Shown: positions 1-64,000 of the stretch, in pieces
Numbering within the stretch: the first letter of the stretch is position 1
How the letters are laid out: every line of letters begins with the position of its first letter
Source of the DNA: Candidatus Aldehydirespiratoraceae bacterium
GTDB taxonomy: Bacteria > Actinomycetota > Acidimicrobiia > Acidimicrobiales > Aldehydirespiratoraceae
Direction of reading: 5' to 3'
DNA: 64,000 nt
NCBI GenBank assembly: GCA_965221635.1
Contig: OZ244902.1
Location: 214,029-278,028, forward strand
The notes under the pieces: model-generated
Told to the model about the DNA's origin: nothing
Seen by the model: the letters and a program-made list of their open reading frames with translations, nothing else
Databases searched by the model: none
Program-made: the position numbers and the translations under genes

Positions 1-315
1 TTGCCGAACGTGCGCAAGGCTGTCGGGGATGCGCACGGCCACGACTTGTTCCACTGTGTCACCTGTCTCGGCGAGCGTCTCGCCAAGGCGCTCCTCGGCG
101 TCTTCCTCCACGCCGTGAGCGGGCAGGAATTCGGTTTCGAGCAGCACCGAGGCCCCTCCGGGCATGTTCACGACGATGTCGGGAGCCTTTGCGTTCTTGT
201 CGGCGAGCACGCGGGTGGATTCGGCTTCAACCACCCAGCGCGGGTGCTTGGTGTGCAGCAGCGCCGCGAGGCGGTCGTTGAGGGTCTTCTCGCCGGTGCG
301 TGCCTGTCGGGCCAT
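1..315 (-). CDS. hypothetical protein, first 105 codons (gene runs off the left edge; absent from the supplied ORF track)
   Basis: My own minus-strand translation from the ATG at 315..313 gives MARQARTGEKTLNDRLAALLHTKHPRWVVEAESTRVLADKNAKAPDIVVNMPGGASVLLETEF... The frame is open to position 1 and has GC-rich third positions. The listed + ORF 1..420 looks like its antisense shadow. Confidence 0.5.
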   Translation of the reverse strand, partial: MARQARTGEKTLNDRLAALLHTKHPRWVVEAESTRVLADKNAKAPDIVVNMPGGASVLLETEFLPAHGVEEDAEERLGETLAETGDTVEQVVAVRIPDSLAHVRQ

Positions 316-514
316 TGTCAGCGCTCCTCCGGCTTTGTCAAATCTGCAAACGCCCAACACCGGCCACGCGAACCGGGAGCGGCGCTTCTGGGATCATGTT
401 TGCCTGTATCAGGAAGATAGCAGGATGGTGTGACACAGACTTTCATAGCACAGTGCGTAGATCCGGTTTATCTCGCGCCTGGAACGATGGGGACTTGGGT
501 CGGCGTGCGGGTGC

Positions 515-2032
515 TCAGTTGTTGGGGGAGATTGTGGCTCTCAGGTTGTAGTCGGTTATCAGATCTTGGAGGTCTTGGGGTTTGGCTTGCTCGGGCAGCG
601 CATCGAAGGTGGCCAGATCCTCACGGGCGCCTCGTAGATCGGTGGCTCCGGTCTCGGCGCCGGTGGTTGGGAGGCTGCGGCTGAAGGCTCGGTACACGAG
701 GGCTTGGGGATGCTGGGGGTTTATCGCCAGCGCGTCGTCGAAGTAGCTGATGGCACGGGCGACGAGTTCGGGGTCGCCGGTTCGGGCGATCAGCCATCCT
801 CTTGCGGCGAGCACGTCGGGATTGTCGGGAAGGTCGACCAGCACCCAGTCCAGCGCCTGCACCGCTGCGAGCAGCTCACCTCGCGCGGCCATGGCCTCAG
901 AGGCTTCCACAGCATCCGCGACGTTGAGCCCGGACTCGGCGAAGGAGCCCCGGTCGGGGTTCTGCCACACCTCCAGGAAGCTGCGCTCGGCTTCACTTGG
1001 CGCCGTGGGCTCAACCCCGGAGTCACCCGCGGCCAGGGCCAGCCCCTCGGCTATTCGCTCGCGCAGGCCGGACTGGGCTATGAGCGTCTCCGCGAACGCG
1101 GGTGGATCGAGAGCGTCGAAGGCCGCCAGCTCGGCCGCTGCGCGAGCAGGGTCGTCATTCTCAATCGAGATGATCGCCTTGAACAGGCGGGCGTCGGCGT
1201 AGTTCGGATCGATCGCAATGGCGTCGTCGATGAACCCCACGGCGGCTTCACTGTCGGGGTCACCGCCGCGGCGCGACGCGAGCCAGCCGCGATAGGTGAG
1301 CGCCTCCACGTTGGATGGTTGCAACTCGAGCGCCTCGTCGTACAAGGCGATGGCCTCGTCGATGTCGCCACCGGAGAGCGCGCCCTGCGCGTCGAAGATC
1401 AGCTGCCGGGTGGTGGCGCGAATGTCCCCGGTCACGGACTCGCCGGCGCCACGGCTGCCCGAGAACCGCGCCACACCCACCCCCGCCAAGGCGGCCACGA
1501 CGGTGATGCCAACCGTCCACACCAGCACCCCACGCCAGCGCCCGCGTCGTCGCCCCGGCACGGCCGAGCCCGCAGATGACCTGCCGGCAGCCACCGCGGG
1601 CCCTTCGCCGGAGGCTCGGGCGGGTCGCAGCATCACCACCAGCACCGCGCCAATTCCCGCCACCGCCACCACCGGCAGCACCCACACGAGGCTGGTGATC
1701 CCGGTGGCGGAAGGTGTGTAGTCGATGTCGGCGTCGTAAGCGGCCACGAGCTGATCACGGATGTAGAGGTCGTCGCGGCCCTCGTCCACCCACACCGCGA
1801 TCTGACGGCGGATCTCGCGGGCCACCGGAACGTCGCTTTCGGCCACGGACTGTCCCGCGCACACCGGGCAGGCGTAGTTCTGCGCCAGGGCGCGGGCCCG
1901 ATCGGCGTTGGTGCGGGGCGGGCCCTCATCGAACGCGCCGTAGGTGAACGCAACCGCCGCAACCCCCAACGCCAAAACCCAACCAGCGGAACGCCCACCA
2001 AGCCGGGCCCGCCACCCGACGCGCCGGCTCAC
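515..2032 (-). CDS. ccmH: cytochrome c-type biogenesis protein CcmH fused to a TPR (CcmI-like) C-terminal half
   Basis: CXXC motif YACPVCAGQS, followed by a TM segment and a long TPR-like region. The GTG at 2032 overlaps the ccmG stop (GTGA), so the track start at 2107 is judged too far upstream. Confidence 0.8.
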   Translation of the reverse strand: MSRRVGWRARLGGRSAGWVLALGVAAVAFTYGAFDEGPPRTNADRARALAQNYACPVCAGQSVAESDVPVAREIRRQIAVWVDEGRDDLYIRDQLVAAYDADIDYTPSATGITSLVWVLPVVAVAGIGAVLVVMLRPARASGEGPAVAAGRSSAGSAVPGRRRGRWRGVLVWTVGITVVAALAGVGVARFSGSRGAGESVTGDIRATTRQLIFDAQGALSGGDIDEAIALYDEALELQPSNVEALTYRGWLASRRGGDPDSEAAVGFIDDAIAIDPNYADARLFKAIISIENDDPARAAAELAAFDALDPPAFAETLIAQSGLRERIAEGLALAAGDSGVEPTAPSEAERSFLEVWQNPDRGSFAESGLNVADAVEASEAMAARGELLAAVQALDWVLVDLPDNPDVLAARGWLIARTGDPELVARAISYFDDALAINPQHPQALVYRAFSRSLPTTGAETGATDLRGAREDLATFDALPEQAKPQDLQDLITDYNLRATISPNN

Positions 2033-2706
2033 CGGGCCCCGCCTGCGGACACTTCGGCGATCACGTCGTCCATGCCGTTTGCGGTGACACCTCCGAGGTG
2101 CTTCCACACCACCACCCCCGAGGGCGCCACCATGTAGGACTCCGGCACCCCGGTGACGCCGTAGGACACGGCCACCCTGCCTGAGCCCTCGGCCAGCACC
2201 GGCCAGTCGCCGCCGTTGGCCTCGAAGAACTCCTCCACGTTGGCGGGGCTGTCGTCGAACACCACCGAAACGATCCTGGCGTCATCGGCTGCCCGGTGGC
2301 GCTGGTCGAACTCCACAAGTTCGGGATGTTCGATGATGCACGGCACGCAAGTGGTGGAAAAGAAGTTCACCACCACCCAGCGGCCCCTCCAGTCGTCAAG
2401 ATCAAAGGGCTCACCGTCGGTTGTTGTTCCCACGATCGCCGGTGCCAACTCCCCCAGGATCGCGCTGGATGCCCTGCGTTGGAGGCCCGAGTCTCGGGTG
2501 GCGAGCAGCACCATCAACATCACCGCCAGCACCGCCACCGGCAACACAACCCACCGCAAGGATCCCGCGCTCCGCGACCTTCTTTGGGGCGACCTTCCCT
2601 GGGGCGACCTTCCCTGGGGCGAGCTTGCCCGGGGTGACCCTTCCCGGGGCGACCTTTCCTGGGGCGTCTCCGGTTGGGACTGCAGGGCGCCCTGGTCGTC
2701 GGTCAT
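2029..2706 (-). CDS. ccmG: thiol:disulfide interchange protein CcmG/DsbE (TlpA/ResA-like thioredoxin)
   Basis: Thioredoxin-fold motif VVVNFFSTTCVPCIIEHPEL, an N-terminal TM anchor, and an ATGA overlap with the ccmF stop. Confidence 0.85.
   Translation of the reverse strand: MTDDQGALQSQPETPQERSPREGSPRASSPQGRSPQGRSPQRRSRSAGSLRWVVLPVAVLAVMLMVLLATRDSGLQRRASSAILGELAPAIVGTTTDGEPFDLDDWRGRWVVVNFFSTTCVPCIIEHPELVEFDQRHRAADDARIVSVVFDDSPANVEEFFEANGGDWPVLAEGSGRVAVSYGVTGVPESYMVAPSGVVVWKHLGGVTANGMDDVIAEVSAGGAR
2584..2673 (-). repeat. degenerate 15-bp in-frame tandem repeat (about 6 units) inside the ccmG 5' region
   Basis: Plus strand reads ttggggcgaccttcc / ctggggcgaccttcc / ctggggcgagcttgc / ccggggtgacccttc / ccggggcgacctttc. 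It encodes the pentapeptide repeats SPREG-SPRAS-SPQGR-SPQGR-SPQRR. Confidence 0.7.
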
Positions 2707-4811
2707 GGCGCCACCACCGACGCCCGCGGGGAGCCACGCTCCTCGGCGAGACCGTCTACCCGCTCAGCGCCTCCGCGCGAGGGCCGTTTGAAGTTTCTTC
2801 GCCTTGGGGGCACCAGCGACAGCAGCGTGCCTAGCGCCATCACCAGCCCCCCGAGCCACAGCCACGCCACCATTGGCTGCACCGTCACCCTCAACACCAC
2901 CCTGTCCTCGGGCCCCGAAGCAGCGAAAGCCCCGTCGGTGCCATCGAACGCACCGGCCGGTGACGTTCCCGAATCTGACGACTCGGGGAACGACACCACC
3001 GACAACGCCACGTCGTCACGAAGAGTGGAACGCACCGAGGGAATGCCGATCGTTTGCGACGCGAACGGGTACACCGCCACCGCGGGGGCGTAGGTCTTGG
3101 TGTCGTCGATGCGAACCAGCGCCTCACGTTCGAGCCGGTTGGGGTGCTCCACCAGGCGCGAACCCTCATAGGTGATCTGGTGCCCCGCGAAGGACGCTGT
3201 CTGCTGGGGCACCATCGAGAACTCGGCCTGGCGCACGTAGGAACCGCTCGCGGCGAGCGCCACGCCCACCATCACCACCCCGATGTGGGTGATCATGCCG
3301 CCACCGGAAGACCCAACCAGCGCGCGCACTCCTTTGCGACGCACCCCCAACGCCAGGTGGCGCAGCGCCGTGCCCCCCGCGAATCCGCCCAAACCGAAAG
3401 CCAGCAGCGGCGCCCATCCCCGAGCCCCGGCCACCACAACGGCGAACACCAACACCAGAGCCGCCACCCAGGCCGGGCCCAGCAGCCTGCGGCTGAGCAG
3501 TCCCCCAACGCCACGCCGCGACCGGTCGTGGCCCTCGGCGTGGGTCGACCGGTACCCCCAGGGCAGCACCGGCGCCACCGCCATCAGAAACAGCAGCGCC
3601 AGCCCCACCGGTCGGGTCATCTGCTCGAAGTAGGGGGCGCCCACCGAAACGGTGCGACCGTCGACGGCTTCCACGATCAGAGGGAAGATCGTTCCGAGCA
3701 GCACGATGAAAGCGAACGCGGCGAACAGGGCGTTGTTGGCCAAGAACGCCGCCTCTCGCGACGCCGGGGATCCGATTCGGCCATCCGGGGATCGCAGCAG
3801 CCCGCCGCGCCAACCGATCAACGCCAGCGAGGCGATCACGATCACCCCGAAGAACGCCAGGATCGTGGGCCCGATGCCGGACTCGGTGAAGGCGTGTACC
3901 GAGGCGAGCACCCCCGAACGGGTGAGGAACGTACCCAGGATGGTGAGTGAGAACGTGGCGATGATCAGCGACAGGTTCCACACTCGCAACAGTCCGCGCC
4001 GTTGCTGCACCATCACCGAGTGCAGGTACGCGGTGCCGGTGATCCACGGCAACAGCGAGGCGTTCTCCACGGGATCCCAACCCCAGTATCCGCCCCATCC
4101 GAGCGTTTCGTAGCTCCACCACGCCCCCAGCACGATCCCCAAGGTGAGAAACCCCCACGCCGCCACGCTCCAACGCCGGGTGACGGTGAGCCAGTCCTCG
4201 CCGAGGCGCCCGGTTGCCAGCGCCGCGATGGCGAACGCGAACGGCACCGTGAACCCAACGTAACCCAAGTACAGGATCGGCGGGTGGAACGCCATCAGGA
4301 TGTGGTTCTGCAACAGCGGGTTGGGGCCCGGCCCGTCGTATCCGGGCGGGGGATCCACCGACACGAACGGAGCGGCCGGGCCCACCATCAACGCAAAAAA
4401 GAAGGCGCACACCACGAACATCACCAGCAGCGCCCACGCCAGGAACGGATCATCGAACCGGTGGCGGAACCGAACCACCACCGACACCACGTAACCGCAC
4501 AACACCAACACCCACAACAAGATCGAGCCTTCCAGCGCGGCCCACATGGTGGCCACGTTGAACACCGGCGGAGTGGTTGACGAACCGTTCTCGGCCACGA
4601 ACTTCACGGTGAAGTCCCGGGTGATAAGCGCTCGCTCCATCACCACCACCGCAGCAACCGCGGCGGCGGCCATCACCACCACCAGCGTGCGGGTGCTGCG
4701 ACCCCAGCCGGGGTGACGGCCGGCCAACCCCAGCGCGGTGACCGCCACACCCGCAAGGGCCGCCGCCAGGCCCACGGCCACGAACATGCTGCCCGCGACG
4801 ACGTTGCTCAC
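2703..4811 (-). CDS. ccmF: cytochrome c heme lyase subunit CcmF
   Basis: 702-aa polytopic membrane protein with the WWD-type motif WGGYWGWDPVENASLLPW. Confidence 0.9.
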   Translation of the reverse strand: MSNVVAGSMFVAVGLAAALAGVAVTALGLAGRHPGWGRSTRTLVVVMAAAAVAAVVVMERALITRDFTVKFVAENGSSTTPPVFNVATMWAALEGSILLWVLVLCGYVVSVVVRFRHRFDDPFLAWALLVMFVVCAFFFALMVGPAAPFVSVDPPPGYDGPGPNPLLQNHILMAFHPPILYLGYVGFTVPFAFAIAALATGRLGEDWLTVTRRWSVAAWGFLTLGIVLGAWWSYETLGWGGYWGWDPVENASLLPWITGTAYLHSVMVQQRRGLLRVWNLSLIIATFSLTILGTFLTRSGVLASVHAFTESGIGPTILAFFGVIVIASLALIGWRGGLLRSPDGRIGSPASREAAFLANNALFAAFAFIVLLGTIFPLIVEAVDGRTVSVGAPYFEQMTRPVGLALLFLMAVAPVLPWGYRSTHAEGHDRSRRGVGGLLSRRLLGPAWVAALVLVFAVVVAGARGWAPLLAFGLGGFAGGTALRHLALGVRRKGVRALVGSSGGGMITHIGVVMVGVALAASGSYVRQAEFSMVPQQTASFAGHQITYEGSRLVEHPNRLEREALVRIDDTKTYAPAVAVYPFASQTIGIPSVRSTLRDDVALSVVSFPESSDSGTSPAGAFDGTDGAFAASGPEDRVVLRVTVQPMVAWLWLGGLVMALGTLLSLVPPRRRNFKRPSRGGAERVDGLAEERGSPRASVVAP

Positions 4812-4917
4812 GGCCCGTCACCGTCCACGGCTCGAACGGCGCCTCTCCCCGCCTTCGCCCCGGCCCGTCGCTTCGGCCCGTCGCTTTGGCCTGGTGTCGC
4901 CGCGGTGGCGCGACGGT

Positions 4918-5466
4918 TCACGATTCCTGGGGCGTCTGGTCGGCCTCGGCTACGCGCTTGTCGTAGTCGTCGCGTTTGCGGTAGTCGTTGTCGTGCTTTA
5001 CCAGCATCCTGTCCGACGCAAAATGCCACGCCTCGCCTGAGGATCCGTCACCCACCGGGGCCACACCCCTGGTCCAGGCGCCTTCCAGCACCACCGGCAC
5101 GCCCGGCTGGAACAGCTCGGGAGGGTCGCCGATGTGTACAACGTCGATCACCTCGGCGTTGAAACCGATCGAGAATCCAATGGCGGGCCGGTCACCGGCG
5201 AAACCGTCGGCGGGCTCTTCGAGGGGCGTGCCCTGCACCCGAAATCGTTGCGACCCGAGCTCGTCTCGTCGTTGCACCGCCTCATCGGCGTTGTAAAAGA
5301 ACAGCGCCGAATCCCCAAGCAGGTTCGCGGTGAGCATCACCACCGCAACCGCAACGGCCGCCGCGGCCACCCCCGCGGCGATTCGCCTGAAACGGCGCCT
5401 CGTGCCCGTGGCAGGGGCCGGTCGGGGCGTCAGCGGCGCCAGCTCCGCGGATTCGTTCGCAGCCAC
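4918..5466 (-). CDS. ccmE: heme chaperone CcmE
   Basis: N-terminal anchor, an OB-fold-like body, and the C-terminal heme-binding motif LVKHDNDY (the HxxxY region). Confidence 0.85.
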   Translation of the reverse strand: MAANESAELAPLTPRPAPATGTRRRFRRIAAGVAAAAVAVAVVMLTANLLGDSALFFYNADEAVQRRDELGSQRFRVQGTPLEEPADGFAGDRPAIGFSIGFNAEVIDVVHIGDPPELFQPGVPVVLEGAWTRGVAPVGDGSSGEAWHFASDRMLVKHDNDYRKRDDYDKRVAEADQTPQES

Positions 5467-5472
5467 GGTGAT

Positions 5473-5706
5473 CTAGGCCTCGGTCGGGGACGGTTCGGAT
5501 CCGGGCGCTGGTCGCGCCGAACCGTCGGTTCCGTCGGCCTCGCCGGTTCCGTCGGCTTGGGAGGTGGGTGTTGTCATCCAGCGTCGGCGTTGCGGGTTCA
5601 CCCGGCCCGACAGGCGCCGACCGCGCCGCAGCAACGCCAACGCGTACACCACCACCGCGCCAAGCACCACCGCCCACGCGGCTGCCACGTAACCCAGGGC
5701 GGTCAC
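5473..5706 (-). CDS. ccmD: heme exporter protein CcmD (small single-TM protein)
   Basis: 77 aa with one TM helix followed by an Arg-rich stretch (ALALLRRGRRLSGR). It sits between ccmC and ccmE. Confidence 0.6.
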   Translation of the reverse strand: MTALGYVAAAWAVVLGAVVVYALALLRRGRRLSGRVNPQRRRWMTTPTSQADGTGEADGTDGSARPAPGSEPSPTEA

Positions 5707-5722
5707 GGCGCCGGTGTGCCTT

Positions 5723-6454
5723 TCATTGAAGAGCGGCCTCTTGGCGGCGGAGCGCCAACGCGTCGGCGATTTCCTGTGAGCGGATCTCGCGTTGGAGCCA
5801 CCCCAGGCGGAAACGATGGATGATCAGCCAGATCAGCGCCATGGCGCCCACCACGATCCCGAGGAACACGGTGAACAAGGTGAGGTCTTCGAGTTTGCCG
5901 TCGGTTAGTGACGACTGCTGGTGCAGGGTGCGGTTGGCCCACCAGTTCACCGACTGGTTCACGATCGGCAGGTTCACCGCGCCGATCAGGCCCACGACCG
6001 CCGCCCTTGTGGCCGACGACTCGGGGGCGGCGCCGGTTGCCCGCACAGCCAGGTAGCCCACCATTATCAGGAACAGGATCAGCGTGGTCACCAGGCGCAC
6101 GTCACCCCAGTCCCAGTACACGCCCCAGGTGGGCCTCCCCCACAGCATTCCGGTAACCAGGGTGAGCCCGCACAGGATCAAGCCAACCTCGGCGCCGGCA
6201 TAGGCCACGGTGTCCCACCACACCGAACGTTTCCACAGCCACCCCACCGAACCCACCGCGGTGAGCACGAACGCAACGTAGGTGTTGATCGCCACCGGCA
6301 CGTGTACGTAGATGATCCGCACCGCGTCGCCTTGAACGTCGTCGGGTTCGGTCACGAACAGTCCCAGCAACGCCACCACCACGAACCCCGCGGCGGTGGC
6401 ATAACCCAACCAGAACGTGGTTCTTGAGCCGGTGTGGGCGGGGGCGGCGTTCAC
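5723..6454 (-). CDS. ccmC: heme exporter protein CcmC
   Basis: WWD motif WGRPTWGVYWDWGDVRL. The GTG at 6454 overlaps the ccmB stop (GTGA), so the track start at 6535 is probably an over-extension. Confidence 0.85.
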   Translation of the reverse strand: MNAAPAHTGSRTTFWLGYATAAGFVVVALLGLFVTEPDDVQGDAVRIIYVHVPVAINTYVAFVLTAVGSVGWLWKRSVWWDTVAYAGAEVGLILCGLTLVTGMLWGRPTWGVYWDWGDVRLVTTLILFLIMVGYLAVRATGAAPESSATRAAVVGLIGAVNLPIVNQSVNWWANRTLHQQSSLTDGKLEDLTLFTVFLGIVVGAMALIWLIIHRFRLGWLQREIRSQEIADALALRRQEAALQ

Positions 6455-7140
6455 GAGTCCTCCAGCAGAGCGCCGTAGCAGACCGCTCCGAGCGTGGCGT
6501 TCACCGCGGCGAACCCGGCGAGCAAACCCACCCACGCCCAGCCGTTCACCGCGACCACGCCGAGCGCGTCGTCGAAGGCCCTGGTGGCCGCGATCAGCAC
6601 CGGTGCGGCCACCGGCAGCAGCAGTATCGACAGCACCGACGTGTTGGATCTGGTTCCGGCAACCACAGCACCAAGCAAGCTACCGGCGCAGGCAAGGCCC
6701 ACAGATGCGGCCACGGCGGCGACGAGCAGCATCAGCGGTGACTGCACCGAAGCCTCGTAAAGCACCACTACACCAACCACCAGCGCCACTTCCACCACCA
6801 GCAACTGCACGGTCACCGCGGCGGCTTTTCCGGCGAACGCGGCGGCGGGGCTCATGCCGCTGAGCAGCAGCATCCGCCCGGCGGAGTCGGTCGCTTCGAC
6901 GGAGGTGGAGCGCTGCACGGCCACGACGGTCACGAACAGCGCGGCCATCCAGAACAGCCCCGGCGTGGCCAGCTTCAGCGCGGGTCGGTTGGCGTTGAGA
7001 GCGAACCCGAACAGCACCAGCACCAACAACGCGAAAGGCAGCACCTGCCCCAGCGCGGCTCGGGCGCGCCATTCGATGCGCAGGTCTTTGCCGGCCACCG
7101 CGGCGGCGTCGCCTGTGGCGGCGCGCACCTCAGTCCACAT
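6451..7140 (-). CDS. ccmB: heme exporter permease CcmB
   Basis: Polytopic membrane protein following ccmA. The ATG at 7140 gives about 229 aa. The longer track ORF (to 7218) would overlap ccmA by 89 nt. Confidence 0.75.
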   Translation of the reverse strand: MWTEVRAATGDAAAVAGKDLRIEWRARAALGQVLPFALLVLVLFGFALNANRPALKLATPGLFWMAALFVTVVAVQRSTSVEATDSAGRMLLLSGMSPAAAFAGKAAAVTVQLLVVEVALVVGVVVLYEASVQSPLMLLVAAVAASVGLACAGSLLGAVVAGTRSNTSVLSILLLPVAAPVLIAATRAFDDALGVVAVNGWAWVGLLAGFAAVNATLGAVCYGALLEDS

Positions 7141-7807
7141 CGGACGACATCGCCACGTCGTTGGTGACTGTTCCCGCGGTGAGGGTGACCGTTCGTGTGG
7201 CCACCGTTGATGCCTCACCGGGTTCGTGTGAGGCCATGATCACCGTGGCCCCGGCCGCGGCGGCGTCGCTGACGAGTTCGTCCACCATCCGGCGGCCCTG
7301 CCGGTCGAGGCTTGCGTGGGGCTCGTCGAGCAGCCACAGCTCGGGGCGACGAACGGCCACCGCTGCCAGTCCGACGCGCCGCCGCTGACCCGCGGACAGG
7401 CCAGACACGGCCACCGACGCAAGCCGGTGGGTGATGCCGACACGTTCCAGCGTTGCGGGCACCGTGGCCTGGTCCACTCTGGACATGCGTGCCCACAGGT
7501 TGAGGTTCTCGGCAACGGTGAGGTCGTCGTAGAGCGCGGTTTGGTGGCCGAGAAGGCCCACCCGGCGTCTCAGGGCGGCGCGGTGGTGATTTGGCGCGCC
7601 CGGCCCGAGGTCACAGCCGAGCACCACGGCCGCGCCCGAGGTGAGGCGCTGCAACCCGGCGCAAAGGTGCAACAACGTGGATTTGCCCGCGCCGTTGGGG
7701 CCTTGCAGATGCACGACCTCGCCGCGGTTCACGGTGAGGTGCACCGACGCCAGCGCAGGAAAGTGTCCCAGCAACGCCACCGCGGCGCGAAGCGACACAA
7801 CCCGCAC
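7130..7807 (-). CDS. ccmA: heme ABC exporter ATP-binding protein CcmA
   Basis: Walker A GPNGAGKST, signature LSAGQRRR, and Walker B LWLLDEP. Confidence 0.85.
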   Translation of the reverse strand: MRVVSLRAAVALLGHFPALASVHLTVNRGEVVHLQGPNGAGKSTLLHLCAGLQRLTSGAAVVLGCDLGPGAPNHHRAALRRRVGLLGHQTALYDDLTVAENLNLWARMSRVDQATVPATLERVGITHRLASVAVSGLSAGQRRRVGLAAVAVRRPELWLLDEPHASLDRQGRRMVDELVSDAAAAGATVIMASHEPGEASTVATRTVTLTAGTVTNDVAMSSDVD

Positions 7808-7848
7808 GAGCCGACGCTACCGGCGCCCCCTCGCGACGCTCGGGCGAC

Positions 7849-7990
7849 CGATTGAACGTTTCGTGGCCGACCGGTAGGAGGTGAGACAACCAGCCACATG
7901 ATGAGGCGACCGGTTGGGCGGTCAGGCGACCGTTTGGACGACGAGCTGACGGGTTGGCAGCGAGGCAACCACTTGGACGGTCAGGCGACG
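7849..7990. repeat. degenerate tandem array of about 20 bp (about 7 units) filling the SDR-stop to ccmA-start spacer
   Basis: Units include cggttgggcggtcaggcgac / cgtttggacgacgagctgac / gggttggcagcgaggcaacc / acttggacggtcaggcgacg, plus weaker units upstream. The last unit contains the SDR stop codon. Confidence 0.7.
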
Positions 7991-8772
7991 GGGTACAGGT
8001 CTCCCGCGTTCACCAGCAGCGACTGACCGGTGATCATCCGGGCTCGTTGCGACGCGAAGAACACCGCGGCCTCGGCCACGTCGGAGTCTGTGGGCATCTC
8101 CCGCAACGCCATCGTGTCGGCGATCTCCTGTTTGATGTCCAACGCATCCACGCCACGCTGCGAGGCCTGCCACCGGCAGTACAGCTCAACGTTGGGCCCC
8201 CACATCCAGGTGGGGATCACCGTGTTCACCCGAATGCCCGACGGGCCAAGCTCGACGGAGAGATCTCGGGCCAGCGACAGAAGCGCCGCCTTGGCAGCAC
8301 CGTAAGCGCTTTGGGGCACCGCCGCCACGGGTCGCATCGACGCCTGCGAACCGATCAGCACCACCGACCCGCCACCGGCGTCCTGCATGTGCGGCGCCAC
8401 GGCGCGAACCACGTGTACCGCGCCGAGCACGTTGATGTTGAGGTTGTCGGACCAGTCCTTGTCGCTGAGTTGATCAAAGGTGCCGTGGCGAGAGTCGAGC
8501 GCGGCCACGTTGATCACCGCGTTCAGCGCGCCAAACCGAAGCACCGCCGCGGCGGCCACTTCATCACAGGACGCCTGGTCGGTGATGTCACCCGGCACCG
8601 CCAGCATCCGGTCCCCGCCTGGGTCTATCTCGGCGGCAATGGAGCCGAGACGCTCGGCGTTGCGGGCCATGGCCACCACGTTGGCGCCGTCACGGTGCGC
8701 CAGCCGGGCACAGCTGCGCCCCAGGCCGGGCCCCACGCCCACCACCAGCACCGTCTGGTTCTCAAGGATCAT
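7981..8772 (-). CDS. SDR family short-chain dehydrogenase/reductase
   Basis: Rossmann motif VLVVGVGPGLGRS and catalytic motif YGAAKAAL. Confidence 0.85.
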   Translation of the reverse strand: MILENQTVLVVGVGPGLGRSCARLAHRDGANVVAMARNAERLGSIAAEIDPGGDRMLAVPGDITDQASCDEVAAAAVLRFGALNAVINVAALDSRHGTFDQLSDKDWSDNLNINVLGAVHVVRAVAPHMQDAGGGSVVLIGSQASMRPVAAVPQSAYGAAKAALLSLARDLSVELGPSGIRVNTVIPTWMWGPNVELYCRWQASQRGVDALDIKQEIADTMALREMPTDSDVAEAAVFFASQRARMITGQSLLVNAGDLYPVA

Positions 8773-8785
8773 TGTGTTGTCTCCC

Positions 8786-8879
8786 GTTGGTTGCGATCTG
8801 TTGGACGGTCACGAGACCAAGGCTCAGGCGGCTGCCGGCGTGACCGGTGCCGGTGGTTGCGATCGGTTGGACGGTCACG
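8786..8879. repeat. two copies of a 27-28 nt element (GTTGGTTGCGATCnGTTGGACGGTCACG) about 66 bp apart
   Basis: Copies at 8786-8813 and 8852-8879. The second contains the hydrolase stop codon. Both share the TTGGACGGTCA core with the 7849-7990 array. Confidence 0.7.
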
Positions 8880-10602
8880 GCGGTATGAACGACACGGGGT
8901 TGGAGTTGTCCGCGCAGGAGGTGTCGAGTGGACTGGACGGATCGGACACGAACTGCGATGTGATCCAATCCACGCAGTAGTCGTCGCTGGCCCAGATTCC
9001 GTGGCTGAGACCGTCACGCTCCACCACCGTGGAGTTCGACAACCCCCTCGCGGCTTGAAGTGCGTGACTGTGGGGCGTTATCGGATCGAAACGGCCCGAC
9101 AGCAGCAAAGTCGGCACCGCCGAGGACACCGGCTGAGCAGGCCCGGATGCCTCCAACCCCGCCGGCTCACAAACGTCGGCAAGGCTGTTTTCCGCCACTG
9201 AAGCCACAAAGGGCTCCATCCCAACGGTCAGGGGCGCAGGTGAAGGCACACGTTCGGAGCACTGCACCGCAAGGTAAGTGGCCTCCTGGGTGCTTTCGGT
9301 CACCAACACCAGCAAGTTCACCGCAAGGCCGGCGACGGCCGTGACGATGGTCTCCTCATCCTCAACGAGGCCCGCCAGCAGCCATGGCAGCAACGGGATC
9401 GCAGTCTCGTCGTAGAGAAGGTTGAACATCAGCCATGCCAGCAGGTCACCGTCGAGGGTCACAGTCAAGGCCTCTTCGAGCATGGTGTCGGCCGCATTCA
9501 GCGGCACCCGTCTCGGAGAGTCGTTCAACTCTCTCACCTGTTCGTTCATCGTGGCGGCCAAGTCGTCGTGGATCGACGCGCATATCAGGCTGTCGGCACA
9601 TGCCTCGGAGATCTCTTCCAAGCCGCGCCGGGCGGTGGCCCCCACCGATGCCACGAAGTTCAATTCGCGTGGCACCACGCCGTCGAGCACCACCCCCTCG
9701 AGGCCTGAAGGCGCCACTCGGAGCACCTCCAGGGCCACGCTGGTGCCGTAGCTCACCCCGTACAGCAGCCAACTGTCGTGACCGAGGGCCTCCATCACGG
9801 TGATCACGTCGTGGGCGTGGGCCACGGTGCTGGTGTGTGCGAACAACGGGTGATCTTTCATGCGGTCCGCGCAGTCGGTGAAGGCACCAAGTTCGATTGC
9901 CTCGGCTTGGCGGCGGAAGGCGGTTAGGGACGCGACAATCACTTCGTCGATTTCGAAGCAGTCGAAGTCGGCGGAGCCGAAGCCGGTGCCTCGCTGGTCG
10001 ATGAACACCTGCGGGTGGGGCTGCGCCGGGTAGTAGTCCACCATTTCCGTGCTGGCGCCGCCCGGCCCGCCCTGAAGCATGGCCATCGGCAGCCCTGAGG
10101 TGTCCTGCTCGTCGCCGGGCCAGACGGCGGCGCTTATCTCGGTGGTTCCCAGCGCCGGGTCTTGGGGATCCACCTGCACCGTCACCAGCACGCATTGGAT
10201 CTCGGTGTTGGTGAGCAGCTCCGGGCAGTCCACCCACCGCAACGACCCGGTGCCATCCGCGGCGCCTGTGGCCGCGGTGGCGTCAGCCGGGGTGGTGCCG
10301 TGGCGAGCGTCTTCTCCCCCGCCGGCCTCTGATTCGCTTGACCGCGGCTGTTGGTCTTGCTCGGCGCCGGTGCCGTCATCGAGGTCGTTCCAGGCGGCGT
10401 CGGCGACCGAACTCTGCTCGGCGGCTTGCGGTGCGTCGTCGTCGTGGTCTTGCGAACCGAACAGTTCCGCCATGTCCACGACCGGGGCGTCGCCCGCATC
10501 GGACTCCGTGGCGCACCCGCCCGAGATCAACGCAACCGCCACCACCGCCGCGAGGGAGATCCACGTGTAGCCGTGTCGATGCCCGAGGCGCCTGCCCATC
10601 AT
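8875..10602 (-). CDS. secreted alpha/beta hydrolase lipoprotein (TAP-like / tripeptidyl aminopeptidase-like)
   Basis: The start MMGRRLGHRHGYTWISLAAVVAVALISGGC carries a lipobox. The body is an alpha/beta hydrolase (LLYGVSYGT nucleophile elbow). The track start at 11013 runs through the neighbouring gene and is rejected. Confidence 0.75.
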   Translation of the reverse strand: MMGRRLGHRHGYTWISLAAVVAVALISGGCATESDAGDAPVVDMAELFGSQDHDDDAPQAAEQSSVADAAWNDLDDGTGAEQDQQPRSSESEAGGGEDARHGTTPADATAATGAADGTGSLRWVDCPELLTNTEIQCVLVTVQVDPQDPALGTTEISAAVWPGDEQDTSGLPMAMLQGGPGGASTEMVDYYPAQPHPQVFIDQRGTGFGSADFDCFEIDEVIVASLTAFRRQAEAIELGAFTDCADRMKDHPLFAHTSTVAHAHDVITVMEALGHDSWLLYGVSYGTSVALEVLRVAPSGLEGVVLDGVVPRELNFVASVGATARRGLEEISEACADSLICASIHDDLAATMNEQVRELNDSPRRVPLNAADTMLEEALTVTLDGDLLAWLMFNLLYDETAIPLLPWLLAGLVEDEETIVTAVAGLAVNLLVLVTESTQEATYLAVQCSERVPSPAPLTVGMEPFVASVAENSLADVCEPAGLEASGPAQPVSSAVPTLLLSGRFDPITPHSHALQAARGLSNSTVVERDGLSHGIWASDDYCVDWITSQFVSDPSSPLDTSCADNSNPVSFIPP

Positions 10603-10789
10603 GTTCAGCGGCCCTCGACCACGGCGGGGACGCGCACGCTCCGGCACCAAGTGTTGAACACGGCGACCAACATCACTGCGAGCCGCCAATGAACCGCAAC
10701 ACAGCGAACTGCACCCCAATGACCTGCACCACTGCCAAGTGTGCCAGACCCGTGCGGGCGCCCGCGGTGCAAACCGGTGTGCGGGTCGG

Positions 10790-11596
10790 CTACCAAAGCT
10801 GATCGGTGTAGGTGTCGGTGCCCACCACGGTGGGCAAGAACGGCGCTGCAAACACCACACGACCCGCGCCTGACTGCTCCAGGTTGTTCGCATAGTCAAC
10901 AAACAGCGGCCATGCGCCTGCGGGGTCGGCGTCGCAGAAGAACATCTGCACCTGACGGTGCGCAGGCCCGGCCGGGGTGCCCAGATCCATGGGCGCTTGT
11001 TCGGTGGATCCACCGGAGGGGTCGATGTAGCGCCACGACACCATCGACGCCACCGGCGAGCCCTCGCCGTCGCTCATCAGCGCGGGCAGGGCATCCGATC
11101 GCAGGTGGGTGTTGAGGGCGTCCACGTCACCGTCGGCGGGGTCCACGGCGATCACCACCAGTCCCTGGTAGTGATGGTCGAGAGCGAGCTCCACCGGCAC
11201 CGGGTCTTCGTCTCGGTAATGGAACCAGGGCTCGTTCAACAGCACGGTGTGGGCGTGGACGCGCTCGTTGAAGCCGCGCCCGTTCTTGTACAGGTCGATC
11301 ACCTGCTTGATCGCCCACGCGAAATGCTCGTCGTGGTGTCCTTCGTGAACCCAGTAGATCGCCAGGTACGACCCTGCGTCCACCGGCACCGCCACAGGCG
11401 AGTCCGCCGGGAAGCGCAAATCCTTGAGGGCTCGTGTGGCCACCCAGCGGCGCCCCGCGAACAGCCACGGCCCCACCAGGCACCCCGCGTAGAAGTGATC
11501 CCGCTCGTACCAGCGGTTGTAGGCAACCTCGTGGCCCTTCTTCGGGTCCACCATGGTGAACAGGCAGCTTCCTACGTGAATGGGATGGGTGTTCAT
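10790..11596 (-). CDS. conserved hypothetical protein
   Basis: 268-aa ORF with a strong GAGGAG RBS before the ATG and protein-like composition (WYERDHFYAGCLVGPW...). I do not recognise a family with any confidence. Confidence 0.6.
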   Translation of the reverse strand: MNTHPIHVGSCLFTMVDPKKGHEVAYNRWYERDHFYAGCLVGPWLFAGRRWVATRALKDLRFPADSPVAVPVDAGSYLAIYWVHEGHHDEHFAWAIKQVIDLYKNGRGFNERVHAHTVLLNEPWFHYRDEDPVPVELALDHHYQGLVVIAVDPADGDVDALNTHLRSDALPALMSDGEGSPVASMVSWRYIDPSGGSTEQAPMDLGTPAGPAHRQVQMFFCDADPAGAWPLFVDYANNLEQSGAGRVVFAAPFLPTVVGTDTYTDQLW

Positions 11597-11623
11597 GGTC
11601 GCTCCTCAACCGATGGGTGGTTG

Positions 11624-11721
11624 TCCGGGAATCGTCGTCGGGCAATCGCCGTGGCGCAATCGTGATCCGGGAATCGCCATCCGGGAATGGTGATCCGGCA
11701 ATCATTGCCCGCAACGAATGC
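11624..11721. repeat. 14-bp tandem repeat, 7 units (consensus TCCGGGAATCGnnn), in the divergent ino1 promoter spacer
   Basis: tccgggaatcgtcg / tcgggcaatcgccg / tggcgcaatcgtga / tccgggaatcgcca / tccgggaatggtga / tccggcaatcattg / cccgcaacgaatgc. Confidence 0.8.
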
Positions 11722-11734
11722 TTAGCCTCAAGCT

Positions 11735-13117
<1,383 letters not shown>

Positions 13118-13202
13118 CCACCCCCAAGCCCACCGCCGGGTGCCAAGAACGGCGATCCGTCACCAAGCCCGCAGCCACAGCAGTAGGCACCCAAAGCGTC
13201 GA

Positions 13203-15029
13203 TCAAATCTCAACCGACCCCGACTCACCACGCATCCGCCGGACACCAAGGATCGCCAATCCAGCAACGAGCAGCACACCAACCAACACCGCCACCACCA
13301 ACAGCGCGTCTGAGCCTCCGGCACTGCCTTGTCCCTCCGTCTGGGCCATTGCTGCTTGCTCGCCCTCACTCGAGATCTCGGCATCTCGATCTGACGCGAT
13401 CTTGTTGCCTACGGCATTCGAGGCAACTGCACCCTCCGATGGGGCAGGCGCATCCTCGACACCTGTGCCCGGAGACAATCCCGCACTCGTGGTCACCGGG
13501 GTTTCGGCGTCGTCCGCAGATCTCGCCTCACCGTCCTGAGTGTCACTGGCGTCAGCCCCGCCTGTGTCCGCCTCGACTCGCTCACCTGCTTCTCCGCCAT
13601 CCGAGTCCTCAACCACGAAGGGTGGCCCGGATGTTGTGGGAGTCGCCGCTTGGTCCGATGACTGCGCTCCACCCCCATCGTCGTTGGCGTCCTCGATGGA
13701 GGGAGTCGCAGGCAAGGCATCCACGGTCTCATCGGCCACCGGTCGTGTAGCTTGATCAGGCTCCTGCGGCGATTCCACAGGCAGAATCAGGATATCCGGG
13801 GCCGGCCGATCCTCCAGACGCCGATCAGTATCGCGATGGCGGATCCGGCCAACCGCGTCAACCGGAATCCCCAACAGTGGCAGCACTTCCGGCAGGGCTG
13901 CACGCGCAACCTCCGGATCCAACGCGGAAACGCTGATCGTCTCACGAATGTCCTGTGGCCGGTCTGGAGTCACACCATTCGTGCTCAATCCAGCATAGAC
14001 TATTCCCATCGTGTTCGCTTGCGAGTATCTGAACCGGTCAAGAATCACAGCCCAGCGCCACAACTGCCCTATGCCGTACTTTACCTCAACATACTCGAAG
14101 TCCAGCTCACCCGACTCGTAAACTTCTCGAGCAGCCTGGCCCACAACGCTCAATTCGAAGTCTAGTAGTTCTGATTCGCTGGGAAATGGTGGTGTGAGTT
14201 GCACATATCTCACGTTCCGCTCACCCGGTATCCAACCGTACGGACCGTGAATACCCACAAACCCCAAATGGCCATAATTTTCCCAAACTCCACAATAGCC
14301 GGTACCAACTACATACTCATATGATGTGCAGTCTTCATCTGACAGACCAGAAACCATGTCCACATCAGAAAAATCAAACACTTCACCTGCAATGTCAGCT
14401 CTGGCATCAATTGGGCCAACTTGTGATATGGGCCACAGCTGCATCCACGACCCCCAACCAGGAACCCGCTTACGACCATCCATGCCTCCTGCAACTATTA
14501 CCACATCATCATGAGTGCTAGTAGTCCCAGAGAACAAGCTGGCACCGTGACGCGCACTTAAATACAATTGGCCGGTTCCGAACAGGTCATTCACACAGGA
14601 AGCCACATCCGCGAAGCCACGACACTCAGAATTCAGACCGTACGCCCTGATTCCCTCAGGCGTCATCATGAACTCCAAACGCTTCTCGCTCAGCAATTGT
14701 AACAGCGCGTCATCAACAGGCTCAGACTGAGCCAACATCACATACAACGGCCCACTCGGTGCCAAGAAGACCGCCTCCACCTGCAATTGCCCGTCCGCCT
14801 GCGCCTGCTCCAACACGAAACAAGCCTCAGGCTCCCCCGACAACGCGCCACCCCAACACTGACCCCCGGACACGCCACTCGAGTCACCAGCCTCAGCAGT
14901 AGACACCCCCACCTCCACAGCGGCCCCAACGCCACATGCCACAGCGAGCCACCCCACAAGCACCACGCCCACCGCCACCCGCAAGCGCCTCCCGCGGCTC
15001 GCGCGCCGCTGACCCGTCACACCGATCAT
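13203..15029 (-). CDS. secreted and anchored protein of unknown function (lipobox-type signal, acidic linker, C-terminal TM anchor)
   Basis: N-terminus VGWLAVACG; central Cys/Trp/Tyr-rich domain; D/E/T/S-rich tail; terminal GGSDALLVVAVLVGVLLVAGLAILGVRRMRG. The central part has markedly lower GC. Confidence 0.6.
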   Translation of the reverse strand: MIGVTGQRRASRGRRLRVAVGVVLVGWLAVACGVGAAVEVGVSTAEAGDSSGVSGGQCWGGALSGEPEACFVLEQAQADGQLQVEAVFLAPSGPLYVMLAQSEPVDDALLQLLSEKRLEFMMTPEGIRAYGLNSECRGFADVASCVNDLFGTGQLYLSARHGASLFSGTTSTHDDVVIVAGGMDGRKRVPGWGSWMQLWPISQVGPIDARADIAGEVFDFSDVDMVSGLSDEDCTSYEYVVGTGYCGVWENYGHLGFVGIHGPYGWIPGERNVRYVQLTPPFPSESELLDFELSVVGQAAREVYESGELDFEYVEVKYGIGQLWRWAVILDRFRYSQANTMGIVYAGLSTNGVTPDRPQDIRETISVSALDPEVARAALPEVLPLLGIPVDAVGRIRHRDTDRRLEDRPAPDILILPVESPQEPDQATRPVADETVDALPATPSIEDANDDGGGAQSSDQAATPTTSGPPFVVEDSDGGEAGERVEADTGGADASDTQDGEARSADDAETPVTTSAGLSPGTGVEDAPAPSEGAVASNAVGNKIASDRDAEISSEGEQAAMAQTEGQGSAGGSDALLVVAVLVGVLLVAGLAILGVRRMRGESGSVEI

Positions 15030-15390
15030 CCCAGCCCCGCAGTCCCCGAGCGCTCGTCTGTGTTCATCAACCTGGTGCTCACGCCAAGCCTCCTACCTGC
15101 ATCCGTCACTTCACCCTAGGACGCACCACCACCCCCGAAAGTTCCGTGCACTCGGACACCAGCCACCGTGAGTGCTCCCGGGACCTCAAGGAACACCTGC
15201 AGGGTCCACCGTGCTCAGGCATGTCAACATCCTCTCAAGACTCAACGCCTATGCAGGCGACGACCAGGGTGACACCCGTCGCACCACTGTGAAATGGGTG
15301 GGCGGCGGCGCCTTGGGGTTGGATGGTGGTGTCTGCTGGAGGGGGGTTCGGTTGGTGGACGCGGGTGGGCGTGGCGTTGGTTGGACGGGG

Positions 15391-16776
15391 TTAGGGGGTT
15401 TCGGTGTCTAGGGTGGCTCTGGCTTGGATTATGGCTTGACGTAGGCGGCTCACTATTTCGTCCACGTGGTTGTGGGTGATCACCAGCGGGGGGGACATCA
15501 CGTTGAGGTTGTCTATGGGTCGCACTATGAGGCCGAGGGCGTCGGCTTCGTTGGACACTCGCTTGCCGACGCCCAGGTGGTCGGGGTAGTTGCGCTTGGT
15601 GGCTCGGTCGGCCACGAACTCCACGCAGCCCATCAGGTGCGAGCCGCGCACGTCGCCCACCATTGGCAGGTCGCCAAGGGTGCGGAGCTGCTCCATGAAA
15701 TACGGGCCCACCCGTTTCACGTGATCGAGCAGGCCTTCACGTTCCATGATCTCGATGTTCTTGAGCGCCGCGGCGCACGACACCGGGTGACCCGAGTAGG
15801 TGAATCCCACACCGAAGTAGCGCCCGTGGCCCTGCTCGGAGATCACGTCGAAGATCTCGTCGCTGAAGATCGTGGCGCCGAGGGGCACATACCCCGAGGT
15901 GAGGCCCTTGGCGCAGGTGATGATGTCGGGCCGGATTCCGAACATCGACTCGGACACGAACCACTCGCCGAGGCGCCCGAACGCGGTGACCACCTCGTCG
16001 GACACGAACAGGATCTCGTTGTCCTTGCAGTAACGCCACAAGCGCTGCAGGTAATCCGCGGGTGGTGGTATCACCCCGCCGGCGCCCATCACCGGCTCCG
16101 CGAACAGCGCCGCCACCACCTGGGGCCCGCCGAGACGCTCAACGGTGGATTCGAGTTCGGCTACGAGATCATCCGCGAATTGCTGCTCGGAGCGTCCGTC
16201 GCCGTAGCGGTACAGGTTGGGCGAACTGAGATGGTGGAACGTGTCGGTGAGGTAGGTGAACTCGGGCTGCCGATCGGCGGGCTTGCCGCCCAGCGAGATC
16301 GAGGCCAGCGTGGTTCCGTGATAGGAGTCCACCCGGCTCAGCACATGGCGCCGCTCGGGTTGGCCACGCACCGCCCAGTAGTACTGAATGAGACGCAACG
16401 CCGCGTCGTTGGCGGTGGAACCGCCACTGCTGAAGAACACCCGGTTCAGCGACCCCGGCGCCAACTCGGCCAGGCGCTCGGCCAGCTCAACCGCCCGAAG
16501 GTTGGTCATGTCGGTGAACGGGTTGGCGTACGCCAGCTCCCGAATCTGGGAGGCCACGGCGTCGGCCATCTCGTGACGGCCCAAACCGATGTTGGTACAC
16601 CACATGCCGCCCACGGCATCGAGGTACTCGTTGCCGTCGCTGTCCACCAGCATGGCGCCGGCCCCGGAAGCCACCGGCAGCACCGGGTCGGTGAGGTACG
16701 TGTCGAAAATCTGGTAGGGGTGCAGCACGTGGCGCTGATCGGCGGCCACGATGCGAGCGGTGTCAGTGGAGGTCAT
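15391..16776 (-). CDS. class III (omega-type) pyridoxal-phosphate aminotransferase
   Basis: DAVGGMWCTNIGLGRHEM and FVSDEVVTAFGRLGEWF blocks. Start taken at MTSTDTARIV (16776) rather than the track start at 16839. Confidence 0.85.
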   Translation of the reverse strand: MTSTDTARIVAADQRHVLHPYQIFDTYLTDPVLPVASGAGAMLVDSDGNEYLDAVGGMWCTNIGLGRHEMADAVASQIRELAYANPFTDMTNLRAVELAERLAELAPGSLNRVFFSSGGSTANDAALRLIQYYWAVRGQPERRHVLSRVDSYHGTTLASISLGGKPADRQPEFTYLTDTFHHLSSPNLYRYGDGRSEQQFADDLVAELESTVERLGGPQVVAALFAEPVMGAGGVIPPPADYLQRLWRYCKDNEILFVSDEVVTAFGRLGEWFVSESMFGIRPDIITCAKGLTSGYVPLGATIFSDEIFDVISEQGHGRYFGVGFTYSGHPVSCAAALKNIEIMEREGLLDHVKRVGPYFMEQLRTLGDLPMVGDVRGSHLMGCVEFVADRATKRNYPDHLGVGKRVSNEADALGLIVRPIDNLNVMSPPLVITHNHVDEIVSRLRQAIIQARATLDTETP

Positions 16777-17119
16777 CGGGTTCTCCCTTCGATGGCGCTT
16801 CGCCCGGCGGGGCAAGGGCCGAAAATACCCGCCCGGCACCCCAAAGCCGCGAAGCTCCGCGTGCGGAGGCCAACATTCGGGTGCGCTCCGGGAACCATCC
16901 CGGGCCGAGCGGCGTCCAAAACCAGGTTTCGTGTCGTGGGGTCACGTCGTGTGCTTGCAGGCGGAAACCAACGCCACCGGAGGTGCGTCCAAGCTGAACA
17001 GCCGTCCACAACCGACTCCCTTACCAAGGACTCACCCGATGAAACACCAGACTCGCCTGACGAACCGGCGGCCCCACCCCACGAACCGGCTGACTCGCCC
17101 GACCAAGGAGCCAAACCCC

Positions 17120-17581
17120 ATGCCCCCGATCCACACATCTTCCCGGCAACCCACCGCACCTGTCCGGAAGCCCACCCTGAAGCTGCGAAGGGCCATCACC
17201 TTGGCGGCTTTGTGCGCCGTGGCCTTGACATCCTGCGGCGGCGCCTCTCTGCGCGGCTCAGCAGGCGGGGGCAATCCGGACGACTCGGACACCACCACCA
17301 CAGCGCCGGAGGTGGGGCCCACCCTTGGCCTCACCCGGATCTGGATCGGCCCCGACAGGAGCGAATGCATGGGCATGGTGCCACGAAGCTGCTTCGAGGT
17401 GTCCGAATCCCCCGACGGCGCCAACCCGTACTTCTTGTTCGACTACGAGATCGAGGGCTTCACCCACGTGGAGGGAACCAGTTACGTGCTGGATGTGAGG
17501 ATCTCCGAAGTGGACCCTCCACCCATGGACGCCTCGTCGCTGCGGTTCAAGTTGGTGAGGATCGTGGAGTCCTCCCCATAG
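17120..17581 (+). CDS. DUF4377-like lipoprotein
   Basis: AAGGAG RBS 9 nt before the ATG at 17120. Lipobox ALTSCGG. C-terminal block CMGMVPRSCFEV...YFLFDYEIEGFTHVEGTSYVLDV. The upstream part of track ORF 16751.. is P/R-rich and non-protein-like. Confidence 0.65.
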   Translation: MPPIHTSSRQPTAPVRKPTLKLRRAITLAALCAVALTSCGGASLRGSAGGGNPDDSDTTTTAPEVGPTLGLTRIWIGPDRSECMGMVPRSCFEVSESPDGANPYFLFDYEIEGFTHVEGTSYVLDVRISEVDPPPMDASSLRFKLVRIVESSP

Positions 17582-17608
17582 TCGAGTACCCGTCCGTGGT
17601 GGGGTTGG

Positions 17609-17851
17609 CTATTGCGGGCCGGTGAACACTCCGTGCTTCTTGCAGCGTGACGACCAGCCCGCCGGTGACACTCGGGTGGCGAGCCATTGGCCGCACAACG
17701 GGCAGTAGCGGGGAGGGTCGAGTTCGGGCAGGCACCCTGGGCATTGACGACGCCCGCAGCCGCCGCAGTACACGCCGGGGGTGACAGGGTCGGGTGGCCG
17801 GCTCACATCAGCGCCCTGGTTGGGCCGGGGGGTCGGTTTCGAGCACTCCAC
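17609..17851 (-). CDS. small Cys-rich zinc-ribbon protein, possibly BsaP-like (biotin synthase auxiliary protein family)
   Basis: YCGGCGRRQCPGC...PPRYCPLCGQWLATRVSPAGWSSRCKKHG has two CxxC pairs. The family assignment is from memory only. The real start is probably internal, because the track ORF overlaps the upstream gene end by 44 nt. Confidence 0.4.
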   Translation of the reverse strand: MECSKPTPRPNQGADVSRPPDPVTPGVYCGGCGRRQCPGCLPELDPPRYCPLCGQWLATRVSPAGWSSRCKKHGVFTGPQ

Positions 17852-20348
17852 GGGAGATCAGATCTCCTATCTGCTCCGGGGTGAGGCCCATCTCGGCTGC
17901 GACTTCACGGGTGTTGGCGCCAAGCCCGGGAGCGGGACGAATGTTGGGGCCGTCCATGGCGGTGGCCCAGAACGCGGCGCCCTCGAAGGTCATGATCCCG
18001 ATGGGGGGCTGATCGAGTTCCACCAGGTACCCGCGGGCCGCCAGGTGCGGGTCGTTCATCTGCTCACAGGAGGTGAGCATCGGCCCGGCCGGCACTCCCG
18101 CCGCGAGGCACGCCTCGGTGGCTTCGTGTTTGGTGAGCTTGGCCGTCCACGCCCCGACAGCGGCCTCCACCTCGTCTTCGCGGGCGCGCCGGGCCGCAGC
18201 ACCGGCAAGCGACGGGTCGTCGATCCCGGCGAGCCGCGCCAGTGCCGCCCATTCGTGGTCGTTGCGGCAGCACACCGCCACCCACTGGTCGTCCCCGGTG
18301 CAGCGAAACAAACCCCACGGCACGCCCCGGGGGCGGCGATTGCCCTGCGGGCGGGTGGATCCCGGCGCCAGTGACTCCTGAGCGAGAAGGTCGCCCATCA
18401 CGCCCACCACCTGCTCCACCTGGCACACCTCGGCATGGCAGCCTTCCGTGATAGCTCCCCGGCGGCGGCCCAGAAGCGCCGCCACAGCCGCCAGCGCGCC
18501 CATGCGCCCGGCCCAGTGATCCGGGAAGATCGCCTGCGACCCCGACGGCCGTGCCGTGTCGGGGTAGTCCCACAGGTAGGTCATGCCGCCGGTGACCTGT
18601 GTGTTGGGGCCGTAACCGAGCCAGTTGGCCCACTCACCGGTGGAGCCCATCAACTGTGACGACACCATCACCACGTTCGGGTTCGCCTCGGACATGTCGC
18701 CGTAGCCGAGGCCCAGGTTTTCCATCGTGCCGGTGGAGCCGTTTTCGATCACCACGTCCACCCCGGAAGCCACCCAATCCAACAAGAACTGCCGCCCCTC
18801 GGGGGTTTTGGCGTTCACGCCGAGGCTGCGTTTGGATCGGGACGACGAAGCGAAACTGGGTGACATCTCACCGCCGAGAACCACCCGAATGAAATCCGGG
18901 TAGGTGCGGCTCTCCACTTTCACCACATCGGCGCCGTACTCGGCCAGCATCCGTCCCACCTCCACGCCAACCCCGCCATGGCCGAAATCGGCAACCCGAA
19001 CCCCCGCCAACGGCGCCGACGGTGGCCGTGGCGAATCGACTGCGTCGGCATCGGGCGCACTGCGCTCGGAGGCTGCTTCGGGCCGGGTGGCCTGTAGTTG
19101 CGACAGCACCTGGTCGGTGTGTTCGCCCACGTGGGGTGGTCGTCCGATGGGGCCAACCCGCCGGCCGTTCATCTCCATCCATCCCGATGGGAGGCTCATG
19201 ATCTTGTTGTTGGGCAACGGCACACGGTCGAACGTGTCGCGGCTGGCGAAATGGGTGTTGGTGAGCACGTCGGCGGGTTTGAGGATGGGGGTGGCGACAA
19301 TGCCGCGGCGTTGCGCCTCGGTGGACACCTCCTCCATGGTCATTGTGGAGAACAACTCCTCGTAGAGGGGGTTGAGCACCGCGTCGGCGACCATCAAACG
19401 GCCTATGAACGAGTCGTACTCGGCGTCCTGCAGGTAATCGGGCTCGCCGAGCCATGCCCGGATTGCGTGCCACTGGCGGGGGCTGAGCACCACCAGGCGC
19501 ACGAAACCGTCCTTGGTGGCGATGATCGTGTACACCGGGCCGGGGCCTGCGCGCACCTCGGTGGGGGTGACGCCCGAGGCGACCGTGCGTGACGCGTTGG
19601 ACAGCGACCAGTCGGTGATCTGCGCGGTGGATTCGTTGGCGGACACGTCGATCAGCTGGCCCGCTTCGCCACGAGGGGCGCCTTGGGATTGGATCAGCGC
19701 GCACACCGCCGCGAAAGCGCCGATCAGCCCTGCCGTGTCGTTGGCCACCTCGCCTGGAGGCATGAGCGGTTCACGCTCGGGAAGTCCGGCCTTCCAGCAC
19801 ATGCCCGAAGTGGCGTCAATCACCGATCCGGGGACGTCACGCCCGGCGTAGGGCCCGGTGCGGCCGTAAGCGGTGATCGACACCACAACCAGGTGCGGGT
19901 GGCGCCGCGCCACGGCTTCGGCTTCCAGGTCGGGGCGCGCCGCCGCGTCCCAAGCCTGAGGCTCGGCCGAGTCGATCAGCACGTCGCCTGCGCCCAGCAA
20001 CGCCTCCAGGCGCGCCGAGTCGCCGTGGTGGTGGCTTTCCGGTTTCGCAGCCAGGTCGAGCACCACGCTTCGCTTGCCGCAATTTCTGAAGGTGAAGAAC
20101 AGCGAATGGGTCGGGTCGTTCGGATCCACGGGAGGCAGTGCGCGGCTGGGCGCGCCGCCGGGGGGTTCCACCTTGATCACCTCGGCGCCGAGATCGCTCA
20201 GCAGCCGTCCCGCCATTTCGCCCCGGTCGGTGGCCAGCTCCACCACCTTCACTCCCGCAAGGGGCCGCACAGGGCCGTTCGGGGTGGTCATCTCAGCTTG
20301 CCGGCCTCCGCACGAAGAATCTGCGGGCGCCAACTCGGCGTTTGCCAA
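17808..20348 (-). CDS. tandem-duplicated family III CoA-transferase (CaiB/BaiF type), two complete modules in one polypeptide
   Basis: Two N-terminal signatures: VKVVELATDRGEMAGRLLSDLGAEVIKVEPPGG and VRVADFGHGGVGVEVGRMLAEYGADVVKVESR. 846 aa. Confidence 0.8.
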   Translation of the reverse strand: MANAELAPADSSCGGRQAEMTTPNGPVRPLAGVKVVELATDRGEMAGRLLSDLGAEVIKVEPPGGAPSRALPPVDPNDPTHSLFFTFRNCGKRSVVLDLAAKPESHHHGDSARLEALLGAGDVLIDSAEPQAWDAAARPDLEAEAVARRHPHLVVVSITAYGRTGPYAGRDVPGSVIDATSGMCWKAGLPEREPLMPPGEVANDTAGLIGAFAAVCALIQSQGAPRGEAGQLIDVSANESTAQITDWSLSNASRTVASGVTPTEVRAGPGPVYTIIATKDGFVRLVVLSPRQWHAIRAWLGEPDYLQDAEYDSFIGRLMVADAVLNPLYEELFSTMTMEEVSTEAQRRGIVATPILKPADVLTNTHFASRDTFDRVPLPNNKIMSLPSGWMEMNGRRVGPIGRPPHVGEHTDQVLSQLQATRPEAASERSAPDADAVDSPRPPSAPLAGVRVADFGHGGVGVEVGRMLAEYGADVVKVESRTYPDFIRVVLGGEMSPSFASSSRSKRSLGVNAKTPEGRQFLLDWVASGVDVVIENGSTGTMENLGLGYGDMSEANPNVVMVSSQLMGSTGEWANWLGYGPNTQVTGGMTYLWDYPDTARPSGSQAIFPDHWAGRMGALAAVAALLGRRRGAITEGCHAEVCQVEQVVGVMGDLLAQESLAPGSTRPQGNRRPRGVPWGLFRCTGDDQWVAVCCRNDHEWAALARLAGIDDPSLAGAAARRAREDEVEAAVGAWTAKLTKHEATEACLAAGVPAGPMLTSCEQMNDPHLAARGYLVELDQPPIGIMTFEGAAFWATAMDGPNIRPAPGLGANTREVAAEMGLTPEQIGDLISRGVLETDPPAQPGR

Positions 20349-20400
20349 CAGGGCGAACCGCCGACCCGGCGGTGGTGCCGGCGCCGGCGCCGGGGCGAGT

Positions 20401-21282
20401 TCACGACTGGGGCTTGTCGATGCTGGTCATGGTGGGAACATCCCAGCGAGAATCCTCGGCGCCGTTGCGGGCCAGATCCGGGGGCCAAGCCAGCTCGTAA
20501 TGGTCGAGGAACTCGTCGGACACAGCCCACCTGAAGAACCTGTGCACCACCGACGCGTAGCGAGAAGCCTCATGTGCGCAGCCCGCAGGGTTGAACGGTG
20601 CGAGCACCTCGGTGAAGGCATCCAGATCGAGCAGCCACGCGGGCTCATCGCCGGGCCCGAGCAGTTCGGGATCGGTGCCGGGCGCCATGTGCCCCCAGCG
20701 GCCCGACAGTGTCACGTCACCCGAGGTGAACTCGGCGACGGTGCTGTGGTGGTGCATTTCGGCGCTGCCCATGGCGGTGCCGGCAAGGCCGAGCAGTTCG
20801 GGACGAATGAACTCCCCGAGCCGGTCGTGCGCCTCGCCTTTGAACAGGTTGGTGTAACGCACCCCCACCCTGGTGGACATGATCGGACGGATGTGAACGC
20901 CAACCGAGTCCAGCACGTGACGCAGGCGCCTGTGAAAGTCGAAGCGTTCGGTGTAGCTCTCGCAGTCCAGCGAGCAGAAGTCCTCGGCCAGGGTGACCTG
21001 CCAGGTTTGGTCGACGTCGCTTAGGCGCCAGATCGGGGCGTGGGACACTCCCAGCATGCCGTCGTCGCCACGATCCACCCGCTGGCGAAATTCGCGGTTG
21101 AGCAGCGGATAACGATGCCGCATGTCCTCCTGGAAACCGGCAACGAAAGCGTCTTCGCGCACGCTCAGCACCGGAGTGAACTGAACCTGGGCCACCACTC
21201 GCACCAGCGGATCGTGCCCCAGCGGCACCCGTGGCACGTCCGCGCCGAAGGGCCCGTCCGGCGCCAGGTTCCAGGTTCCCAC
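20401..21282 (-). CDS. uncharacterised protein, resembles the TIGR04255 family
   Basis: 293 aa. The N-terminus PLVRVVAQVQFTPVLSV is typical of that family as I recall it. No function is known. Confidence 0.45.
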   Translation of the reverse strand: MGTWNLAPDGPFGADVPRVPLGHDPLVRVVAQVQFTPVLSVREDAFVAGFQEDMRHRYPLLNREFRQRVDRGDDGMLGVSHAPIWRLSDVDQTWQVTLAEDFCSLDCESYTERFDFHRRLRHVLDSVGVHIRPIMSTRVGVRYTNLFKGEAHDRLGEFIRPELLGLAGTAMGSAEMHHHSTVAEFTSGDVTLSGRWGHMAPGTDPELLGPGDEPAWLLDLDAFTEVLAPFNPAGCAHEASRYASVVHRFFRWAVSDEFLDHYELAWPPDLARNGAEDSRWDVPTMTSIDKPQS

Positions 21283-21388
21283 AAGCCAAGGCTACGCCGG
21301 GGGTGCGAACGGCGGCCCGTCGAGGCAGGCGGGTCAACCGGGCGAGTCGGGTCAGCCAGATCAGCCGAGTCCGGCAGATCAGCCGGGG

Positions 21389-22588
21389 TCAGCCGGGATC
21401 GCGCCCGAAGATCCCCACGAAGCTCACCATTTCGCCCGGATAGCCGCCAAGGTTCTGGGTGAGACCCAACGTGGGGCCGCCTTCGGGGATGCGACGCTGC
21501 GCGGGGGCTTCCCCACGCAGTTGCAACCAAACCTCGTACAGCATTCGCAGGCCGCTGGCCCCAACCGGATGACCGAACGACTTGAGGCCGCCGTCGGTGT
21601 TCACCGGCAACTCGCCGTCAAGGTCGAACACCCCGTCGAGCACGTCACCGGCGGCATGGCCCGGCGCGGAGAACCCCAAGTCCTCCATCAAAACGAGTTC
21701 GGTGGGTGTGAAACAGTCGTGAACCTCGGCGAGGGCGAGCTGGGCGCGGGGGTTGGTGATTTGCGCCTGGGCGTAGGCGTCCCGGGCGGCTGCCACGCAT
21801 TCGGGCATGGTGGAGTAGTCGTAGTCCGGGTCAAGCGACCCGGCGCCGGTGCCGGTCACCACCGACAGCGCCTTCACATACAGCGGCTTTTCGCACAAAC
21901 CGGGGGCCTGGTCGGCTCTGCACACGATCGCCGCGGCGGCGCCGTCTGCCACCCCTGCGCAGTCGAACACGCTGAGCTTGCCCGCCACCGTCGGCAGTGC
22001 GCAGATCCGTTCGGCTGATATTTCGCGCCGGAACTGAGCCAGCGGGTTGCGGGCGCCGTTGTGATGGTTCTTCTGCGCGATTCGCGCCGCCGCGTAGCGC
22101 ACCTCGTCGGGGTCGAGGTGGTGGCGCTGCGCGTACGCGTCGAGCATCAAGCTGAACATCGCCGCGGCGGTGAGGTTTCGCTGCGTTCCGTCGGTGGGTA
22201 TCGGGAACGCGTTGAGGCCCTGGTAGCCGCTGTCCTTCACCTTCTCGGCGCCGAGCGCCATGGCAACGTCGTACGCGCCGGAGGCCACCGCGTAGCAGGC
22301 TTGACGCAGCGCCTCGCTGCCGGTGGCGCAGAAGTTCTCCACCCTGGTGACCGGCTTGTGTTGGATCTTGAGAGGGGCGGCCATGCCCAAACCCGACGCC
22401 GACGACTGCGACGTGCCGAACCAGAACGCGTCAATGTCGTCCTGGCTGATTCCGGCGTTGGTGTAAGCGGCTTGCGCGGCGTCGATGATCAGGTCATCAA
22501 GGGACTTGTGCCAATGCTCCGCGAAGGGCGTGCAGCCCATTCCGATGATCGCCACCCGGTCGGTGATTCCGTGCGAACCCACTGGTAC
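21389..22588 (-). CDS. thiolase-like protein (SCP-x / lipid-transfer-protein type)
   Basis: VAIIGMGCTPF, nucleophile region ENFCATGSEAL, and C-terminal HDCF and GHPVGASGLRM. Start set near the GTG at 22588, after the upstream stop at 22626. Confidence 0.8.
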   Translation of the reverse strand, partial: VPVGSHGITDRVAIIGMGCTPFAEHWHKSLDDLIIDAAQAAYTNAGISQDDIDAFWFGTSQSSASGLGMAAPLKIQHKPVTRVENFCATGSEALRQACYAVASGAYDVAMALGAEKVKDSGYQGLNAFPIPTDGTQRNLTAAAMFSLMLDAYAQRHHLDPDEVRYAAARIAQKNHHNGARNPLAQFRREISAERICALPTVAGKLSVFDCAGVADGAAAAIVCRADQAPGLCEKPLYVKALSVVTGTGAGSLDPDYDYSTMPECVAAARDAYAQAQITNPRAQLALAEVHDCFTPTELVLMEDLGFSAPGHAAGDVLDGVFDLDGELPVNTDGGLKSFGHPVGASGLRMLYEVWLQLRGEAPAQRRIPEGGPTLGLTQNLGGYPGEMVSFVGIFGRDPG

Positions 22589-22625
22589 CCCTTTCGACTG
22601 ACCGGCTCGTCGGACCGCCGCTGTC

Positions 22626-24074
22626 CTACTCGGCGCCGGTGGGAGACTGCGGCTCGCCAACCGGGCGGGCCTTCCAGAAATAGTTGTGAACCCCGTCGGC
22701 TGTGAACAGGCGCCTGAAGGTAGGAGTGACACGCATGCCCACGTGTACGTCTTGGGCGTTCACGTCGGTGAGCTCGAGCGGAACTCTGCCGCCGCCGTCG
22801 AAATCGACCACGGCGAACACCACCGGAGGGCTCGGCGAGTAAACCAGCCTGTCCACCGTGAACGCCGCCACCGTGCCGGTGTGCTGCGCCATGGGCGACG
22901 GCGCCATGTCGTCGGTGGCGCCTCCCTTTTGTGACACCCGCGCCGGGGGCAGGTGCACCATTTGAGACGCCCTGTCGCGTGAGCCGACCAGCCCGAACTT
23001 CCAGTCCGACCGGCGATGCGCAGCCGGAGTGGAAGGCCGCGACGGTGTGGGCCTGTTGGGGGGTTCGGTCACCAGCATCTGCCGCCACGACAGGAACCGC
23101 CCGTAGCTCACAGGGCCCCCCGCTTCGATTTGTGAACGCAGCGACGCTTGCGGCTGGTGGCCGGCCAACGCTTCGGTGGTTCGCAGGATCATCACCTCGG
23201 CCCCATCCGCGAGTGCCACTACCGCGATCATCTCACCGGGTGAGGCTTGTTCGAGCGCGGCGCACAGCATCACACCCGCGTGGGCGGCGCCGGTGTTGCC
23301 GACAGTGTCCTGGAGGGGGTCGACAACCTTGGCGTGGGGGGCGAGCCGGGCGAGCTCCGCTGTGGCGCGGCGGGTGGCGCGGCTGCTGAGACCGGTGACC
23401 GCGAGATGATCGATCGACTCGCCGCTGATGTTGGCCCGCTGGATGGCTTCGGTGAGGGCCTCGACCGCGGCGGGGGGGTACACCGTTTCGGTGAAGCGCT
23501 CCTCCCACACTCGCGACACTGTCTCGCCGGGCAGTCGCCACCGTTCGGTGATCTCGATGGTGCGGGCGGCTGATCCCAGATGCTGCGCCAACAGCGGGGC
23601 GCCGCCATCAGCGTCGGGGGCGTCGCCGATCAACAGCGCGGCCGCGGCGTCGCCTGCGGTGGCCTCGTCGGCGCCTCCGGGGAGTCCGTCACGCAGGTCG
23701 GCCGTCACCACCAGCACCGTCGACCCCCTGGCGCCGAGCGCGGCGCGCAAAGTCCCCGGGCCTGAGCGCAACGCGCCGCCCATGTCGACGGCGCCCACCC
23801 CGGCGGGCAGTCTCAGCGCCGCGTGAATTGCGGTGGCGTTTGTCTTGTCCAGGTAGGCGGGCGTGGACGTGGCGAACCACACCGCTTCCGGTTGCGCTTG
23901 CGTGGCGCCCAGAGCCATGGCTGCCGCGGCGACACCCATGGTGGTGGTGTCCTCGTCGTAGGACGCCACCGCCCGCTGCCCGCCGCCGCCGCCGGTGCCC
24001 ACAACAGCGGCGATCTCGCTGCGGTCGAGGCGGTGGTGCGGCACATAAGCGGCCGCTGCGATCACTCCCCGCAC
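22626..24074 (-). CDS. HMG-CoA-synthase-like / thiolase-fold domain fused to a C-terminal DUF35 OB-fold domain
   Basis: N-terminus MRGVIAAAAYVPHHRLDRSEI...ASYDEDTTTMG. C-terminus VVFAVVDFDGGGRVPLELTDV...VGMRVTPTF (DUF35-like). No Cys is seen where the acyl-enzyme Cys is expected (VDMGGALRSG). Confidence 0.65.
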   Translation of the reverse strand: MRGVIAAAAYVPHHRLDRSEIAAVVGTGGGGGQRAVASYDEDTTTMGVAAAAMALGATQAQPEAVWFATSTPAYLDKTNATAIHAALRLPAGVGAVDMGGALRSGPGTLRAALGARGSTVLVVTADLRDGLPGGADEATAGDAAAALLIGDAPDADGGAPLLAQHLGSAARTIEITERWRLPGETVSRVWEERFTETVYPPAAVEALTEAIQRANISGESIDHLAVTGLSSRATRRATAELARLAPHAKVVDPLQDTVGNTGAAHAGVMLCAALEQASPGEMIAVVALADGAEVMILRTTEALAGHQPQASLRSQIEAGGPVSYGRFLSWRQMLVTEPPNRPTPSRPSTPAAHRRSDWKFGLVGSRDRASQMVHLPPARVSQKGGATDDMAPSPMAQHTGTVAAFTVDRLVYSPSPPVVFAVVDFDGGGRVPLELTDVNAQDVHVGMRVTPTFRRLFTADGVHNYFWKARPVGEPQSPTGAE

Positions 24075-24172
24075 CGGGTCAACCTACCCGTACCCGACCG
24101 AGGCGAACCCGGCAAACCCGGCAAACCGCAGCGCGGGCGGCGCCGCGGGAACCCGGCGGGCGGCTTGTGGGG

Positions 24173-25342
24173 CTAAGGGCCGTCGATGGTGGGAACGTGA
24201 CGGGAACGCAGCGTGCAAAGCGAACCGTTCACCCGGATCTGACCGTCGGTGATCACAAGCGCCACTCCGGGGAACTCCCCGGCGGCGATTGCCTGCGGGG
24301 CGTTGTCGCACACTGAACCCAGCGAAGCGTCCATCACCACCACATCCGCGGGCGCGCCCTTGGTGATGGTGTTGGCGTCGGTGCCGAAAGCTCGAGCGGC
24401 TTGACCCGATGCCACCGCCCACGCCGCTTCGGGCGCCACGGGAACCATCGAGGAGATGTCGGCCACAGTTTTGAGAATGCCCAGGGAGGTCACACCGAAA
24501 CCTGTGGGTGTGTCGGTGCCGATCAGCAACCGGTGAAGCGACCCGGTCTCCGCTAGGCGTTGCGCTGCTCGCAGCATCGACCGTGTGCCCCCGGCTTGCA
24601 CCACCTCCACGTAGTCGGGGCCCTCAGGGCCGCACAGCATGTCGATGTCGGCGTCGGACAGCGACGCGAACGTGTTCACATGCGACGCGATCGACGGACG
24701 GGTGGTCATCACGTCGTCCGCGGAGAAGTAGGGATGCTCGTCACCACCCGGGCCCCGATCCGACGTGCAACCGCAGTGCATGTGAACGGTCATCCCCAGG
24801 CTTCGAGCATGAGCGGCGAGCTCCCCGGCACGCACCGGGTTCTTCAACGAGCCGATCCCCACCTCACCGATGATGCGCATGCCCGCCGCGAATGCCCGGT
24901 CAATGTGATCGATGTCGGTGTCCTTTTCGAGCAGCATCGCCCCGCCGTGAACCTTCATGCCGCCGGGGCGGTAACGCGAATACGAGTAGTGCGCGCCCAT
25001 GGCTATGCCCAGCGCAGACTCGGCGCCCGCACGGCCAGGGGTGTGAACCTCACCCGCGGAAATGGCCCTGGTTACCGCTCCGTGCAGCATTCGCTCCAGG
25101 TATCCCACCGACTGTTGCTTGGTGCCGTAGTCGCCGGTGGTGGGATGCATGTGGGTGTCCACAAGCCCCGGCGCCACCGTCATCGCCTTGCAATCAACCG
25201 CGGTGTGCGGGCCCGCGATGTCGGCTTGGTCGAAGGACACGATGTGACCATCGTCGATCACGATCACGTCCACGTCTTCGCGCACCGGCGCCTCGGGCAC
25301 GCCTGTGAACACCGTGGCGATGTTGTGGAGCACTAGCTGCAT
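24173..25342 (-). CDS. metal-dependent amidohydrolase family protein
   Basis: VDTHMHP metal-binding motif, later HMHCG and GTD blocks. 389 aa. Confidence 0.75.
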   Translation of the reverse strand: MQLVLHNIATVFTGVPEAPVREDVDVIVIDDGHIVSFDQADIAGPHTAVDCKAMTVAPGLVDTHMHPTTGDYGTKQQSVGYLERMLHGAVTRAISAGEVHTPGRAGAESALGIAMGAHYSYSRYRPGGMKVHGGAMLLEKDTDIDHIDRAFAAGMRIIGEVGIGSLKNPVRAGELAAHARSLGMTVHMHCGCTSDRGPGGDEHPYFSADDVMTTRPSIASHVNTFASLSDADIDMLCGPEGPDYVEVVQAGGTRSMLRAAQRLAETGSLHRLLIGTDTPTGFGVTSLGILKTVADISSMVPVAPEAAWAVASGQAARAFGTDANTITKGAPADVVVMDASLGSVCDNAPQAIAAGEFPGVALVITDGQIRVNGSLCTLRSRHVPTIDGP

Positions 25343-25400
25343 GTCAACCTCCCAACAACAGGAACTGTGAGCCCAACCACAAGAACTGTGAGCGCTGCCA

Positions 25401-26387
25401 TCACACCTCGGGAAGCACCTTGTTCACGAACAGGTCGATCTGCGCGGGGTCGTCGGTGAGAGGGTTCACGATCAGGTGGTCGATCCCCGCTGCTTTGAGT
25501 TCGCGCACCCGTGTTGCGATCTGGTCGATCGTGCCGAACATGTACGCGCTGCGCAGGTCGTCGTCGCTGCGTTTGACATCCATCACCGTTCGGTACGCGG
25601 CGAGTTGTTCGGCCATCACCCGCTCGGAATCCGCCGAGTCCACCAGATGCACCCACTGGGCGTGCGAGAACGTGAAATCGTCCATCGAGCGCCTCCCGGC
25701 CAGGTGGTTGCGCACCTTGGAAATGTCATCGGCCACTATTTCGGGGCTGGTGCCGCTGGAACGACAAATCCACCCTTGGTGGCGGCCGATGCGGGCAAGC
25801 ACCGCGGGGGCCATGTTGGGAGTGTCCACGTTGTCCACCACGTGTACTTGCGATCCGCCACCGATCCATATCGGTATCGGCCGTTCGGGACGGGGATACA
25901 GGGTGGTGCCGGCGGCCACCTGGTAGTAGGCGCCGTTGTACTCCACGTGGTCGTTGCGCAGCAGCAAGCCGATCAACTCCAGGGCCTCGTCGGTGCGGCG
26001 ACCCCGCTCTCGCCGTGGTATCCCCACCGACGCGAACTCCATGTCGTCATGGCCCGTGCCCACACCAAGGATCACCCGACCGCCGCCGGCGAGATGATCG
26101 AGGCTGGCCACCTCCTTGGCGGTGATCGTGGGATGACGAAACGGCGCGCACAAAATCGCGGTGCCCAACCGGATCCGTTCGGTGGCCCCCGCGGCCACCG
26201 CCAAGGTGATCATCGGATCCTGCCACGCCACCGAGTACACGTTGGGCGCCACCAGCAAATGATCGATCACCCATATCGCCGAGAAACCGGCCTCTTCTGT
26301 GCGCGCAAAGTAGGGCACCAACTTGCGGGTTTGTGCGGCGTCAATGTGAGCGCTCGCGTAAGACGGAACCCGCCAACCGAAATCCAT
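25401..26387 (-). CDS. LLM-class flavin/F420-dependent oxidoreductase
   Basis: Luciferase-like layout: FSAIWVIDHLL, ILGVGTGH, and TIDQIATRVRELKAAGIDHLIV. Confidence 0.75.
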   Translation of the reverse strand: MDFGWRVPSYASAHIDAAQTRKLVPYFARTEEAGFSAIWVIDHLLVAPNVYSVAWQDPMITLAVAAGATERIRLGTAILCAPFRHPTITAKEVASLDHLAGGGRVILGVGTGHDDMEFASVGIPRRERGRRTDEALELIGLLLRNDHVEYNGAYYQVAAGTTLYPRPERPIPIWIGGGSQVHVVDNVDTPNMAPAVLARIGRHQGWICRSSGTSPEIVADDISKVRNHLAGRRSMDDFTFSHAQWVHLVDSADSERVMAEQLAAYRTVMDVKRSDDDLRSAYMFGTIDQIATRVRELKAAGIDHLIVNPLTDDPAQIDLFVNKVLPEV

Positions 26388-26469
26388 CAGCGGCCACCCT
26401 CGGGCCGCCGCCGGGCGAGGGGCACACCAACTTCTGCGCTCGCCGCGGGGCGGGCGGTGCCGGGTTGTT

Positions 26470-27279
26470 TCACACCGACACTCCGGCGCCTCGTCCGTCT
26501 TCGCGTGAGGCGACCGACCCGTACAGGCGGCGCATCACCAGCCGGTACGACAAGCCGTGGAACTTGTCGAGCAGCAAACCCAGCACCGTGAGCTGCACGA
26601 ACGCCACGAACATCAACTCGGTGTCGAGCGTTCCCTGGGCCACGATTATCAGCGCCCCGAGGCCCTTGTTGGCGCCCACGTACTCGGCCACCACCGCGCC
26701 CACCAGGCTCAACATCAACGCCACCCGCAGACCGCTGAACACCGCAGGCACCGCGAAGGGCACCCGGCCCTTGAGCAGCACCGTCCAGCGCGGGGCGCGC
26801 AACGCTCTGAACAGTTCGAGCACCTCCGCGGGGATCGATCTGAGGCCCAGGTAGGTGTTCTCCAACAGCGGAAAGAACGCTATGAGCGCGGCGATTATCA
26901 CCTTGGGGGTCATTCCGAACCCGAACCAGATCACCAGGATCGGCGCCAGGGCGAACTTGGGCAGCGCCTGGGTGATGATCACATAAGGCATGATCACCCG
27001 CCTGGCGATACCGAACTCCGACGCCAAAGTGCCCAAGCCGATACCGGCAACACCGCCCAGAAGGAACCCGAGCACGATCTCCTGCACGGTGATGCTGATG
27101 TGCGGGTTGGAGCGCCCGGTGGTGATGTAATCCACCAGCCGGTCGAACACGTCGAGAGGTTCGGGCAGCACCAGCGGCGAGGTGCGAGACGCCCACCAAT
27201 GCCAAATCAGGATCAGCAGCGCCGCGCTGAGCGCCACCAGCAGCCGCCCGATCCACGCTTCGCGCCGGTCGCGGCTCAT
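26470..27279 (-). CDS. ABC transporter permease (NitT/TauT family-like)
   Basis: Six-TM permease with an EAA-type loop region (ALPKFALAPILVIWFGFG). Confidence 0.8.
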   Translation of the reverse strand: MSRDRREAWIGRLLVALSAALLILIWHWWASRTSPLVLPEPLDVFDRLVDYITTGRSNPHISITVQEIVLGFLLGGVAGIGLGTLASEFGIARRVIMPYVIITQALPKFALAPILVIWFGFGMTPKVIIAALIAFFPLLENTYLGLRSIPAEVLELFRALRAPRWTVLLKGRVPFAVPAVFSGLRVALMLSLVGAVVAEYVGANKGLGALIIVAQGTLDTELMFVAFVQLTVLGLLLDKFHGLSYRLVMRRLYGSVASREDGRGAGVSV

Positions 27280-27343
27280 CGCTTCGCCCCGAGGTGCGCC
27301 GGTGGGCCGTTTCGCGGGATTTGAAGGCGGAATCGTTGGCGCA

Positions 27344-28114
27344 TCACAGCTGCTCGCGGATGCGACGGCGCATCGCCCAGAACCGCTCGTCGCTTTCCAC
27401 CTCGGCGAAGTTGCGGGGGCGGGGAATGTCCACGTCCACCATGTCGGCCACGGTGCCGGGACGGGCCGACATCACCATCACCTTGTCTGACAGGAACAAC
27501 GCCTCGCCGATGTCGTGGGTGACGAACACCACCGTGGTTTGAGCTTCCTGCCAGATGCGCAACAACTCCAGATTCATCTGATCACGGGTTTGGGCGTCGA
27601 GCGCTCCGAAAGGCTCATCCATCAGCAAGATCGACGGCTCCACCGCCAAGGCTCGGGCCACCGACACCCGCTGCTGCATGCCACCGGACAGTTCGCCGGG
27701 GCGGTGCTTGCGATAGTCGGCGAGCCCCACCATCTCCAGCACCTCCTCGGCCTTTTGGCGGTTGGCCTTCGTGGGCCGGGCGCCGATCTCGAAAGGCAAC
27801 AACACGTTGTCCATCACCGTGCGCCACGGCAACAGCACCGCCTTTTGGAACACGAAACCAACCCTCGGGTCGGGCGCGGTGACCACTTCGTTGCCGATGC
27901 GCACCTCACCGGAACTGGGCGCCACCAAACCGCCGATGCAGCGCAGCAGCGTGCTCTTGCCGCACCCCGAGGGCCCCACGATCCCGAGGAACTCCTTGGG
28001 CTCGATGTGCAGCCCGATGTCGGTGAGGGCGGCTATGTCACCCGCGTCTGAGACGAACACCTTCGACAGGGCGTCCACCTCGATGGACACCCTGTCGGTT
28101 TGTGTTGTCGCCAC
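27344..28114 (-). CDS. ABC transporter ATP-binding protein (NitT/TauT family-like)
   Basis: GPSGCGKSTLLR, LSGGMQQRVSVARAL, and LLMDEPFGALD. Confidence 0.85.
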   Translation of the reverse strand: MATTQTDRVSIEVDALSKVFVSDAGDIAALTDIGLHIEPKEFLGIVGPSGCGKSTLLRCIGGLVAPSSGEVRIGNEVVTAPDPRVGFVFQKAVLLPWRTVMDNVLLPFEIGARPTKANRQKAEEVLEMVGLADYRKHRPGELSGGMQQRVSVARALAVEPSILLMDEPFGALDAQTRDQMNLELLRIWQEAQTTVVFVTHDIGEALFLSDKVMVMSARPGTVADMVDVDIPRPRNFAEVESDERFWAMRRRIREQL

Positions 28115-28199
28115 CTCGAACCCCCGACTCCGACACCCGGCTACCAGCGACGGCTGCCGTGATCGTTGCCGGTGTTGGCGAAGTTGGCCGAGGGGTTGC

Positions 28200-29444
28200 T
28201 CAGTTGTCGATGTAGCGGTTGCTGATCACAGTGGACACATCCACTGCGGATTCGATGATGCCGAGTTCCAGGCCGTCATCGGCGAGAGCCTGGATGGTGT
28301 CCACGTCGCACCAGCCCATGCCGTTGTCGGCCACGCCGGGGCCGGTGTTCTGCATGTCGATGCGGTAGTCGATCACCGCCAGGTTGCGTGCCATGTTGTC
28401 GGCGCCCACCGCGTAACGAGAGCCGATCTCGCCTGCTGCTTCGGGGTTCTCCTCGATCCACAGCTTGGCCTTCACGATTGCGTCCACGAAACGACCAACC
28501 AGGTCGGCGTTGTCCTCGAGCCAGCCACGCTTGGCGAAGAACACGTCGTTCGGCCCCGGAATGGTGTCGTACTCCCAGATCTCGTAGTCACCGGCCACGT
28601 CCTCGGGGAATCCACCCGCCTCGAACAGAGCCCAGTTGATCGAACCCCACGTGGAGGCTGCCTGCGCGGCGCCCGCCAGCAGGGCGGTGCCGAAGTCCAC
28701 GCCGGTGGCGGCGAAGGTGACCTCGTCCTCGGTGATGCCGTTTGCCGCCAACAGCAGCGCTGCGTACCACTTGCTGGTGGACGCCTGCGAGGTGACCGCG
28801 ATGGTCTTGCCGCGGAGGTCTTCGGGGGTGTTCACCCCGGCGGCGTTGTTCACCAGCATCGTGAGCCAGTTCTTGGTGTAGGGACAGTAGAAGCCCTCGA
28901 GATCCTCACCGGCGAGCACCGCGAAGAAACCCGAGAACGGGTCGGCCATGGCAATGTCGGCGTTGCCCGCCACCACCTGGCGAACCGCGTCGCCTGCGCC
29001 CTGGCCGGGCAGCTGCTCGAAGATGATCCCGGCGTCGGCGAAGTAGCCGTTCTCCTCGGCCACGTAGAAGTCGATGAAATCGATGAACTTGGCGGCGCCC
29101 CAAGGCACGAGGCGGATCGTGGTCATCTCCACCGGCTGGGTGGTCATCTCACCGTCGCCGTCGTCCATGTCGCCGTCGTCCATGTCGTCGGTGCTCATGT
29201 CGTCGTCGGACATGTCGCCGTCGTCCATGTCGTCATCATCGGCGGGTGTGGCGGCGGCTGCTTCGTCATCGTCGTCTTCGGCTGGGGCGTCGGAGGACCC
29301 GGAATCGGCGCCGGAACTCTCCGAGCCGGTGGCGGCCGACGGGGCGGGGTCGTCGTCATCGCCGCCACAGGATGCGGCGACGAGTGCGACCATCACCAGC
29401 ATTGCGATCCATCGTGCCCAACGGCTACGTCTTGATTGTGTCAT
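28200..29444 (-). CDS. ABC transporter substrate-binding lipoprotein (NMT1/THI5-like fold suspected) with an acidic D/M repeat linker
   Basis: Lipobox LVAASCGG, then DDDDMDDGDMSDDDMSTDDMDDGDMDDGDGE, then a periplasmic binding domain. Strong AAGAGGAGG RBS. Confidence 0.7.
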   Translation of the reverse strand: MTQSRRSRWARWIAMLVMVALVAASCGGDDDDPAPSAATGSESSGADSGSSDAPAEDDDDEAAAATPADDDDMDDGDMSDDDMSTDDMDDGDMDDGDGEMTTQPVEMTTIRLVPWGAAKFIDFIDFYVAEENGYFADAGIIFEQLPGQGAGDAVRQVVAGNADIAMADPFSGFFAVLAGEDLEGFYCPYTKNWLTMLVNNAAGVNTPEDLRGKTIAVTSQASTSKWYAALLLAANGITEDEVTFAATGVDFGTALLAGAAQAASTWGSINWALFEAGGFPEDVAGDYEIWEYDTIPGPNDVFFAKRGWLEDNADLVGRFVDAIVKAKLWIEENPEAAGEIGSRYAVGADNMARNLAVIDYRIDMQNTGPGVADNGMGWCDVDTIQALADDGLELGIIESAVDVSTVISNRYIDN

Positions 29445-29552
29445 GTCGCCTCCTCTTGGTGGCTTGTGGCGGGAACGGTCAGCTCCCGCCTTGATCTTGT
29501 CACCCCAGTCGTTCGAGACTGGTGCCGGGACTCAGGCCCTCATTTGGGCAGA

Positions 29553-29592
29553 CTAGCGAATCATATAGTCAATAGTCAATCGAATATCTGGT
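29553..29592. promoter_or_regulatory. AT-rich putative operator/promoter core in the divergent spacer between the GntR gene and the ABC operon
   Basis: ctagcgaatcatatagtcaatagtcaatcgaatatctgg, with tandem TAGTCAA x2. This is the only AT-rich patch in the spacer. Confidence 0.3.
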
Positions 29593-29616
29593 CGGCGGTC
29601 GTGGCATGATGTAGCC

Positions 29617-30336
29617 GTGACCTCCTCTTCAGAGTCCCCCTCGGTGGCGTCGAGCCTCTCCGCTGACGGCGTGGAGCCGGCCGCGCAGCCGTTCCGCAAA
29701 CCCAAGACCGCCCAGGAGGCGGTGCTGGCCGAGATGCGCAGGCAGCTGCTCGACGGCCGGTTGCAGCCCGGCGCCGCGGTTCGGCCCGATGCCATCGGTG
29801 AGCAGTTGGGGGTGTCCGCGGTGCCGGTGCGCGAGGCGCTGAGAATCCTCGAAGGCGAGGGTCACGTGGTGTATCGACCTCACCGCGGTTACGTGGTGGC
29901 GGCCCTCGACAGCAGCGACCTGATCGAGATTTACCGGATTCGTGAACTGCTCGAAACCGAGGCGGTGCGCACGGGCCTGCCGGAACTCACAGCGGACAAC
30001 ATTGCAGACCTAAAGGGAATCGTGGCCCAGATGGAGCAGGTTCAAGGTGACGTGCTGGCGCTCACCGAGGTGAACCGGCGCTTCCATTTCACGGTGTTCG
30101 GGGCTTCGGGCATGCCGCAGTTGGTGCGACTGTTGCGCATCCTGTGGGATTCGTCGGACCGCTACCGGGTGCGCTACCTGATGTCGCCACAGAACCGTGA
30201 ACTGGTGCACGACCAGCACATGCGGATGTTCGACGCGGCGACGCGGCGTGACACCGATGCGTTCCTCGCCGAGAGCAAACGCCACCGAGCCCACGCAATA
30301 GCCGCGCTGAGCGATCACGCAGTAGTGGGCTCGTAG
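29617..30336 (+). CDS. GntR family transcriptional regulator (FCD C-terminal domain type)
   Basis: wHTH block LGVSAVPVREALRILEGEGHVVYRPHRGYVV and an FCD-like helical C-terminal domain. Confidence 0.85.
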   Translation: MTSSSESPSVASSLSADGVEPAAQPFRKPKTAQEAVLAEMRRQLLDGRLQPGAAVRPDAIGEQLGVSAVPVREALRILEGEGHVVYRPHRGYVVAALDSSDLIEIYRIRELLETEAVRTGLPELTADNIADLKGIVAQMEQVQGDVLALTEVNRRFHFTVFGASGMPQLVRLLRILWDSSDRYRVRYLMSPQNRELVHDQHMRMFDAATRRDTDAFLAESKRHRAHAIAALSDHAVVGS

Positions 30337-30378
30337 CCCGGGCCGCCGCGGCCGGGGCCGTCACCGGGGCGGCGCGGC

Positions 30379-31980
30379 TCAGGGGCCGGTGGCGCTGCCG
30401 ATCTGAGCTCTGGGATCGGCGGCGCCCGCGAAGGTGCCTTGAGGGGTGACCTCGATGAGGTGGGCATGGCCGAAACTGTGGGGACTGTTCTCGAACACGC
30501 TCACCTGGTGTGCTCGCTTTTCGAGCCCTTCGACCCAGCCGGTTTGGTTGCCTTCGATCACCACTCGGCGGGCTTGGTGGGGGCGCCAGGTGTCGAATCC
30601 GGGGTCGTGATCGGCCGGGGCGATTATCCACCGGGCCGCTGAGATTGCCGTGCCGGGGGTTTGGCCGAGGCGCAGGGTGCGGTCGAGAAGTTGCAGCAGG
30701 ATCTGGGGTTGGGAGTCGCCGCCCATCGTGCCGAGCACCATTCGCAGGCTGTTGTCGTTGTTGGTGACCAGCGCCGGTGAGAGCGTGTGCGGTGGCCTTC
30801 GGCCTGGGCTGTACTCGGCGGGGTGGCCCGCTTCGAGGCTGAAGCCGATGCCGCGGTCGTGCAGGAAGATGCCAGTTCCGGGCGCCACCAGGTGAGCGCC
30901 GAAACCGCTGGCGTTGGAGTTGATCAGCGACACGCCCATGCCGTTTTTGTCGATGGCGCACAGGTAGGTGGTGTCGCCTGGTGTGGCGGGCGGGGTCACT
31001 TGTGATGCCCGGTCGGGGTTGATGGCGTTGCGTCGTGGTTCGAGCCGTTCGGGTGCCAGCAGCGCTTTGCCGTCGGCGCCGTCGTGGAGCACCGCCACCC
31101 TGTCTTGTGCGGCTTGTGCGGCGGCTTCCACCAGCAGGTGCGCCCACGCCGAGTTCGTGGTGTTCGGCATTTCAAGCCCGTCGGCGATCCACGCCGCAGC
31201 CAAGGTGAGATATCCCTGCGAACTCGGAGGAACAGTCCACAACACATGGCCGTGCGCTTCGACTCGCAGGGGTGCCACCCAGCGGGCCACCGGGCGGGCC
31301 AGATCGGTCTCGCTGTATTCGCCTTCGCCGAGTTGGATGAGCGCCTCGCCGAACTCGCCTCCGTAGAACCCTGCGCGGCCATGACGCAGGATCGCCTCGA
31401 GGGCTCTGGCGGTGCCGGGGCGACGGATTGTTTGCGCCGGCTTCAGGGTGGCGGGGATGTCGGTGTTGTGGGCCACCTCTGCCACTTCGCCGGCTCGTTC
31501 GGCCAGCAGCGGCGACGCCGGGAACCCGTCGGTGGCGAGCCGGATCGCCTCGGCCAGCACATCTTCCAGTGGAAGGCGCCCGAAGCGCTCGTGCAGGGCA
31601 AGCCAGCCGTCCACCGCGCCGGGCACCGTCACCGAGGCCACGTGACCCCGAAGCGGTACTTCCGTTAGGCCTTGGGTTCTGAGGCGTTGCGCGTCGGCGC
31701 CGGAGCCCGCGAACCCGGCACTGTCAAGGGCCACCGGTGGGCCTGTGCCGTTGTGAACCAGCGCCCAAACGTCACCACCGGGCCCGCACATGTGCGGCGA
31801 GGTGACAGCCAGCACGGCGTTGGCCCCCACAGCCGCATCCGCGGCCGAACCTCCACGCCGAAGTAGTTCCACTCCTGCAGCGGTGGCCAACCCGTCCACT
31901 GTTGAGACCATCCCCCGCACCGCGGTGGAAGTGAGTCCGTCCTGGTGTGTCATCAAACTCCAATCGTTTACTGACTTCAC
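30379..31980 (-). CDS. ggt: gamma-glutamyltransferase family protein
   Basis: Autoprocessing/nucleophile region PGDTTYLCAIDKNGMGVSLINSN and the C-terminal GGDSQPQ block. Confidence 0.85.
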   Translation of the reverse strand: MKSVNDWSLMTHQDGLTSTAVRGMVSTVDGLATAAGVELLRRGGSAADAAVGANAVLAVTSPHMCGPGGDVWALVHNGTGPPVALDSAGFAGSGADAQRLRTQGLTEVPLRGHVASVTVPGAVDGWLALHERFGRLPLEDVLAEAIRLATDGFPASPLLAERAGEVAEVAHNTDIPATLKPAQTIRRPGTARALEAILRHGRAGFYGGEFGEALIQLGEGEYSETDLARPVARWVAPLRVEAHGHVLWTVPPSSQGYLTLAAAWIADGLEMPNTTNSAWAHLLVEAAAQAAQDRVAVLHDGADGKALLAPERLEPRRNAINPDRASQVTPPATPGDTTYLCAIDKNGMGVSLINSNASGFGAHLVAPGTGIFLHDRGIGFSLEAGHPAEYSPGRRPPHTLSPALVTNNDNSLRMVLGTMGGDSQPQILLQLLDRTLRLGQTPGTAISAARWIIAPADHDPGFDTWRPHQARRVVIEGNQTGWVEGLEKRAHQVSVFENSPHSFGHAHLIEVTPQGTFAGAADPRAQIGSATGP

Positions 31981-33203
31981 CCAGCTTCGGCGATCCCGGC
32001 CGGCACTGGCCAGCGCAGGATGCCGGTTTCGGTTCTTGTGTCGGCTTGGGCGTAGTCGGGGTCGGCGGGGAATGCGATCCGGTGAGGGCTGTCGTCGTCG
32101 TAGCGGATTCGCACGTGCTCGTCGTGGTCGGGGGTGCCTGCGGCTGCGGCGCGCAGCGCGGCTTGGATGCTTGGGAACTTGGACAGGCGGTGCAGCATTC
32201 CGATGGTGGGGGTCATCATCACCATCTCGCCCCGGTCGTTGAGGTCGATCGCCTCCGCGGGGCGCATCCAGCGATGCTCCACTGCCTCGTCGAGGTCGGC
32301 GAGCGGTACCTGACCTTGGGGCATTGCGGTCACGAAGAAGCGGGTGTCGTAACGCCTAGGCGGGCCGAGGGGGGTCTTCCACCTTCCCACGAAATGCACC
32401 TGCGCCCCGGCGAGGCGCAAACCCTCGGCGCGCATCGTGGAGATGAAGTCCCGTTCGCCTGCGTTCACTTCCGCACGGTAAGCGCCAAATCGTCTGGCAG
32501 TTTCCGGCGGGGACAAGTCAACGATGCCGCTGTGAAGATTGTCGTCGCCGGGGAGGTGTGTGGCGACGGCCCCGGATCGCGTGCCCGAGGCCCCGGATTG
32601 CCCGCCGCCGGGCCCGGGCTGCACGGCTTCATTGCGAGTTTGCATTGGGCCATTGGCAGAGTGAGAAGAGCCGCCGGGCTCGAGGGGCTTGCCGGGTGGG
32701 GTCGGCTTGCCGGCGTGGTGCGCCGGATTGCCGGCGTGGTGTGCGAGCAGCACTCCGGCCTCCTCGAAGGTCTCGCGCAACGCCGCCACCCAGAACGCGA
32801 TGCCGCCCCGTTCAACACCAACGGCGGCCGACGCCTCCGGGTCGGTGCGACCGGCAACGGTGTCATCAGCGATCTGATCGCCGTCACGGGGATCCACCGC
32901 CCCGCCCGGGTACACCCACATGTCTCCCACGAACACGGACCGGGAGTTGCGTTTCAGCATCAGCACCTGCAGGTCGGGACGCTCCGCCAGGATCAAGATG
33001 GTGGCTGCGTCACGCACCGGCACCCCGGCCGGGTCGTAATCGCCGCCGCTTCCAGGCGAGTCCGCCCCCAGCGAAACCCGCCGACCCCAACTCACCACAA
33101 GCCCCGTCCCCCGAACCAGCCCACCAAGAGCGGCCAAAGCAGCAGATCCCCAGTCACCGCCCCATTCTCCCCCAGGCAACGACTCGTTCCGACTCGCACA
33201 CAC
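31977..33203 (-). CDS. NUDIX hydrolase with a low-complexity insertion (start uncertain)
   Basis: NUDIX box GGAVDPRDG...AALRETFEEAGVLL. ATGA overlap with ggt. The first 60 or so codons of the track ORF are Gly-rich and doubtful. Confidence 0.7.
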   Translation of the reverse strand: MCASRNESLPGGEWGGDWGSAALAALGGLVRGTGLVVSWGRRVSLGADSPGSGGDYDPAGVPVRDAATILILAERPDLQVLMLKRNSRSVFVGDMWVYPGGAVDPRDGDQIADDTVAGRTDPEASAAVGVERGGIAFWVAALRETFEEAGVLLAHHAGNPAHHAGKPTPPGKPLEPGGSSHSANGPMQTRNEAVQPGPGGGQSGASGTRSGAVATHLPGDDNLHSGIVDLSPPETARRFGAYRAEVNAGERDFISTMRAEGLRLAGAQVHFVGRWKTPLGPPRRYDTRFFVTAMPQGQVPLADLDEAVEHRWMRPAEAIDLNDRGEMVMMTPTIGMLHRLSKFPSIQAALRAAAAGTPDHDEHVRIRYDDDSPHRIAFPADPDYAQADTRTETGILRWPVPAGIAEAG

Positions 33204-33551
33204 CCCTCCTCACCGCCAACAGACCCCGATGCCACCACCCCGCCATCCCTCCGCTCGCGCACTGAGCGTGCATCGGGCAAGGCAAGCGTTGCAGCAGTGG
33301 GCTATCGGGTTGGCTGTTCACCGGAGCGCTCCCCGCGCCCGCCCGACTCCAAGGCAACCGTGCTGAATTGAACTGAGCCCTTGGAGAGCGGGGTTGCTTT
33401 GGAGTGACGGACTCGTCGAGTCTTGTGACTCTGAATCCCTGATGTGTTGGCATCTTTTGGTTTGATCATGCCATATCTATTGCACAGATACTGAGCCTGT
33501 TCATCATCTGAAGTAGTCATAGATCTCTTGAGATAAATGTTGAATTAGAGG

Positions 33552-34760
33552 TTGGTAGTGTCTCACACACCAAGTACACTTGTTCTCATGAACACAAACC
33601 CCCAAACTCTGACACAAACGGAGCATCAATCCACACTGGAGGTGCGAGTCGCCGGGCAGGATCCCACACGGTTGGGTGACGCCGATCTCGACGCCCGCAT
33701 CGTGGAGTTGGGCCGGGCACGGGCACGCCTGGACGGGATGATGGCCCAAGCCCTCGCCGAGAAACAATCCCGCGACGGCCAGCACGCCGCGGTGGAGGTG
33801 CTGCGCTGGCGGCTCAAGCTGTCCAGCACCCAGGCACAAGCCGAAACCAAACTCGCCGCAGCCCTCGCCGACGGCCTGGGCGACACCATGGCTGCGATGG
33901 CAGCCGGGGAGATCCACGCCGCGCACGCCCGGGTGATCATCAACGCCCAAGGCAACGAGGACTACCACAACGAAACCGAACTGCTGCGCATGGCCGCCAC
34001 CGAACCCCCCGACCGTCTCCGGCGCATGGTGCGCAAATGGTGGACCCCAGACCCCGACTCCAATGCACGCACCCAACGTCAGCACGACAACCGCGCCGCG
34101 TCGTTCAAACGTCAAGACGACGGCACTTGGGAACTATGGGGCCGCTTCGACACAGACACCGGCAAGATGATCAGCCTCGGCATCGCCGGCATGATGCGCC
34201 ACCTCAAGGTTTGCGAGTCCACCCGCAGCAGCCTCCCGGACGAAAGAACGCCCCAACAACGCCGAGCCGATGCCATAGCGCGTTTGTTGATCGGCGCCGA
34301 CCCGCACAAGGTCGAACACGCCACCGTGATCGTCACCGCGCAGGTCGACACCGAACAGGGCACGATCGGCGGGTTCCGCTACGACGACGGCACCCCCGTC
34401 GCCAACGAACGCCTCGGGCAGGTGCTCGCCAACGCCGATTTGGTGCCCGCAGTGTTTGACACCACCGGACGACCGTTGTGGATCGGCCGGGCACAACGAG
34501 CAGCCACCGCCGCCCAACGTTTGGCGCTGGCCGCAAGAGACGGTGGATGTGTCGGATGTGACACCCCCGCCGAGCACTGCGACGCCCACCACATCAAATG
34601 GTGGTCACAAGGCGGACCCACCGACATCGACAACCTCGCCCTGGTCTGCCCAAACTGCCACAACCAAATCCACAAAGGCGGCGCCAAAATCCGCCCCGAC
34701 CCCAACCACCCCGCCACCTACCAACTAACACCCCCACCCCAACACGCCAAAGCCGCCTAA
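33552..34760 (+). CDS. DUF222 domain / HNH endonuclease (13E12-repeat-type protein)
   Basis: C-terminal HNH: CVGCDTPAEHCDAHHIKWWSQGGPTDIDNLALVCPNCHNQIH. DUF222-like helical N-terminal region. The gene begins in an AT-rich patch. Confidence 0.85.
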   Translation: MVVSHTPSTLVLMNTNPQTLTQTEHQSTLEVRVAGQDPTRLGDADLDARIVELGRARARLDGMMAQALAEKQSRDGQHAAVEVLRWRLKLSSTQAQAETKLAAALADGLGDTMAAMAAGEIHAAHARVIINAQGNEDYHNETELLRMAATEPPDRLRRMVRKWWTPDPDSNARTQRQHDNRAASFKRQDDGTWELWGRFDTDTGKMISLGIAGMMRHLKVCESTRSSLPDERTPQQRRADAIARLLIGADPHKVEHATVIVTAQVDTEQGTIGGFRYDDGTPVANERLGQVLANADLVPAVFDTTGRPLWIGRAQRAATAAQRLALAARDGGCVGCDTPAEHCDAHHIKWWSQGGPTDIDNLALVCPNCHNQIHKGGAKIRPDPNHPATYQLTPPPQHAKAA

Positions 34761-34880
34761 CCCCCACGCCCGCTGCCCACCGCAGCCAGCGGGAAACCAC
34801 TGGGAAGACACCCACACGTCCCGAGACTTAAGGGACGGTGACTTCCTCCCGCGCCATGCAGGCGACACTCGTACCGCTGA

Positions 34881-35195
34881 TCAGGGGTTGAGCACTCTGT
34901 CGGGATTGGATTCTGCTTCCCACTCGACGTCGATGGGAGACACGATGTCGCCCAGGATCTCCATCCGTCCGCGATCAATCCCGAACAGCGTTTTGGGCTT
35001 CTGGCGGCACGGCACGAGACGGGCAGTGGGGTGGCCGTTCTTGATGATGACGATCTGCTCACCGGTGGTGGCCACTTCGTCCATGAGTTCCAGGCAGTTG
35101 GCCTTGAATTCGGACGCCTCCACGGTGCGGGGCTCAGCGGGGATGTCTGCATTGGCATCCATGTCTCGGCTCTCTTCAGGTTTGCGCAATGTCAC
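34881..35195 (-). CDS. Phd/YefM-family antitoxin-like protein, copy A (no cognate toxin gene found)
   Basis: EASEFKANCLELMDEVATTGEQIVIIKNGHPTARLVP...ILGDIVSPIDVEW. By homology to copy B the start may be the Met at 35162. Confidence 0.75.
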   Translation of the reverse strand: MTLRKPEESRDMDANADIPAEPRTVEASEFKANCLELMDEVATTGEQIVIIKNGHPTARLVPCRQKPKTLFGIDRGRMEILGDIVSPIDVEWEAESNPDRVLNP

Positions 35196-35284
35196 GAAGT
35201 TTAACGATACTCATCATTATCACCCTCGCAACGTGCGCCCAAAATCGGACCACTAACCGGTGCCAGACATCGGTGACGCGCATG

Positions 35285-35298
35285 GCAATGTGCATTGC
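35285..35298. promoter_or_regulatory. perfect inverted repeat GCAATG-TG-CATTGC, about 20 nt upstream of the RHH antitoxin start (candidate autoregulatory operator)
   Basis: Read directly at 35285-35298 in the lower-GC spacer between the divergent Phd-like copy A and mazE-like genes. Confidence 0.4.
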
Positions 35299-35317
35299 AC
35301 TTCGGTATGCTGTGGGC

Positions 35318-35566
35318 ATGGTACAATTTGTGACGCGGGTCGGGGACGAACTCGCAGATGCCGTTGACGAGCTTGTTGAGGCTGGGGTCGTTTCGAGTCG
35401 TTCCGAGGCAGTACGGCTTGGCCTTGAGCAGTTCGTGGATCGCTGTCGTCGCAATGAGATCGGGGCGCGAATCGCCCGCGGCTATCGGGCACATCCACAG
35501 CGCGACGACGAAATCGCTTGGGCCGATGAGGCGACGGTGAGGATGATCGCCGAGGAACCTTGGTGA
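35318..35566 (+). CDS. mazE: ribbon-helix-helix antitoxin (MazE/CopG-like)
   Basis: MVQFVTRVGDELADAVDELVEAGVVSSRSEAVRLGLEQF is an RHH pattern. Its end overlaps the toxin start. The track start at 35189 is judged too far upstream. Confidence 0.7.
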   Translation: MVQFVTRVGDELADAVDELVEAGVVSSRSEAVRLGLEQFVDRCRRNEIGARIARGYRAHPQRDDEIAWADEATVRMIAEEPW

Positions 35567-35880
35567 ACGTGTCGCCAAGGCAAGGCGAGATTTGGTGGGC
35601 AGAAGCCGAAGGCAAGCGACGACCGGTACTGATCGTCACACGCAGCGACGCTGTTTCGCTACTGACATGGATCGTTGTCGCGCCGGTGACACGGACCATT
35701 CGTCGGATTCCCACCGAAGTCCGGTTAGGGGCGAGTCATGGACTCCCTGAAGAGTGTGTCGCGTCATTTGACAACCTGCAGCCGATTCGACGCTCCTTCC
35801 TCACGCAACGCGTGGGGGTGCTTGGGATCGAGCAGCTTGATGAGATCTGCCGGGCGCTTCGGGCGCTTGCCGACTGTTGA
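35560..35880 (+). CDS. mazF: MazF/PemK-family mRNA interferase toxin
   Basis: RQGEIWWAEAEGKRRPVLIVTRSD...VVAPVTRTIRRIPTEV. Typical size of 106 aa. Confidence 0.8.
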   Translation: MVNVSPRQGEIWWAEAEGKRRPVLIVTRSDAVSLLTWIVVAPVTRTIRRIPTEVRLGASHGLPEECVASFDNLQPIRRSFLTQRVGVLGIEQLDEICRALRALADC

Positions 35881-36218
35881 TCTACGAGGCGCCAACCAGC
35901 AGCCGACAGCACAAGCCGGTCACGCCGATGGCAATGCCCGCCACTTCCCGGCGAGTCAGCCCCCGGGAAACCCGCAGTCCTCCACTAACCACAGACCCCG
36001 TCCCCCACGCTCGACCACCCCAGACCCCTGCCCGCAGCACACGGCACATGACCAACCCCGACGCATGGACCTGCACCACAACCCGGCACGCACACACTCC
36101 GAGAAGCCAAGTCAATGCCCAGTCGTCGGCTGGCCGTTCCTGGTTCGCGTGCGGTGACCCTGTGGAAGGGCCTCGGTGGCGTGGAGCGGGGGCGTTGGGG
36201 GCTGCGTGTTGCAGCGGC

Positions 36219-39200
36219 TTAGTAGGTGTCGGGGGGTTCGTCGGCGTACTGGCCGTAGCCGAGGCCGCTGACATGGGGTTCGCGGTGCAACAGGTGGCGT
36301 AGGTGGGCGATCTCGTCCTGGTTCCAGCCGAGCGCCTCGCAGACTGCCTCGTCCCACAGGCGGCGCACTTCACACTCGCCGTCACGGAACTGTGGCACGA
36401 TCATGTGCCGCGTCGCCTCCCAGCAATCTGCGAGGGTGGAGCGGATGTGATCGTTGTTCATGTCGGGTACGGAGAGTTGTGCTGCCATGCTGACGCTGTA
36501 TTGAGGAAAGGTCAGTTTTCGGCCGGGGCTGCGCATTACCAACAAGCGCCCGACGGTTGAGTTCAAAAACACTGCCAATGCGCAGGCAGTCTCGACACTC
36601 ACTCCGCTAACTGGAATCCAGCCATTTCCGACGTACTTCCTCTCCGACGCCAATGCCGTGAGCCGGGCACTGCCCGTGTCTTGACCCGACGAAACCAGGA
36701 GATGACTCGCCTTGGCAAGTATCGGAGGGCTACCCTGTTCCGTCCAACATCGATCCTCATTGGGTACCGCCTCAATGCGCTTCTGAGCTTCTTCACCCGT
36801 ACCCTTCAAGATGGGAAACGCTCCATACGATGTAGAACTTGAAGGGACGTAAGAGCCCCTCAACTCTCGTCCCGTGTCGTGGGCACAGAAACCCAAGTCC
36901 GACAGCGGTCTTAGGGCGTCGTGTTGAGCGAACGTTGCGGAGGCCTCCGCCAGGCCAGGGGAGCGCCAGATTGCGCCTGTCCAGTCTCCAACCGCCACGC
37001 GTTCAACGGGCCAATGAGACACTTCACCCCACCCATCATCGAGCTGTCCCATCTGTTTGCTGAGCAAGGCTGCGTGCAGCTTTGCAACTTCCAAGTCATT
37101 CTCAGGTAGGCGGTCGACACTGATCACCCTCGTGGGTGGTTTGCCAGCACCGCTCGAGAGCCGTCGTAACAGGATGATCGACTGGCTTGTGGATGTGTTT
37201 TGGCTCAAGTTTACATTCCCTGGCTGATGGCAAGTGAGCAACGTATGAACGTGGAACCGCTCAGCCAGAAGTCGGCGTTCTCGGATACCCGAAACGCTTG
37301 CAAGTGCAATGGTAGGACGTATCATCACAATCAGCCCGTCCGCATGGACCATACATCTGACGGCCAATGATACAAAGGATGGACCGAGAGAGCTCTTGTC
37401 TACAAATTCCGATAGTCTCTCGTCGGCTGCTACGAGTTGTTCCTCTAGCTTGTCCACACGGACTCGAAGTCCCCGCTGGATATGTTCAGGAAATTTCTCG
37501 CCCATCTTGGTGCGGTTGGTGAAGGGAGGGTTCATCATGATGATTCGGGTGCCCTGGACGGCATCTACTGCATCTTCAAGGACTGGATCACGCAGACTCG
37601 TGCGAATCGCCTGGGACTTCAGGGTCTCGTCGAACAGTCTTGTTTGGGATGGTGCCAGGATTTGCTTTTGGGTCAGGAGTTCGAGCGTTCCTGCTGCTAC
37701 GGGTGCGGCTGGGTCGTCTTGGGGGCCGTAGGGCATTTTGTGCAGGCCCATTTTGCGGTAGCGGATCGCGTGGTTGCCCTGGGTAAGTTGTGACGCGGCT
37801 AGCTGTAGCGACACTGGGTTGATGTCGAGGCCCTTGATCACGTCCTCCACCGCGAGCTTCTGCAGCTCGGCGAGTTCTTCGGGACTGGCGCCTTGCTCGC
37901 TGGCTCTTCTCTTCAAGTCGGTTAGCAGGGCGGCCAGCAGGGTGCCGCTTCCGCAGGCCAGGTCCACCGTCTTGTGTTCTCGCCACACGGCGGGATCGCG
38001 CCAGTTCTGATCTCCGCACACGTCGAGTGCGAGCTTGGCGGCGATCGACGCGGCGGGAGGGCGGGTGAAGTATGCGCCGTCGGAGGCTTGGTTGCCCATC
38101 ACCTTGTTAAACAGCGGCCCGGCGTGATCCGCGCCCATGTCGGCATAGGTGGATGCGATGTGCTCCGCTTCCGAAGCGAGGTGCCGCAGGGCTTGTTCGA
38201 GCCCGCCCAGCTTGCCGGTGTTCTGAACCGCGTACACCGCCTCACGGGCGGGTTCGATCACCGGCAGGAAATCCATCCGTGTGATGCGCTCCCAATTCTG
38301 GAGCAGTCGTGTGACCACGTTTGGGGCGTTCTTGATGTGCTCCAAGCCTTCGATGTTTGCAAGCCATTGGCCTGCGGCGATTCGCTGGTGGAGCATTGCA
38401 GCGTTCATCATCAACAGCGCGGCGATGGTGCAGCCGTCGGCCTGGTCCTTTCGTTTCTCGGAGTCGAGGTGGTCGAGCCCGAAGTGTTTGTCCAGAGCAG
38501 GCCGGAGTTGATCTTGGCGCAGGTGGTGGGCGGCCTCGGTGAGGCTCGCTTCAAGAAGGTTCAGGTCACGCGCCACACGATTTCCGGTGAGCCCCGACCT
38601 CGCCAGCAGGTTCACGGTGATGGCCTCGGTGAGGTCTTCGCCCACCATGCGCAGCATCTGTTGGGCGTGCTCTTCGCGCACCTCGGCAGCGGTCTTGCCC
38701 TTGCTGGTGGACGCCTTTGCGCGGAGCCTCTGACCGGCGCCGTTGTTCACCATCTTGCGGGCTTGCTTCTTGCTCTTCTCGACGTTCACCCGGCCTCGGG
38801 GTGCGCCGGCCTTGGGCTTGTCCCTAACCACGGTGTCCAGCCGCATTTCCAGCGATCCGTCGTCGTGCTGCTTGGCAGCGAGGATTTGCGTTGGTTCGGT
38901 TTCCTCGGTCCATTGCTCCGGGCGAATCGGGCCGATTCCCACCGCCTTGGGGGCACTCTTGCCGGTGGCAACCTTCTCAACGGCGTCTCGGGCGGTGTCG
39001 GGTGGTCCGATGTGGACGCCGTAGCGGATGCGCCCGGTTTGGGGGGACGGCACGGCCACCATCGTGGACACTTGGAGTTCGAGCTTGTCGGTGGGTGGTA
39101 GGTGGATCTCCAGCAGTCCCGCGAGGTTGTCCTCTATCCGTGAGTCGTGGGCACGCAACGCCAGCAGTATCTGACCCAGTTCCGTCCAGCCTTCATCGGG

Positions 39201-40697
39201 GCTGCTTGTTGTGAGCCACTGTTCGGGGTCGGCGTTGAGCGGGATCACAATGGGGCAAACGATGTAGCCCATCTTCTTGCCTTGCGCGGTGCGCATCGCC
39301 CTGCCCACGGCTTGCACCACATCCACCGGGCTCTTGCGCGGCTCCAGGAACGCCACCGCGCTCAACGTGGGGGAGTCGGTGCCCTCGCCGAAAATGCCCA
39401 CGTTCACAATCCCGTGAGGCTTGCTGAGCGTGGCCTCCGCCAAGCGCCGCTTGGCGTTGTCACGAGCCGACACGTTGCTGGTGGCGTCAAGGTGCTCCAA
39501 AGTGAAGTCCGCAGGCTCGGCGTTGGGCATTCGCTTGTTGAGCCAAGCCTTCACCGTGTCGGTTTGAAGGTCTGCGACCATGCCCTGCGATTTGGCCACG
39601 GTGTTCATGAACGCGATGCACGACTCCACCTGCACCCCCGCGTCCACACCAACCGTGGCGTTTGTGGCTTCGTCACCAGCATCCGGGTCGCCCATGTCCG
39701 CCGTGGTGTCGTTGTGGGGTCGGGTTCGGGTGGCGCCGGCCATCACCAACGCCAGTGCTAGGCCTCGCAGGTAGTCCACGGTGTTGAGCTTTGAACGGCC
39801 CTTGGACTTCGTTGCGCGCGCCAGGTGATTGGCCGCCTCGTAGGCGTCCGGGTCGTTGACCCCCAGCGCGATGATCCGGTAATCGGCAAGCCAGTCGTTC
39901 TCCACGGCTTCCACGTAGCTCTTGCGATACAGCTCCACACCGAATGTGGATTCGTCGTCCATTGAACGCACAAGGAAGTCCGACGGGCTCACGTGCCGCT
40001 TGGAGGTTGCTGCGTTGAAGATTCGTGGGGTTGCGGTTTGGTACACCCGGTAACGGGCAGGGAATGCCTTCTGATCGTGGCACAGAGTGAACTCCCGGAG
40101 CCTGTGCTGTTCGCCCTCCTTGCCGGTGTATTTCTTGCGTATTCCGGCAGTGCGGTGAGCCTCGTCGCACACCAGCACCTTCACGTCGCGGTTTGACTTC
40201 TGGAGCGCTTCAGCGACGCGCCCTGCGCTTTGGTAGGTGCCGAAGATCACGTTCACGCCATGATGGCCGCGGCCTTGGATGATCCATCTGGCGATCTCGC
40301 CGGGATCGGTGGTGACCTTGCCTTTCACCTCCGACGCGCTCACGTTGCTGGTATCCGCCGTGAGATCATTGGCGGCTCGTCGGCCCTCTTTCTTGGGGTC
40401 GTAGCCTGCGGTCTCGTCGGAACAAACGGCGAGTGCTCGGATGTCCCCCGCAGTCCGCTGGTTCTCGAGAAACTCCCGGCGAATCTGCGCCACCAGCGCG
40501 ATCGACGGGCAGAGAACTACCGACAGTTCTCCCCGATATGTGAGTTCCTCAATGATGCGAAGCGCGATTCGGGTCTTCCCGGTGCCGCACGGCAAGATGA
40601 TCCTGCCTCTGGCCTCACCGCGAGGCAGCCCGCCCGAGTCCGATTCGGCGTGCTCGCGCAATAGTCGAACACTTTTTTCCACCGCCTCGCGCTGCAT
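36219..40697 (-). CDS. SF2 DEAH helicase-like ATPase fused to a gamma-class N6-adenine DNA methyltransferase and a C-terminal target-recognition-like region (Type ISP-like, lacking its nuclease domain in this frame)
   Basis: Helicase motifs ILPCGTGKT, VLVCDEAHR, YQTATP, QAVGRAMR. MTase motifs VDLACGSGTLL and IIMMNPPF. The frame stays open and protein-like upstream of the ATG, back to the G10 tract. Confidence 0.85.
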   Translation of the reverse strand: MQREAVEKSVRLLREHAESDSGGLPRGEARGRIILPCGTGKTRIALRIIEELTYRGELSVVLCPSIALVAQIRREFLENQRTAGDIRALAVCSDETAGYDPKKEGRRAANDLTADTSNVSASEVKGKVTTDPGEIARWIIQGRGHHGVNVIFGTYQSAGRVAEALQKSNRDVKVLVCDEAHRTAGIRKKYTGKEGEQHRLREFTLCHDQKAFPARYRVYQTATPRIFNAATSKRHVSPSDFLVRSMDDESTFGVELYRKSYVEAVENDWLADYRIIALGVNDPDAYEAANHLARATKSKGRSKLNTVDYLRGLALALVMAGATRTRPHNDTTADMGDPDAGDEATNATVGVDAGVQVESCIAFMNTVAKSQGMVADLQTDTVKAWLNKRMPNAEPADFTLEHLDATSNVSARDNAKRRLAEATLSKPHGIVNVGIFGEGTDSPTLSAVAFLEPRKSPVDVVQAVGRAMRTAQGKKMGYIVCPIVIPLNADPEQWLTTSSPDEGWTELGQILLALRAHDSRIEDNLAGLLEIHLPPTDKLELQVSTMVAVPSPQTGRIRYGVHIGPPDTARDAVEKVATGKSAPKAVGIGPIRPEQWTEETEPTQILAAKQHDDGSLEMRLDTVVRDKPKAGAPRGRVNVEKSKKQARKMVNNGAGQRLRAKASTSKGKTAAEVREEHAQQMLRMVGEDLTEAITVNLLARSGLTGNRVARDLNLLEASLTEAAHHLRQDQLRPALDKHFGLDHLDSEKRKDQADGCTIAALLMMNAAMLHQRIAAGQWLANIEGLEHIKNAPNVVTRLLQNWERITRMDFLPVIEPAREAVYAVQNTGKLGGLEQALRHLASEAEHIASTYADMGADHAGPLFNKVMGNQASDGAYFTRPPAASIAAKLALDVCGDQNWRDPAVWREHKTVDLACGSGTLLAALLTDLKRRASEQGASPEELAELQKLAVEDVIKGLDINPVSLQLAASQLTQGNHAIRYRKMGLHKMPYGPQDDPAAPVAAGTLELLTQKQILAPSQTRLFDETLKSQAIRTSLRDPVLEDAVDAVQGTRIIMMNPPFTNRTKMGEKFPEHIQRGLRVRVDKLEEQLVAADERLSEFVDKSSLGPSFVSLAVRCMVHADGLIVMIRPTIALASVSGIRERRLLAERFHVHTLLTCHQPGNVNLSQNTSTSQSIILLRRLSSGAGKPPTRVISVDRLPENDLEVAKLHAALLSKQMGQLDDGWGEVSHWPVERVAVGDWTGAIWRSPGLAEASATFAQHDALRPLSDLGFCAHDTGRELRGSYVPSSSTSYGAFPILKGTGEEAQKRIEAVPNEDRCWTEQGSPPILAKASHLLVSSGQDTGSARLTALASERKYVGNGWIPVSGVSVETACALAVFLNSTVGRLLVMRSPGRKLTFPQYSVSMAAQLSVPDMNNDHIRSTLADCWEATRHMIVPQFRDGECEVRRLWDEAVCEALGWNQDEIAHLRHLLHREPHVSGLGYGQYADEPPDTY

Positions 40698-41301
40698 GCA
40701 TGTACGCGTGCGTGGCCCCTTTTCGCCGTGGCAATGCGGGCACTCGCCCCCCCCCCGCGGGGTTTTTCTGGGTTTCTGCCTCGGCTTGGATGCGCAGGTC
40801 AGCGTGGATGTTCACATGCTTGACAGGCATGTTTCGTTGGCTTCGCATCACGGATTCGTCGACGTTTGGACTCAACGGGTTGTTGCCGTTGGTGACCACC
40901 CAACGCTCCACCCAGTGGTCACCTGAGGACTCACTCAAGAACGTTCCGAGATCCTCATGGCGAATGGGCGCGCCCGCTCCGTCCAAATTGAGCTTGCGAG
41001 CTTTGCACTGGATGGCGATGAGTCCGCCGTCGGAGCGTCGCACGGCCACCCGGTCAATGCCCAGGTCGGCATCACTGCTGCCGGGGACGTACTGCTGACG
41101 CTGCGGCCACTCAGCCCACGACCAGCACTCCCTTACATCCCAGTCGGCGATGCAAGGCGCCACTTCGCTTGTGAGTTCCTCAAGCCACCTGCCATCGCTT
41201 GACTCGTAATTCTTCTCTTCAAGCGTCGCCAGCGCGTTCCCGATGAGATCCTCGCAACTGAGATCCATGCCCGAAAATTCGCTGTCAGTCCTGCCAATCA
41301 C
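40615..41301 (-). CDS. Mrr/PD-(D/E)xK-type restriction nuclease domain ORF, frameshifted away from the helicase-methyltransferase ORF
   Basis: DLGIDRVAVRRSDGGLIAIQCKARK (a D...QxK nuclease core). The GTG at 41301 overlaps the stop of Phd-like copy B (GTGA); the alternative ATG is at 41268. The sequence after the G10 tract is junk and stops at 40615. Confidence 0.7.
   Translation of the reverse strand: MIGRTDSEFSGMDLSCEDLIGNALATLEEKNYESSDGRWLEELTSEVAPCIADWDVRECWSWAEWPQRQQYVPGSSDADLGIDRVAVRRSDGGLIAIQCKARKLNLDGAGAPIRHEDLGTFLSESSGDHWVERWVVTNGNNPLSPNVDESVMRSQRNMPVKHVNIHADLRIQAEAETQKNPAGGGRVPALPRRKGATHAYMHAARGGGKKCSTIARARRIGLGRAASR
40747..40756 (-). repeat. G10 homopolymer (C10 on the plus strand) at the nuclease/helicase domain junction
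   Basis: The count is confirmed by three independent track translations crossing it: AGGGR, RPPPA and SPPPR. Confidence 0.9.
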
Positions 41302-41609
41302 GTCGTACCTGCGTGGCCTGCTCCGCTGACAGCGGGTTGAGCACTGTCGGGACTGGGTTCTTCTTCCGAGTCCGGATAGACGGGAGACACGATGTCGCCC
41401 AGGATCCTCATTCGGTGTCGATCGGCACCGAAGAAGGTCTTGGGGTTCGGGCCGCACGGCGCCAAGCGGGCCGTATGGCGGCCGTTCTTGGTGATGATGA
41501 TCTGCTCACCGGAGGCACCCACTTCATCCACGAGCTCCAGGCACTTGGCCGCGAACTCGGACGCCTCCACGGTGCGGGGCTCACCGGCGGTGTTTCCGCT
41601 TGGTTCCAT
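41298..41609 (-). CDS. Phd/YefM-family antitoxin-like protein, copy B, directly upstream of the nuclease ORF
   Basis: MEPSGNTAGEPRTVEASEFAAKCLELVDEVGASGEQIIITKNGRHTARLAP...ILGDIVSP. About 60-65% identical to copy A by eye. The track start at 41936 runs into coxM and is rejected. Confidence 0.75.
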   Translation of the reverse strand: MEPSGNTAGEPRTVEASEFAAKCLELVDEVGASGEQIIITKNGRHTARLAPCGPNPKTFFGADRHRMRILGDIVSPVYPDSEEEPSPDSAQPAVSGAGHAGTT

Positions 41610-41650
41610 GGCGCGCGTCTCCCAAGCTTCGGCGGGCCGGGGGTGGGCGG

Positions 41651-42469
41651 TTAGGAGACGCCGGCTGCTTCTAGGGCTCTTCCTGTTAGCACTCTGGCTA
41701 GGTGGGAGCGGTAATCGGGGTCGGCGTTGAGGTCGGATGGGGGTTCGAGGCCGTCGGCGGCGAGGGCCGCGGCGTCCGACGCTGACGCGCCCGAAGCGAG
41801 GGCTTGTTCCACGGCGGTGGCTCGCACGGGGGTTGAGCCCATGTTCACGAGGCTCACGCCGCTGCCGCCACCTGCCACCGCTACACCCACGATTGCCCAG
41901 TCCTGGGCACGGCGGTTGAACTTCTGGTAGTTCCAACCGCCGGCGGATGCGGGCACACGCACCTCGGTGATCATCTCGTCCTCGGCCAGAACCGACTCGA
42001 AATAACCGCTGAAGAAATCCGTTGCCGCTATGTCACGCGACCCGCGGGGGCCACGCGCTGTGATGGTGCCGCCAAGGGCCAACACCACCGCCGGCAGATC
42101 CGAAGCCGGGTCCGCGTGAGCGAGCGTGCCACCAAGGGTTCCCCGGTGACGCACCGCCGGGTCGCCCACCAGCGCCGCAACCGACGCCAGGATCGGGCAC
42201 GCCTCGGCCAGCAGATCCGAATGCTCCAGTTCGCTGTGACGGGTGAGCGCCCCGATGGCGATGCTGCCGTTGGATTGGCGGATGTAACGCAAGTCGTCGA
42301 GACGGCCCACGTCCACCAGCACCGACGGCGTGGCCAGCCGGTAACGCATCATCGGGATCAGGCTGTGACCCCCGGCGAGCAGTTTGGCCTCGTCACCGTG
42401 CTCGGCGAGCAACGCAACGGCGTGCTCGGCCGATTCGGCGACCTCGTAGTCGAAAGCGGCGGGAATCAC
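41651..42469 (-). CDS. FAD-binding medium subunit of a xanthine dehydrogenase/CO dehydrogenase-family molybdoenzyme (CoxM/CutM-like)
   Basis: IPAAFDYEVAESAEHAVALLAEHGDEAKLLAGGHSLIPMM. The GTG at 42469 overlaps the large-subunit stop (GTGA). Confidence 0.85.
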   Translation of the reverse strand: MIPAAFDYEVAESAEHAVALLAEHGDEAKLLAGGHSLIPMMRYRLATPSVLVDVGRLDDLRYIRQSNGSIAIGALTRHSELEHSDLLAEACPILASVAALVGDPAVRHRGTLGGTLAHADPASDLPAVVLALGGTITARGPRGSRDIAATDFFSGYFESVLAEDEMITEVRVPASAGGWNYQKFNRRAQDWAIVGVAVAGGGSGVSLVNMGSTPVRATAVEQALASGASASDAAALAADGLEPPSDLNADPDYRSHLARVLTGRALEAAGVS

Positions 42470-44862
42470 GACGCACCTCCTTGTGCAGCGGCGATGGTTT
42501 TCCACACGGTTTGGGGCGATGCGGGCATCGCCACGTCGGTCACGCCCAACGGGCGCAAGGCGTCCACGATGGCGTTGATCACGGCAGGCGTGGCGGCAAT
42601 CGTGCCGGCCTCGCCCACACCTTTCACGCCCATCGGGTTGGTCGGGCTGGGCGTGGAATGGCTGCCCAGCCGGTAGCGGGGCGCCTCAGCGGCCGACGGC
42701 ACCAGATAGTCGCCAAGGTTGGCGGTGACAAGCTGGCCGTCGTCGGTGTACACGGCGTCCTCGTAAAGGGCCTGAGCGGCGCCTTGGAGGATCCCGCCGT
42801 GTACCTGGCCTTCCACTATCAGCGGGTTCACCTGCACTCCACAGTCGTCCACGGCCACGTAATCCACCATGGTGGTGTCGCCGGTGTCGGTGTCCACCTC
42901 CACCACCGCAATGTGGGTGCCGTTGGGGAACGTGAAGTTGGGCGGGTCGTAGCTGACGTGCGCCTCAAGGTTGGGTTCCATCCCGTCGGGAAGGTCATGC
43001 GCGGCGAACGCACCGAAGGCGATCTCCGCGAACGCCTTTGCCTCGGTGGGCGTGCCCCGCACCCGGAAGCTGCCATCCACATACTCGAGGTCGTCGGGGT
43101 TGGCCTCAAGTTGGTGAGCGGCGATCAGGCGGGCCTTGTCGAGCACCTTGTCGGTGGCCATGAACACAGCAGTTCCGCCCACCGCCAGCGAACGAGACCC
43201 GTAGGTGTCCATGCCGGTTGGGCTTATCGCCGTGTCCGAATGCAGCACCTCAACGTCATCAGGGTCGATGCCGAGCTTGTCGGCAACGATCATCGACCAG
43301 CACGTCTCGTGGCCCTGACCGTGAGGCGTGGAACCGGTGACAACCTGCACCTTGGCGGTGGGAAGCACCCGAACCGTGGCCGCCTCCCAGCCCCCGGCGC
43401 CGTAACTGAGCGAAGCCAGCACCCGGCTCGGGGCCAGGCCGCACATCTCCACGTAACTGGACAAACCCACGCCGATCTGACGAGACGAACCATCCGCGCG
43501 ACGACGGGCCTGCTCGGCGCGCACGTCGTCGAGCCCGGCGAGCGCCACGGCCTTGTCGAGCACGGCGTGATAGTCGCCGCTGTCGAAAATCAGCCCGGCG
43601 CACGACTCGTAGGGGAACTTGTCCGCCGGAATGAAGTTGCGGGCCCGGATCTCCTCGGGGCTGACTCCCACCTCAACGGCAAGCGAATCCATCGCACGCT
43701 CGATCGCGTAGGTGGCCTCGGGACGACCCGCGCCACGGTAGGCGTCGGTTGGGGTTTTGTTGGTGAACACCGACGTACACACAAACGAGTAGTGCGGGAT
43801 GTCGTAGCACCCGTGATACAGGAACGCCCCCAGCAGCGGAATGCCCGGGGTGACGAGCTGCAGGTAGGCGCCCATGTCGGCAACCAGCTTCACCCGCACC
43901 GCGGACACCTTGCCCGCCGCGTCGGCGGCTAATTCGATGTTCTGCACCTGGCCGCGGCCTTGAATGGTGGCCAGCGCAGCCTCGGCGCGGCTTTCGGTCC
44001 AGCGGACCGGCGCGCCACGCTGCATAGCCAGCGCGCAGCACAGGATCTCCTCGGCGTACACGTTCAGCTTGCAGCCGAAACCGCCGCCCACCGAAGGGGC
44101 CACCACCCGCAGCTTGTGCTCGGGGATGCCCAAGGTGACCGCGGTCATCACCTTGAGAACGTGCGGTATCTGCGTGGCCGAGTACAACGTGAGGTCGCCA
44201 CCAACCGGCGCGGGCACCGCGGCAACACCACGGGGCTCCATCGGCGCCGGGATCAGACGCTGCTGCACGTAACGCTCGCTGATCACCACCTCGGCGGCGT
44301 CAAACGCGGCTTGCACGGCGTCGGCGTCGGGGGTGAGTTCCCACGTGTAGCTCTCGTTGGTGCCCAACGACTCGTGTACCAGCGGGGCGCCCTCGGCCAA
44401 AGCGGCCTCTATGTCCACCACCGCTGGTTTCGGGGCGTACTCCACGGCCACCGCGGCGGCGCCGTCGGCGGCGGCGTAACGCGAATCGGCGAGCACCACC
44501 GCAACGGCGTCGCCCACGTACTTGGCTTCCTCCGTGGCCACGGGCAGGTGCGCCGGGTTGCGCATGTCCGGGGTTACCGGCCAGGCGCAAGGCAGCGCCC
44601 CGCCGCCCCAAAGGTCGGCAAGGTCGGCGCCGCTGAGCACCTCGTTCACGCCGTCGATCGCCAGCGCGGCCGAACCGTCCACCGACACGATCGCGGCGTT
44701 GGCCTCGGTGGAACGCACAACACCCACCCAGATCGCTCCGGGCAGCGCAAGGTCGTCTATGAAGGCGGCCTCGCCGGTGAGCAGCGCGGGGTCCTCACGG
44801 CGCAGGCGCCGAGAACCCACATGGGCCGCAGGCGGGGCTTCGGTGACGGTCATCTCAGCCAC
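42466..44862 (-). CDS. molybdopterin-binding large subunit, CoxL form II-like
   Basis: 798 aa. The active-site loop reads AYRGAGR (form II type) rather than the AYxCSFR loop of bona fide CO dehydrogenases. Confidence 0.85.
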   Translation of the reverse strand: MAEMTVTEAPPAAHVGSRRLRREDPALLTGEAAFIDDLALPGAIWVGVVRSTEANAAIVSVDGSAALAIDGVNEVLSGADLADLWGGGALPCAWPVTPDMRNPAHLPVATEEAKYVGDAVAVVLADSRYAAADGAAAVAVEYAPKPAVVDIEAALAEGAPLVHESLGTNESYTWELTPDADAVQAAFDAAEVVISERYVQQRLIPAPMEPRGVAAVPAPVGGDLTLYSATQIPHVLKVMTAVTLGIPEHKLRVVAPSVGGGFGCKLNVYAEEILCCALAMQRGAPVRWTESRAEAALATIQGRGQVQNIELAADAAGKVSAVRVKLVADMGAYLQLVTPGIPLLGAFLYHGCYDIPHYSFVCTSVFTNKTPTDAYRGAGRPEATYAIERAMDSLAVEVGVSPEEIRARNFIPADKFPYESCAGLIFDSGDYHAVLDKAVALAGLDDVRAEQARRRADGSSRQIGVGLSSYVEMCGLAPSRVLASLSYGAGGWEAATVRVLPTAKVQVVTGSTPHGQGHETCWSMIVADKLGIDPDDVEVLHSDTAISPTGMDTYGSRSLAVGGTAVFMATDKVLDKARLIAAHQLEANPDDLEYVDGSFRVRGTPTEAKAFAEIAFGAFAAHDLPDGMEPNLEAHVSYDPPNFTFPNGTHIAVVEVDTDTGDTTMVDYVAVDDCGVQVNPLIVEGQVHGGILQGAAQALYEDAVYTDDGQLVTANLGDYLVPSAAEAPRYRLGSHSTPSPTNPMGVKGVGEAGTIAATPAVINAIVDALRPLGVTDVAMPASPQTVWKTIAAAQGGAS

Positions 44863-45337
44863 CTCCGTTGTCTGCGCCTGCCACCTCCAGCACGGCGTCG
44901 ACGATGTTCTGATAGCCGGTGCAGCGGCACAGGTTGCCTTCGAGGCCGTGGCGCACGCCGTGCTCGTCGAGGTTCGGGTATTCGTCCACCAGCGAAACCG
45001 CTGCCATCACCATGCCCGGAGTGCAGTATCCGCACTGCAGGCCGTGGTTGGTGTGGAAGGACTGTTGCATCGGGTGCAACTCACCGTCTCCGGAGGCGAG
45101 TCCCTCGATGGTGGTTATGTCGGCGCCGTCGGCTTGCACCGCGAACATGGTGCAGGACTTCACCGAACGGCCGTCCACCAGGATCGTGCAAGCACCGCAA
45201 CTGCTGGAATCGCAGCCGATGTTGGTGCCGGTGAGGCCCATGTCGTCACGCAGGGCATGCACCAGCAACGTGCGGGGCTCGGTGGTGATCGTGCGGTCGG
45301 CGCCGTTGACAGTCATGGTCACGGTGTTCATAGGCAC
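44855..45337 (-). CDS. [2Fe-2S]-binding small subunit (CoxS/CutS-like)
   Basis: CDSSSCGACTILVDG and CGYCTPGM cluster motifs. Confidence 0.9.
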   Translation of the reverse strand: MPMNTVTMTVNGADRTITTEPRTLLVHALRDDMGLTGTNIGCDSSSCGACTILVDGRSVKSCTMFAVQADGADITTIEGLASGDGELHPMQQSFHTNHGLQCGYCTPGMVMAAVSLVDEYPNLDEHGVRHGLEGNLCRCTGYQNIVDAVLEVAGADNGGG

Positions 45338-45451
45338 TCCTCGGTGTGGGGTTTGCGACTTGACGGGCTCTATCTTGTCGCGGCGAACGGCGCCTGTCCA
45401 ACTGTTGCGACCGAAACTGGCCGATGTGGGCCGGGGCGGGCGTCGTGGGGA

Positions 45452-46441
45452 CTACCGATTCGCTTCGGGGATGCGCCTCGAACCCAGCACTGCGCGTGCT
45501 GTGGCAAGGTCGTCGGGGTTGGTGATGCCCACCCAGCGCTGTTCGGTGATCACGGCTCTCACCTCCAGGGCGCCGTCTGCCATCTTTTGGGCGACCACCT
45601 CGGGCAGGATGTACTCGGCGGACGGATCATCGCGGTGGTTGCGCAGGAAATCGTCGAAGCCGTCGGCGATCCAGTCGAGCATCACCGGGGCAAACGCCCA
45701 CAAGTTCATCGACACCACCGTGTGGTCGTGCAACACTCCCGCCGGATTCCGCGAGGCGATCAGGCCGTCTGGGCGGCGGGCCACACCGTGATGTTCCACG
45801 ATGTTGGTGAGCGCACCGTTCGACACTTGGCACACACCCCGGCTCACCGAGCCCTGCGACGGCAGCGTGAGACCCAGCCGGTATCCGCACAAAGCTCCGT
45901 GCGCCACGGGGTCGGGCGCCTGGGCCGGGGAGGCGGGCTCCGGCTCAGTGGGGCCGGCCTGCGTGGTGGGGCCGGCCTGCGTGGTGGGCAGGGCTGCCGC
46001 TAGCAGAGAGAAGGCCGACTCGCCGTAGTAGTCGTCGGCGTTGCAGATCATGAACGGCCCCGACACCACCTCGGCGGCGCTGAGCGCGGCGTGGGCGGTG
46101 CCCCACGGTTTGGCACGCGGCGGGCCGCAGGTGTCCTGGCGCACGTAGGCCACCTCCAAACCGTCCCCCAGGAGGCGCGCATGGTGGGTGTGAACATGGC
46201 TGCGCACATCGGCTTCGATGTCGGTGCGCACCACCAGCACCACCTTCGACGCTCCCGCGTCAACCGCGTCGATGATCGAGTAGTCCAGGAATGTCTGCCC
46301 GTCGGGGCCGACGCTTTCGAGTTGTTTCACCCCGCCGTACCGCGAGCCGAGACCCGCCGCCATCACCACCAACGTCAACACGTGCGGATCCTCCACATCA
46401 CACTGCCACCGGGCACTGACCGAACGGGTCGTGACGGTCAA
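45452..46441 (-). CDS. sugar-phosphate nucleotidyltransferase family protein
   Basis: LVVMAAGLGSRYGGVKQLE (the GxGxR-type NTP-transferase loop). Contains a perfect 18-bp tandem duplication. The start may be internal. Confidence 0.7.
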   Translation of the reverse strand: MTVTTRSVSARWQCDVEDPHVLTLVVMAAGLGSRYGGVKQLESVGPDGQTFLDYSIIDAVDAGASKVVLVVRTDIEADVRSHVHTHHARLLGDGLEVAYVRQDTCGPPRAKPWGTAHAALSAAEVVSGPFMICNADDYYGESAFSLLAAALPTTQAGPTTQAGPTEPEPASPAQAPDPVAHGALCGYRLGLTLPSQGSVSRGVCQVSNGALTNIVEHHGVARRPDGLIASRNPAGVLHDHTVVSMNLWAFAPVMLDWIADGFDDFLRNHRDDPSAEYILPEVVAQKMADGALEVRAVITEQRWVGITNPDDLATARAVLGSRRIPEANR

Positions 46442-46565
46442 CCGGACGCGGCCGCGGCCGGATGCCCGACACCAAACCCGGCTCGCCGCGCACCAACCGA
46501 GACAGCGCGAGTCTCAAGGCCTGGCACAGGGGCACGTCGAACGCCGGACGCACACCTGGGTGGGC

Positions 46566-47171
46566 TCAGCCTTCGAGCAGGTGGCGCACGTGGGAGATCT
46601 CGTTCACCGAACGGACGCTGCGCAGGCCGTTGCTTGAGGCGAGCACCCGGCTGATCCCGCAATAGTCGGCGCGGAGCCGGAAAGGATCCTCCGAACCGAT
46701 CACGGTCTGCAGGTACACCAAGGTGACCATTCCGTGGCAGTACACCACCACCTTGCGTGACCGGTTGGCGGCGATCACCTTCTCGAAGCTCGCCACCACC
46801 CTGTCTCGAAAGGTCTCGTATCCGTCGGGGAACACGCTCTCCATGAAGTCGCCCTCGAAGTACGGCTTCACCGCGGGGTCCTCGGCGTCCATCTCCTCGG
46901 CCGGCACGTACACGTTGCTGCGATGGTCGGACTCTCGCAGGTCGTGAATCGCTTCGATGTCGTAGCCGAGCATCGCCCTGAGCGGCTCGGCGGTCTCCAA
47001 GGCCCGGCGCATCGTGGATGAAACAACGTGATCGATGCCCTCACCGGCCAGGAACTCGGCTGTGGTTTCGGCCTGGCGACGGCCCAGTTCCGCGAGGGGC
47101 GGGTCGGCGTGGGAACCCTCGGGAACCACCTCGCGCACCGGGCGTGCGTGGCGAACGATGAACAACTCCAC
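46566..47171 (-). CDS. histidine phosphatase family protein (phosphoglycerate-mutase-like)
   Basis: N-terminal LFIVRHARP (RHG-type catalytic motif). 201 aa. Confidence 0.8.
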   Translation of the reverse strand: MELFIVRHARPVREVVPEGSHADPPLAELGRRQAETTAEFLAGEGIDHVVSSTMRRALETAEPLRAMLGYDIEAIHDLRESDHRSNVYVPAEEMDAEDPAVKPYFEGDFMESVFPDGYETFRDRVVASFEKVIAANRSRKVVVYCHGMVTLVYLQTVIGSEDPFRLRADYCGISRVLASSNGLRSVRSVNEISHVRHLLEG

Positions 47172-47257
47172 AGCGCGCTGAGGCTACCGCTACGCCATGG
47201 CGGCAGGTTCAGCTCGTGGGAATGCTGATCGGACCGGGCGGTCGGTCGGCGGTTCGA

Positions 47258-48409
47258 TCAGTGGGCGGGATCCATCAGTTGATCCGGGTGAGGCTCCACG
47301 CCAATGCCTGCTGCAGGCTGAATGAGCATGCGGCCATTTTGAATCGGGGGACTCTGGGCCACGTCGCGGGCGAGGAGTTCGGCGGTGGCTAGGCCGTGAG
47401 CGCGAACCGGCCCTGCGGGCGAATCCTTTGGCCGCGAGGACGCCGCCAGCGCATCGGAGGCCGCGGCCACGTGCAGCGCGTGGGACACGCCGATCGCGGA
47501 GTCGATGAAGGAGGTGACCAGCGTCAGAGCACCCGCCTCGGTGGCGCGTTTGATGACCGACATGGCCCGGTCGGGGCCGCCGAGTGCCTGGGGCTTCACC
47601 ATCAGCACCCTCACACCCGCGTCGAGCGTGGCTGCAGCATCGGCGGGTGTGCGCATTGACTCGTCCACCGCCACTGTTGCCCCGGTGTCATGGCCGACCG
47701 CGGCGATGGCCTCAATCCCGGACACCGGTTCCTCACAGAAGGCGATGTGCGCCGGTTCGGTGGCGCGCAACACCGTGACCGCGGTTTGGTGATTCCAAGC
47801 GCCGTTGGCGTCGAGACGCAGCTCAGCCGCCTGGCCCATGCCGCGCCTGGCGGCCAACACTCGCTCGATGTCCTCCTCGGGGGTTGCTGCGCCCACCTTG
47901 AGCTTCACCGCTCCAAACCCCGAGGACACGGCTTGGGCGCTTTGGCGTTGCACCTCCTGTGGGCTTGCCGAGGTGATCAGCGCGTTCACGGCCACCGAGG
48001 CAGGCGGCCCGGTGGGGGCATCGATACAGCCAGTGGCGGGGCGTGAGTGCGCCTTGAGCAGGTGTTCGGCGAGGGTCGTGGAACTTTCTCGTGCAGCCAG
48101 GTCGTTGAGCGCGCCCACCAGCGCGGCCCTGGCATGGGCGAACCCCTCGAGGGAGTTGACAGCGTCGCTCACGGCTGCCTCGCCGTCGTTGTTGACCTTC
48201 TCAAGCGCGGCGGCGAGCGCCTCGGAGGTTTGCACCACCGTGGACTTCGACCATCCCGGCAACGGGCATGCCTCACCCCAACCGGTATGGCCTCCCCGTG
48301 AGCAAGCCACAAGGAATCCCGCACGGAAGCGAACCGACACTGAACCCGTCACCAGCGGCGCCCGCAGCGGCAGGCGGAACGGATGCATCTCGCAGCGCAA
48401 TTCGTTCAT
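47258..48409 (-). CDS. menC: o-succinylbenzoate synthase (enolase superfamily)
   Basis: Enolase-superfamily blocks FGAVKLKVG and LRLDANGAW. Positioned downstream of menF-menD-menH. Confidence 0.75.
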   Translation of the reverse strand: MNELRCEMHPFRLPLRAPLVTGSVSVRFRAGFLVACSRGGHTGWGEACPLPGWSKSTVVQTSEALAAALEKVNNDGEAAVSDAVNSLEGFAHARAALVGALNDLAARESSTTLAEHLLKAHSRPATGCIDAPTGPPASVAVNALITSASPQEVQRQSAQAVSSGFGAVKLKVGAATPEEDIERVLAARRGMGQAAELRLDANGAWNHQTAVTVLRATEPAHIAFCEEPVSGIEAIAAVGHDTGATVAVDESMRTPADAAATLDAGVRVLMVKPQALGGPDRAMSVIKRATEAGALTLVTSFIDSAIGVSHALHVAAASDALAASSRPKDSPAGPVRAHGLATAELLARDVAQSPPIQNGRMLIQPAAGIGVEPHPDQLMDPAH

Positions 48410-49342
48410 CTACACACCCCTGAAGTCGTGGGAACCTGGCGAGATCAGGACTGTGGCATCGCTTGGCTGGTTGCCGCGTGTGGCCATGGGGAGTTCTGCT
48501 TCGCACCTGTTGACGAATGCAGCGATCGCCTGCGCGGTGTGGTGGGGGCGTTCCACGTGGGCGGCGTGACCGGCGCCCTCGATGGTGGTGACCGTTGCGT
48601 TGCGAAGCCCGGCTTCGAGCTCCACGGCGATCCTGCGGAACTTCGGGTCTTGCTCGCCCACCACCACCAGCACGGGGCGGTCGATCACTTCGAGACGGTC
48701 GTGCAAGGGTGTCATCGAACCGGTGCCCGCGGCCCGGAGGCTGCACGCCAGGCCTTGCGGGTTGTTGGCAAGGCGTTGCGCTCGGGCTTGTTGCTGATGG
48801 TCGTTGCCGAGCGCGGCTTGCCCGGCGAAGAGCGGGTTGGCCATCCAGCCATCCACGAAACCCTCAAAATCGTTTGTGACCTGTTGGGCCAAGGCTTCAT
48901 CGGCGCCACGGCGGCGCTTGCGTTCGGCCGGGTCGGCGATGCCGGGCGTTGCCCCGATGAGCGTCAGTGACCGCAGCACGCCGGGATTGGCCACCGCTGC
49001 GGTGAGCGCCACTCGCGCCCCCATCGAATAGCCGACCAGGTGAAACGTGCGCCAGGCGAGATCGGCACCAATTTGGCATATGTGGCCGGCCATGGCGCTC
49101 ACCGTGTAGCGGGACAAGTCCTCGGGCGCGTCCGAGCGCCCGTGACCCACAAGGTCGGGCGCAGCCACAGTGAATCGACGGCCGGCCAGTCGATGCGTGA
49201 GCGGCTCCATGGCTTGCGCCGAGCCGGTGAAGCCGTGCAGCACCATCACCGGCACCGGGCCTTCGCCGAGCACGTCCACCACGAGATTCACTCCGCCATC
49301 AACGGTCACGGTGCGCGTTGTTGTGGTTACCACTGCGGCCAT
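48410..49342 (-). CDS. menH: alpha/beta hydrolase, probable SHCHC synthase
   Basis: VMVLHGFTGS and the nucleophile elbow LVGYSMGARVAL. Abuts the menC start and lies in a men context. Confidence 0.7.
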   Translation of the reverse strand: MAAVVTTTTRTVTVDGGVNLVVDVLGEGPVPVMVLHGFTGSAQAMEPLTHRLAGRRFTVAAPDLVGHGRSDAPEDLSRYTVSAMAGHICQIGADLAWRTFHLVGYSMGARVALTAAVANPGVLRSLTLIGATPGIADPAERKRRRGADEALAQQVTNDFEGFVDGWMANPLFAGQAALGNDHQQQARAQRLANNPQGLACSLRAAGTGSMTPLHDRLEVIDRPVLVVVGEQDPKFRRIAVELEAGLRNATVTTIEGAGHAAHVERPHHTAQAIAAFVNRCEAELPMATRGNQPSDATVLISPGSHDFRGV

Positions 49343-49556
49343 CTCATCACCAGCACATCACCGGCACAACCTTGGGACAGGCTCAGTCCACAGCACCAGT
49401 CGGCAGCGTCGCGGCGCGCTCGCCCGCACCGCTGCGCGAGATCGGCGGGGACTGACCCACCGCACCAGTCCCAGGCATGGATGCCGGCACTGGTGATCGT
49501 CTGGCGAGGCCTGGTTGGTTTCGCAACACAAGACACCCACCTATGGGGACGGCAAT

Positions 49557-51599
49557 TCATCGGGCTTGGGCGGTGGACATCTGTTGTTGCACCCCAGACG
49601 TGACTGCCGCGGTTAGCGAGCGGCGCTGGGTTACGTCGGCTTCGGGGTCGACGGGGACTATCACCAGGTCGACTCCGGGTTGACGGGTGGTGAGCGACGA
49701 CTTCAGCGCGGCCTCCAGCGTTGAGGCATCGGTGGCGGTCACCGCGCGGATGCCGCCGAAACCGTGCAGGTCCACGAAACGCAAACCGTGCGGAGTGTGA
49801 AACAGCCGCCGGAAGTCAGTTTGGTTGAGACGTTTTGCTATTGGCAGCAACGAGAAGATCTCGCCGCCGTCGTTGTCCACGCACACCACGGTGAGGTGCA
49901 AGCCGAGACGTTCCGCTGCGGTCAGGCCGCCCAGGTCGTGCAACAGAGCCAGGTCGCCGGTGTACAACACCACCGGAACCGACGGATCGGCCGCTGCCAG
50001 ACCCAACGCTGTGGACGGGACGCCATCGATCCCGGCGGCGCCACGGTTGGCCACCACCGACAGCGCGGCTGTGTGATGAATGAAAGCGTCGAGATCGCGC
50101 ACCGGCATCGAGTTGGAAGCAAACAACACCGCCCGTGGTGCGTGCTCGTGAAGGGTGGCGACCATCGTGCGCGCCACTTGTGCCGACAGCATCGGCCCGC
50201 GGTCAACGGCCTGGGCGACCAACTTGCGAGCCGTGGCGTCGGCGTCTTGCCACGCATTCCGCCACGCCAAACGGCGCTCGTCGTGACGCCAGGCGGGAGT
50301 CTTCACCGGGGCGGGTGGCGCAGATCCGGAGGACGCGGTGCGAGTGTCGCCAACGCCAACACGGCCAGCCGGTTCAGTCGTCGGTTCAGTAACTGGCTCG
50401 GTCGTGCGCTGGGTGACGCGTGCGAGCACTGTGTCAACCGAGGCCGCTACGTGGCCGGTGAGGCGGAACACGGCGGTCTCCCAGCGATCCTCCGGGTCGA
50501 TCAGCACGACGTGTTCTGGGCGGGTGCGCTCCAGCCACAGGCGGACCGGTTTGGTTGTGACAGGGCGTCCAACCAGCAACGCCACGTCCGGGCGCATCTC
50601 GTGGCCGGAGCCATGGTCTGCCAGCAGATGATCCGCGGTGGCGACCACACCGGAGGCGCCACGCACACCCGACAGGGGATCTGCGATCACGGGCCACCCC
50701 GCCCAAGCGGCCAGTTCAACCGTGGCGTCGGCCCATTCGCGCTCGCGGCCTAGGCCACCTCCGGGCCACGGCCCGGCCACAACCACACCACGGTGATGGC
50801 GAGCCACGACCTCAATCAAGCCGGCTGCATCGGCTGCCGGTAGATCCGAAGAACCTTGGGGACCCTCATTTTGGGTGATTTGGGGGTGACGATGGCCGGC
50901 GCTCGTTGACCATGTTTCCGATACTGGTTCGAGGGGTTCGCGCAGGGGCCAGTTGACATGCACTGGGCCCGGATCGGCGCCTGTGGCTGCCTCAAGGGCT
51001 TTGGTGGCGTGCTCGGATGCTGTGGACGGGGTGATCTCCGATGCGACAGGAACATCAACTGCGAGTCGCACGGCCGTGCCGTACAGGTTGATCTGGTTGA
51101 TGGTCTGGGGGGCGCCCCAGCCGGAACGCAACTCGGGCGGCCTGTCTGCCGTGCAAACGATCAACGGCACACCGCCGTGGCTTGCCTCGATCACCGCCGG
51201 CAGGTAGTTGGCCGCCGCGGTGCCCGAGGTACACACAAGCACAGCGGGCCGCCCGGTGGCCCTGCCAAGCCCGAGGGCGAAGAACCCGGCGCTGCGCTCG
51301 TCGAGCTGGATCCAGGTGGTGAGCCCCGGCTGACTGTCGAAGCTGAGCGTGAGCGGCGTGGAACGCGAGCCTGGGCTGATCACCACATCGGTCACGCCGA
51401 GGTGCGCCAGCCGCGACGCGAATGCCGCAATCGGGTCGTACACCGGATCGGCGGTGGCCTCGGCGTGGGCGCCCTGAGCCCGGGCCCGACCACGTTGAGA
51501 GCGGCCGGAGTCTTCGGGCTGGGGCGCGTCCTTGGAACCTTCAGCATCCATGGCCGGCTGGTGGTAGCGCTCGGAACCAGAGGATTTTGGCGCGCTCAT
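49557..51599 (-). CDS. menD: SEPHCHC synthase (ThDP-dependent)
   Basis: ThDP-enzyme layout: VVISPGSRSTPL, CTSGTAAANYLPAV, and GDLALLHDLGGL...VVCVDNDGGEIF. Confidence 0.85.
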   Translation of the reverse strand: MSAPKSSGSERYHQPAMDAEGSKDAPQPEDSGRSQRGRARAQGAHAEATADPVYDPIAAFASRLAHLGVTDVVISPGSRSTPLTLSFDSQPGLTTWIQLDERSAGFFALGLGRATGRPAVLVCTSGTAAANYLPAVIEASHGGVPLIVCTADRPPELRSGWGAPQTINQINLYGTAVRLAVDVPVASEITPSTASEHATKALEAATGADPGPVHVNWPLREPLEPVSETWSTSAGHRHPQITQNEGPQGSSDLPAADAAGLIEVVARHHRGVVVAGPWPGGGLGREREWADATVELAAWAGWPVIADPLSGVRGASGVVATADHLLADHGSGHEMRPDVALLVGRPVTTKPVRLWLERTRPEHVVLIDPEDRWETAVFRLTGHVAASVDTVLARVTQRTTEPVTEPTTEPAGRVGVGDTRTASSGSAPPAPVKTPAWRHDERRLAWRNAWQDADATARKLVAQAVDRGPMLSAQVARTMVATLHEHAPRAVLFASNSMPVRDLDAFIHHTAALSVVANRGAAGIDGVPSTALGLAAADPSVPVVLYTGDLALLHDLGGLTAAERLGLHLTVVCVDNDGGEIFSLLPIAKRLNQTDFRRLFHTPHGLRFVDLHGFGGIRAVTATDASTLEAALKSSLTTRQPGVDLVIVPVDPEADVTQRRSLTAAVTSGVQQQMSTAQAR

Positions 51600-51605
51600 G
51601 AACGT

Positions 51606-53597
51606 TCAGGAGCCATCGACGCCGGGTAGCGGGGCGGCTTCGGGTTGCAGCACCCCTGCTGCCACCAGGGCCTCCACCAAGGCCTGGAACTTGAAGGTGG
51701 TCTCGTCGAGTTCGGTTTGGGGCACCGAATCGGCGACTATGCCCGCTCCTGCGAACAGCCAAACCCGATCCGCGGTGGCCAGGCCCGAGCGCAACGCCAC
51801 ACACAGCTCACCGTTGCCGTCCAGGGCACACCACCCCACCGGCGCCGCGTACCAGCCGCGGTGAAATCCCTCACGTCGGGCGATCCACTCCACCGCCGCG
51901 TTGGTGGGAGTGCCCCCGACGGCGGCTGTGGGGTGCAGTTCACCGGCCACGCGCAGCACATCCATGTCGCTCATGCCGCTGCGACGGCGTGCCACCCTCG
52001 CAGTGATCGGAGTGCTGAGATGCTGCACCCTGGCCAGGCGCATCACGTCGGGCTCGGCGGGGGTTGGGTCGACCAGGCCCAGATGGTTGAGCGACTCGGT
52101 GATGTTCTCCACCACGAAACGGTGCTCGGACTGCTCCTTGGACGACGCCACCAACTGCTCCGCAAGCCGGCGATCCTCTTCGGGGGTTGCGCCACGGGGC
52201 GCTGTGCCTGCCAGCGCAGTGGCATGAATGCGAGGACCGTCAAGGGTGACCAACTCCTCGGGGGTGGCGCCGAAGAACAACGGCCTCACACCCCCCGACT
52301 GCGCCGGATCGCCATCCGACGCTTCGCAAGGGCCGGGCCCTCCGGCAGAGAAAGCAAACACGGCGCACTGAGGGTTGGTGCTGCGCAGTCCCGCGAGTAC
52401 CCGCGCCCGAGCCCAATTCGAGGCCATGTCGGCTTCGAGGCACACCGAACGCGCCAACACCACTTTCGCGAGTTCACCTGCGCCGATGGCCTCGGTTCCG
52501 TCGGCCACCAAACCCAGGTAGCGGTTGTCAACACCCAACTCTGCCAACGCTCGCGGAGCAACACGCTCAGTGCCCACAACGTCCGCGGTGGCATCGGCTT
52601 GTTCGACCACCGCCTGGGGTGGCTCGAAGTTTTTGAGGCGCTGCTCGAGGTGGCGCAACGTTTGCTGCTCGTCGTTGTCGGCACCGATGCGAGCCGCCGC
52701 CTGAATCCAGAACTCGTCTCCTTGTTGGATGATGGTGGTGGCTGCAAGCACCAGGCGGCAGTCCCCGAAGCCGGCCCAGTGCTCGACACCCGGCCCACGC
52801 CGATCTGAACCGCCAGGCGAAACCTCGGAATCGGTAGCTGTGGCGGCGCCGGAACCCGTGAACGAGAAACCGCCGACCAGCAACGGCGCCGGAGCGTCGG
52901 TGGGGCCGTGGCGGCGCACACGAGCCTCCAGGGTGACCCTCGCCGCGGAGGCCCCGGCGAATCTGTCCACACCGCTGGGTTCCACCACCTCCACCTCCCC
53001 CAGCGCCACCAGACCCTCGCGCTGCGACGGGCTCAGCCACACCGCCACGGGCTCGGCCGGGTCGGCGGCTGCGAACACCGCCAGGGGGTCCACTTGTTGC
53101 TGAAGGCGTCGGCTCACCACCACGATCGTTCCCGCGGCCGTGGCGGTGTCTTCCTCCTCGGCGAGGCGTGACATGGCCCGGCTCACCAGCGTGCGCTCGA
53201 AATGGGAGGCCACGAGGCGTGTGGCCACCGGCACGAGGCGTTGCATGCTCTCGGCGAGCTCGGAACGGTCGTGTCCCCGCTGGGCGGCTTGTCGTTTGAA
53301 CAGGTCGAGAGCGTCGTCGATAACCGCTTCGGTGTTGGCGGCGTGGCGCATCGCCAGCGCGGCCAGTTCCTCCACTTTCACGCCTTCGCTCATGAGGGTG
53401 CGAGCCGCGATCAGCATGTCCACCGCTTCGGGTTCGAACAGTTCGCCCGTGGCGTCGCCGGTGGGCACGAGCAGTCCGGCGTCCACCGCCAGATCCACCC
53501 AGAACGGCTCAAGTTCGGCGCGATCGGCCAGTTGTGCCCGGTTGAGGGCCTCCCCGCTTTGGTGCGGAGCCGTTTGATTGTGAGAAGACTCCGACAC
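51606..53597 (-). CDS. menF: isochorismate synthase with an extra N-terminal region of about 130 aa resembling a MerR-type HTH
   Basis: C-terminal chorismate-binding blocks LHPTAAVGGTP and RGWYAAPVGW. N-terminus LADRAELEPFWVDLAVDAGLLVPTGDATGELFEPEAVDMLIAARTLMSEGVKVEEL. Confidence 0.8.
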   Translation of the reverse strand: MSESSHNQTAPHQSGEALNRAQLADRAELEPFWVDLAVDAGLLVPTGDATGELFEPEAVDMLIAARTLMSEGVKVEELAALAMRHAANTEAVIDDALDLFKRQAAQRGHDRSELAESMQRLVPVATRLVASHFERTLVSRAMSRLAEEEDTATAAGTIVVVSRRLQQQVDPLAVFAAADPAEPVAVWLSPSQREGLVALGEVEVVEPSGVDRFAGASAARVTLEARVRRHGPTDAPAPLLVGGFSFTGSGAATATDSEVSPGGSDRRGPGVEHWAGFGDCRLVLAATTIIQQGDEFWIQAAARIGADNDEQQTLRHLEQRLKNFEPPQAVVEQADATADVVGTERVAPRALAELGVDNRYLGLVADGTEAIGAGELAKVVLARSVCLEADMASNWARARVLAGLRSTNPQCAVFAFSAGGPGPCEASDGDPAQSGGVRPLFFGATPEELVTLDGPRIHATALAGTAPRGATPEEDRRLAEQLVASSKEQSEHRFVVENITESLNHLGLVDPTPAEPDVMRLARVQHLSTPITARVARRRSGMSDMDVLRVAGELHPTAAVGGTPTNAAVEWIARREGFHRGWYAAPVGWCALDGNGELCVALRSGLATADRVWLFAGAGIVADSVPQTELDETTFKFQALVEALVAAGVLQPEAAPLPGVDGS

Positions 53598-53742
53598 TGA
53601 TGCCAGGCTAAGAGCGCCCGCCTGTGGGCGTTCAAGTGACTAGCAGCACCCTTCGGCCCAGTGTCGGGTGCGCCCCGCTCAACGGCGCCTCCCAGCACCG
53701 ACCCGCGGCCCGACGGTGAGCTGTCAGCCGGTGGCGCCGATG

Positions 53743-56957
<3,215 letters not shown>

Positions 56958-56988
56958 CCCAGGCCGGGGTGATGGGGCGGGGCGGGGG

Positions 56989-58062
56989 TTAGGTGGCTTG
57001 GCCTCCTCCTACTACTTTGTCGCCTTGGTAGGCCACGACGCTTTGGCCTGGGGCGACGCGACGCTTGGGTGAGGCCCAGGTGAGCAACGCTTCGCCTGAG
57101 CACGGCGGGCCGAGGGGTTCGATGGTGGCTTCGGCGGTGGGGCCGTGCGCGGAGGTTTGTGCTTGCACGACGGTCACCGGGTCGCCGGTCCAGCGCCACT
57201 GTTGCAACGGGGTGTGGCTGGTTTCGAGCTCTTCTCGGGTGCCCACAACCACCGTGGCGGTGTCCTGGTTCACTTCGAGCACGTAGCGGGGCTCGCCGCC
57301 GAGTGCTCCCAGGCCGCGACGTTGGCCCACGGTGACCAGTTCCATGGCGTCGGTTGCGCCCAGCTGCGCGCCGCTGGTGGTGACGATCCGACCGGGCCTG
57401 AAGCCGATGCGCTCACCCAGAAAGGCCTTGCGGCCCTTATCGGAGGTGATGAAACACACGTCCTGACTGTCGGGTTTCGAGGCGGTTGCCAGGCCACGCT
57501 CGGAGGCCAGTTTGCGCACCTGTTGCTTGGTGATGTCGCCAACCGGAAGCAGCAGCCTGCCGAGCACCTCCGGGGTGAGCATGTGCAGCACGTAGGACTG
57601 ATCCTTGGCCCGATCCGCGCCGCGGGCCAGCCGCGGCCCGTGCGGTGTGGAAACAACGCGGGCGTGATGACCGGTGGCCACCAGGCGAAATCCGAGCGCG
57701 TCGGCGCGACGCAGCAGCCGATCGAACTTGAGGTGGCGGTTGCATTCGATGCACGGGTTGGGTGTGCGTCCCGAAGCGTGATCGGCCACATACGGGGCCA
57801 CCACGTGACGTTCGAAATCGTCTCCGAAGTTGAACACGTGATGGTCGATGCCGAGCTTGTCGGCCACCCAACGGGCGTCGTCGGTGTCGGCCACCGAACA
57901 GCAGCCCGTGTCGGACGGTCCACCCCACAATTTCATGGTGACGCCGGTGACCTCGTAACCGGCGTCCACCAGGCGCGCAGCCGCCACCGACGAGTCCACC
58001 CCGCCCGACATGGCCACCAGCACCCGCCGGTCGCGGCGCTCGGAATGCGCCTCCGGGCCCAT
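56989..58062 (-). CDS. mnmA: tRNA 2-thiouridine(34) synthase
   Basis: PP-loop VLVAMSGGVDSSVAA and later conserved Cys residues. The ATG at 58062 lies just after the cysteine desulfurase stop. Confidence 0.9.
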   Translation of the reverse strand: MGPEAHSERRDRRVLVAMSGGVDSSVAAARLVDAGYEVTGVTMKLWGGPSDTGCCSVADTDDARWVADKLGIDHHVFNFGDDFERHVVAPYVADHASGRTPNPCIECNRHLKFDRLLRRADALGFRLVATGHHARVVSTPHGPRLARGADRAKDQSYVLHMLTPEVLGRLLLPVGDITKQQVRKLASERGLATASKPDSQDVCFITSDKGRKAFLGERIGFRPGRIVTTSGAQLGATDAMELVTVGQRRGLGALGGEPRYVLEVNQDTATVVVGTREELETSHTPLQQWRWTGDPVTVVQAQTSAHGPTAEATIEPLGPPCSGEALLTWASPKRRVAPGQSVVAYQGDKVVGGGQAT

Positions 58063-58063
58063 T

Positions 58064-59290
58064 TCAGCCACCACCGAAACGATCGAGACGACGCACACTG
58101 GCCACGATCACGTCCACCGCTCGTTCGATGTGCGGCTCCTCGGTGGTGTGGCCCAGCGACAGGCGCAACGACCCGGCGGCAAGCTCACGAGGAATACCCA
58201 TCGCAGCGAGCACGTGCGAGGGATCCTGGGCGCCGCTCGAACACGACGACGCCGCGGAGGCAGCCACGCCCGCGTCGTCGATCAGGAACAGCAACGCCTC
58301 GCTGATCACGCCGCTGATGCACACGTTGGCGATACCCGCGGCGATGTGGCCCCGGTCCGCGGCGCCCTGCGCTGCGGAGATGAGCACCCTGTCGCCGAGC
58401 TCTGCGACCAGCCCGTCGATCAGCCGGTCTCGCAGCGCGCCGATTCGTGCGACGCTTTGGGCGCGCTCCGCGGTGGTTTCGCTCAACGCCGCCGCGAACG
58501 CAACGGCCCCGGCAACATCGGGTGTGCCCGCCCGGCGTCCCCGCTCCTGACCGCCGCCCACGATCAGCGGATCGAGTTGCGCCTCGTTGCGCACCACCAG
58601 CGCCCCGGTTCCCACCGGTGAGCCGACCTTGTGGCCGGTCACCGACACCAGGTCGCAGTCGGCGGTTAGTTCGGCCACGTCGATCCAGTTGGGGGCCTGA
58701 ACTGCGTCGGTGTGCAACAACGCGTCGGGGGCCAGCCGTCGCACGATCTCGGCCACCTCTGCCATGGGCGTGATGGCGCCGGTTTCGTTGTTGACCGCTA
58801 TCACCGACACCACCGCCACCCGGTCACAACGCCCGAGGGTGTCCTCCAGTTGTTCACAGTCCACGAAGCCGTGCGGTCGCACCCCTACCACAGCGCCGTG
58901 GCCGCTTGCGGTGACCGGATCGAGCACGGCGTGATGCTCGGCGGCGGTGGTGACCGCCACCCAAGTGGCGTCTGTGTCCGAGTTGCGGGCCGCCAAAGCG
59001 CCGGTTATGGCCATGTTGTCGGCTTCGCTTCCGCCCGAGGTGAACACCACCTCCGAAGGATGGGCTCCCAAGGCCTGTGCAACCGCTTCGCGGGCGCCGT
59101 CGAGGGCTTTGCGCGCGTTGCGTGCCGCCCGGTGCGATCCGGTGGGGTTGGCGTGATGCTCACAGGCCGCCGCCAGCCAAGCGCGCCGCGCCGACTCGCG
59201 CAACGGCGTGGACGCCGCATGGTCGAGGTAGATCTCGGCGTGGCCGGTCACCTGCCCGGCGCCGCGCAGCGATGTTTCCAAGGCGACCAC
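58064..59290 (-). CDS. cysteine desulfurase (class V aminotransferase, IscS/NifS-like)
   Basis: PLP-lysine block SVTGHKVGSPVGTGALVV. C-terminal active-site Cys region ASSCSSGAQDPSHVLAAMG. Confidence 0.85.
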   Translation of the reverse strand: MVALETSLRGAGQVTGHAEIYLDHAASTPLRESARRAWLAAACEHHANPTGSHRAARNARKALDGAREAVAQALGAHPSEVVFTSGGSEADNMAITGALAARNSDTDATWVAVTTAAEHHAVLDPVTASGHGAVVGVRPHGFVDCEQLEDTLGRCDRVAVVSVIAVNNETGAITPMAEVAEIVRRLAPDALLHTDAVQAPNWIDVAELTADCDLVSVTGHKVGSPVGTGALVVRNEAQLDPLIVGGGQERGRRAGTPDVAGAVAFAAALSETTAERAQSVARIGALRDRLIDGLVAELGDRVLISAAQGAADRGHIAAGIANVCISGVISEALLFLIDDAGVAASAASSCSSGAQDPSHVLAAMGIPRELAAGSLRLSLGHTTEEPHIERAVDVIVASVRRLDRFGGG

Positions 59291-59409
59291 GCCGTCAATC
59301 TACGGCGGGGCAACCTGAGGCGAGGAAAGTCTGCGCTTGGGCCGTCTCGCCGAAAGCCCCGCGGGGCGCAGCGTGTGCCACGACCGGTGGCCTGGAGCGA
59401 ACCGGGTTG

Positions 59410-60351
59410 TCAGATGCGTTCGGAGATCACCGACAGCACCGGGTCTTGCCAGCGCGACGCGCCCCACAGCGACAACGCCACCAGTCCCGCGGACAGCACC
59501 ACGCCCACCAGCACCGGCACGATGTTGTGAACTGCTCGCCGTTGGCAGCGCAGGATCACCCAGCCCATGCCCAGGCCCGCCAGCAAGCCGCCGAAGTGGC
59601 CGCCCTTGGAAATGTTGGGAACCGCAAAGGTGAGCGCCAGGTTGATCAACAGCAGCATTCCCAAGGGTGAGCGCCACAAGCTGCCCCCAAAGAGCTTTTG
59701 GATCATTGCCATGGTTCCGAGCAGCCCGAACACCGCGCCGGAGGCGCCCACGGTGTACACGTTTGGATCGAGCAGCATCACCCCGGCGGCGCCGCCGAGC
59801 ATCGACACCACGAACAGCGTCACGAAACGGGCTGCGCCCATGGCCGATTCCAGCAGTTGGCCGAGCAGCCACAAGGCGTACATGTTGAACGCCAGATGCA
59901 TGATGCCGTCATGGAGGAACGCCGAGGTGACCAGGCGGTAGTACTCGCCCGTGTCCACACCGATGGATCCGCTCAGAATCCCCCAACGGCGGGCCACCAA
60001 CGCGCCGTCGTAGAGCACCGATGGGTTGATGGAGAAGAAATCGGCGCCGTTCGCCAGGGCGTACACGAACGCGGCCACGTTGGCCACGATGAGCGTTCTG
60101 GTGACCAGGTAACGGCCGCCGCCCGATTTGGTGGTGATGCGGCTCATCGGTTCGGGCCTGCTCATGATGCTGCGACTCCCTGAGCGGGCGCATTCCGGGC
60201 AGTGAAAGCCAACGGAGGCCTGATGCATGCAGTGCGGGCAGATCGGTCGGTCACAACGCTGACACACAACCCCTGCGCGGTTGGCGGGATGGCGGAAACA
60301 GGCCGGCTTGCCGTGCGTTTCGTCTGTAGTGCTCTGGGGCGGCGTTTCCAC
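59410..60351 (-). CDS. rhomboid family intramembrane serine protease with an N-terminal zinc-ribbon
   Basis: CFRHP...CQRCDRPICPHCM...CPEC, then HLAFNMYALW and GASGAVFGLLG. Confidence 0.85.
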   Translation of the reverse strand: METPPQSTTDETHGKPACFRHPANRAGVVCQRCDRPICPHCMHQASVGFHCPECARSGSRSIMSRPEPMSRITTKSGGGRYLVTRTLIVANVAAFVYALANGADFFSINPSVLYDGALVARRWGILSGSIGVDTGEYYRLVTSAFLHDGIMHLAFNMYALWLLGQLLESAMGAARFVTLFVVSMLGGAAGVMLLDPNVYTVGASGAVFGLLGTMAMIQKLFGGSLWRSPLGMLLLINLALTFAVPNISKGGHFGGLLAGLGMGWVILRCQRRAVHNIVPVLVGVVLSAGLVALSLWGASRWQDPVLSVISERI

Positions 60352-60405
60352 CGCGTGGCACGGTAACCGGCCGCGCCGCAGATCACCCGTGATCCGCCGT
60401 GGCGC

Positions 60406-60666
60406 CTAGAGCGACACGAAGGTTTCGTTCATGCCTATGGCGTTGACTTCGCGCACCTCGGTGACCCCTGGGACGCGGTCCTTCATGATCCGCTCGATTC
60501 CCGCCTTGAGGGTCTGGGTGCTGGCCGGGCAGGTCACACACGCACCGTGGAGTTCCACGGTGATCACTCCGGATGCCTCGTCCACGCTCACAAGGTCGAT
60601 GTCGCCCTCGTCCGCCTGGATGGCCGGCCGGATGATCTCGATGATCTTCTCCACTTCGGCGATCAC
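60406..60666 (-). CDS. NifU C-terminal (Nfu-type) Fe-S cluster carrier domain protein (start uncertain)
   Basis: IRPAIQADEGDIDLVSVDEASGVITVELHGACVTCPAS. Minimal start is the GTG at 60666. The track ORF extends to 61050, but that extension is not protein-like. Confidence 0.7.
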   Translation of the reverse strand: MIAEVEKIIEIIRPAIQADEGDIDLVSVDEASGVITVELHGACVTCPASTQTLKAGIERIMKDRVPGVTEVREVNAIGMNETFVSL

Positions 60667-60759
60667 ACCACCAGTGTTACCGCTCGGGGCGCCGGCCACA
60701 CCCCCACCCCGGCGAACGCCCGCAGTGGCGTCGGTAGCCTCGGGCGGGTGAGCGGCTCG

Positions 60760-60912
60760 ATGTTGGCCCACATCGCAGGCGTGAGCGAGTGGGTGCTGTT
60801 GGTTCTGGTGGGGATGCCGATGGCGATCGCCGCCGGGTTGGTGTGGAGCGCCAAACGCCGGGCGCTCGATCAGGCACAACACAGCGACGAAGAAGCCTCC
60901 GACCACGCCTGA
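60760..60912 (+). CDS. possible small single-TM protein (50 aa)
   Basis: MLAHIAGVSEWVLLVLVGMPMAIAAGLVWSAKRRAL... My hand tally of third-position G+C is clearly higher in this frame than in the opposing Nfu-extension frame. Confidence 0.3.
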   Translation: MLAHIAGVSEWVLLVLVGMPMAIAAGLVWSAKRRALDQAQHSDEEASDHA

Positions 60913-60979
60913 CCGCAGGCTGGGCCAGGCGCTCGGGGCCCAGGCTGTGCGGGCCCAGGTCTTGGCCCGGGTGGTCGGC

Positions 60980-62371
60980 CTACTCGGCGCGGATGCGTGC
61001 CCCCACCGCGGAGAGCTTGCCGGCGAGGTCTTCGTAACCGCGCGCCACATGATGGGCGTCGGTGACTTCGGTTACGCCCTCGGCGTGGAGTCCGGCAATC
61101 GCCAAGGCCGCCCCGGCGCGAATGTCGTGAGCTCTCACCTTGGCGCCCGACAGTCTTTCGATTCCCTGCACCACCAGGTGGTGGTGATCCACCCGAATGT
61201 CGGCGTTCATGCGCCAAAGTTCGTCCACGTAACGGAACCGTGCCTCGAAGACGTTCTCGGTGATGATGCTCTTGCCCTTGGCGGTGGCGAGCAACGCCAC
61301 CAGCATCGGCTGGTAGTCGGTTGCCAGGCCCGGGTAGGGCAACGTGATGTAGGACCCTTCCGCGCGCAGCCGGTGCGGCGACACCACGCTGATGGTGTCC
61401 TCCCCGGCCAGGATGAGCATGCCCATGCGCTCGAGCAGATCGCAGAGCTTCGTCATGTGGTCGGCGCGGGCGTTGGTGAGCGTTATCTCACCGCCGGTGA
61501 TGCCTGCGGCCATCAGGTAGGTGCCTGCTTCGATCCGGTCGGGTATCGGTTGGTGATCCACCGGATGAAGATGCCCGGTGCCCCCCGGGCCCGAAACGGT
61601 CAACGTGGCGGTGCCGACACCGGAAATGTCCGCTCCCATCGCCACCAGGAAGTTGCACAAGTCCACGATTTCGGGTTCACGCGCAGCGGAGTCGATCACC
61701 GTTGTGCCCTTGGCGCCAACCGCGGCCATGAGAATGTTCTCGGTGGCGCCCACGCTGGGCCGGTCGAGCACCATGGTCGTGCCGGTGAGCGGAGCCGGGC
61801 CTGCGAACGCCTCCACGTATCCGTGGGCGCTTTGCACCTTCGCGCCCAACTTCTCAACGCCCCACAGGTGAATGTCGATCGGGCGCGAGCCCAGGTCGTC
61901 GCCACCGGGCCGGGCTACCTTCGCCTCGCCGCAACGAGCCAGCATCGGACCCAGCACCGCTATCGACGCGCGGAACTTGTCCACAATGTCATAGGGCGCC
62001 ACGGGGTTGATCTGCGCCGGCACGGCTATGTGCAGCGTGGACGCTTCCACGGCGCTCCAGTTCACGTCGCATCCGATGATGCGCAACAGCTCGGCCATCA
62101 GGTCGACGTCGGCTATGCGCGGAACGTGGCTGATCCGGTAGTTCCCTTCGCAAAGCAGCGTGGCCGCCATCAGCTTCAGCACCGAGTTCTTGGCGCCGTC
62201 GATGGGGATCTCACCCGAAAGAGGCGGACCGGCCTCAACTACGATTCGCTCGATGGGCCTGCTCCCCCCGGCATCGGTGACAGCGCCACCGGTGGAGTCC
62301 CCAACCACCGTGAGCGGGGTGTCTGGGCCGGGCGGGCCATCGGAGCGGTGGCCTCCCCCGCCGTCGATCAC
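60980..62371 (-). CDS. murA: UDP-N-acetylglucosamine 1-carboxyvinyltransferase
   Basis: GAKNSVLKLMAATLL, RPIDIHL, and the two-domain EPSP-fold length. The N-terminal 40 or so codons may not be translated. Confidence 0.85.
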   Translation of the reverse strand: MIDGGGGHRSDGPPGPDTPLTVVGDSTGGAVTDAGGSRPIERIVVEAGPPLSGEIPIDGAKNSVLKLMAATLLCEGNYRISHVPRIADVDLMAELLRIIGCDVNWSAVEASTLHIAVPAQINPVAPYDIVDKFRASIAVLGPMLARCGEAKVARPGGDDLGSRPIDIHLWGVEKLGAKVQSAHGYVEAFAGPAPLTGTTMVLDRPSVGATENILMAAVGAKGTTVIDSAAREPEIVDLCNFLVAMGADISGVGTATLTVSGPGGTGHLHPVDHQPIPDRIEAGTYLMAAGITGGEITLTNARADHMTKLCDLLERMGMLILAGEDTISVVSPHRLRAEGSYITLPYPGLATDYQPMLVALLATAKGKSIITENVFEARFRYVDELWRMNADIRVDHHHLVVQGIERLSGAKVRAHDIRAGAALAIAGLHAEGVTEVTDAHHVARGYEDLAGKLSAVGARIRAE

Positions 62372-62421
62372 GGTCCGAGCCTAGATGCCCAACACACAGC
62401 TCCGGTGAATGCCCCCAGGCA

Positions 62422-64000
62422 ATGAGCGAACTTCGCCACACCATCCGGGGGACGCCTACCGAGCTGAGCGACGAGTGGGAACGGCGCCGTTTGCCCCGCA
62501 ACGACATCGTGGCCGAAACAGCAGTGCCCGGCGACGACGGGGAGCACCGCTTCGAGGCCGCCGAGGGCCCCTTCGACCACTACGAACGCGTCGTGGAATT
62601 GCGCCCCGATGCGTCCACCGCCGAGGGGTGGACGCTCACCGAAACGATCCGCTACCGGCTGGCGGTGCCGGTGTGGGCGTGGCTGTTCTGGTGGCCGGTG
62701 CGCCGAGCGTTGCGCCACCGCCAGGCGCGGCACGCCTACTGGTGGGCGCCACCGGACCGGCTTGACAGCCGCTGCGCCACGGTGATGGGGTTGTTGTGTA
62801 CCGCTCAGGTGGTGGACGGCTACCTGGGCACCGTTCTCACCCAAACGCTCACCTTCGCCGCCGACGAGTTCGGTCACGGCAACACCGCCCAGGGCGTGGT
62901 GCTGGGCGCGGTGCGCGCCGGGGTGCTGTTGGCGTTGGTGGTGGTTGCCGCCGCGGATCGCCACGGACGCAAACGGCTGCTGACGGCCACCGGCGTGGCG
63001 TCGTGTGTGACGTGTGCCCTGGGCGCCGCCGCGCCGGCGTTGTGGTTCCTGGGAGGCACCCAACTCGTGGCCCGTGGCCTGTCCACCGCTTTGGGGGTGC
63101 TGATAGCGGTGGTGGCAGCCGAGGAAATGCCGGCACGGTCGCGTGCCTGGGCGGCGTCGGTGCTGGTTTTGTGCGCGGGGCTGGGATCGGGCATGGCGGT
63201 GTGGGTGCTTCCGGTGGCCGACCTGGGATTGCGGGCCTGGAGGGTGGTTTACCTGGTGCCCTTGGCGGGGGTGGCGGTGATGGTGTGGGTGGGACGACGC
63301 CTTCCCGAAAGCAGGCGTTTCATGGCAGCACTCCAAGGCGAACCGGCCTCGTCGGCGCCTGTGGTGGGCGCGGAGGACTCCGCGGCTCGCCAGGAGGCCG
63401 CCGAGCGCAGAAGGCGCCGGTTGGTGCTGCTGGGTGCTGCGGCGTTTCTGGTGGCCATGTTCGCGGCGCCGGCATCCAGCCTGCAGAACGATTTTCTCAA
63501 GGACGAGAGGGGCTACTCCGCGGCGGCCATTTCGGTGTTCACGCTCGCCACGAGCACCCCCGCCGGGATCGGGGTGCTGGTGGGTGGATATCTTGCCGAC
63601 CGCCGCGGGCGGCGACCGGTGGGAGCGTTCGGATTGACCTTCGGCGCACTGTTCACCGCGCTCGCGTATTTCGCCACCGGAGCGGGACTGTGGCTTGCCA
63701 CCCTGGCGGGCACCATCGTTGGCGGGCTCACCGTGCCCGCGTTGGCGGTGTACGGCCCCGAACTGTTCGGAACGATCAACCGTGGCCGGGCCAACGGCGT
63801 GATAGTGACCGTCGGGGTGACCGGCAGCGCTGTTGGCTTGTTGGCCACCGGGGTGCTGTCAGACGCGCTTGGTGGGCGCATCGGGCCTGCGTTGGCGTTG
63901 TTGGCGGTGGGGCCGCTGATCGTGGCGGTGTTGGTGCTCACCCGGTTCCCCGAAACCGCCGGGGTCGAACTGGAGGAGCTCAACCCTGAGGACACCCCCA
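62422..64000 (+). CDS. MFS transporter with a soluble N-terminal extension of about 100 aa (runs off the right edge; absent from the ORF track)
   Basis: My own translation from the ATG at 62422 gives MSELRHTIRGTPTELSDEWERRRL..., then TM helices with the MFS signatures AADRHGRKRLL, LPESRRF and LADRRGRRPV. There is no stop before position 64000. Confidence 0.75.
   Translation, partial: MSELRHTIRGTPTELSDEWERRRLPRNDIVAETAVPGDDGEHRFEAAEGPFDHYERVVELRPDASTAEGWTLTETIRYRLAVPVWAWLFWWPVRRALRHRQARHAYWWAPPDRLDSRCATVMGLLCTAQVVDGYLGTVLTQTLTFAADEFGHGNTAQGVVLGAVRAGVLLALVVVAAADRHGRKRLLTATGVASCVTCALGAAAPALWFLGGTQLVARGLSTALGVLIAVVAAEEMPARSRAWAASVLVLCAGLGSGMAVWVLPVADLGLRAWRVVYLVPLAGVAVMVWVGRRLPESRRFMAALQGEPASSAPVVGAEDSAARQEAAERRRRRLVLLGAAAFLVAMFAAPASSLQNDFLKDERGYSAAAISVFTLATSTPAGIGVLVGGYLADRRGRRPVGAFGLTFGALFTALAYFATGAGLWLATLAGTIVGGLTVPALAVYGPELFGTINRGRANGVIVTVGVTGSAVGLLATGVLSDALGGRIGPALALLAVGPLIVAVLVLTRFPETAGVELEELNPEDTP

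Follow-up and report, generated by a model that had tools for sequence, protein, structure and literature searches.

The locus analysed here lies in a 64-kb stretch of DNA (64,000 nt, hereafter the window; all coordinates are positions within it), the source organism of which is a sponge-associated actinobacterium. Comparison of the flanks and Pfam searches delimit an accessory island of ~9.7 kb (31981-41650) that carries a restriction-modification (R-M) gene together with an RHH/antitoxin-like ORF and a DUF222-HNH gene. The island is flanked by a CoxM-like gene (41651-42505) and a gamma-glutamyltranspeptidase gene (GGT; 30379-31980). In the related Acidimicrobiales MAGs L093, L094, L096 and L105, GGT comes immediately after CoxM and the island is missing. 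The GC content is 0.60-0.64 over the R-M gene and the DUF222-HNH/RHH part (34-42 kb), compared with ~0.67 elsewhere in the window. The R-M locus is probably horizontally acquired. An upstream ORF at 41298-41936, whose stop codon overlaps GTG 41301 as GTGA, was considered as a translationally coupled partner of the R-M gene and dropped, being Arg/Pro-rich alternate-frame junk with no homologue.

The R-M gene, encoded on the minus strand, contains a run of ten C on the plus strand (40747-40756), i.e. G10 on the coding strand, in the context CAGAAAAACCCCGC-G10-CGAGTGCCC. On re-reading the sequence, the tract falls exactly at the frame change of the gene, where a preliminary description had placed it. 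No other homopolymer in the 64 kb exceeds 7 nt; two G runs come next in length, at G7, and other C runs reach 6 nt at most. For runs of at least 10 nt, an i.i.d. model at 67% GC predicts ~0.8 of C and ~0.6 of G, but the run lengths observed in the window drop off far more steeply than this model, which makes the tract an outlier. The GGG codon is scarce (14% of Gly codons). In the protein, the tract is located in the linker between nuclease and translocase, between the Pfam matches to Mrr_cat_2 and ResIII, the latter of which starts at residue 1 of the ORF that begins at ATG 40697.

The nuclease frame, read from GTG 41301 or ATG 41268, is protein-like as far as ...QKNPAGGG. Past the tract it becomes RVPALPRRKGATHAY and stops at 40615. 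This out-of-frame tail of the G10 state (40615-40746, minus strand; RVPALPRRKG...AASR, 43 aa, ending in TGA 40617-40615) shares 83 nt with the beginning of the downstream ORF. From 40811 onwards the helicase frame is open, reading GGGECPHCHGEKGPRTRTCMQREAV; its first start codon is ATG 40697 and it ends at 36219, giving 1,492 aa. As assembled, the locus therefore consists of two overlapping ORFs rather than the single polypeptide of a Type ISP enzyme, and the public annotation lists two unrelated ORFs of 228 and 1,458 aa, with GTG 41301 as the start. Deletion of one G (G9) yields a single ORF from 41301 to 36219 of 1,693 codons, in agreement with the roughly 1690 codons estimated previously for G9 or G12, and G12 is equal in frame arithmetic. 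A G11 allele stops after 261 codons and the G10 allele after 228. In the window, a single-chain gene is present as a frameshifted allele, and ATG 41268 is the probable start of its nuclease domain.

In Type ISP enzymes, an Mrr-like nuclease with a PD-(D/E/Q)xK motif, typically PD-QxK, is followed in one chain by an SF2 translocase, then a gamma-type adenine methyltransferase (MTase) and lastly a TRD at the C terminus (PMC3874165). The window gene had been described as Type ISP-like from its sequence, and Pfam, PDB matches and the AF2/Foldseek fold all confirm that it is a Type ISP-like R-M gene with these four modules. Read in the native frame from ATG 41268, the Mrr-like nuclease (40757-41268, minus strand) matches Mrr_cat_2 at 5.6e-14 over residues 45-155, numbered from that ATG, and can be aligned with residues 74-163 of LlaBIII. 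Its catalytic PD-QxK-type residues lie in GID (41047-41061) and IQCK (41002-41013), and D72, Q87 and K89 are invariant across the family. The 1,492-aa ORF (36219-40697, minus strand) comprises the translocase, a coupler, the gamma-type N6-adenine MTase and the TRD, as judged from Pfam, PDB and Foldseek. Its translocase matches ResIII and Helicase_C (Pfam) and carries the motifs GTGKT (40572-40586), DEAH (40155-40166), QTATP (40026-40040) and GRAMR (39291-39305). LlaGI and LlaBIII are the sole PDB sequence matches (E values of 1.5e-45 and 8.7e-45), and the family profile matches LlaBIII at 9.6e-75, colinear over residues 69-661 (nuclease plus helicase).

The assignment of the C-terminal half to the gamma class rests on motif order, with DLACGSG (motif I, 37944-37964) upstream of NPPF (motif IV, 37521-37532) on the minus strand, and on fold. 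Sequence profiles detected no LlaBIII-like MTase-TRD, and profile matches to this half are weak alone, so fold comparison was needed. Structure prediction was made on database proteins; the AF2 model of the C-terminal 823 aa (pLDDT 80, pTM 0.78) was matched by Foldseek to BpuSI, CamA, PglX/BrxX, M.BseCI and LlaBIII, each with a probability of 1.00. The recognition role of the TRD is predicted. The biochemical hallmarks of Type ISP enzymes, namely ATP-driven translocation, cleavage when enzymes that started at head-to-head sites collide, and methylation of one strand at an asymmetric site, have no counterpart that can be read from sequence. A Type IIG assignment was rejected, given a complete SF2 ATPase of ~600 residues between nuclease and MTase; the top PADLOC profile is labelled REase_MTase_IIG (1,646 positions) and matches the window proteins through its nuclease and helicase parts.

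The ATG at 40697 had been suspected to be internal. The Met it encodes is invariant in a 31-sequence family alignment (A1), and the peptide from the tract to this codon, ECPHC...RTRTC-MQ, is conserved and in frame among homologues, so that ATG 40697 is indeed an internal Met of the single-chain enzyme. The translocase-frame segment just before it (40698-40751, minus strand), which holds the conserved linker GGECPHCHGEKGPRTRTC, is left untranslated in the G10 state. In the family junction alignment, homology reaches the tract in the nuclease frame and resumes directly after it in the translocase frame. The CxHC motif of the linker goes together with the Cys that precedes MQ: both are present in 60 sequences and both absent from 20, and two sequences are discordant. 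No Shine-Dalgarno (SD)-like element was found at a usable distance before ATG 40697, the sole candidate (AAGGGG) ending 19 nt upstream; this absence is uninformative because the neighbouring-gene starts that were checked also lack a clear SD. The upstream nuclease ORF ends 80 nt downstream of ATG 40697, and a promoter and terminator scan around the junction returned nothing above shuffle expectation.

In 65 of 81 homologous loci the gene is one ORF, exceeding 1,550 aa and colinear with the G9 model. Homologues of 400-725 aa might suggest a two-gene architecture, which we rejected since these are truncated copies (IS insertion, low-coverage indel errors and tract frameshifts). Twelve further G/C runs of 9-22 nt, independently placed in the gene, were found in homologues from at least seven orders or classes: G13 in L018 (in the same linker and in frame), G15 in L083 and L086, G14 in L056, C20 in L084, G13 in L085, C19 in L021, C22 in L040, G10 in L060, C16 in L015, C10 in L044 and C9 in L041. 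Four are in frame and eight lie at frame changes; with the window tract this makes thirteen tracts at no fewer than eight sites, 4 ON and 9 OFF. Two of the homologue tracts come from short-read (Logan) assemblies. The homologue tracts are spread all along the gene with no preference for the nuclease boundary. Runs of G or C of at least 10 nt occur eight times within the gene and not once in 665 kb of flanks (p = 4e-4), and 1.28 Mb of Acidimicrobiales background DNA holds four runs of at least 9 nt. Pfam searches with the ORFs at the three background tracts of 11-14 nt, all from Acidimicrobiales loci, returned nothing informative.

Since tracts of 13-22 nt occur both in frame and out of frame, frame-breaking tract lengths are common in the family. 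No gene-carrying relative is closer to the window copy than ~62% identity, and orthologous tract lengths are for that reason not comparable. The homologue tracts have been acquired independently and repeatedly, in a variety of permissive loops and linkers. The window copy itself retains all family-invariant residues and the remainder of its 5 kb is intact; its lesion is thus single and recent, or reversible.

Were the G10 a homopolymer consensus error, the true tract would be G9, the gene intact and one 1,682-aa enzyme expressed; the tract would retain its potential as a switch, with nothing OFF in the window genome. Long-read consensus is least reliable at 10-nt runs. Two assemblies cover the site, and from contig naming and their indel-only differences both appear to be long-read metagenome assemblies, so a shared homopolymer bias is possible. 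The second, a low-coverage sister contig of the same strain (L087), has no mismatches to the window over 19 kb and nine 1-nt indels, of which eight add a base in L087; this is the error mode of such data. Among the truncated homologues in the protein collection, many break at random sites outside repeats, as indel errors predict, and the remainder of the window gene is flawless. Against a consensus error, the tract is identical in length, G10, in L087 (4462-4471 of that contig), the two assemblies stem from different ENA analyses, the other window genes checked (CoxL, CoxM, GGT and DUF222-HNH) are full length, and the long homologue tracts in both frame states include those from short-read assemblies. 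The second G10 assembly weakens the assembly error put forward in the preliminary description, and we consider it unlikely. Further searches found no G9 or full-length product in a 5.8-billion-cluster protein collection, no match to the tract flanks by exact pattern in a genome contig collection and, in a metagenome contig scan, one irrelevant short match only.

The G10 in both available assemblies would equally be seen if the frameshift were fixed and inactivating, the gene being a young pseudogene en route to loss with the tract as its most mutable breakpoint. The gene sits in a strain-specific island missing from the nearest relatives, and ~13 of the 81 homologue loci carry a disruption, in several cases with no repeat involved: L081 has an IS insertion, and L026, L028 and L035 have premature stops without a visible frame change. 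As the family decays by such routes too, a tract frameshift can be the first step of gene loss. What makes us judge a fixed lesion improbable is that it would be the only one in 5,050 nt, with the 1,492-codon ORF still open and the family-invariant residues of both halves all kept; that a 10-G tract readily reverts in actinomycetes, judged by pglX rates (PMC4365076); and that the enrichment of long tracts in the gene family is unexpected under neutral decay. A fixed G10 might also be recoded, with transcriptional slippage or +1 ribosomal frameshifting (GGG-G) yielding the nuclease fragment together with some full-length enzyme. A +1 shift would be needed within a run of GGG codons, and long homopolymers are known slippage sites for RNA polymerase and the ribosome. 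However, the linker is variable and a tract at this site is conserved in no homologue; the position, length and base (G or C) of the tracts vary among homologues, unlike conserved programmed sites; and no stimulatory structure was found. Recoding is accordingly a very improbable account of the locus.

The long G/C runs found elsewhere in the gene among relatives make an on/off mutational switch most likely. We put a probability of roughly 0.55 on the locus being a horizontally acquired ISP-like R-M gene with a slippage-prone G tract that acts as a stochastic restriction switch. The sequenced population would be at G10, with one G too many in the nuclease-translocase linker. Translation from the native start would then produce the 174-residue nuclease domain followed by 43 residues of nonsense, leaving the full enzyme OFF. 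Gain or loss of Gs during replication, to G9 or G12, would restore the 1,682-aa enzyme (from ATG 41268) and turn it ON. Across the family, unrelated bacteria would share the habit of gaining long G/C runs at differing sites, forming a contingency locus that switches restriction stochastically. Several features of such loci are present, namely a repeat tract inside the ORF (40747-40756, minus strand; in frame at G9 and G12) with length-dependent frame and a length in the hypermutable range, over-representation of tracts, and independent homologue tracts in both ON and OFF states.

There are precedents for tracts of this length. In S. coelicolor pglX an 8-G tract suffices for switching at 1e-2 to 1e-4 (PMC4365076), and in H. 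pylori tracts of more than 8 bp are taken as switching, with homopolymer ON/OFF switching known in single-chain Type IIG enzymes (PMC3936762). Slipped-strand phase variation, as raised in the preliminary description, thus gains strong indirect support from the recurrent, independent tracts of homologues; the length heterogeneity it predicts is not seen between the two assemblies. We infer that tract length changes at a useful rate in the sequenced population and that switching is under selection. Our literature search found no report of repeat-driven phase variation in an ISP-type enzyme, in keeping with the preliminary description, which knew of no such case among single-polypeptide members. 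This is most likely a known kind of switch in a family where it had previously gone unnoticed.

The switch might act on restriction alone, with the nuclease off at G10 while the 1,492-aa translocase-methyltransferase-TRD protein is still made from the family-invariant Met at 40697, and the tracts of the ISP-like family serving as modular activity switches. We think this quite improbable, as nothing in the sequence favours it. It is plausible biochemically: LlaGI deltaN is an active translocase (PMC4872093), and the HP0669 fragment of a split ISP locus in H. pylori retains MTase activity (PMC3936762). If so, the G10-state protein would be a natural equivalent of LlaGI deltaN, and the genome would stay methylated while cleavage is off, allowing a return to ON without the risk of self-restriction. 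Tracts in different linkers would then uncouple nuclease, motor and methylase activities across sponge-symbiont phyla.

LlaGI and LlaBIII (Lactococcus lactis plasmids; PDB 5FFJ, 4XQK) have the same module order as the window gene in one chain, and the downstream window ORF begins ~5 residues past the start of the engineered, translocation-active LlaGI deltaN (PMC4872093). The window gene product is ~100 residues longer than either enzyme, and the window family has an extra CxHC...C element in the nuclease-translocase linker. Its MTase-TRD half is beyond sequence detection from LlaBIII and ranks closer in fold to BpuSI, CamA and PglX. Its hosts are sponge-associated bacteria of many phyla, and it contains hypermutable G/C tracts, of which we found no report for LlaGI or LlaBIII in the literature consulted. 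S. coelicolor pglX likewise carries a poly-G tract in a defence adenine methyltransferase gene of a high-GC actinobacterium, and switches ON and OFF at high frequency through contraction or expansion of the tract (PMC4365076). PglX/BrxX are among the best structural matches of the predicted C-terminal half. However, pglX belongs to a multi-gene system that has no nuclease, whereas the single chain of the window gene adds nuclease and motor; switching is demonstrated for pglX, and the window gene is a candidate switch known from sequence.

The H. pylori Type IIG enzymes (JHP1272 / HP1353-1354) are single-chain R-M enzymes switched by C/G runs that, unlike the window gene, lack a translocase. 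HP0667-0669 is an ISP-type gene broken by frameshifts that are stated not to lie at repeats (PMC3936762). H. pylori is also a low-GC pathogen with a genome-wide repertoire of repeats, whereas tracts in the window family are rare outside the R-M gene. Phasevarions (Type III mod, Type I hsdM/hsdS) share simple-sequence repeats within R-M genes, which give stochastic, reversible expression (reviewed in PMC12707154). These systems are multi-subunit and mostly found in host-adapted pathogens, and the subunit switched is usually the methyltransferase or specificity subunit; in the window family, by contrast, restriction, modification and specificity reside in one ORF and tracts occur in any module.

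Repeat-driven phase variation is already well documented in Type I, IIG and III systems and in BREX/Pgl, mostly in host-adapted pathogens. If the switch proposed here is real, the ATP-dependent, single-chain ISP-type family would join the list of phase-variable R-M systems. Fragmented gene calls in the window and in many homologues mean that defence-system surveys of such MAGs will under-count this family. It is horizontally spread among sponge-associated Chloroflexota, Actinomycetota, Gammaproteobacteria, Nitrospirales, Rhodothermales and others, and its repeated gain of tracts would suggest that stochastic switching of restriction is a common strategy in dense, phage-rich symbiont communities.

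The minus-strand Type ISP-like restriction-modification (R-M) gene carries a G10 tract on its coding strand (40747-40756; context ...CAGAAAAACCCCGC-GGGGGGGGGG-CGAGTGCCCGCATTGC...), and the run and the change of frame that the preliminary description had placed at the junction of two ORFs were both verified at this site. The nuclease ORF leading into the tract (from GTG 41301 or ATG 41268) encodes an Mrr_cat_2 domain; past the tract, translation verified that it turns into Arg/Ala junk (RVPALPRRKG...) and stops at 40615. As had also been noted, the helicase frame is open before its first ATG: this +1 frame is open from 40811, reads GGGECPHCHGEKGPRTRTC-MQREAV... and has its earliest start codon at 40697, from which an ORF of 1,492 codons with ResIII and Helicase_C domains extends to 36219. 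Removal of one G (the G9 model) gave one ORF of 1,693 codons, matching the continuous frame of ~1690 codons proposed for G9 or G12, and the frame arithmetic is identical for G12; G11 leads to termination after 261 codons and G10 after 228. In the public annotation, the gene appears as a 228-aa product started at GTG 41301 and a 1,458-aa product started at an internal TTG. Apart from G10, no homopolymer of the 64 kb window exceeds 7 nt, the next being two G7 runs; a base-composition model tolerates about one run of this class per window, and the observed run-length distribution drops off sharply beyond 6-7 nt. GGG is a minor Gly codon (14%). On the coding strand, CCCCGC directly precedes the 5' edge of the tract, creating the palindrome CCCCGCGGGG (40747-40765); a consensus scan scored this segment as a terminator-like hairpin on the plus strand, with a regional match count no higher than in shuffled sequence.

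Homologues were collected from 80 loci of species-representative genomes (51-62% identity; 81 with locus L081 added), nearly all of them sponge-associated MAGs of Dehalococcoidia, Acidimicrobiia, Caldilineaceae, Poribacteria, Gammaproteobacteria, Nitrospirales, Rhodothermales and others. The G9 model aligned near full length and in one frame in most loci. A single ORF >1,550 codons was found in 65/81, which makes one ORF, and not the two separate genes considered in the preliminary description, the normal state of the gene. Homologues aligned over the junction match the nuclease-frame peptide as far as the tract and the translocase-frame peptide from the first codon past it (E-CPHC-...-(Q/R)T(K/R)(T/S)-C-MQ-xEA), so it is inside the tract that the frame changes. 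In the family alignment (31 sequences), ATG 40697 corresponds to an invariant Met followed by an equally invariant Gln, and a conserved in-frame linker peptide precedes this Met, which bears out the suggestion that the ATG is internal. The linker (40698-40751, translocase frame) contains a CxHC motif and, just ahead of the invariant MQ, a Cys, the two occurring together in 60 sequences, both absent in 20 and discordant in 2; this element may be a small unit that binds metal or is held by a disulfide. The tract position falls in a variable stretch of the nuclease-translocase linker. Comparison of tract length with relatives, as proposed earlier, found, at precisely this site, neither Gly codons nor a G run in any homologue of the junction alignment, but did reveal runs elsewhere in the gene. 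Many homologue ORFs (L004, L006, L011, L014, L024, L025, L029, L052 and others) continue ~100-150 codons past the end of the window protein (1,780-1,840 vs 1,682 aa), representing either a C-terminal extension or read-through. An IS3-type insertion (HTH_Tnp_1 and rve, 10043-11202) interrupts the L081 homologue, which lies on a 4.15-Mb contig and has a 676-aa product; a small HEPN-like gene precedes this homologue.

Among solved structures, sequence similarity was confined to the Type ISP enzymes LlaGI and LlaBIII (E ~1e-45), and a 31-member family profile matched LlaBIII at 1e-74, colinear from the nuclease across the entire ATPase. Alignment of the G9 model with LlaBIII is unbroken over the junction and places the tract close to LlaBIII residue 163, within the linker; in this alignment, LlaBIII lacks the CxHC and Cys unit found in the window gene. 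Motifs of the nuclease (GID...IQCK; the PD-QxK form is typical of ISP enzymes, PMC3874165), helicase (GTGKT, DEAH, QTATP, GRAMR) and methyltransferase (I, DLACGSG; IV, NPPF) are present. The C-terminal 823 residues were too diverged for detection by sequence methods; their AlphaFold model (pLDDT 80, pTM 0.78) matched the adenine methyltransferase-TRD modules of BpuSI, CamA, PglX/BrxX, M.BseCI and LlaBIII with probability 1.00. Both window ORFs also matched, in colinear order, the PADLOC single-chain R-M profile (1,646 positions). Because of these structural matches, motifs, fold matches and profile order, the architecture is that of a Type ISP enzyme with a diverged methyltransferase-TRD half.

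The neighbouring CoxL- and CoxM-like genes are 83-86% identical to those of sponge-derived Acidimicrobiales / Ca. Aldehydirespiratoraceae MAGs, in four of which CoxM directly adjoins gamma-glutamyltranspeptidase. In the window, a ~9.7 kb insert (31981-41650) separates these two genes and holds the R-M gene, an RHH/antitoxin-like ORF (35189-35566) and a DUF222-HNH gene (33552-34760); GC over 34-42 kb, covering the R-M gene and the DUF222-HNH/RHH part, is 0.60-0.64 vs ~0.67. The R-M gene is judged a recent horizontal acquisition because it lies in an insert between genes adjacent in relatives and has a lower GC content. On L087, a contig of the same strain, the matching stretch of the island has a gene called as a PhdYeFM antitoxin. 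A minus-strand ORF of 212 codons (41298-41936), whose stop overlaps GTG 41301 as GTGA, was rejected as a coupled upstream gene, being Arg/Pro-rich alternate-frame sequence without a family match; the 350 nt that separate CoxM from the R-M start probably hold no coding sequence.

The main new result is the family-wide pattern of tracts. Long G/C runs in the 80 homologue loci are concentrated within the R-M gene: runs of at least 10 nt numbered 8 in 402 kb of gene vs 0 in 665 kb of flanks (binomial p = 4e-4), and runs of at least 9 nt numbered 9 vs 2. A separate set of Acidimicrobiales DNA (1.28 Mb) held only four runs of at least 9 nt (L089 19969-19979, C11; L095 17022-17035, C14; L101 7057-7067, G11; L106 10860-10868, C9); the ORFs at or beside the first three, which had no informative Pfam match, may be further switchable genes. 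Four truncated homologues chosen from a protein search for their poly-Gly- or poly-Pro-like tails (L083-L086, two from short-read Logan assemblies) break exactly at a long run in 4/4 cases. When positioned on the window protein (MDLS = 1), the window tract and those of the homologues, 13 in all, fall at no fewer than eight sites; the 12 homologue tracts are 9-22 nt long, four in frame (ON) and eight at frame changes (OFF). The window G10 (~173, OFF) shares its linker with an ON G13 at ~180 (L018 6505-6517). Further OFF tracts lie at ~336 (L083 3024-3038, G15), ~490 (L086 1584-1598, G15), ~578-588 (L056 7667-7680, G14; L084 7728-7747, C20; L085 2313-2325, G13), ~775-796 (L021 8262-8280, C19; L040 8255-8276, C22) and ~1515 (L041 10530-10538, C9), and further ON tracts at ~1310 (L060 9817-9826, G10) and ~1376 (L015 10253-10268, C16; L044 10178-10187, C10). 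Codon usage does not predict runs of 13-22 nt, nor can sequencing error create them, as it alters tract length only. Tracts that arose independently, at different sites and in a range of phyla, and that occur both ON and OFF are the classical signature of contingency loci.

Slipped-strand phase variation of the R-M gene is thus our best reading of these sequences, in which the sequenced population would be in the OFF (+1) state through G10. This reading, already put forward in the preliminary description, gains from the recurrent independent tracts, but no tract-length polymorphism was seen in the two assemblies over the site. A C-terminal query retrieved an identical 907-aa protein on L087 (21 kb; ERZ26695579, name ending 2.04x), which is syntenic with window 26222-45215 with 0 mismatches and nine 1-nt indels in 19 kb, and whose tract is also G10. 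A second contig, L088, covers only 37026-39247 and is identical except for three 1-nt indels in 2.2 kb. Both are ~2x coverage contigs from other ENA analyses, differing from the window by 1-nt indels only, which fragment CoxL, the R-M gene and DUF222-HNH. An assembly error hiding a true G9 would fit this error mode and the non-repeat breaks of homologues, many of which in the protein collection may be the same kind of indel artefact; the presence of G10 both in the window and in L087 makes it reproducible and such an error unlikely, although L087 is error-prone (1 indel per 2 kb, mainly extra bases) and the agreement is therefore only moderate evidence. The protein collection searched held no full-length G9-type product. 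Even with a true length of G9, the tract would be a candidate switch.

The rival readings are not fully exclusive of each other. That the gene is a fixed pseudogene would suit a strain-specific island and the frequency of non-repeat disruptions among homologues, but is rather improbable for a gene with one lesion only that keeps all invariant residues and the 1,492-codon ORF. Programmed recoding at the G run is highly improbable, as homologues do not share a tract at this position.

Phase variation has precedents in related systems: the 8-G tract of S. coelicolor pglX, an actinomycete defence methyltransferase gene, switches ON to OFF at 1e-2 to 1e-3 and OFF to ON at 1e-3 to 1e-4 (PMC4365076), so that such switching rates are plausible for the window tract. 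Homopolymer ON/OFF switching is documented for single-chain Type IIG enzymes of H. pylori (PMC3936762). The H. pylori ISP locus, in contrast to the window gene with its break at G10, is explicitly broken at non-repeat sites (PMC3936762).

It is distinctly unlikely that the OFF state would lose the nuclease alone while a translocase-methyltransferase is still made. Such a loss is biochemically plausible by analogy, since the downstream ORF begins ~five residues after the start of engineered LlaGI deltaN, an active translocase (PMC4872093), and methyltransferase activity is retained by HP0669, the methyltransferase-TRD fragment of an H. pylori ISP gene that frameshifts have split (PMC3936762). 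No SD-like element was found at functional distance from ATG 40697, the upstream ORF ends 80 nt beyond this ATG, and a product started there would lose the conserved CxHC...C linker element; expression from ATG 40697 is without any sequence support. The family tracts are spread over all modules, without focus on the nuclease boundary.

The available parts of the literature on Type ISP and phase-variable systems yielded no report of repeat-driven switching of an ISP-type enzyme, and our literature search on sponge symbiont restriction-modification with homopolymers or phase variation returned nothing relevant. Phase variation of this gene family, at multiple tracts of independent origin, would extend a known phenomenon to a new type of enzyme and to an ecological setting that is also new for it.

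Follow-up and report, generated by a model that had tools for sequence, protein, structure and literature searches.

The Phd/YefM-like gene that directly precedes the restriction-modification (R-M) gene in the 64-kb stretch of DNA analysed here (the window) is probably an orphan VapB-type antitoxin gene in an acquired island, and its adjacency to a solo R-M gene would reflect the assembly of that island. We refer to this gene as copy B and to a second gene of the same type in the window as copy A.

Copies A and B belong to the Phd/YefM family

Both genes lie on the minus strand:

34881..35162, minus strand: copy A, orphan VapB-type Phd/YefM antitoxin gene, 93 aa, with the family end ...PDRVLNP and stop kept
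41298..41609, minus strand: copy B, orphan VapB-type Phd/YefM antitoxin gene, ATG at 41609, TGA at 41300..41298, 103 aa

The original prediction had assigned copy B to Phd/YefM, and this assignment is upheld: the protein passes TIGR01552 (22.9 bits, cut-off 20.8), scores 25.1 bits against Pfam PF02604, below the gathering cut-off of 29.8, and agrees with the family in its predicted N-terminal fold. The AlphaFold2 model of copy B has an N-terminal domain (residues 12-49, pLDDT 86-90) with the beta-alpha-alpha-beta-beta dimerisation/DNA-binding fold of Phd/YefM, followed by residues 50-103, which are predicted to be disordered. The top Foldseek matches of this domain were VapB46, RelB2, Phd and YefM (probability 1.00, rmsd 1.1-1.7 Å), the fold being the same as that of VapB46 of M. 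tuberculosis (PDB 6JQY; TM 0.83, rmsd 1.2 Å), and sequence-profile matches to Rv2865, 3DBO (VapB5) and VapB46 likewise point to the antitoxins of VapBC systems. Copy B differs from these antitoxins in its frameshifted tail, in the loss of a conserved C-terminal Trp and in scoring under the Pfam gathering cut-off. Its ATG is served by a good Shine-Dalgarno site (GGGAGA, -7.3 kcal/mol), and in the databases searched the closest proteins were at most 55% identical.

Copy A passes both profiles, with 37.0 bits for PF02604 and 33.2 bits for TIGR01552, and is 61% identical to copy B in protein and 77% in DNA. The DNA alignment of the two copies extends from 13 nt 5' of the ATG to TCAGCGG, 7-10 nt beyond the stop of copy A, where the local alignment ends; the similarity of 15-25 nt past this stop that had been described earlier was not recovered. 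Beyond a 15-nt indel there is a further match, GTACGA(C)GTG, which with its 8-9 nt does not reach significance alone.

The dN/dS ratio between the copies is 0.42 in the core and 0.58 over the full length, as compared with a median of 0.17 and a 95th percentile of 0.43 for vapC-linked pairs at similar dS. Judged by these ratios, constraint on the two genes is relaxed, not absent, and since dN/dS is below 1, some function may be retained. Among 35 alignment columns conserved at 90% or more, copy B mismatches 7, including the replacement of a near-invariant Trp by Ser, and copy A mismatches 4, against a maximum of 5 and a median of 0 in 80 homologues. As far as these columns can tell, copy B is the most divergent member of the family in comparison with the 80 homologues. 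The conserved C-terminal toxin-binding segment (...GDIVSP..EW..) is kept in copy A and not in copy B.

The family normally precedes vapC, which is missing after both copies

A scan of species-representative genomes gave a set of 80 phd loci, nearly all of them from sponge-symbiont MAGs. That this family usually precedes a VapC/PIN gene, as had been proposed, was borne out: a full 132-aa vapC lies directly downstream in 68 of the 80 loci, in most cases sharing 4 nt (NTGA) with phd, and Pfam detected PIN in 66 of 79 ORFs downstream of phd. On the contigs of the nearest database proteins (at most 55% identity), the PIN gene begins 4 nt before the phd stop. The usual junction reads ...CTG AAC CCN TGA TNC TNC TNG ACA C..., with ...VLNP and its stop overlapping (M/V)I(L)LDTH, and more than 20 homologues end in ...PDRVLNP and stop exactly as copy A does. 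The relatives of copies A and B overlap a PIN gene by 4 nt in the manner of VapBC modules and, unlike them, neither copy in the window has vapC.

Loss of the toxin gene is not confined to the window. A split or partial vapC was found in 6 of the 80 loci and none by the vapC HMM in another 6, although two of these, L106 and L124, have another PIN-like ORF, of 119 aa, that was recognised by reading the sequence; at L148 and L088, vapC stubs of 7-9 codons remain. Orphaning therefore recurs, with about 10 of the 80 phd loci having lost or broken the toxin gene.

After copy A, only a CTGATC stub of vapC is left and the sequence beyond it is unrelated to vapC. Each of the two copies keeps a two-codon vapC stub, and the post-stub sequence TCAGCGG is common to both, from which we infer a single loss of vapC that predates the split of A and B, with gene conversion between the copies as the alternative. 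Given that copy A has the same deletion junction and no R-M gene after it, the loss of vapC would either predate the present arrangement or be independent of it. A search with tblastn and with an HMM built from 55 VapC sequences returned no vapC remnant better than E = 0.15 after copy A, after copy B, after the R-M gene or in the whole 64-kb window; that is, the cognate toxin of a phd-vapC module is found neither after A or B nor elsewhere in the window.

In copy B, the region around the old stop has decayed further:

41323..41345, minus strand: decayed ancestral phd 3' end in copy B, with -2, +1 and -1 indels relative to copy A and the family

The former stop/vapC start (NTGATC) now reads CTGTC at about 41332..41328 and is followed by AGCGG as in copy A. 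A 2-nt deletion lies immediately before GTGCTCAACCC, and +1 and -1 indels at the old stop have changed CCC-TGATCAGCGG to CCGCTG-TCAGCGG. Owing to these indels, the last 16 codons of copy B are in another frame, the ancestral stop is read through, and the gene ends at a TGA 31 nt later.

The GTGA overlap is a secondary junction

The stop of copy B overlaps a possible start of the R-M frame:

41298..41301, minus strand: GTGA, new stop of copy B overlapping an in-frame GTG (41301..41299) of the R-M ORF

Two of the earlier observations were confirmed, namely the end of copy B in ...ACG ACG TGA, which forms its frameshifted and extended 3' end, with the nuclease-frame GTG that gives GTGA at 41301..41298, and the GTGA overlap shared by coxL/coxM, which is found at 42469..42466. 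Since copy B ends at a new TGA past the ancestral stop, GTGA is a secondary junction. The possibility that it is a preserved phd/vapC junction was rejected, as the alignment to copy A and the family puts that junction 31 nt upstream. The overlap is not statistically notable. Ahead of the GTG, the R-M frame stays open over 52 codons; by rough reasoning, a suitably offset NTGA stop would produce such an overlap with a chance of roughly one in three.

The GTG at 41301, with which the nuclease ORF had been proposed to begin and which is taken as the start by the database gene caller (P0010, 228 aa), is not the start favoured by the orthologues, whose start positions agree instead with the ATG at 41268 (codon 12, i.e. 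11 codons downstream of the GTG). Of 78 R-M orthologues, 53 have their nearest in-frame ATG ahead of the first conserved helix at a position equivalent to window codon 8-12, and in 35 an in-frame stop excludes a start at the GTG-equivalent position. Both candidate starts are without a Shine-Dalgarno site (-4.0 and -0.5 kcal/mol, background median -2.9), and these energies do not separate them.

Copy B and the R-M gene are probably co-transcribed, given that they lie on the same strand with a 29-nt gap (ATG) or a 4-nt overlap (GTG) and that a terminator scan of the minus strand found no terminator-like site between them. The promoter scan gave one promoter-like site, on the wrong strand, and the terminator count was near the shuffled expectation. 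With no terminator between the genes and no Shine-Dalgarno site at either R-M start, the expression of both is probably linked, and ribosomes finishing copy B may help translation of the R-M gene to start. Such a hand-over of ribosomes from copy B to the R-M gene is plausible from the arrangement, and would be a side effect of where the genes lie, with no function of the copy B protein implied.

The R-M gene encodes a Type ISP-like enzyme

The gene downstream of copy B is long and interrupted:

36219..41268, minus strand: Type ISP-like single-chain R-M gene, given from the ATG at 41268 that the orthologues support, frame broken once
40747..40756, minus strand: G10 homopolymer (plus-strand C10) that shifts the frame by +1 between the nuclease and motor domains

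Type ISP enzymes such as LlaGI and LlaBIII act as single polypeptides, and the host is protected by their own methyltransferase. The R-M gene carries the Type ISP domain set, namely an Mrr_cat_2 nuclease, an SF2 helicase-like motor, an NPPF gamma-class N6-adenine methyltransferase and a target-recognition domain, in an order shared with 79 full-length orthologues. Pfam detected Mrr_cat_2, ResIII and Helicase_C and did not detect the methyltransferase, the motifs of which (DLACGSG and MMNPPF) were read directly in the translation. The only PDB sequence matches were LlaGI and LlaBIII (E about 1e-45), and the matching PADLOC models were REase_MTase_IIG and REase_MTase_I. Judged by its domains, the gene is a LlaGI/LlaBIII-like Type ISP enzyme gene. 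It has the same single-polypeptide architecture of about 1,650 aa as these enzymes (PDB 5FFJ, 4XQK) and the same order of N-terminal Mrr-family nuclease, SF2 motor, NPPF methyltransferase and C-terminal target-recognition region, with significant sequence similarity confined to the motor region, and it differs from them by the +1 frameshift in the G10 tract. Past this break, the gene continues as a 1,492-aa ORF that ends at 36219 and contains the ResIII/helicase domains and the methyltransferase motifs. A G9 in place of G10 would restore ...NPAGGGECPHC..., in alignment with the orthologues. Over 34734..43000, and hence also in the G10 tract, contigs from two public samples match the window without a difference. 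A search of RNA runs did not find the sequence in any of them, and a raw-read DNA run, sampled at about 1 in 100, yielded no reads of it.

The pairing of copy B with the R-M gene is not conserved

Species-representative genomes yielded 177 relatives of the R-M protein, the best 80 of which are 52-58% identical and come from Dehalococcoidia, Caldilineaceae, Poribacteria, Gemmatimonadota, Gammaproteobacteria, Entotheonella and other groups; no closer relative was found in the databases searched. By hit coordinates, the nuclease domain is present and in frame with the motor in 79 of these best 80. Around the 79 orthologues, tblastn (word size 2), blastn and two HMMs that were run unfiltered detected no A/B-type phd within 6 kb at any locus (0/79), and a Phd-like neighbour of any kind is absent from 78 of the 79. 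The gene-neighbourhood comparison that had been suggested as a check thus speaks against a conserved association of phd with the R-M gene, and the upstream neighbours are heterogeneous: 112 same-strand ORFs ending near the orthologue starts fell into 66 Pfam families, none of which occurs in more than 2 loci, and most of these ORFs encode housekeeping enzymes. Together with the start at the ATG at 41268 that the orthologues favour, this largely matches the outcome that had been named beforehand as refuting the pairing.

The sole exception, L014, from a gammaproteobacterial MAG, has a distant and unrelated orphan Phd-like ORF (5067..5365, Pfam 24 bits) that lies 50-70 nt before the Type ISP orthologue and the stop context of which, TTGATAC, resembles a vapC start. 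At L148, a phd of the same family is followed by a 9-codon vapC stub and then by a 914-aa HsdM-like methylase. We judge L014 and L148 to be the isolated cases that are to be expected where toxin-antitoxin and R-M genes share crowded islands.

As such, the proposal that the R-M gene occupies the toxin slot is right as to position, which is where the family has vapC, and does not extend to a functional partnership, of which the comparison of about 160 related loci shows no sign. Similarly, the idea that the R-M gene was captured into an old phd-toxin module agrees with our data in that copy B is a relic of such a module, and fails in that GTGA is not the ancestral junction. The full-text literature yielded no account of a Type ISP enzyme that is partnered by an antitoxin, in line with what had been stated before.

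Both copies lie in a probably acquired island

The region downstream of the cox genes contains the following additional features:

31950..41650, no strand: insertion of ~9.7 kb relative to the closest Acidimicrobiales genomes, in which the interval from coxM to the next syntenic gene lacks it
33552..34760, plus strand: DUF222-HNH endonuclease gene, convergent with copy A
35189..35566 and 35560..35880, plus strand: ribbon-helix-helix antitoxin and PemK/MazF toxin, an intact toxin-antitoxin pair

The coxM-like gene ends at 41651 on the minus strand and is followed, after 41 nt, by the ATG of copy B. In the nearest genomes, which are Acidimicrobiales/'Aldehydirespiratoraceae' MAGs with coxM 83-86% identical, homology to the window breaks directly after the coxM stop. 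At L173, L174, L176, L178 and L185, the stretch from the coxM stop to the equivalent of window position about 31930 measures 0.3-0.8 kb, so that the window carries ~9.7 kb extra. The GC content is 0.55-0.65 across 33200..41600 and 0.65-0.70 in the flanks. The ribbon-helix-helix/PemK pair (35189..35880) lies between the R-M gene and copy A on the strand opposite to theirs, and the depth of contigs in run X1 shows the DUF222-HNH gene to be a multi-copy element. A search of the island borders gave no tRNA and, other than the phd copies, no clear flanking repeat.

Discussion

Taken together, the data are probably best explained by the decay of a toxin-antitoxin module within a horizontally acquired island. 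A phd-vapC module would have lost its PIN toxin gene by a deletion that left about two codons, and the vapC-less unit ancestral to copy B would also have given rise to copy A. Both copies would have come to lie in the ~9.7-kb island downstream of the cox operon, together with the Type ISP R-M gene, mazEF and the HNH gene, in the order phdB, R-M gene, mazEF, phdA, HNH gene. The R-M gene would be a solo gene, widely exchanged among sponge-symbiont bacteria and without need of a partner, and its adjacency to copy B would stem from island assembly and not from a conserved two-gene system. Indels would then have shifted the frame of copy B, the new TGA of which happens to overlap an in-frame GTG 11 codons before the ATG at 41268. 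As in other orphan antitoxins and decaying toxin-antitoxin loci, the toxin has been lost, the antitoxin ORF is kept and constraint is relaxed; as in decaying loci of defence islands, the remnant lies among R-M, MazEF and HNH genes in a low-GC insertion. The present locus differs in that two diverged copies with one deletion junction flank the R-M/mazEF block. With its N-terminal domain intact, copy B may still be able to bind DNA, or it may neutralise VapC toxins that are encoded at other sites.

Some observations count against this explanation. The copy B ORF is intact, with a good Shine-Dalgarno site, a confident N-terminal domain and a dN/dS below 1. The expression of copy B and the R-M gene is probably linked, and L014 and L148 also place an orphaned Phd-type gene directly before an R-M gene. 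The orthologues compared are, moreover, species representatives at no more than 52-58% identity.

It is possible, but rather unlikely, that A and B are kept as free-standing 'anti-addiction' antitoxins directed against the VapC toxins of related phd-vapC modules elsewhere in the genome or on incoming mobile elements, without any link to the R-M gene. The persistence of two intact orphan copies with 77% DNA identity and dN/dS below 1, the recurrence of orphan phd at about 10 of 80 family loci and the conserved C-terminal ...EWEAE..PDRVLNP of copy A would all be in keeping with such a role. However, the near-invariant Trp and the conserved terminus are both missing from copy B, and hence the idea fits copy A at best; vapC of the A/B subfamily is also absent from the 64-kb window.

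For copy B itself, a regulatory or inhibitory role is without comparative support and, overall, quite unlikely. In the first form of such a role, which was part of the original prediction, copy B would have been recruited as a transcriptional controller similar to the C proteins of Type II R-M systems, with its Phd/YefM domain autoregulating a promoter that also drives the R-M gene and thereby timing the expression of the nuclease or keeping it low. C proteins belong to the helix-turn-helix class, have conserved C-box operators and are retained together with their R-M systems. The likeness to them consists of a small DNA-binding protein gene directly 5' of a restriction gene and probably co-transcribed with it, on the same strand with a 29-nt gap or 4-nt overlap and no intervening terminator-like site, and the predicted N-terminal fold (pLDDT 86-90) does match the operator-binding domains of VapB46 and Phd. 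The ORF of copy B is intact with dN/dS below 1, and L014 and L148 offer comparable juxtapositions. Set against this, copy B has a Phd/YefM fold, no operator was found, and 78 of 79 orthologues are without such a gene; neither an A/B-type phd (0/79) nor any other regulator family recurs upstream, with no Pfam family in more than 2 loci. The coxM stop and the copy B ATG are only 41 nt apart, and this short gap showed no sigma-70-like promoter; on reading the sequence, no common operator-like palindrome was seen upstream of A and B. Furthermore, copy B is the most divergent family member, and copy A has the same structure and yet no R-M gene. We therefore regard recruitment as a controller as improbable.

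A broader version of this idea, in which orphaned Phd-type genes have repeatedly been reused as upstream expression or regulatory cassettes for R-M genes that replaced the toxin, is very doubtful. It rests on three independent cases, namely the window, L014 and L148. If it were true, an autoregulated and well-translated copy B leader would serve as the gate for a Type ISP enzyme whose gene lacks a ribosome-binding site.

That copy B inhibits the nuclease directly through its C-terminal tail, with the R-M enzyme as its true toxin partner, is extremely unlikely: although the R-M gene has taken the toxin position and the C-terminal change of copy B (Trp to Ser, new 16-residue tail) could be read as adaptation to a new partner, the tail arose by frameshift through formerly non-coding sequence and is predicted to be disordered (pLDDT below 50), Type ISP enzymes are single polypeptides established to self-protect by their own methyltransferase, no such partner exists at the orthologue loci, and the R-M gene is itself frameshifted, so that nothing currently needs inhibiting.

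A single-chain Type ISP enzyme with a genuine antitoxin-type partner would represent a new form of restriction control, and the comparative evidence says that this is not such a case. More generally, a 4-nt stop/start overlap can arise secondarily, and gene neighbourhoods in related genomes need to be checked before a functional pairing is inferred from such an overlap. As an orphan VapB-like antitoxin within a defence/toxin-antitoxin island, copy B is an ordinary case; the present locus is a clear and datable example of toxin-antitoxin decay, with a two-codon toxin stub and a duplicated antitoxin of which one copy is drifting and frameshifted, in the defence island of a sponge-associated Acidimicrobiales bacterium.

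Discussion

Compared with five closely related Acidimicrobiales MAGs, the window has approximately 9.7 kb of additional sequence (31950-41650) that separates coxM from the next syntenic gene. Searches at both ends of this insertion revealed neither a tRNA nor a clear attachment-site repeat. The NUDIX ORF at 31977-33203 has a host-like GC content, and no counterpart of it was found in the 10-kb flanks of the related MAGs. Inside the island, a 70-nt direct repeat (33043-33112 and 35938-36006; 83% identical, E = 1e-14) flanks the segment containing the HNH gene, the orphan antitoxin gene phdA and the toxin-antitoxin pair mazEF, with one copy sitting between the stop codons of the R-M gene and mazF, and may represent a module boundary. 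In the public sequencing run X1, the DUF222-HNH gene (33552-34760) is spanned by several variant contigs and has a contig depth 2-4 times that of its surroundings; it is thus a multi-copy element, either in this genome or in the community.

A +1 frameshift within a G10 homopolymer (40747-40756) is the only interruption of the Type ISP R-M gene, and a G9 tract at this site would restore the frame. The identical G10 occurs in contigs from two independent samples, and no G run was found at the equivalent position among the Type ISP orthologues. The tract could be a phase-variable switch or reflect a recent inactivation of the gene. All non-self database matches to the nuclease domain (P0011-P0019) are short proteins of 155-314 aa, none reaching the ~1,650 aa of a complete enzyme. 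They may be orthologues that are split or frameshifted, or genes truncated where a contig stops, or they may result from the word-index search itself.

In two further loci, an R-M gene is directly preceded by an orphaned gene of the Phd type, namely in L014 (5067-5365), where a distant Phd-like ORF precedes a Type ISP orthologue and a HicAB-like pair lies just upstream, and in L148 (2896-6162), where a phd of the same family is followed by a 9-codon vapC stub and then by a 914-aa HsdM-like methylase. Another independent vapC deletion that left a short stub is found in L088 (1100-1330), in which a close homologue of phd (P0006) precedes a vapC reduced to VIVLDTQ, after which comes an unrelated phosphoesterase gene. 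In one Dehalococcoidia clade (L008, L025, L035, L069, L076 and L029; ~5440-5452), the R-M ORF begins, after a GGAG, with GTG CTG AAC CC(T/C), and the encoded V-L-N-P (four residues, ~11 nt) equals the end of the phd family (...PDRVLNP*). No further phd remnant was detectable upstream of the R-M gene in these six loci, and the match may be a coincidence or the trace of an old phd junction.

The R-M orthologues (best 80 of 177 relatives) share 52-58% identity and come from MAGs of many phyla that are seemingly sponge-associated, among them Poribacteria, Entotheonella, Dehalococcoidia, Caldilineaceae and Gemmatimonadota, and the phd-vapC family has the same bias towards MAGs that look sponge-associated. 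This combination of many phyla and one apparent habitat suggests that the R-M gene has been exchanged horizontally and widely inside a single habitat.
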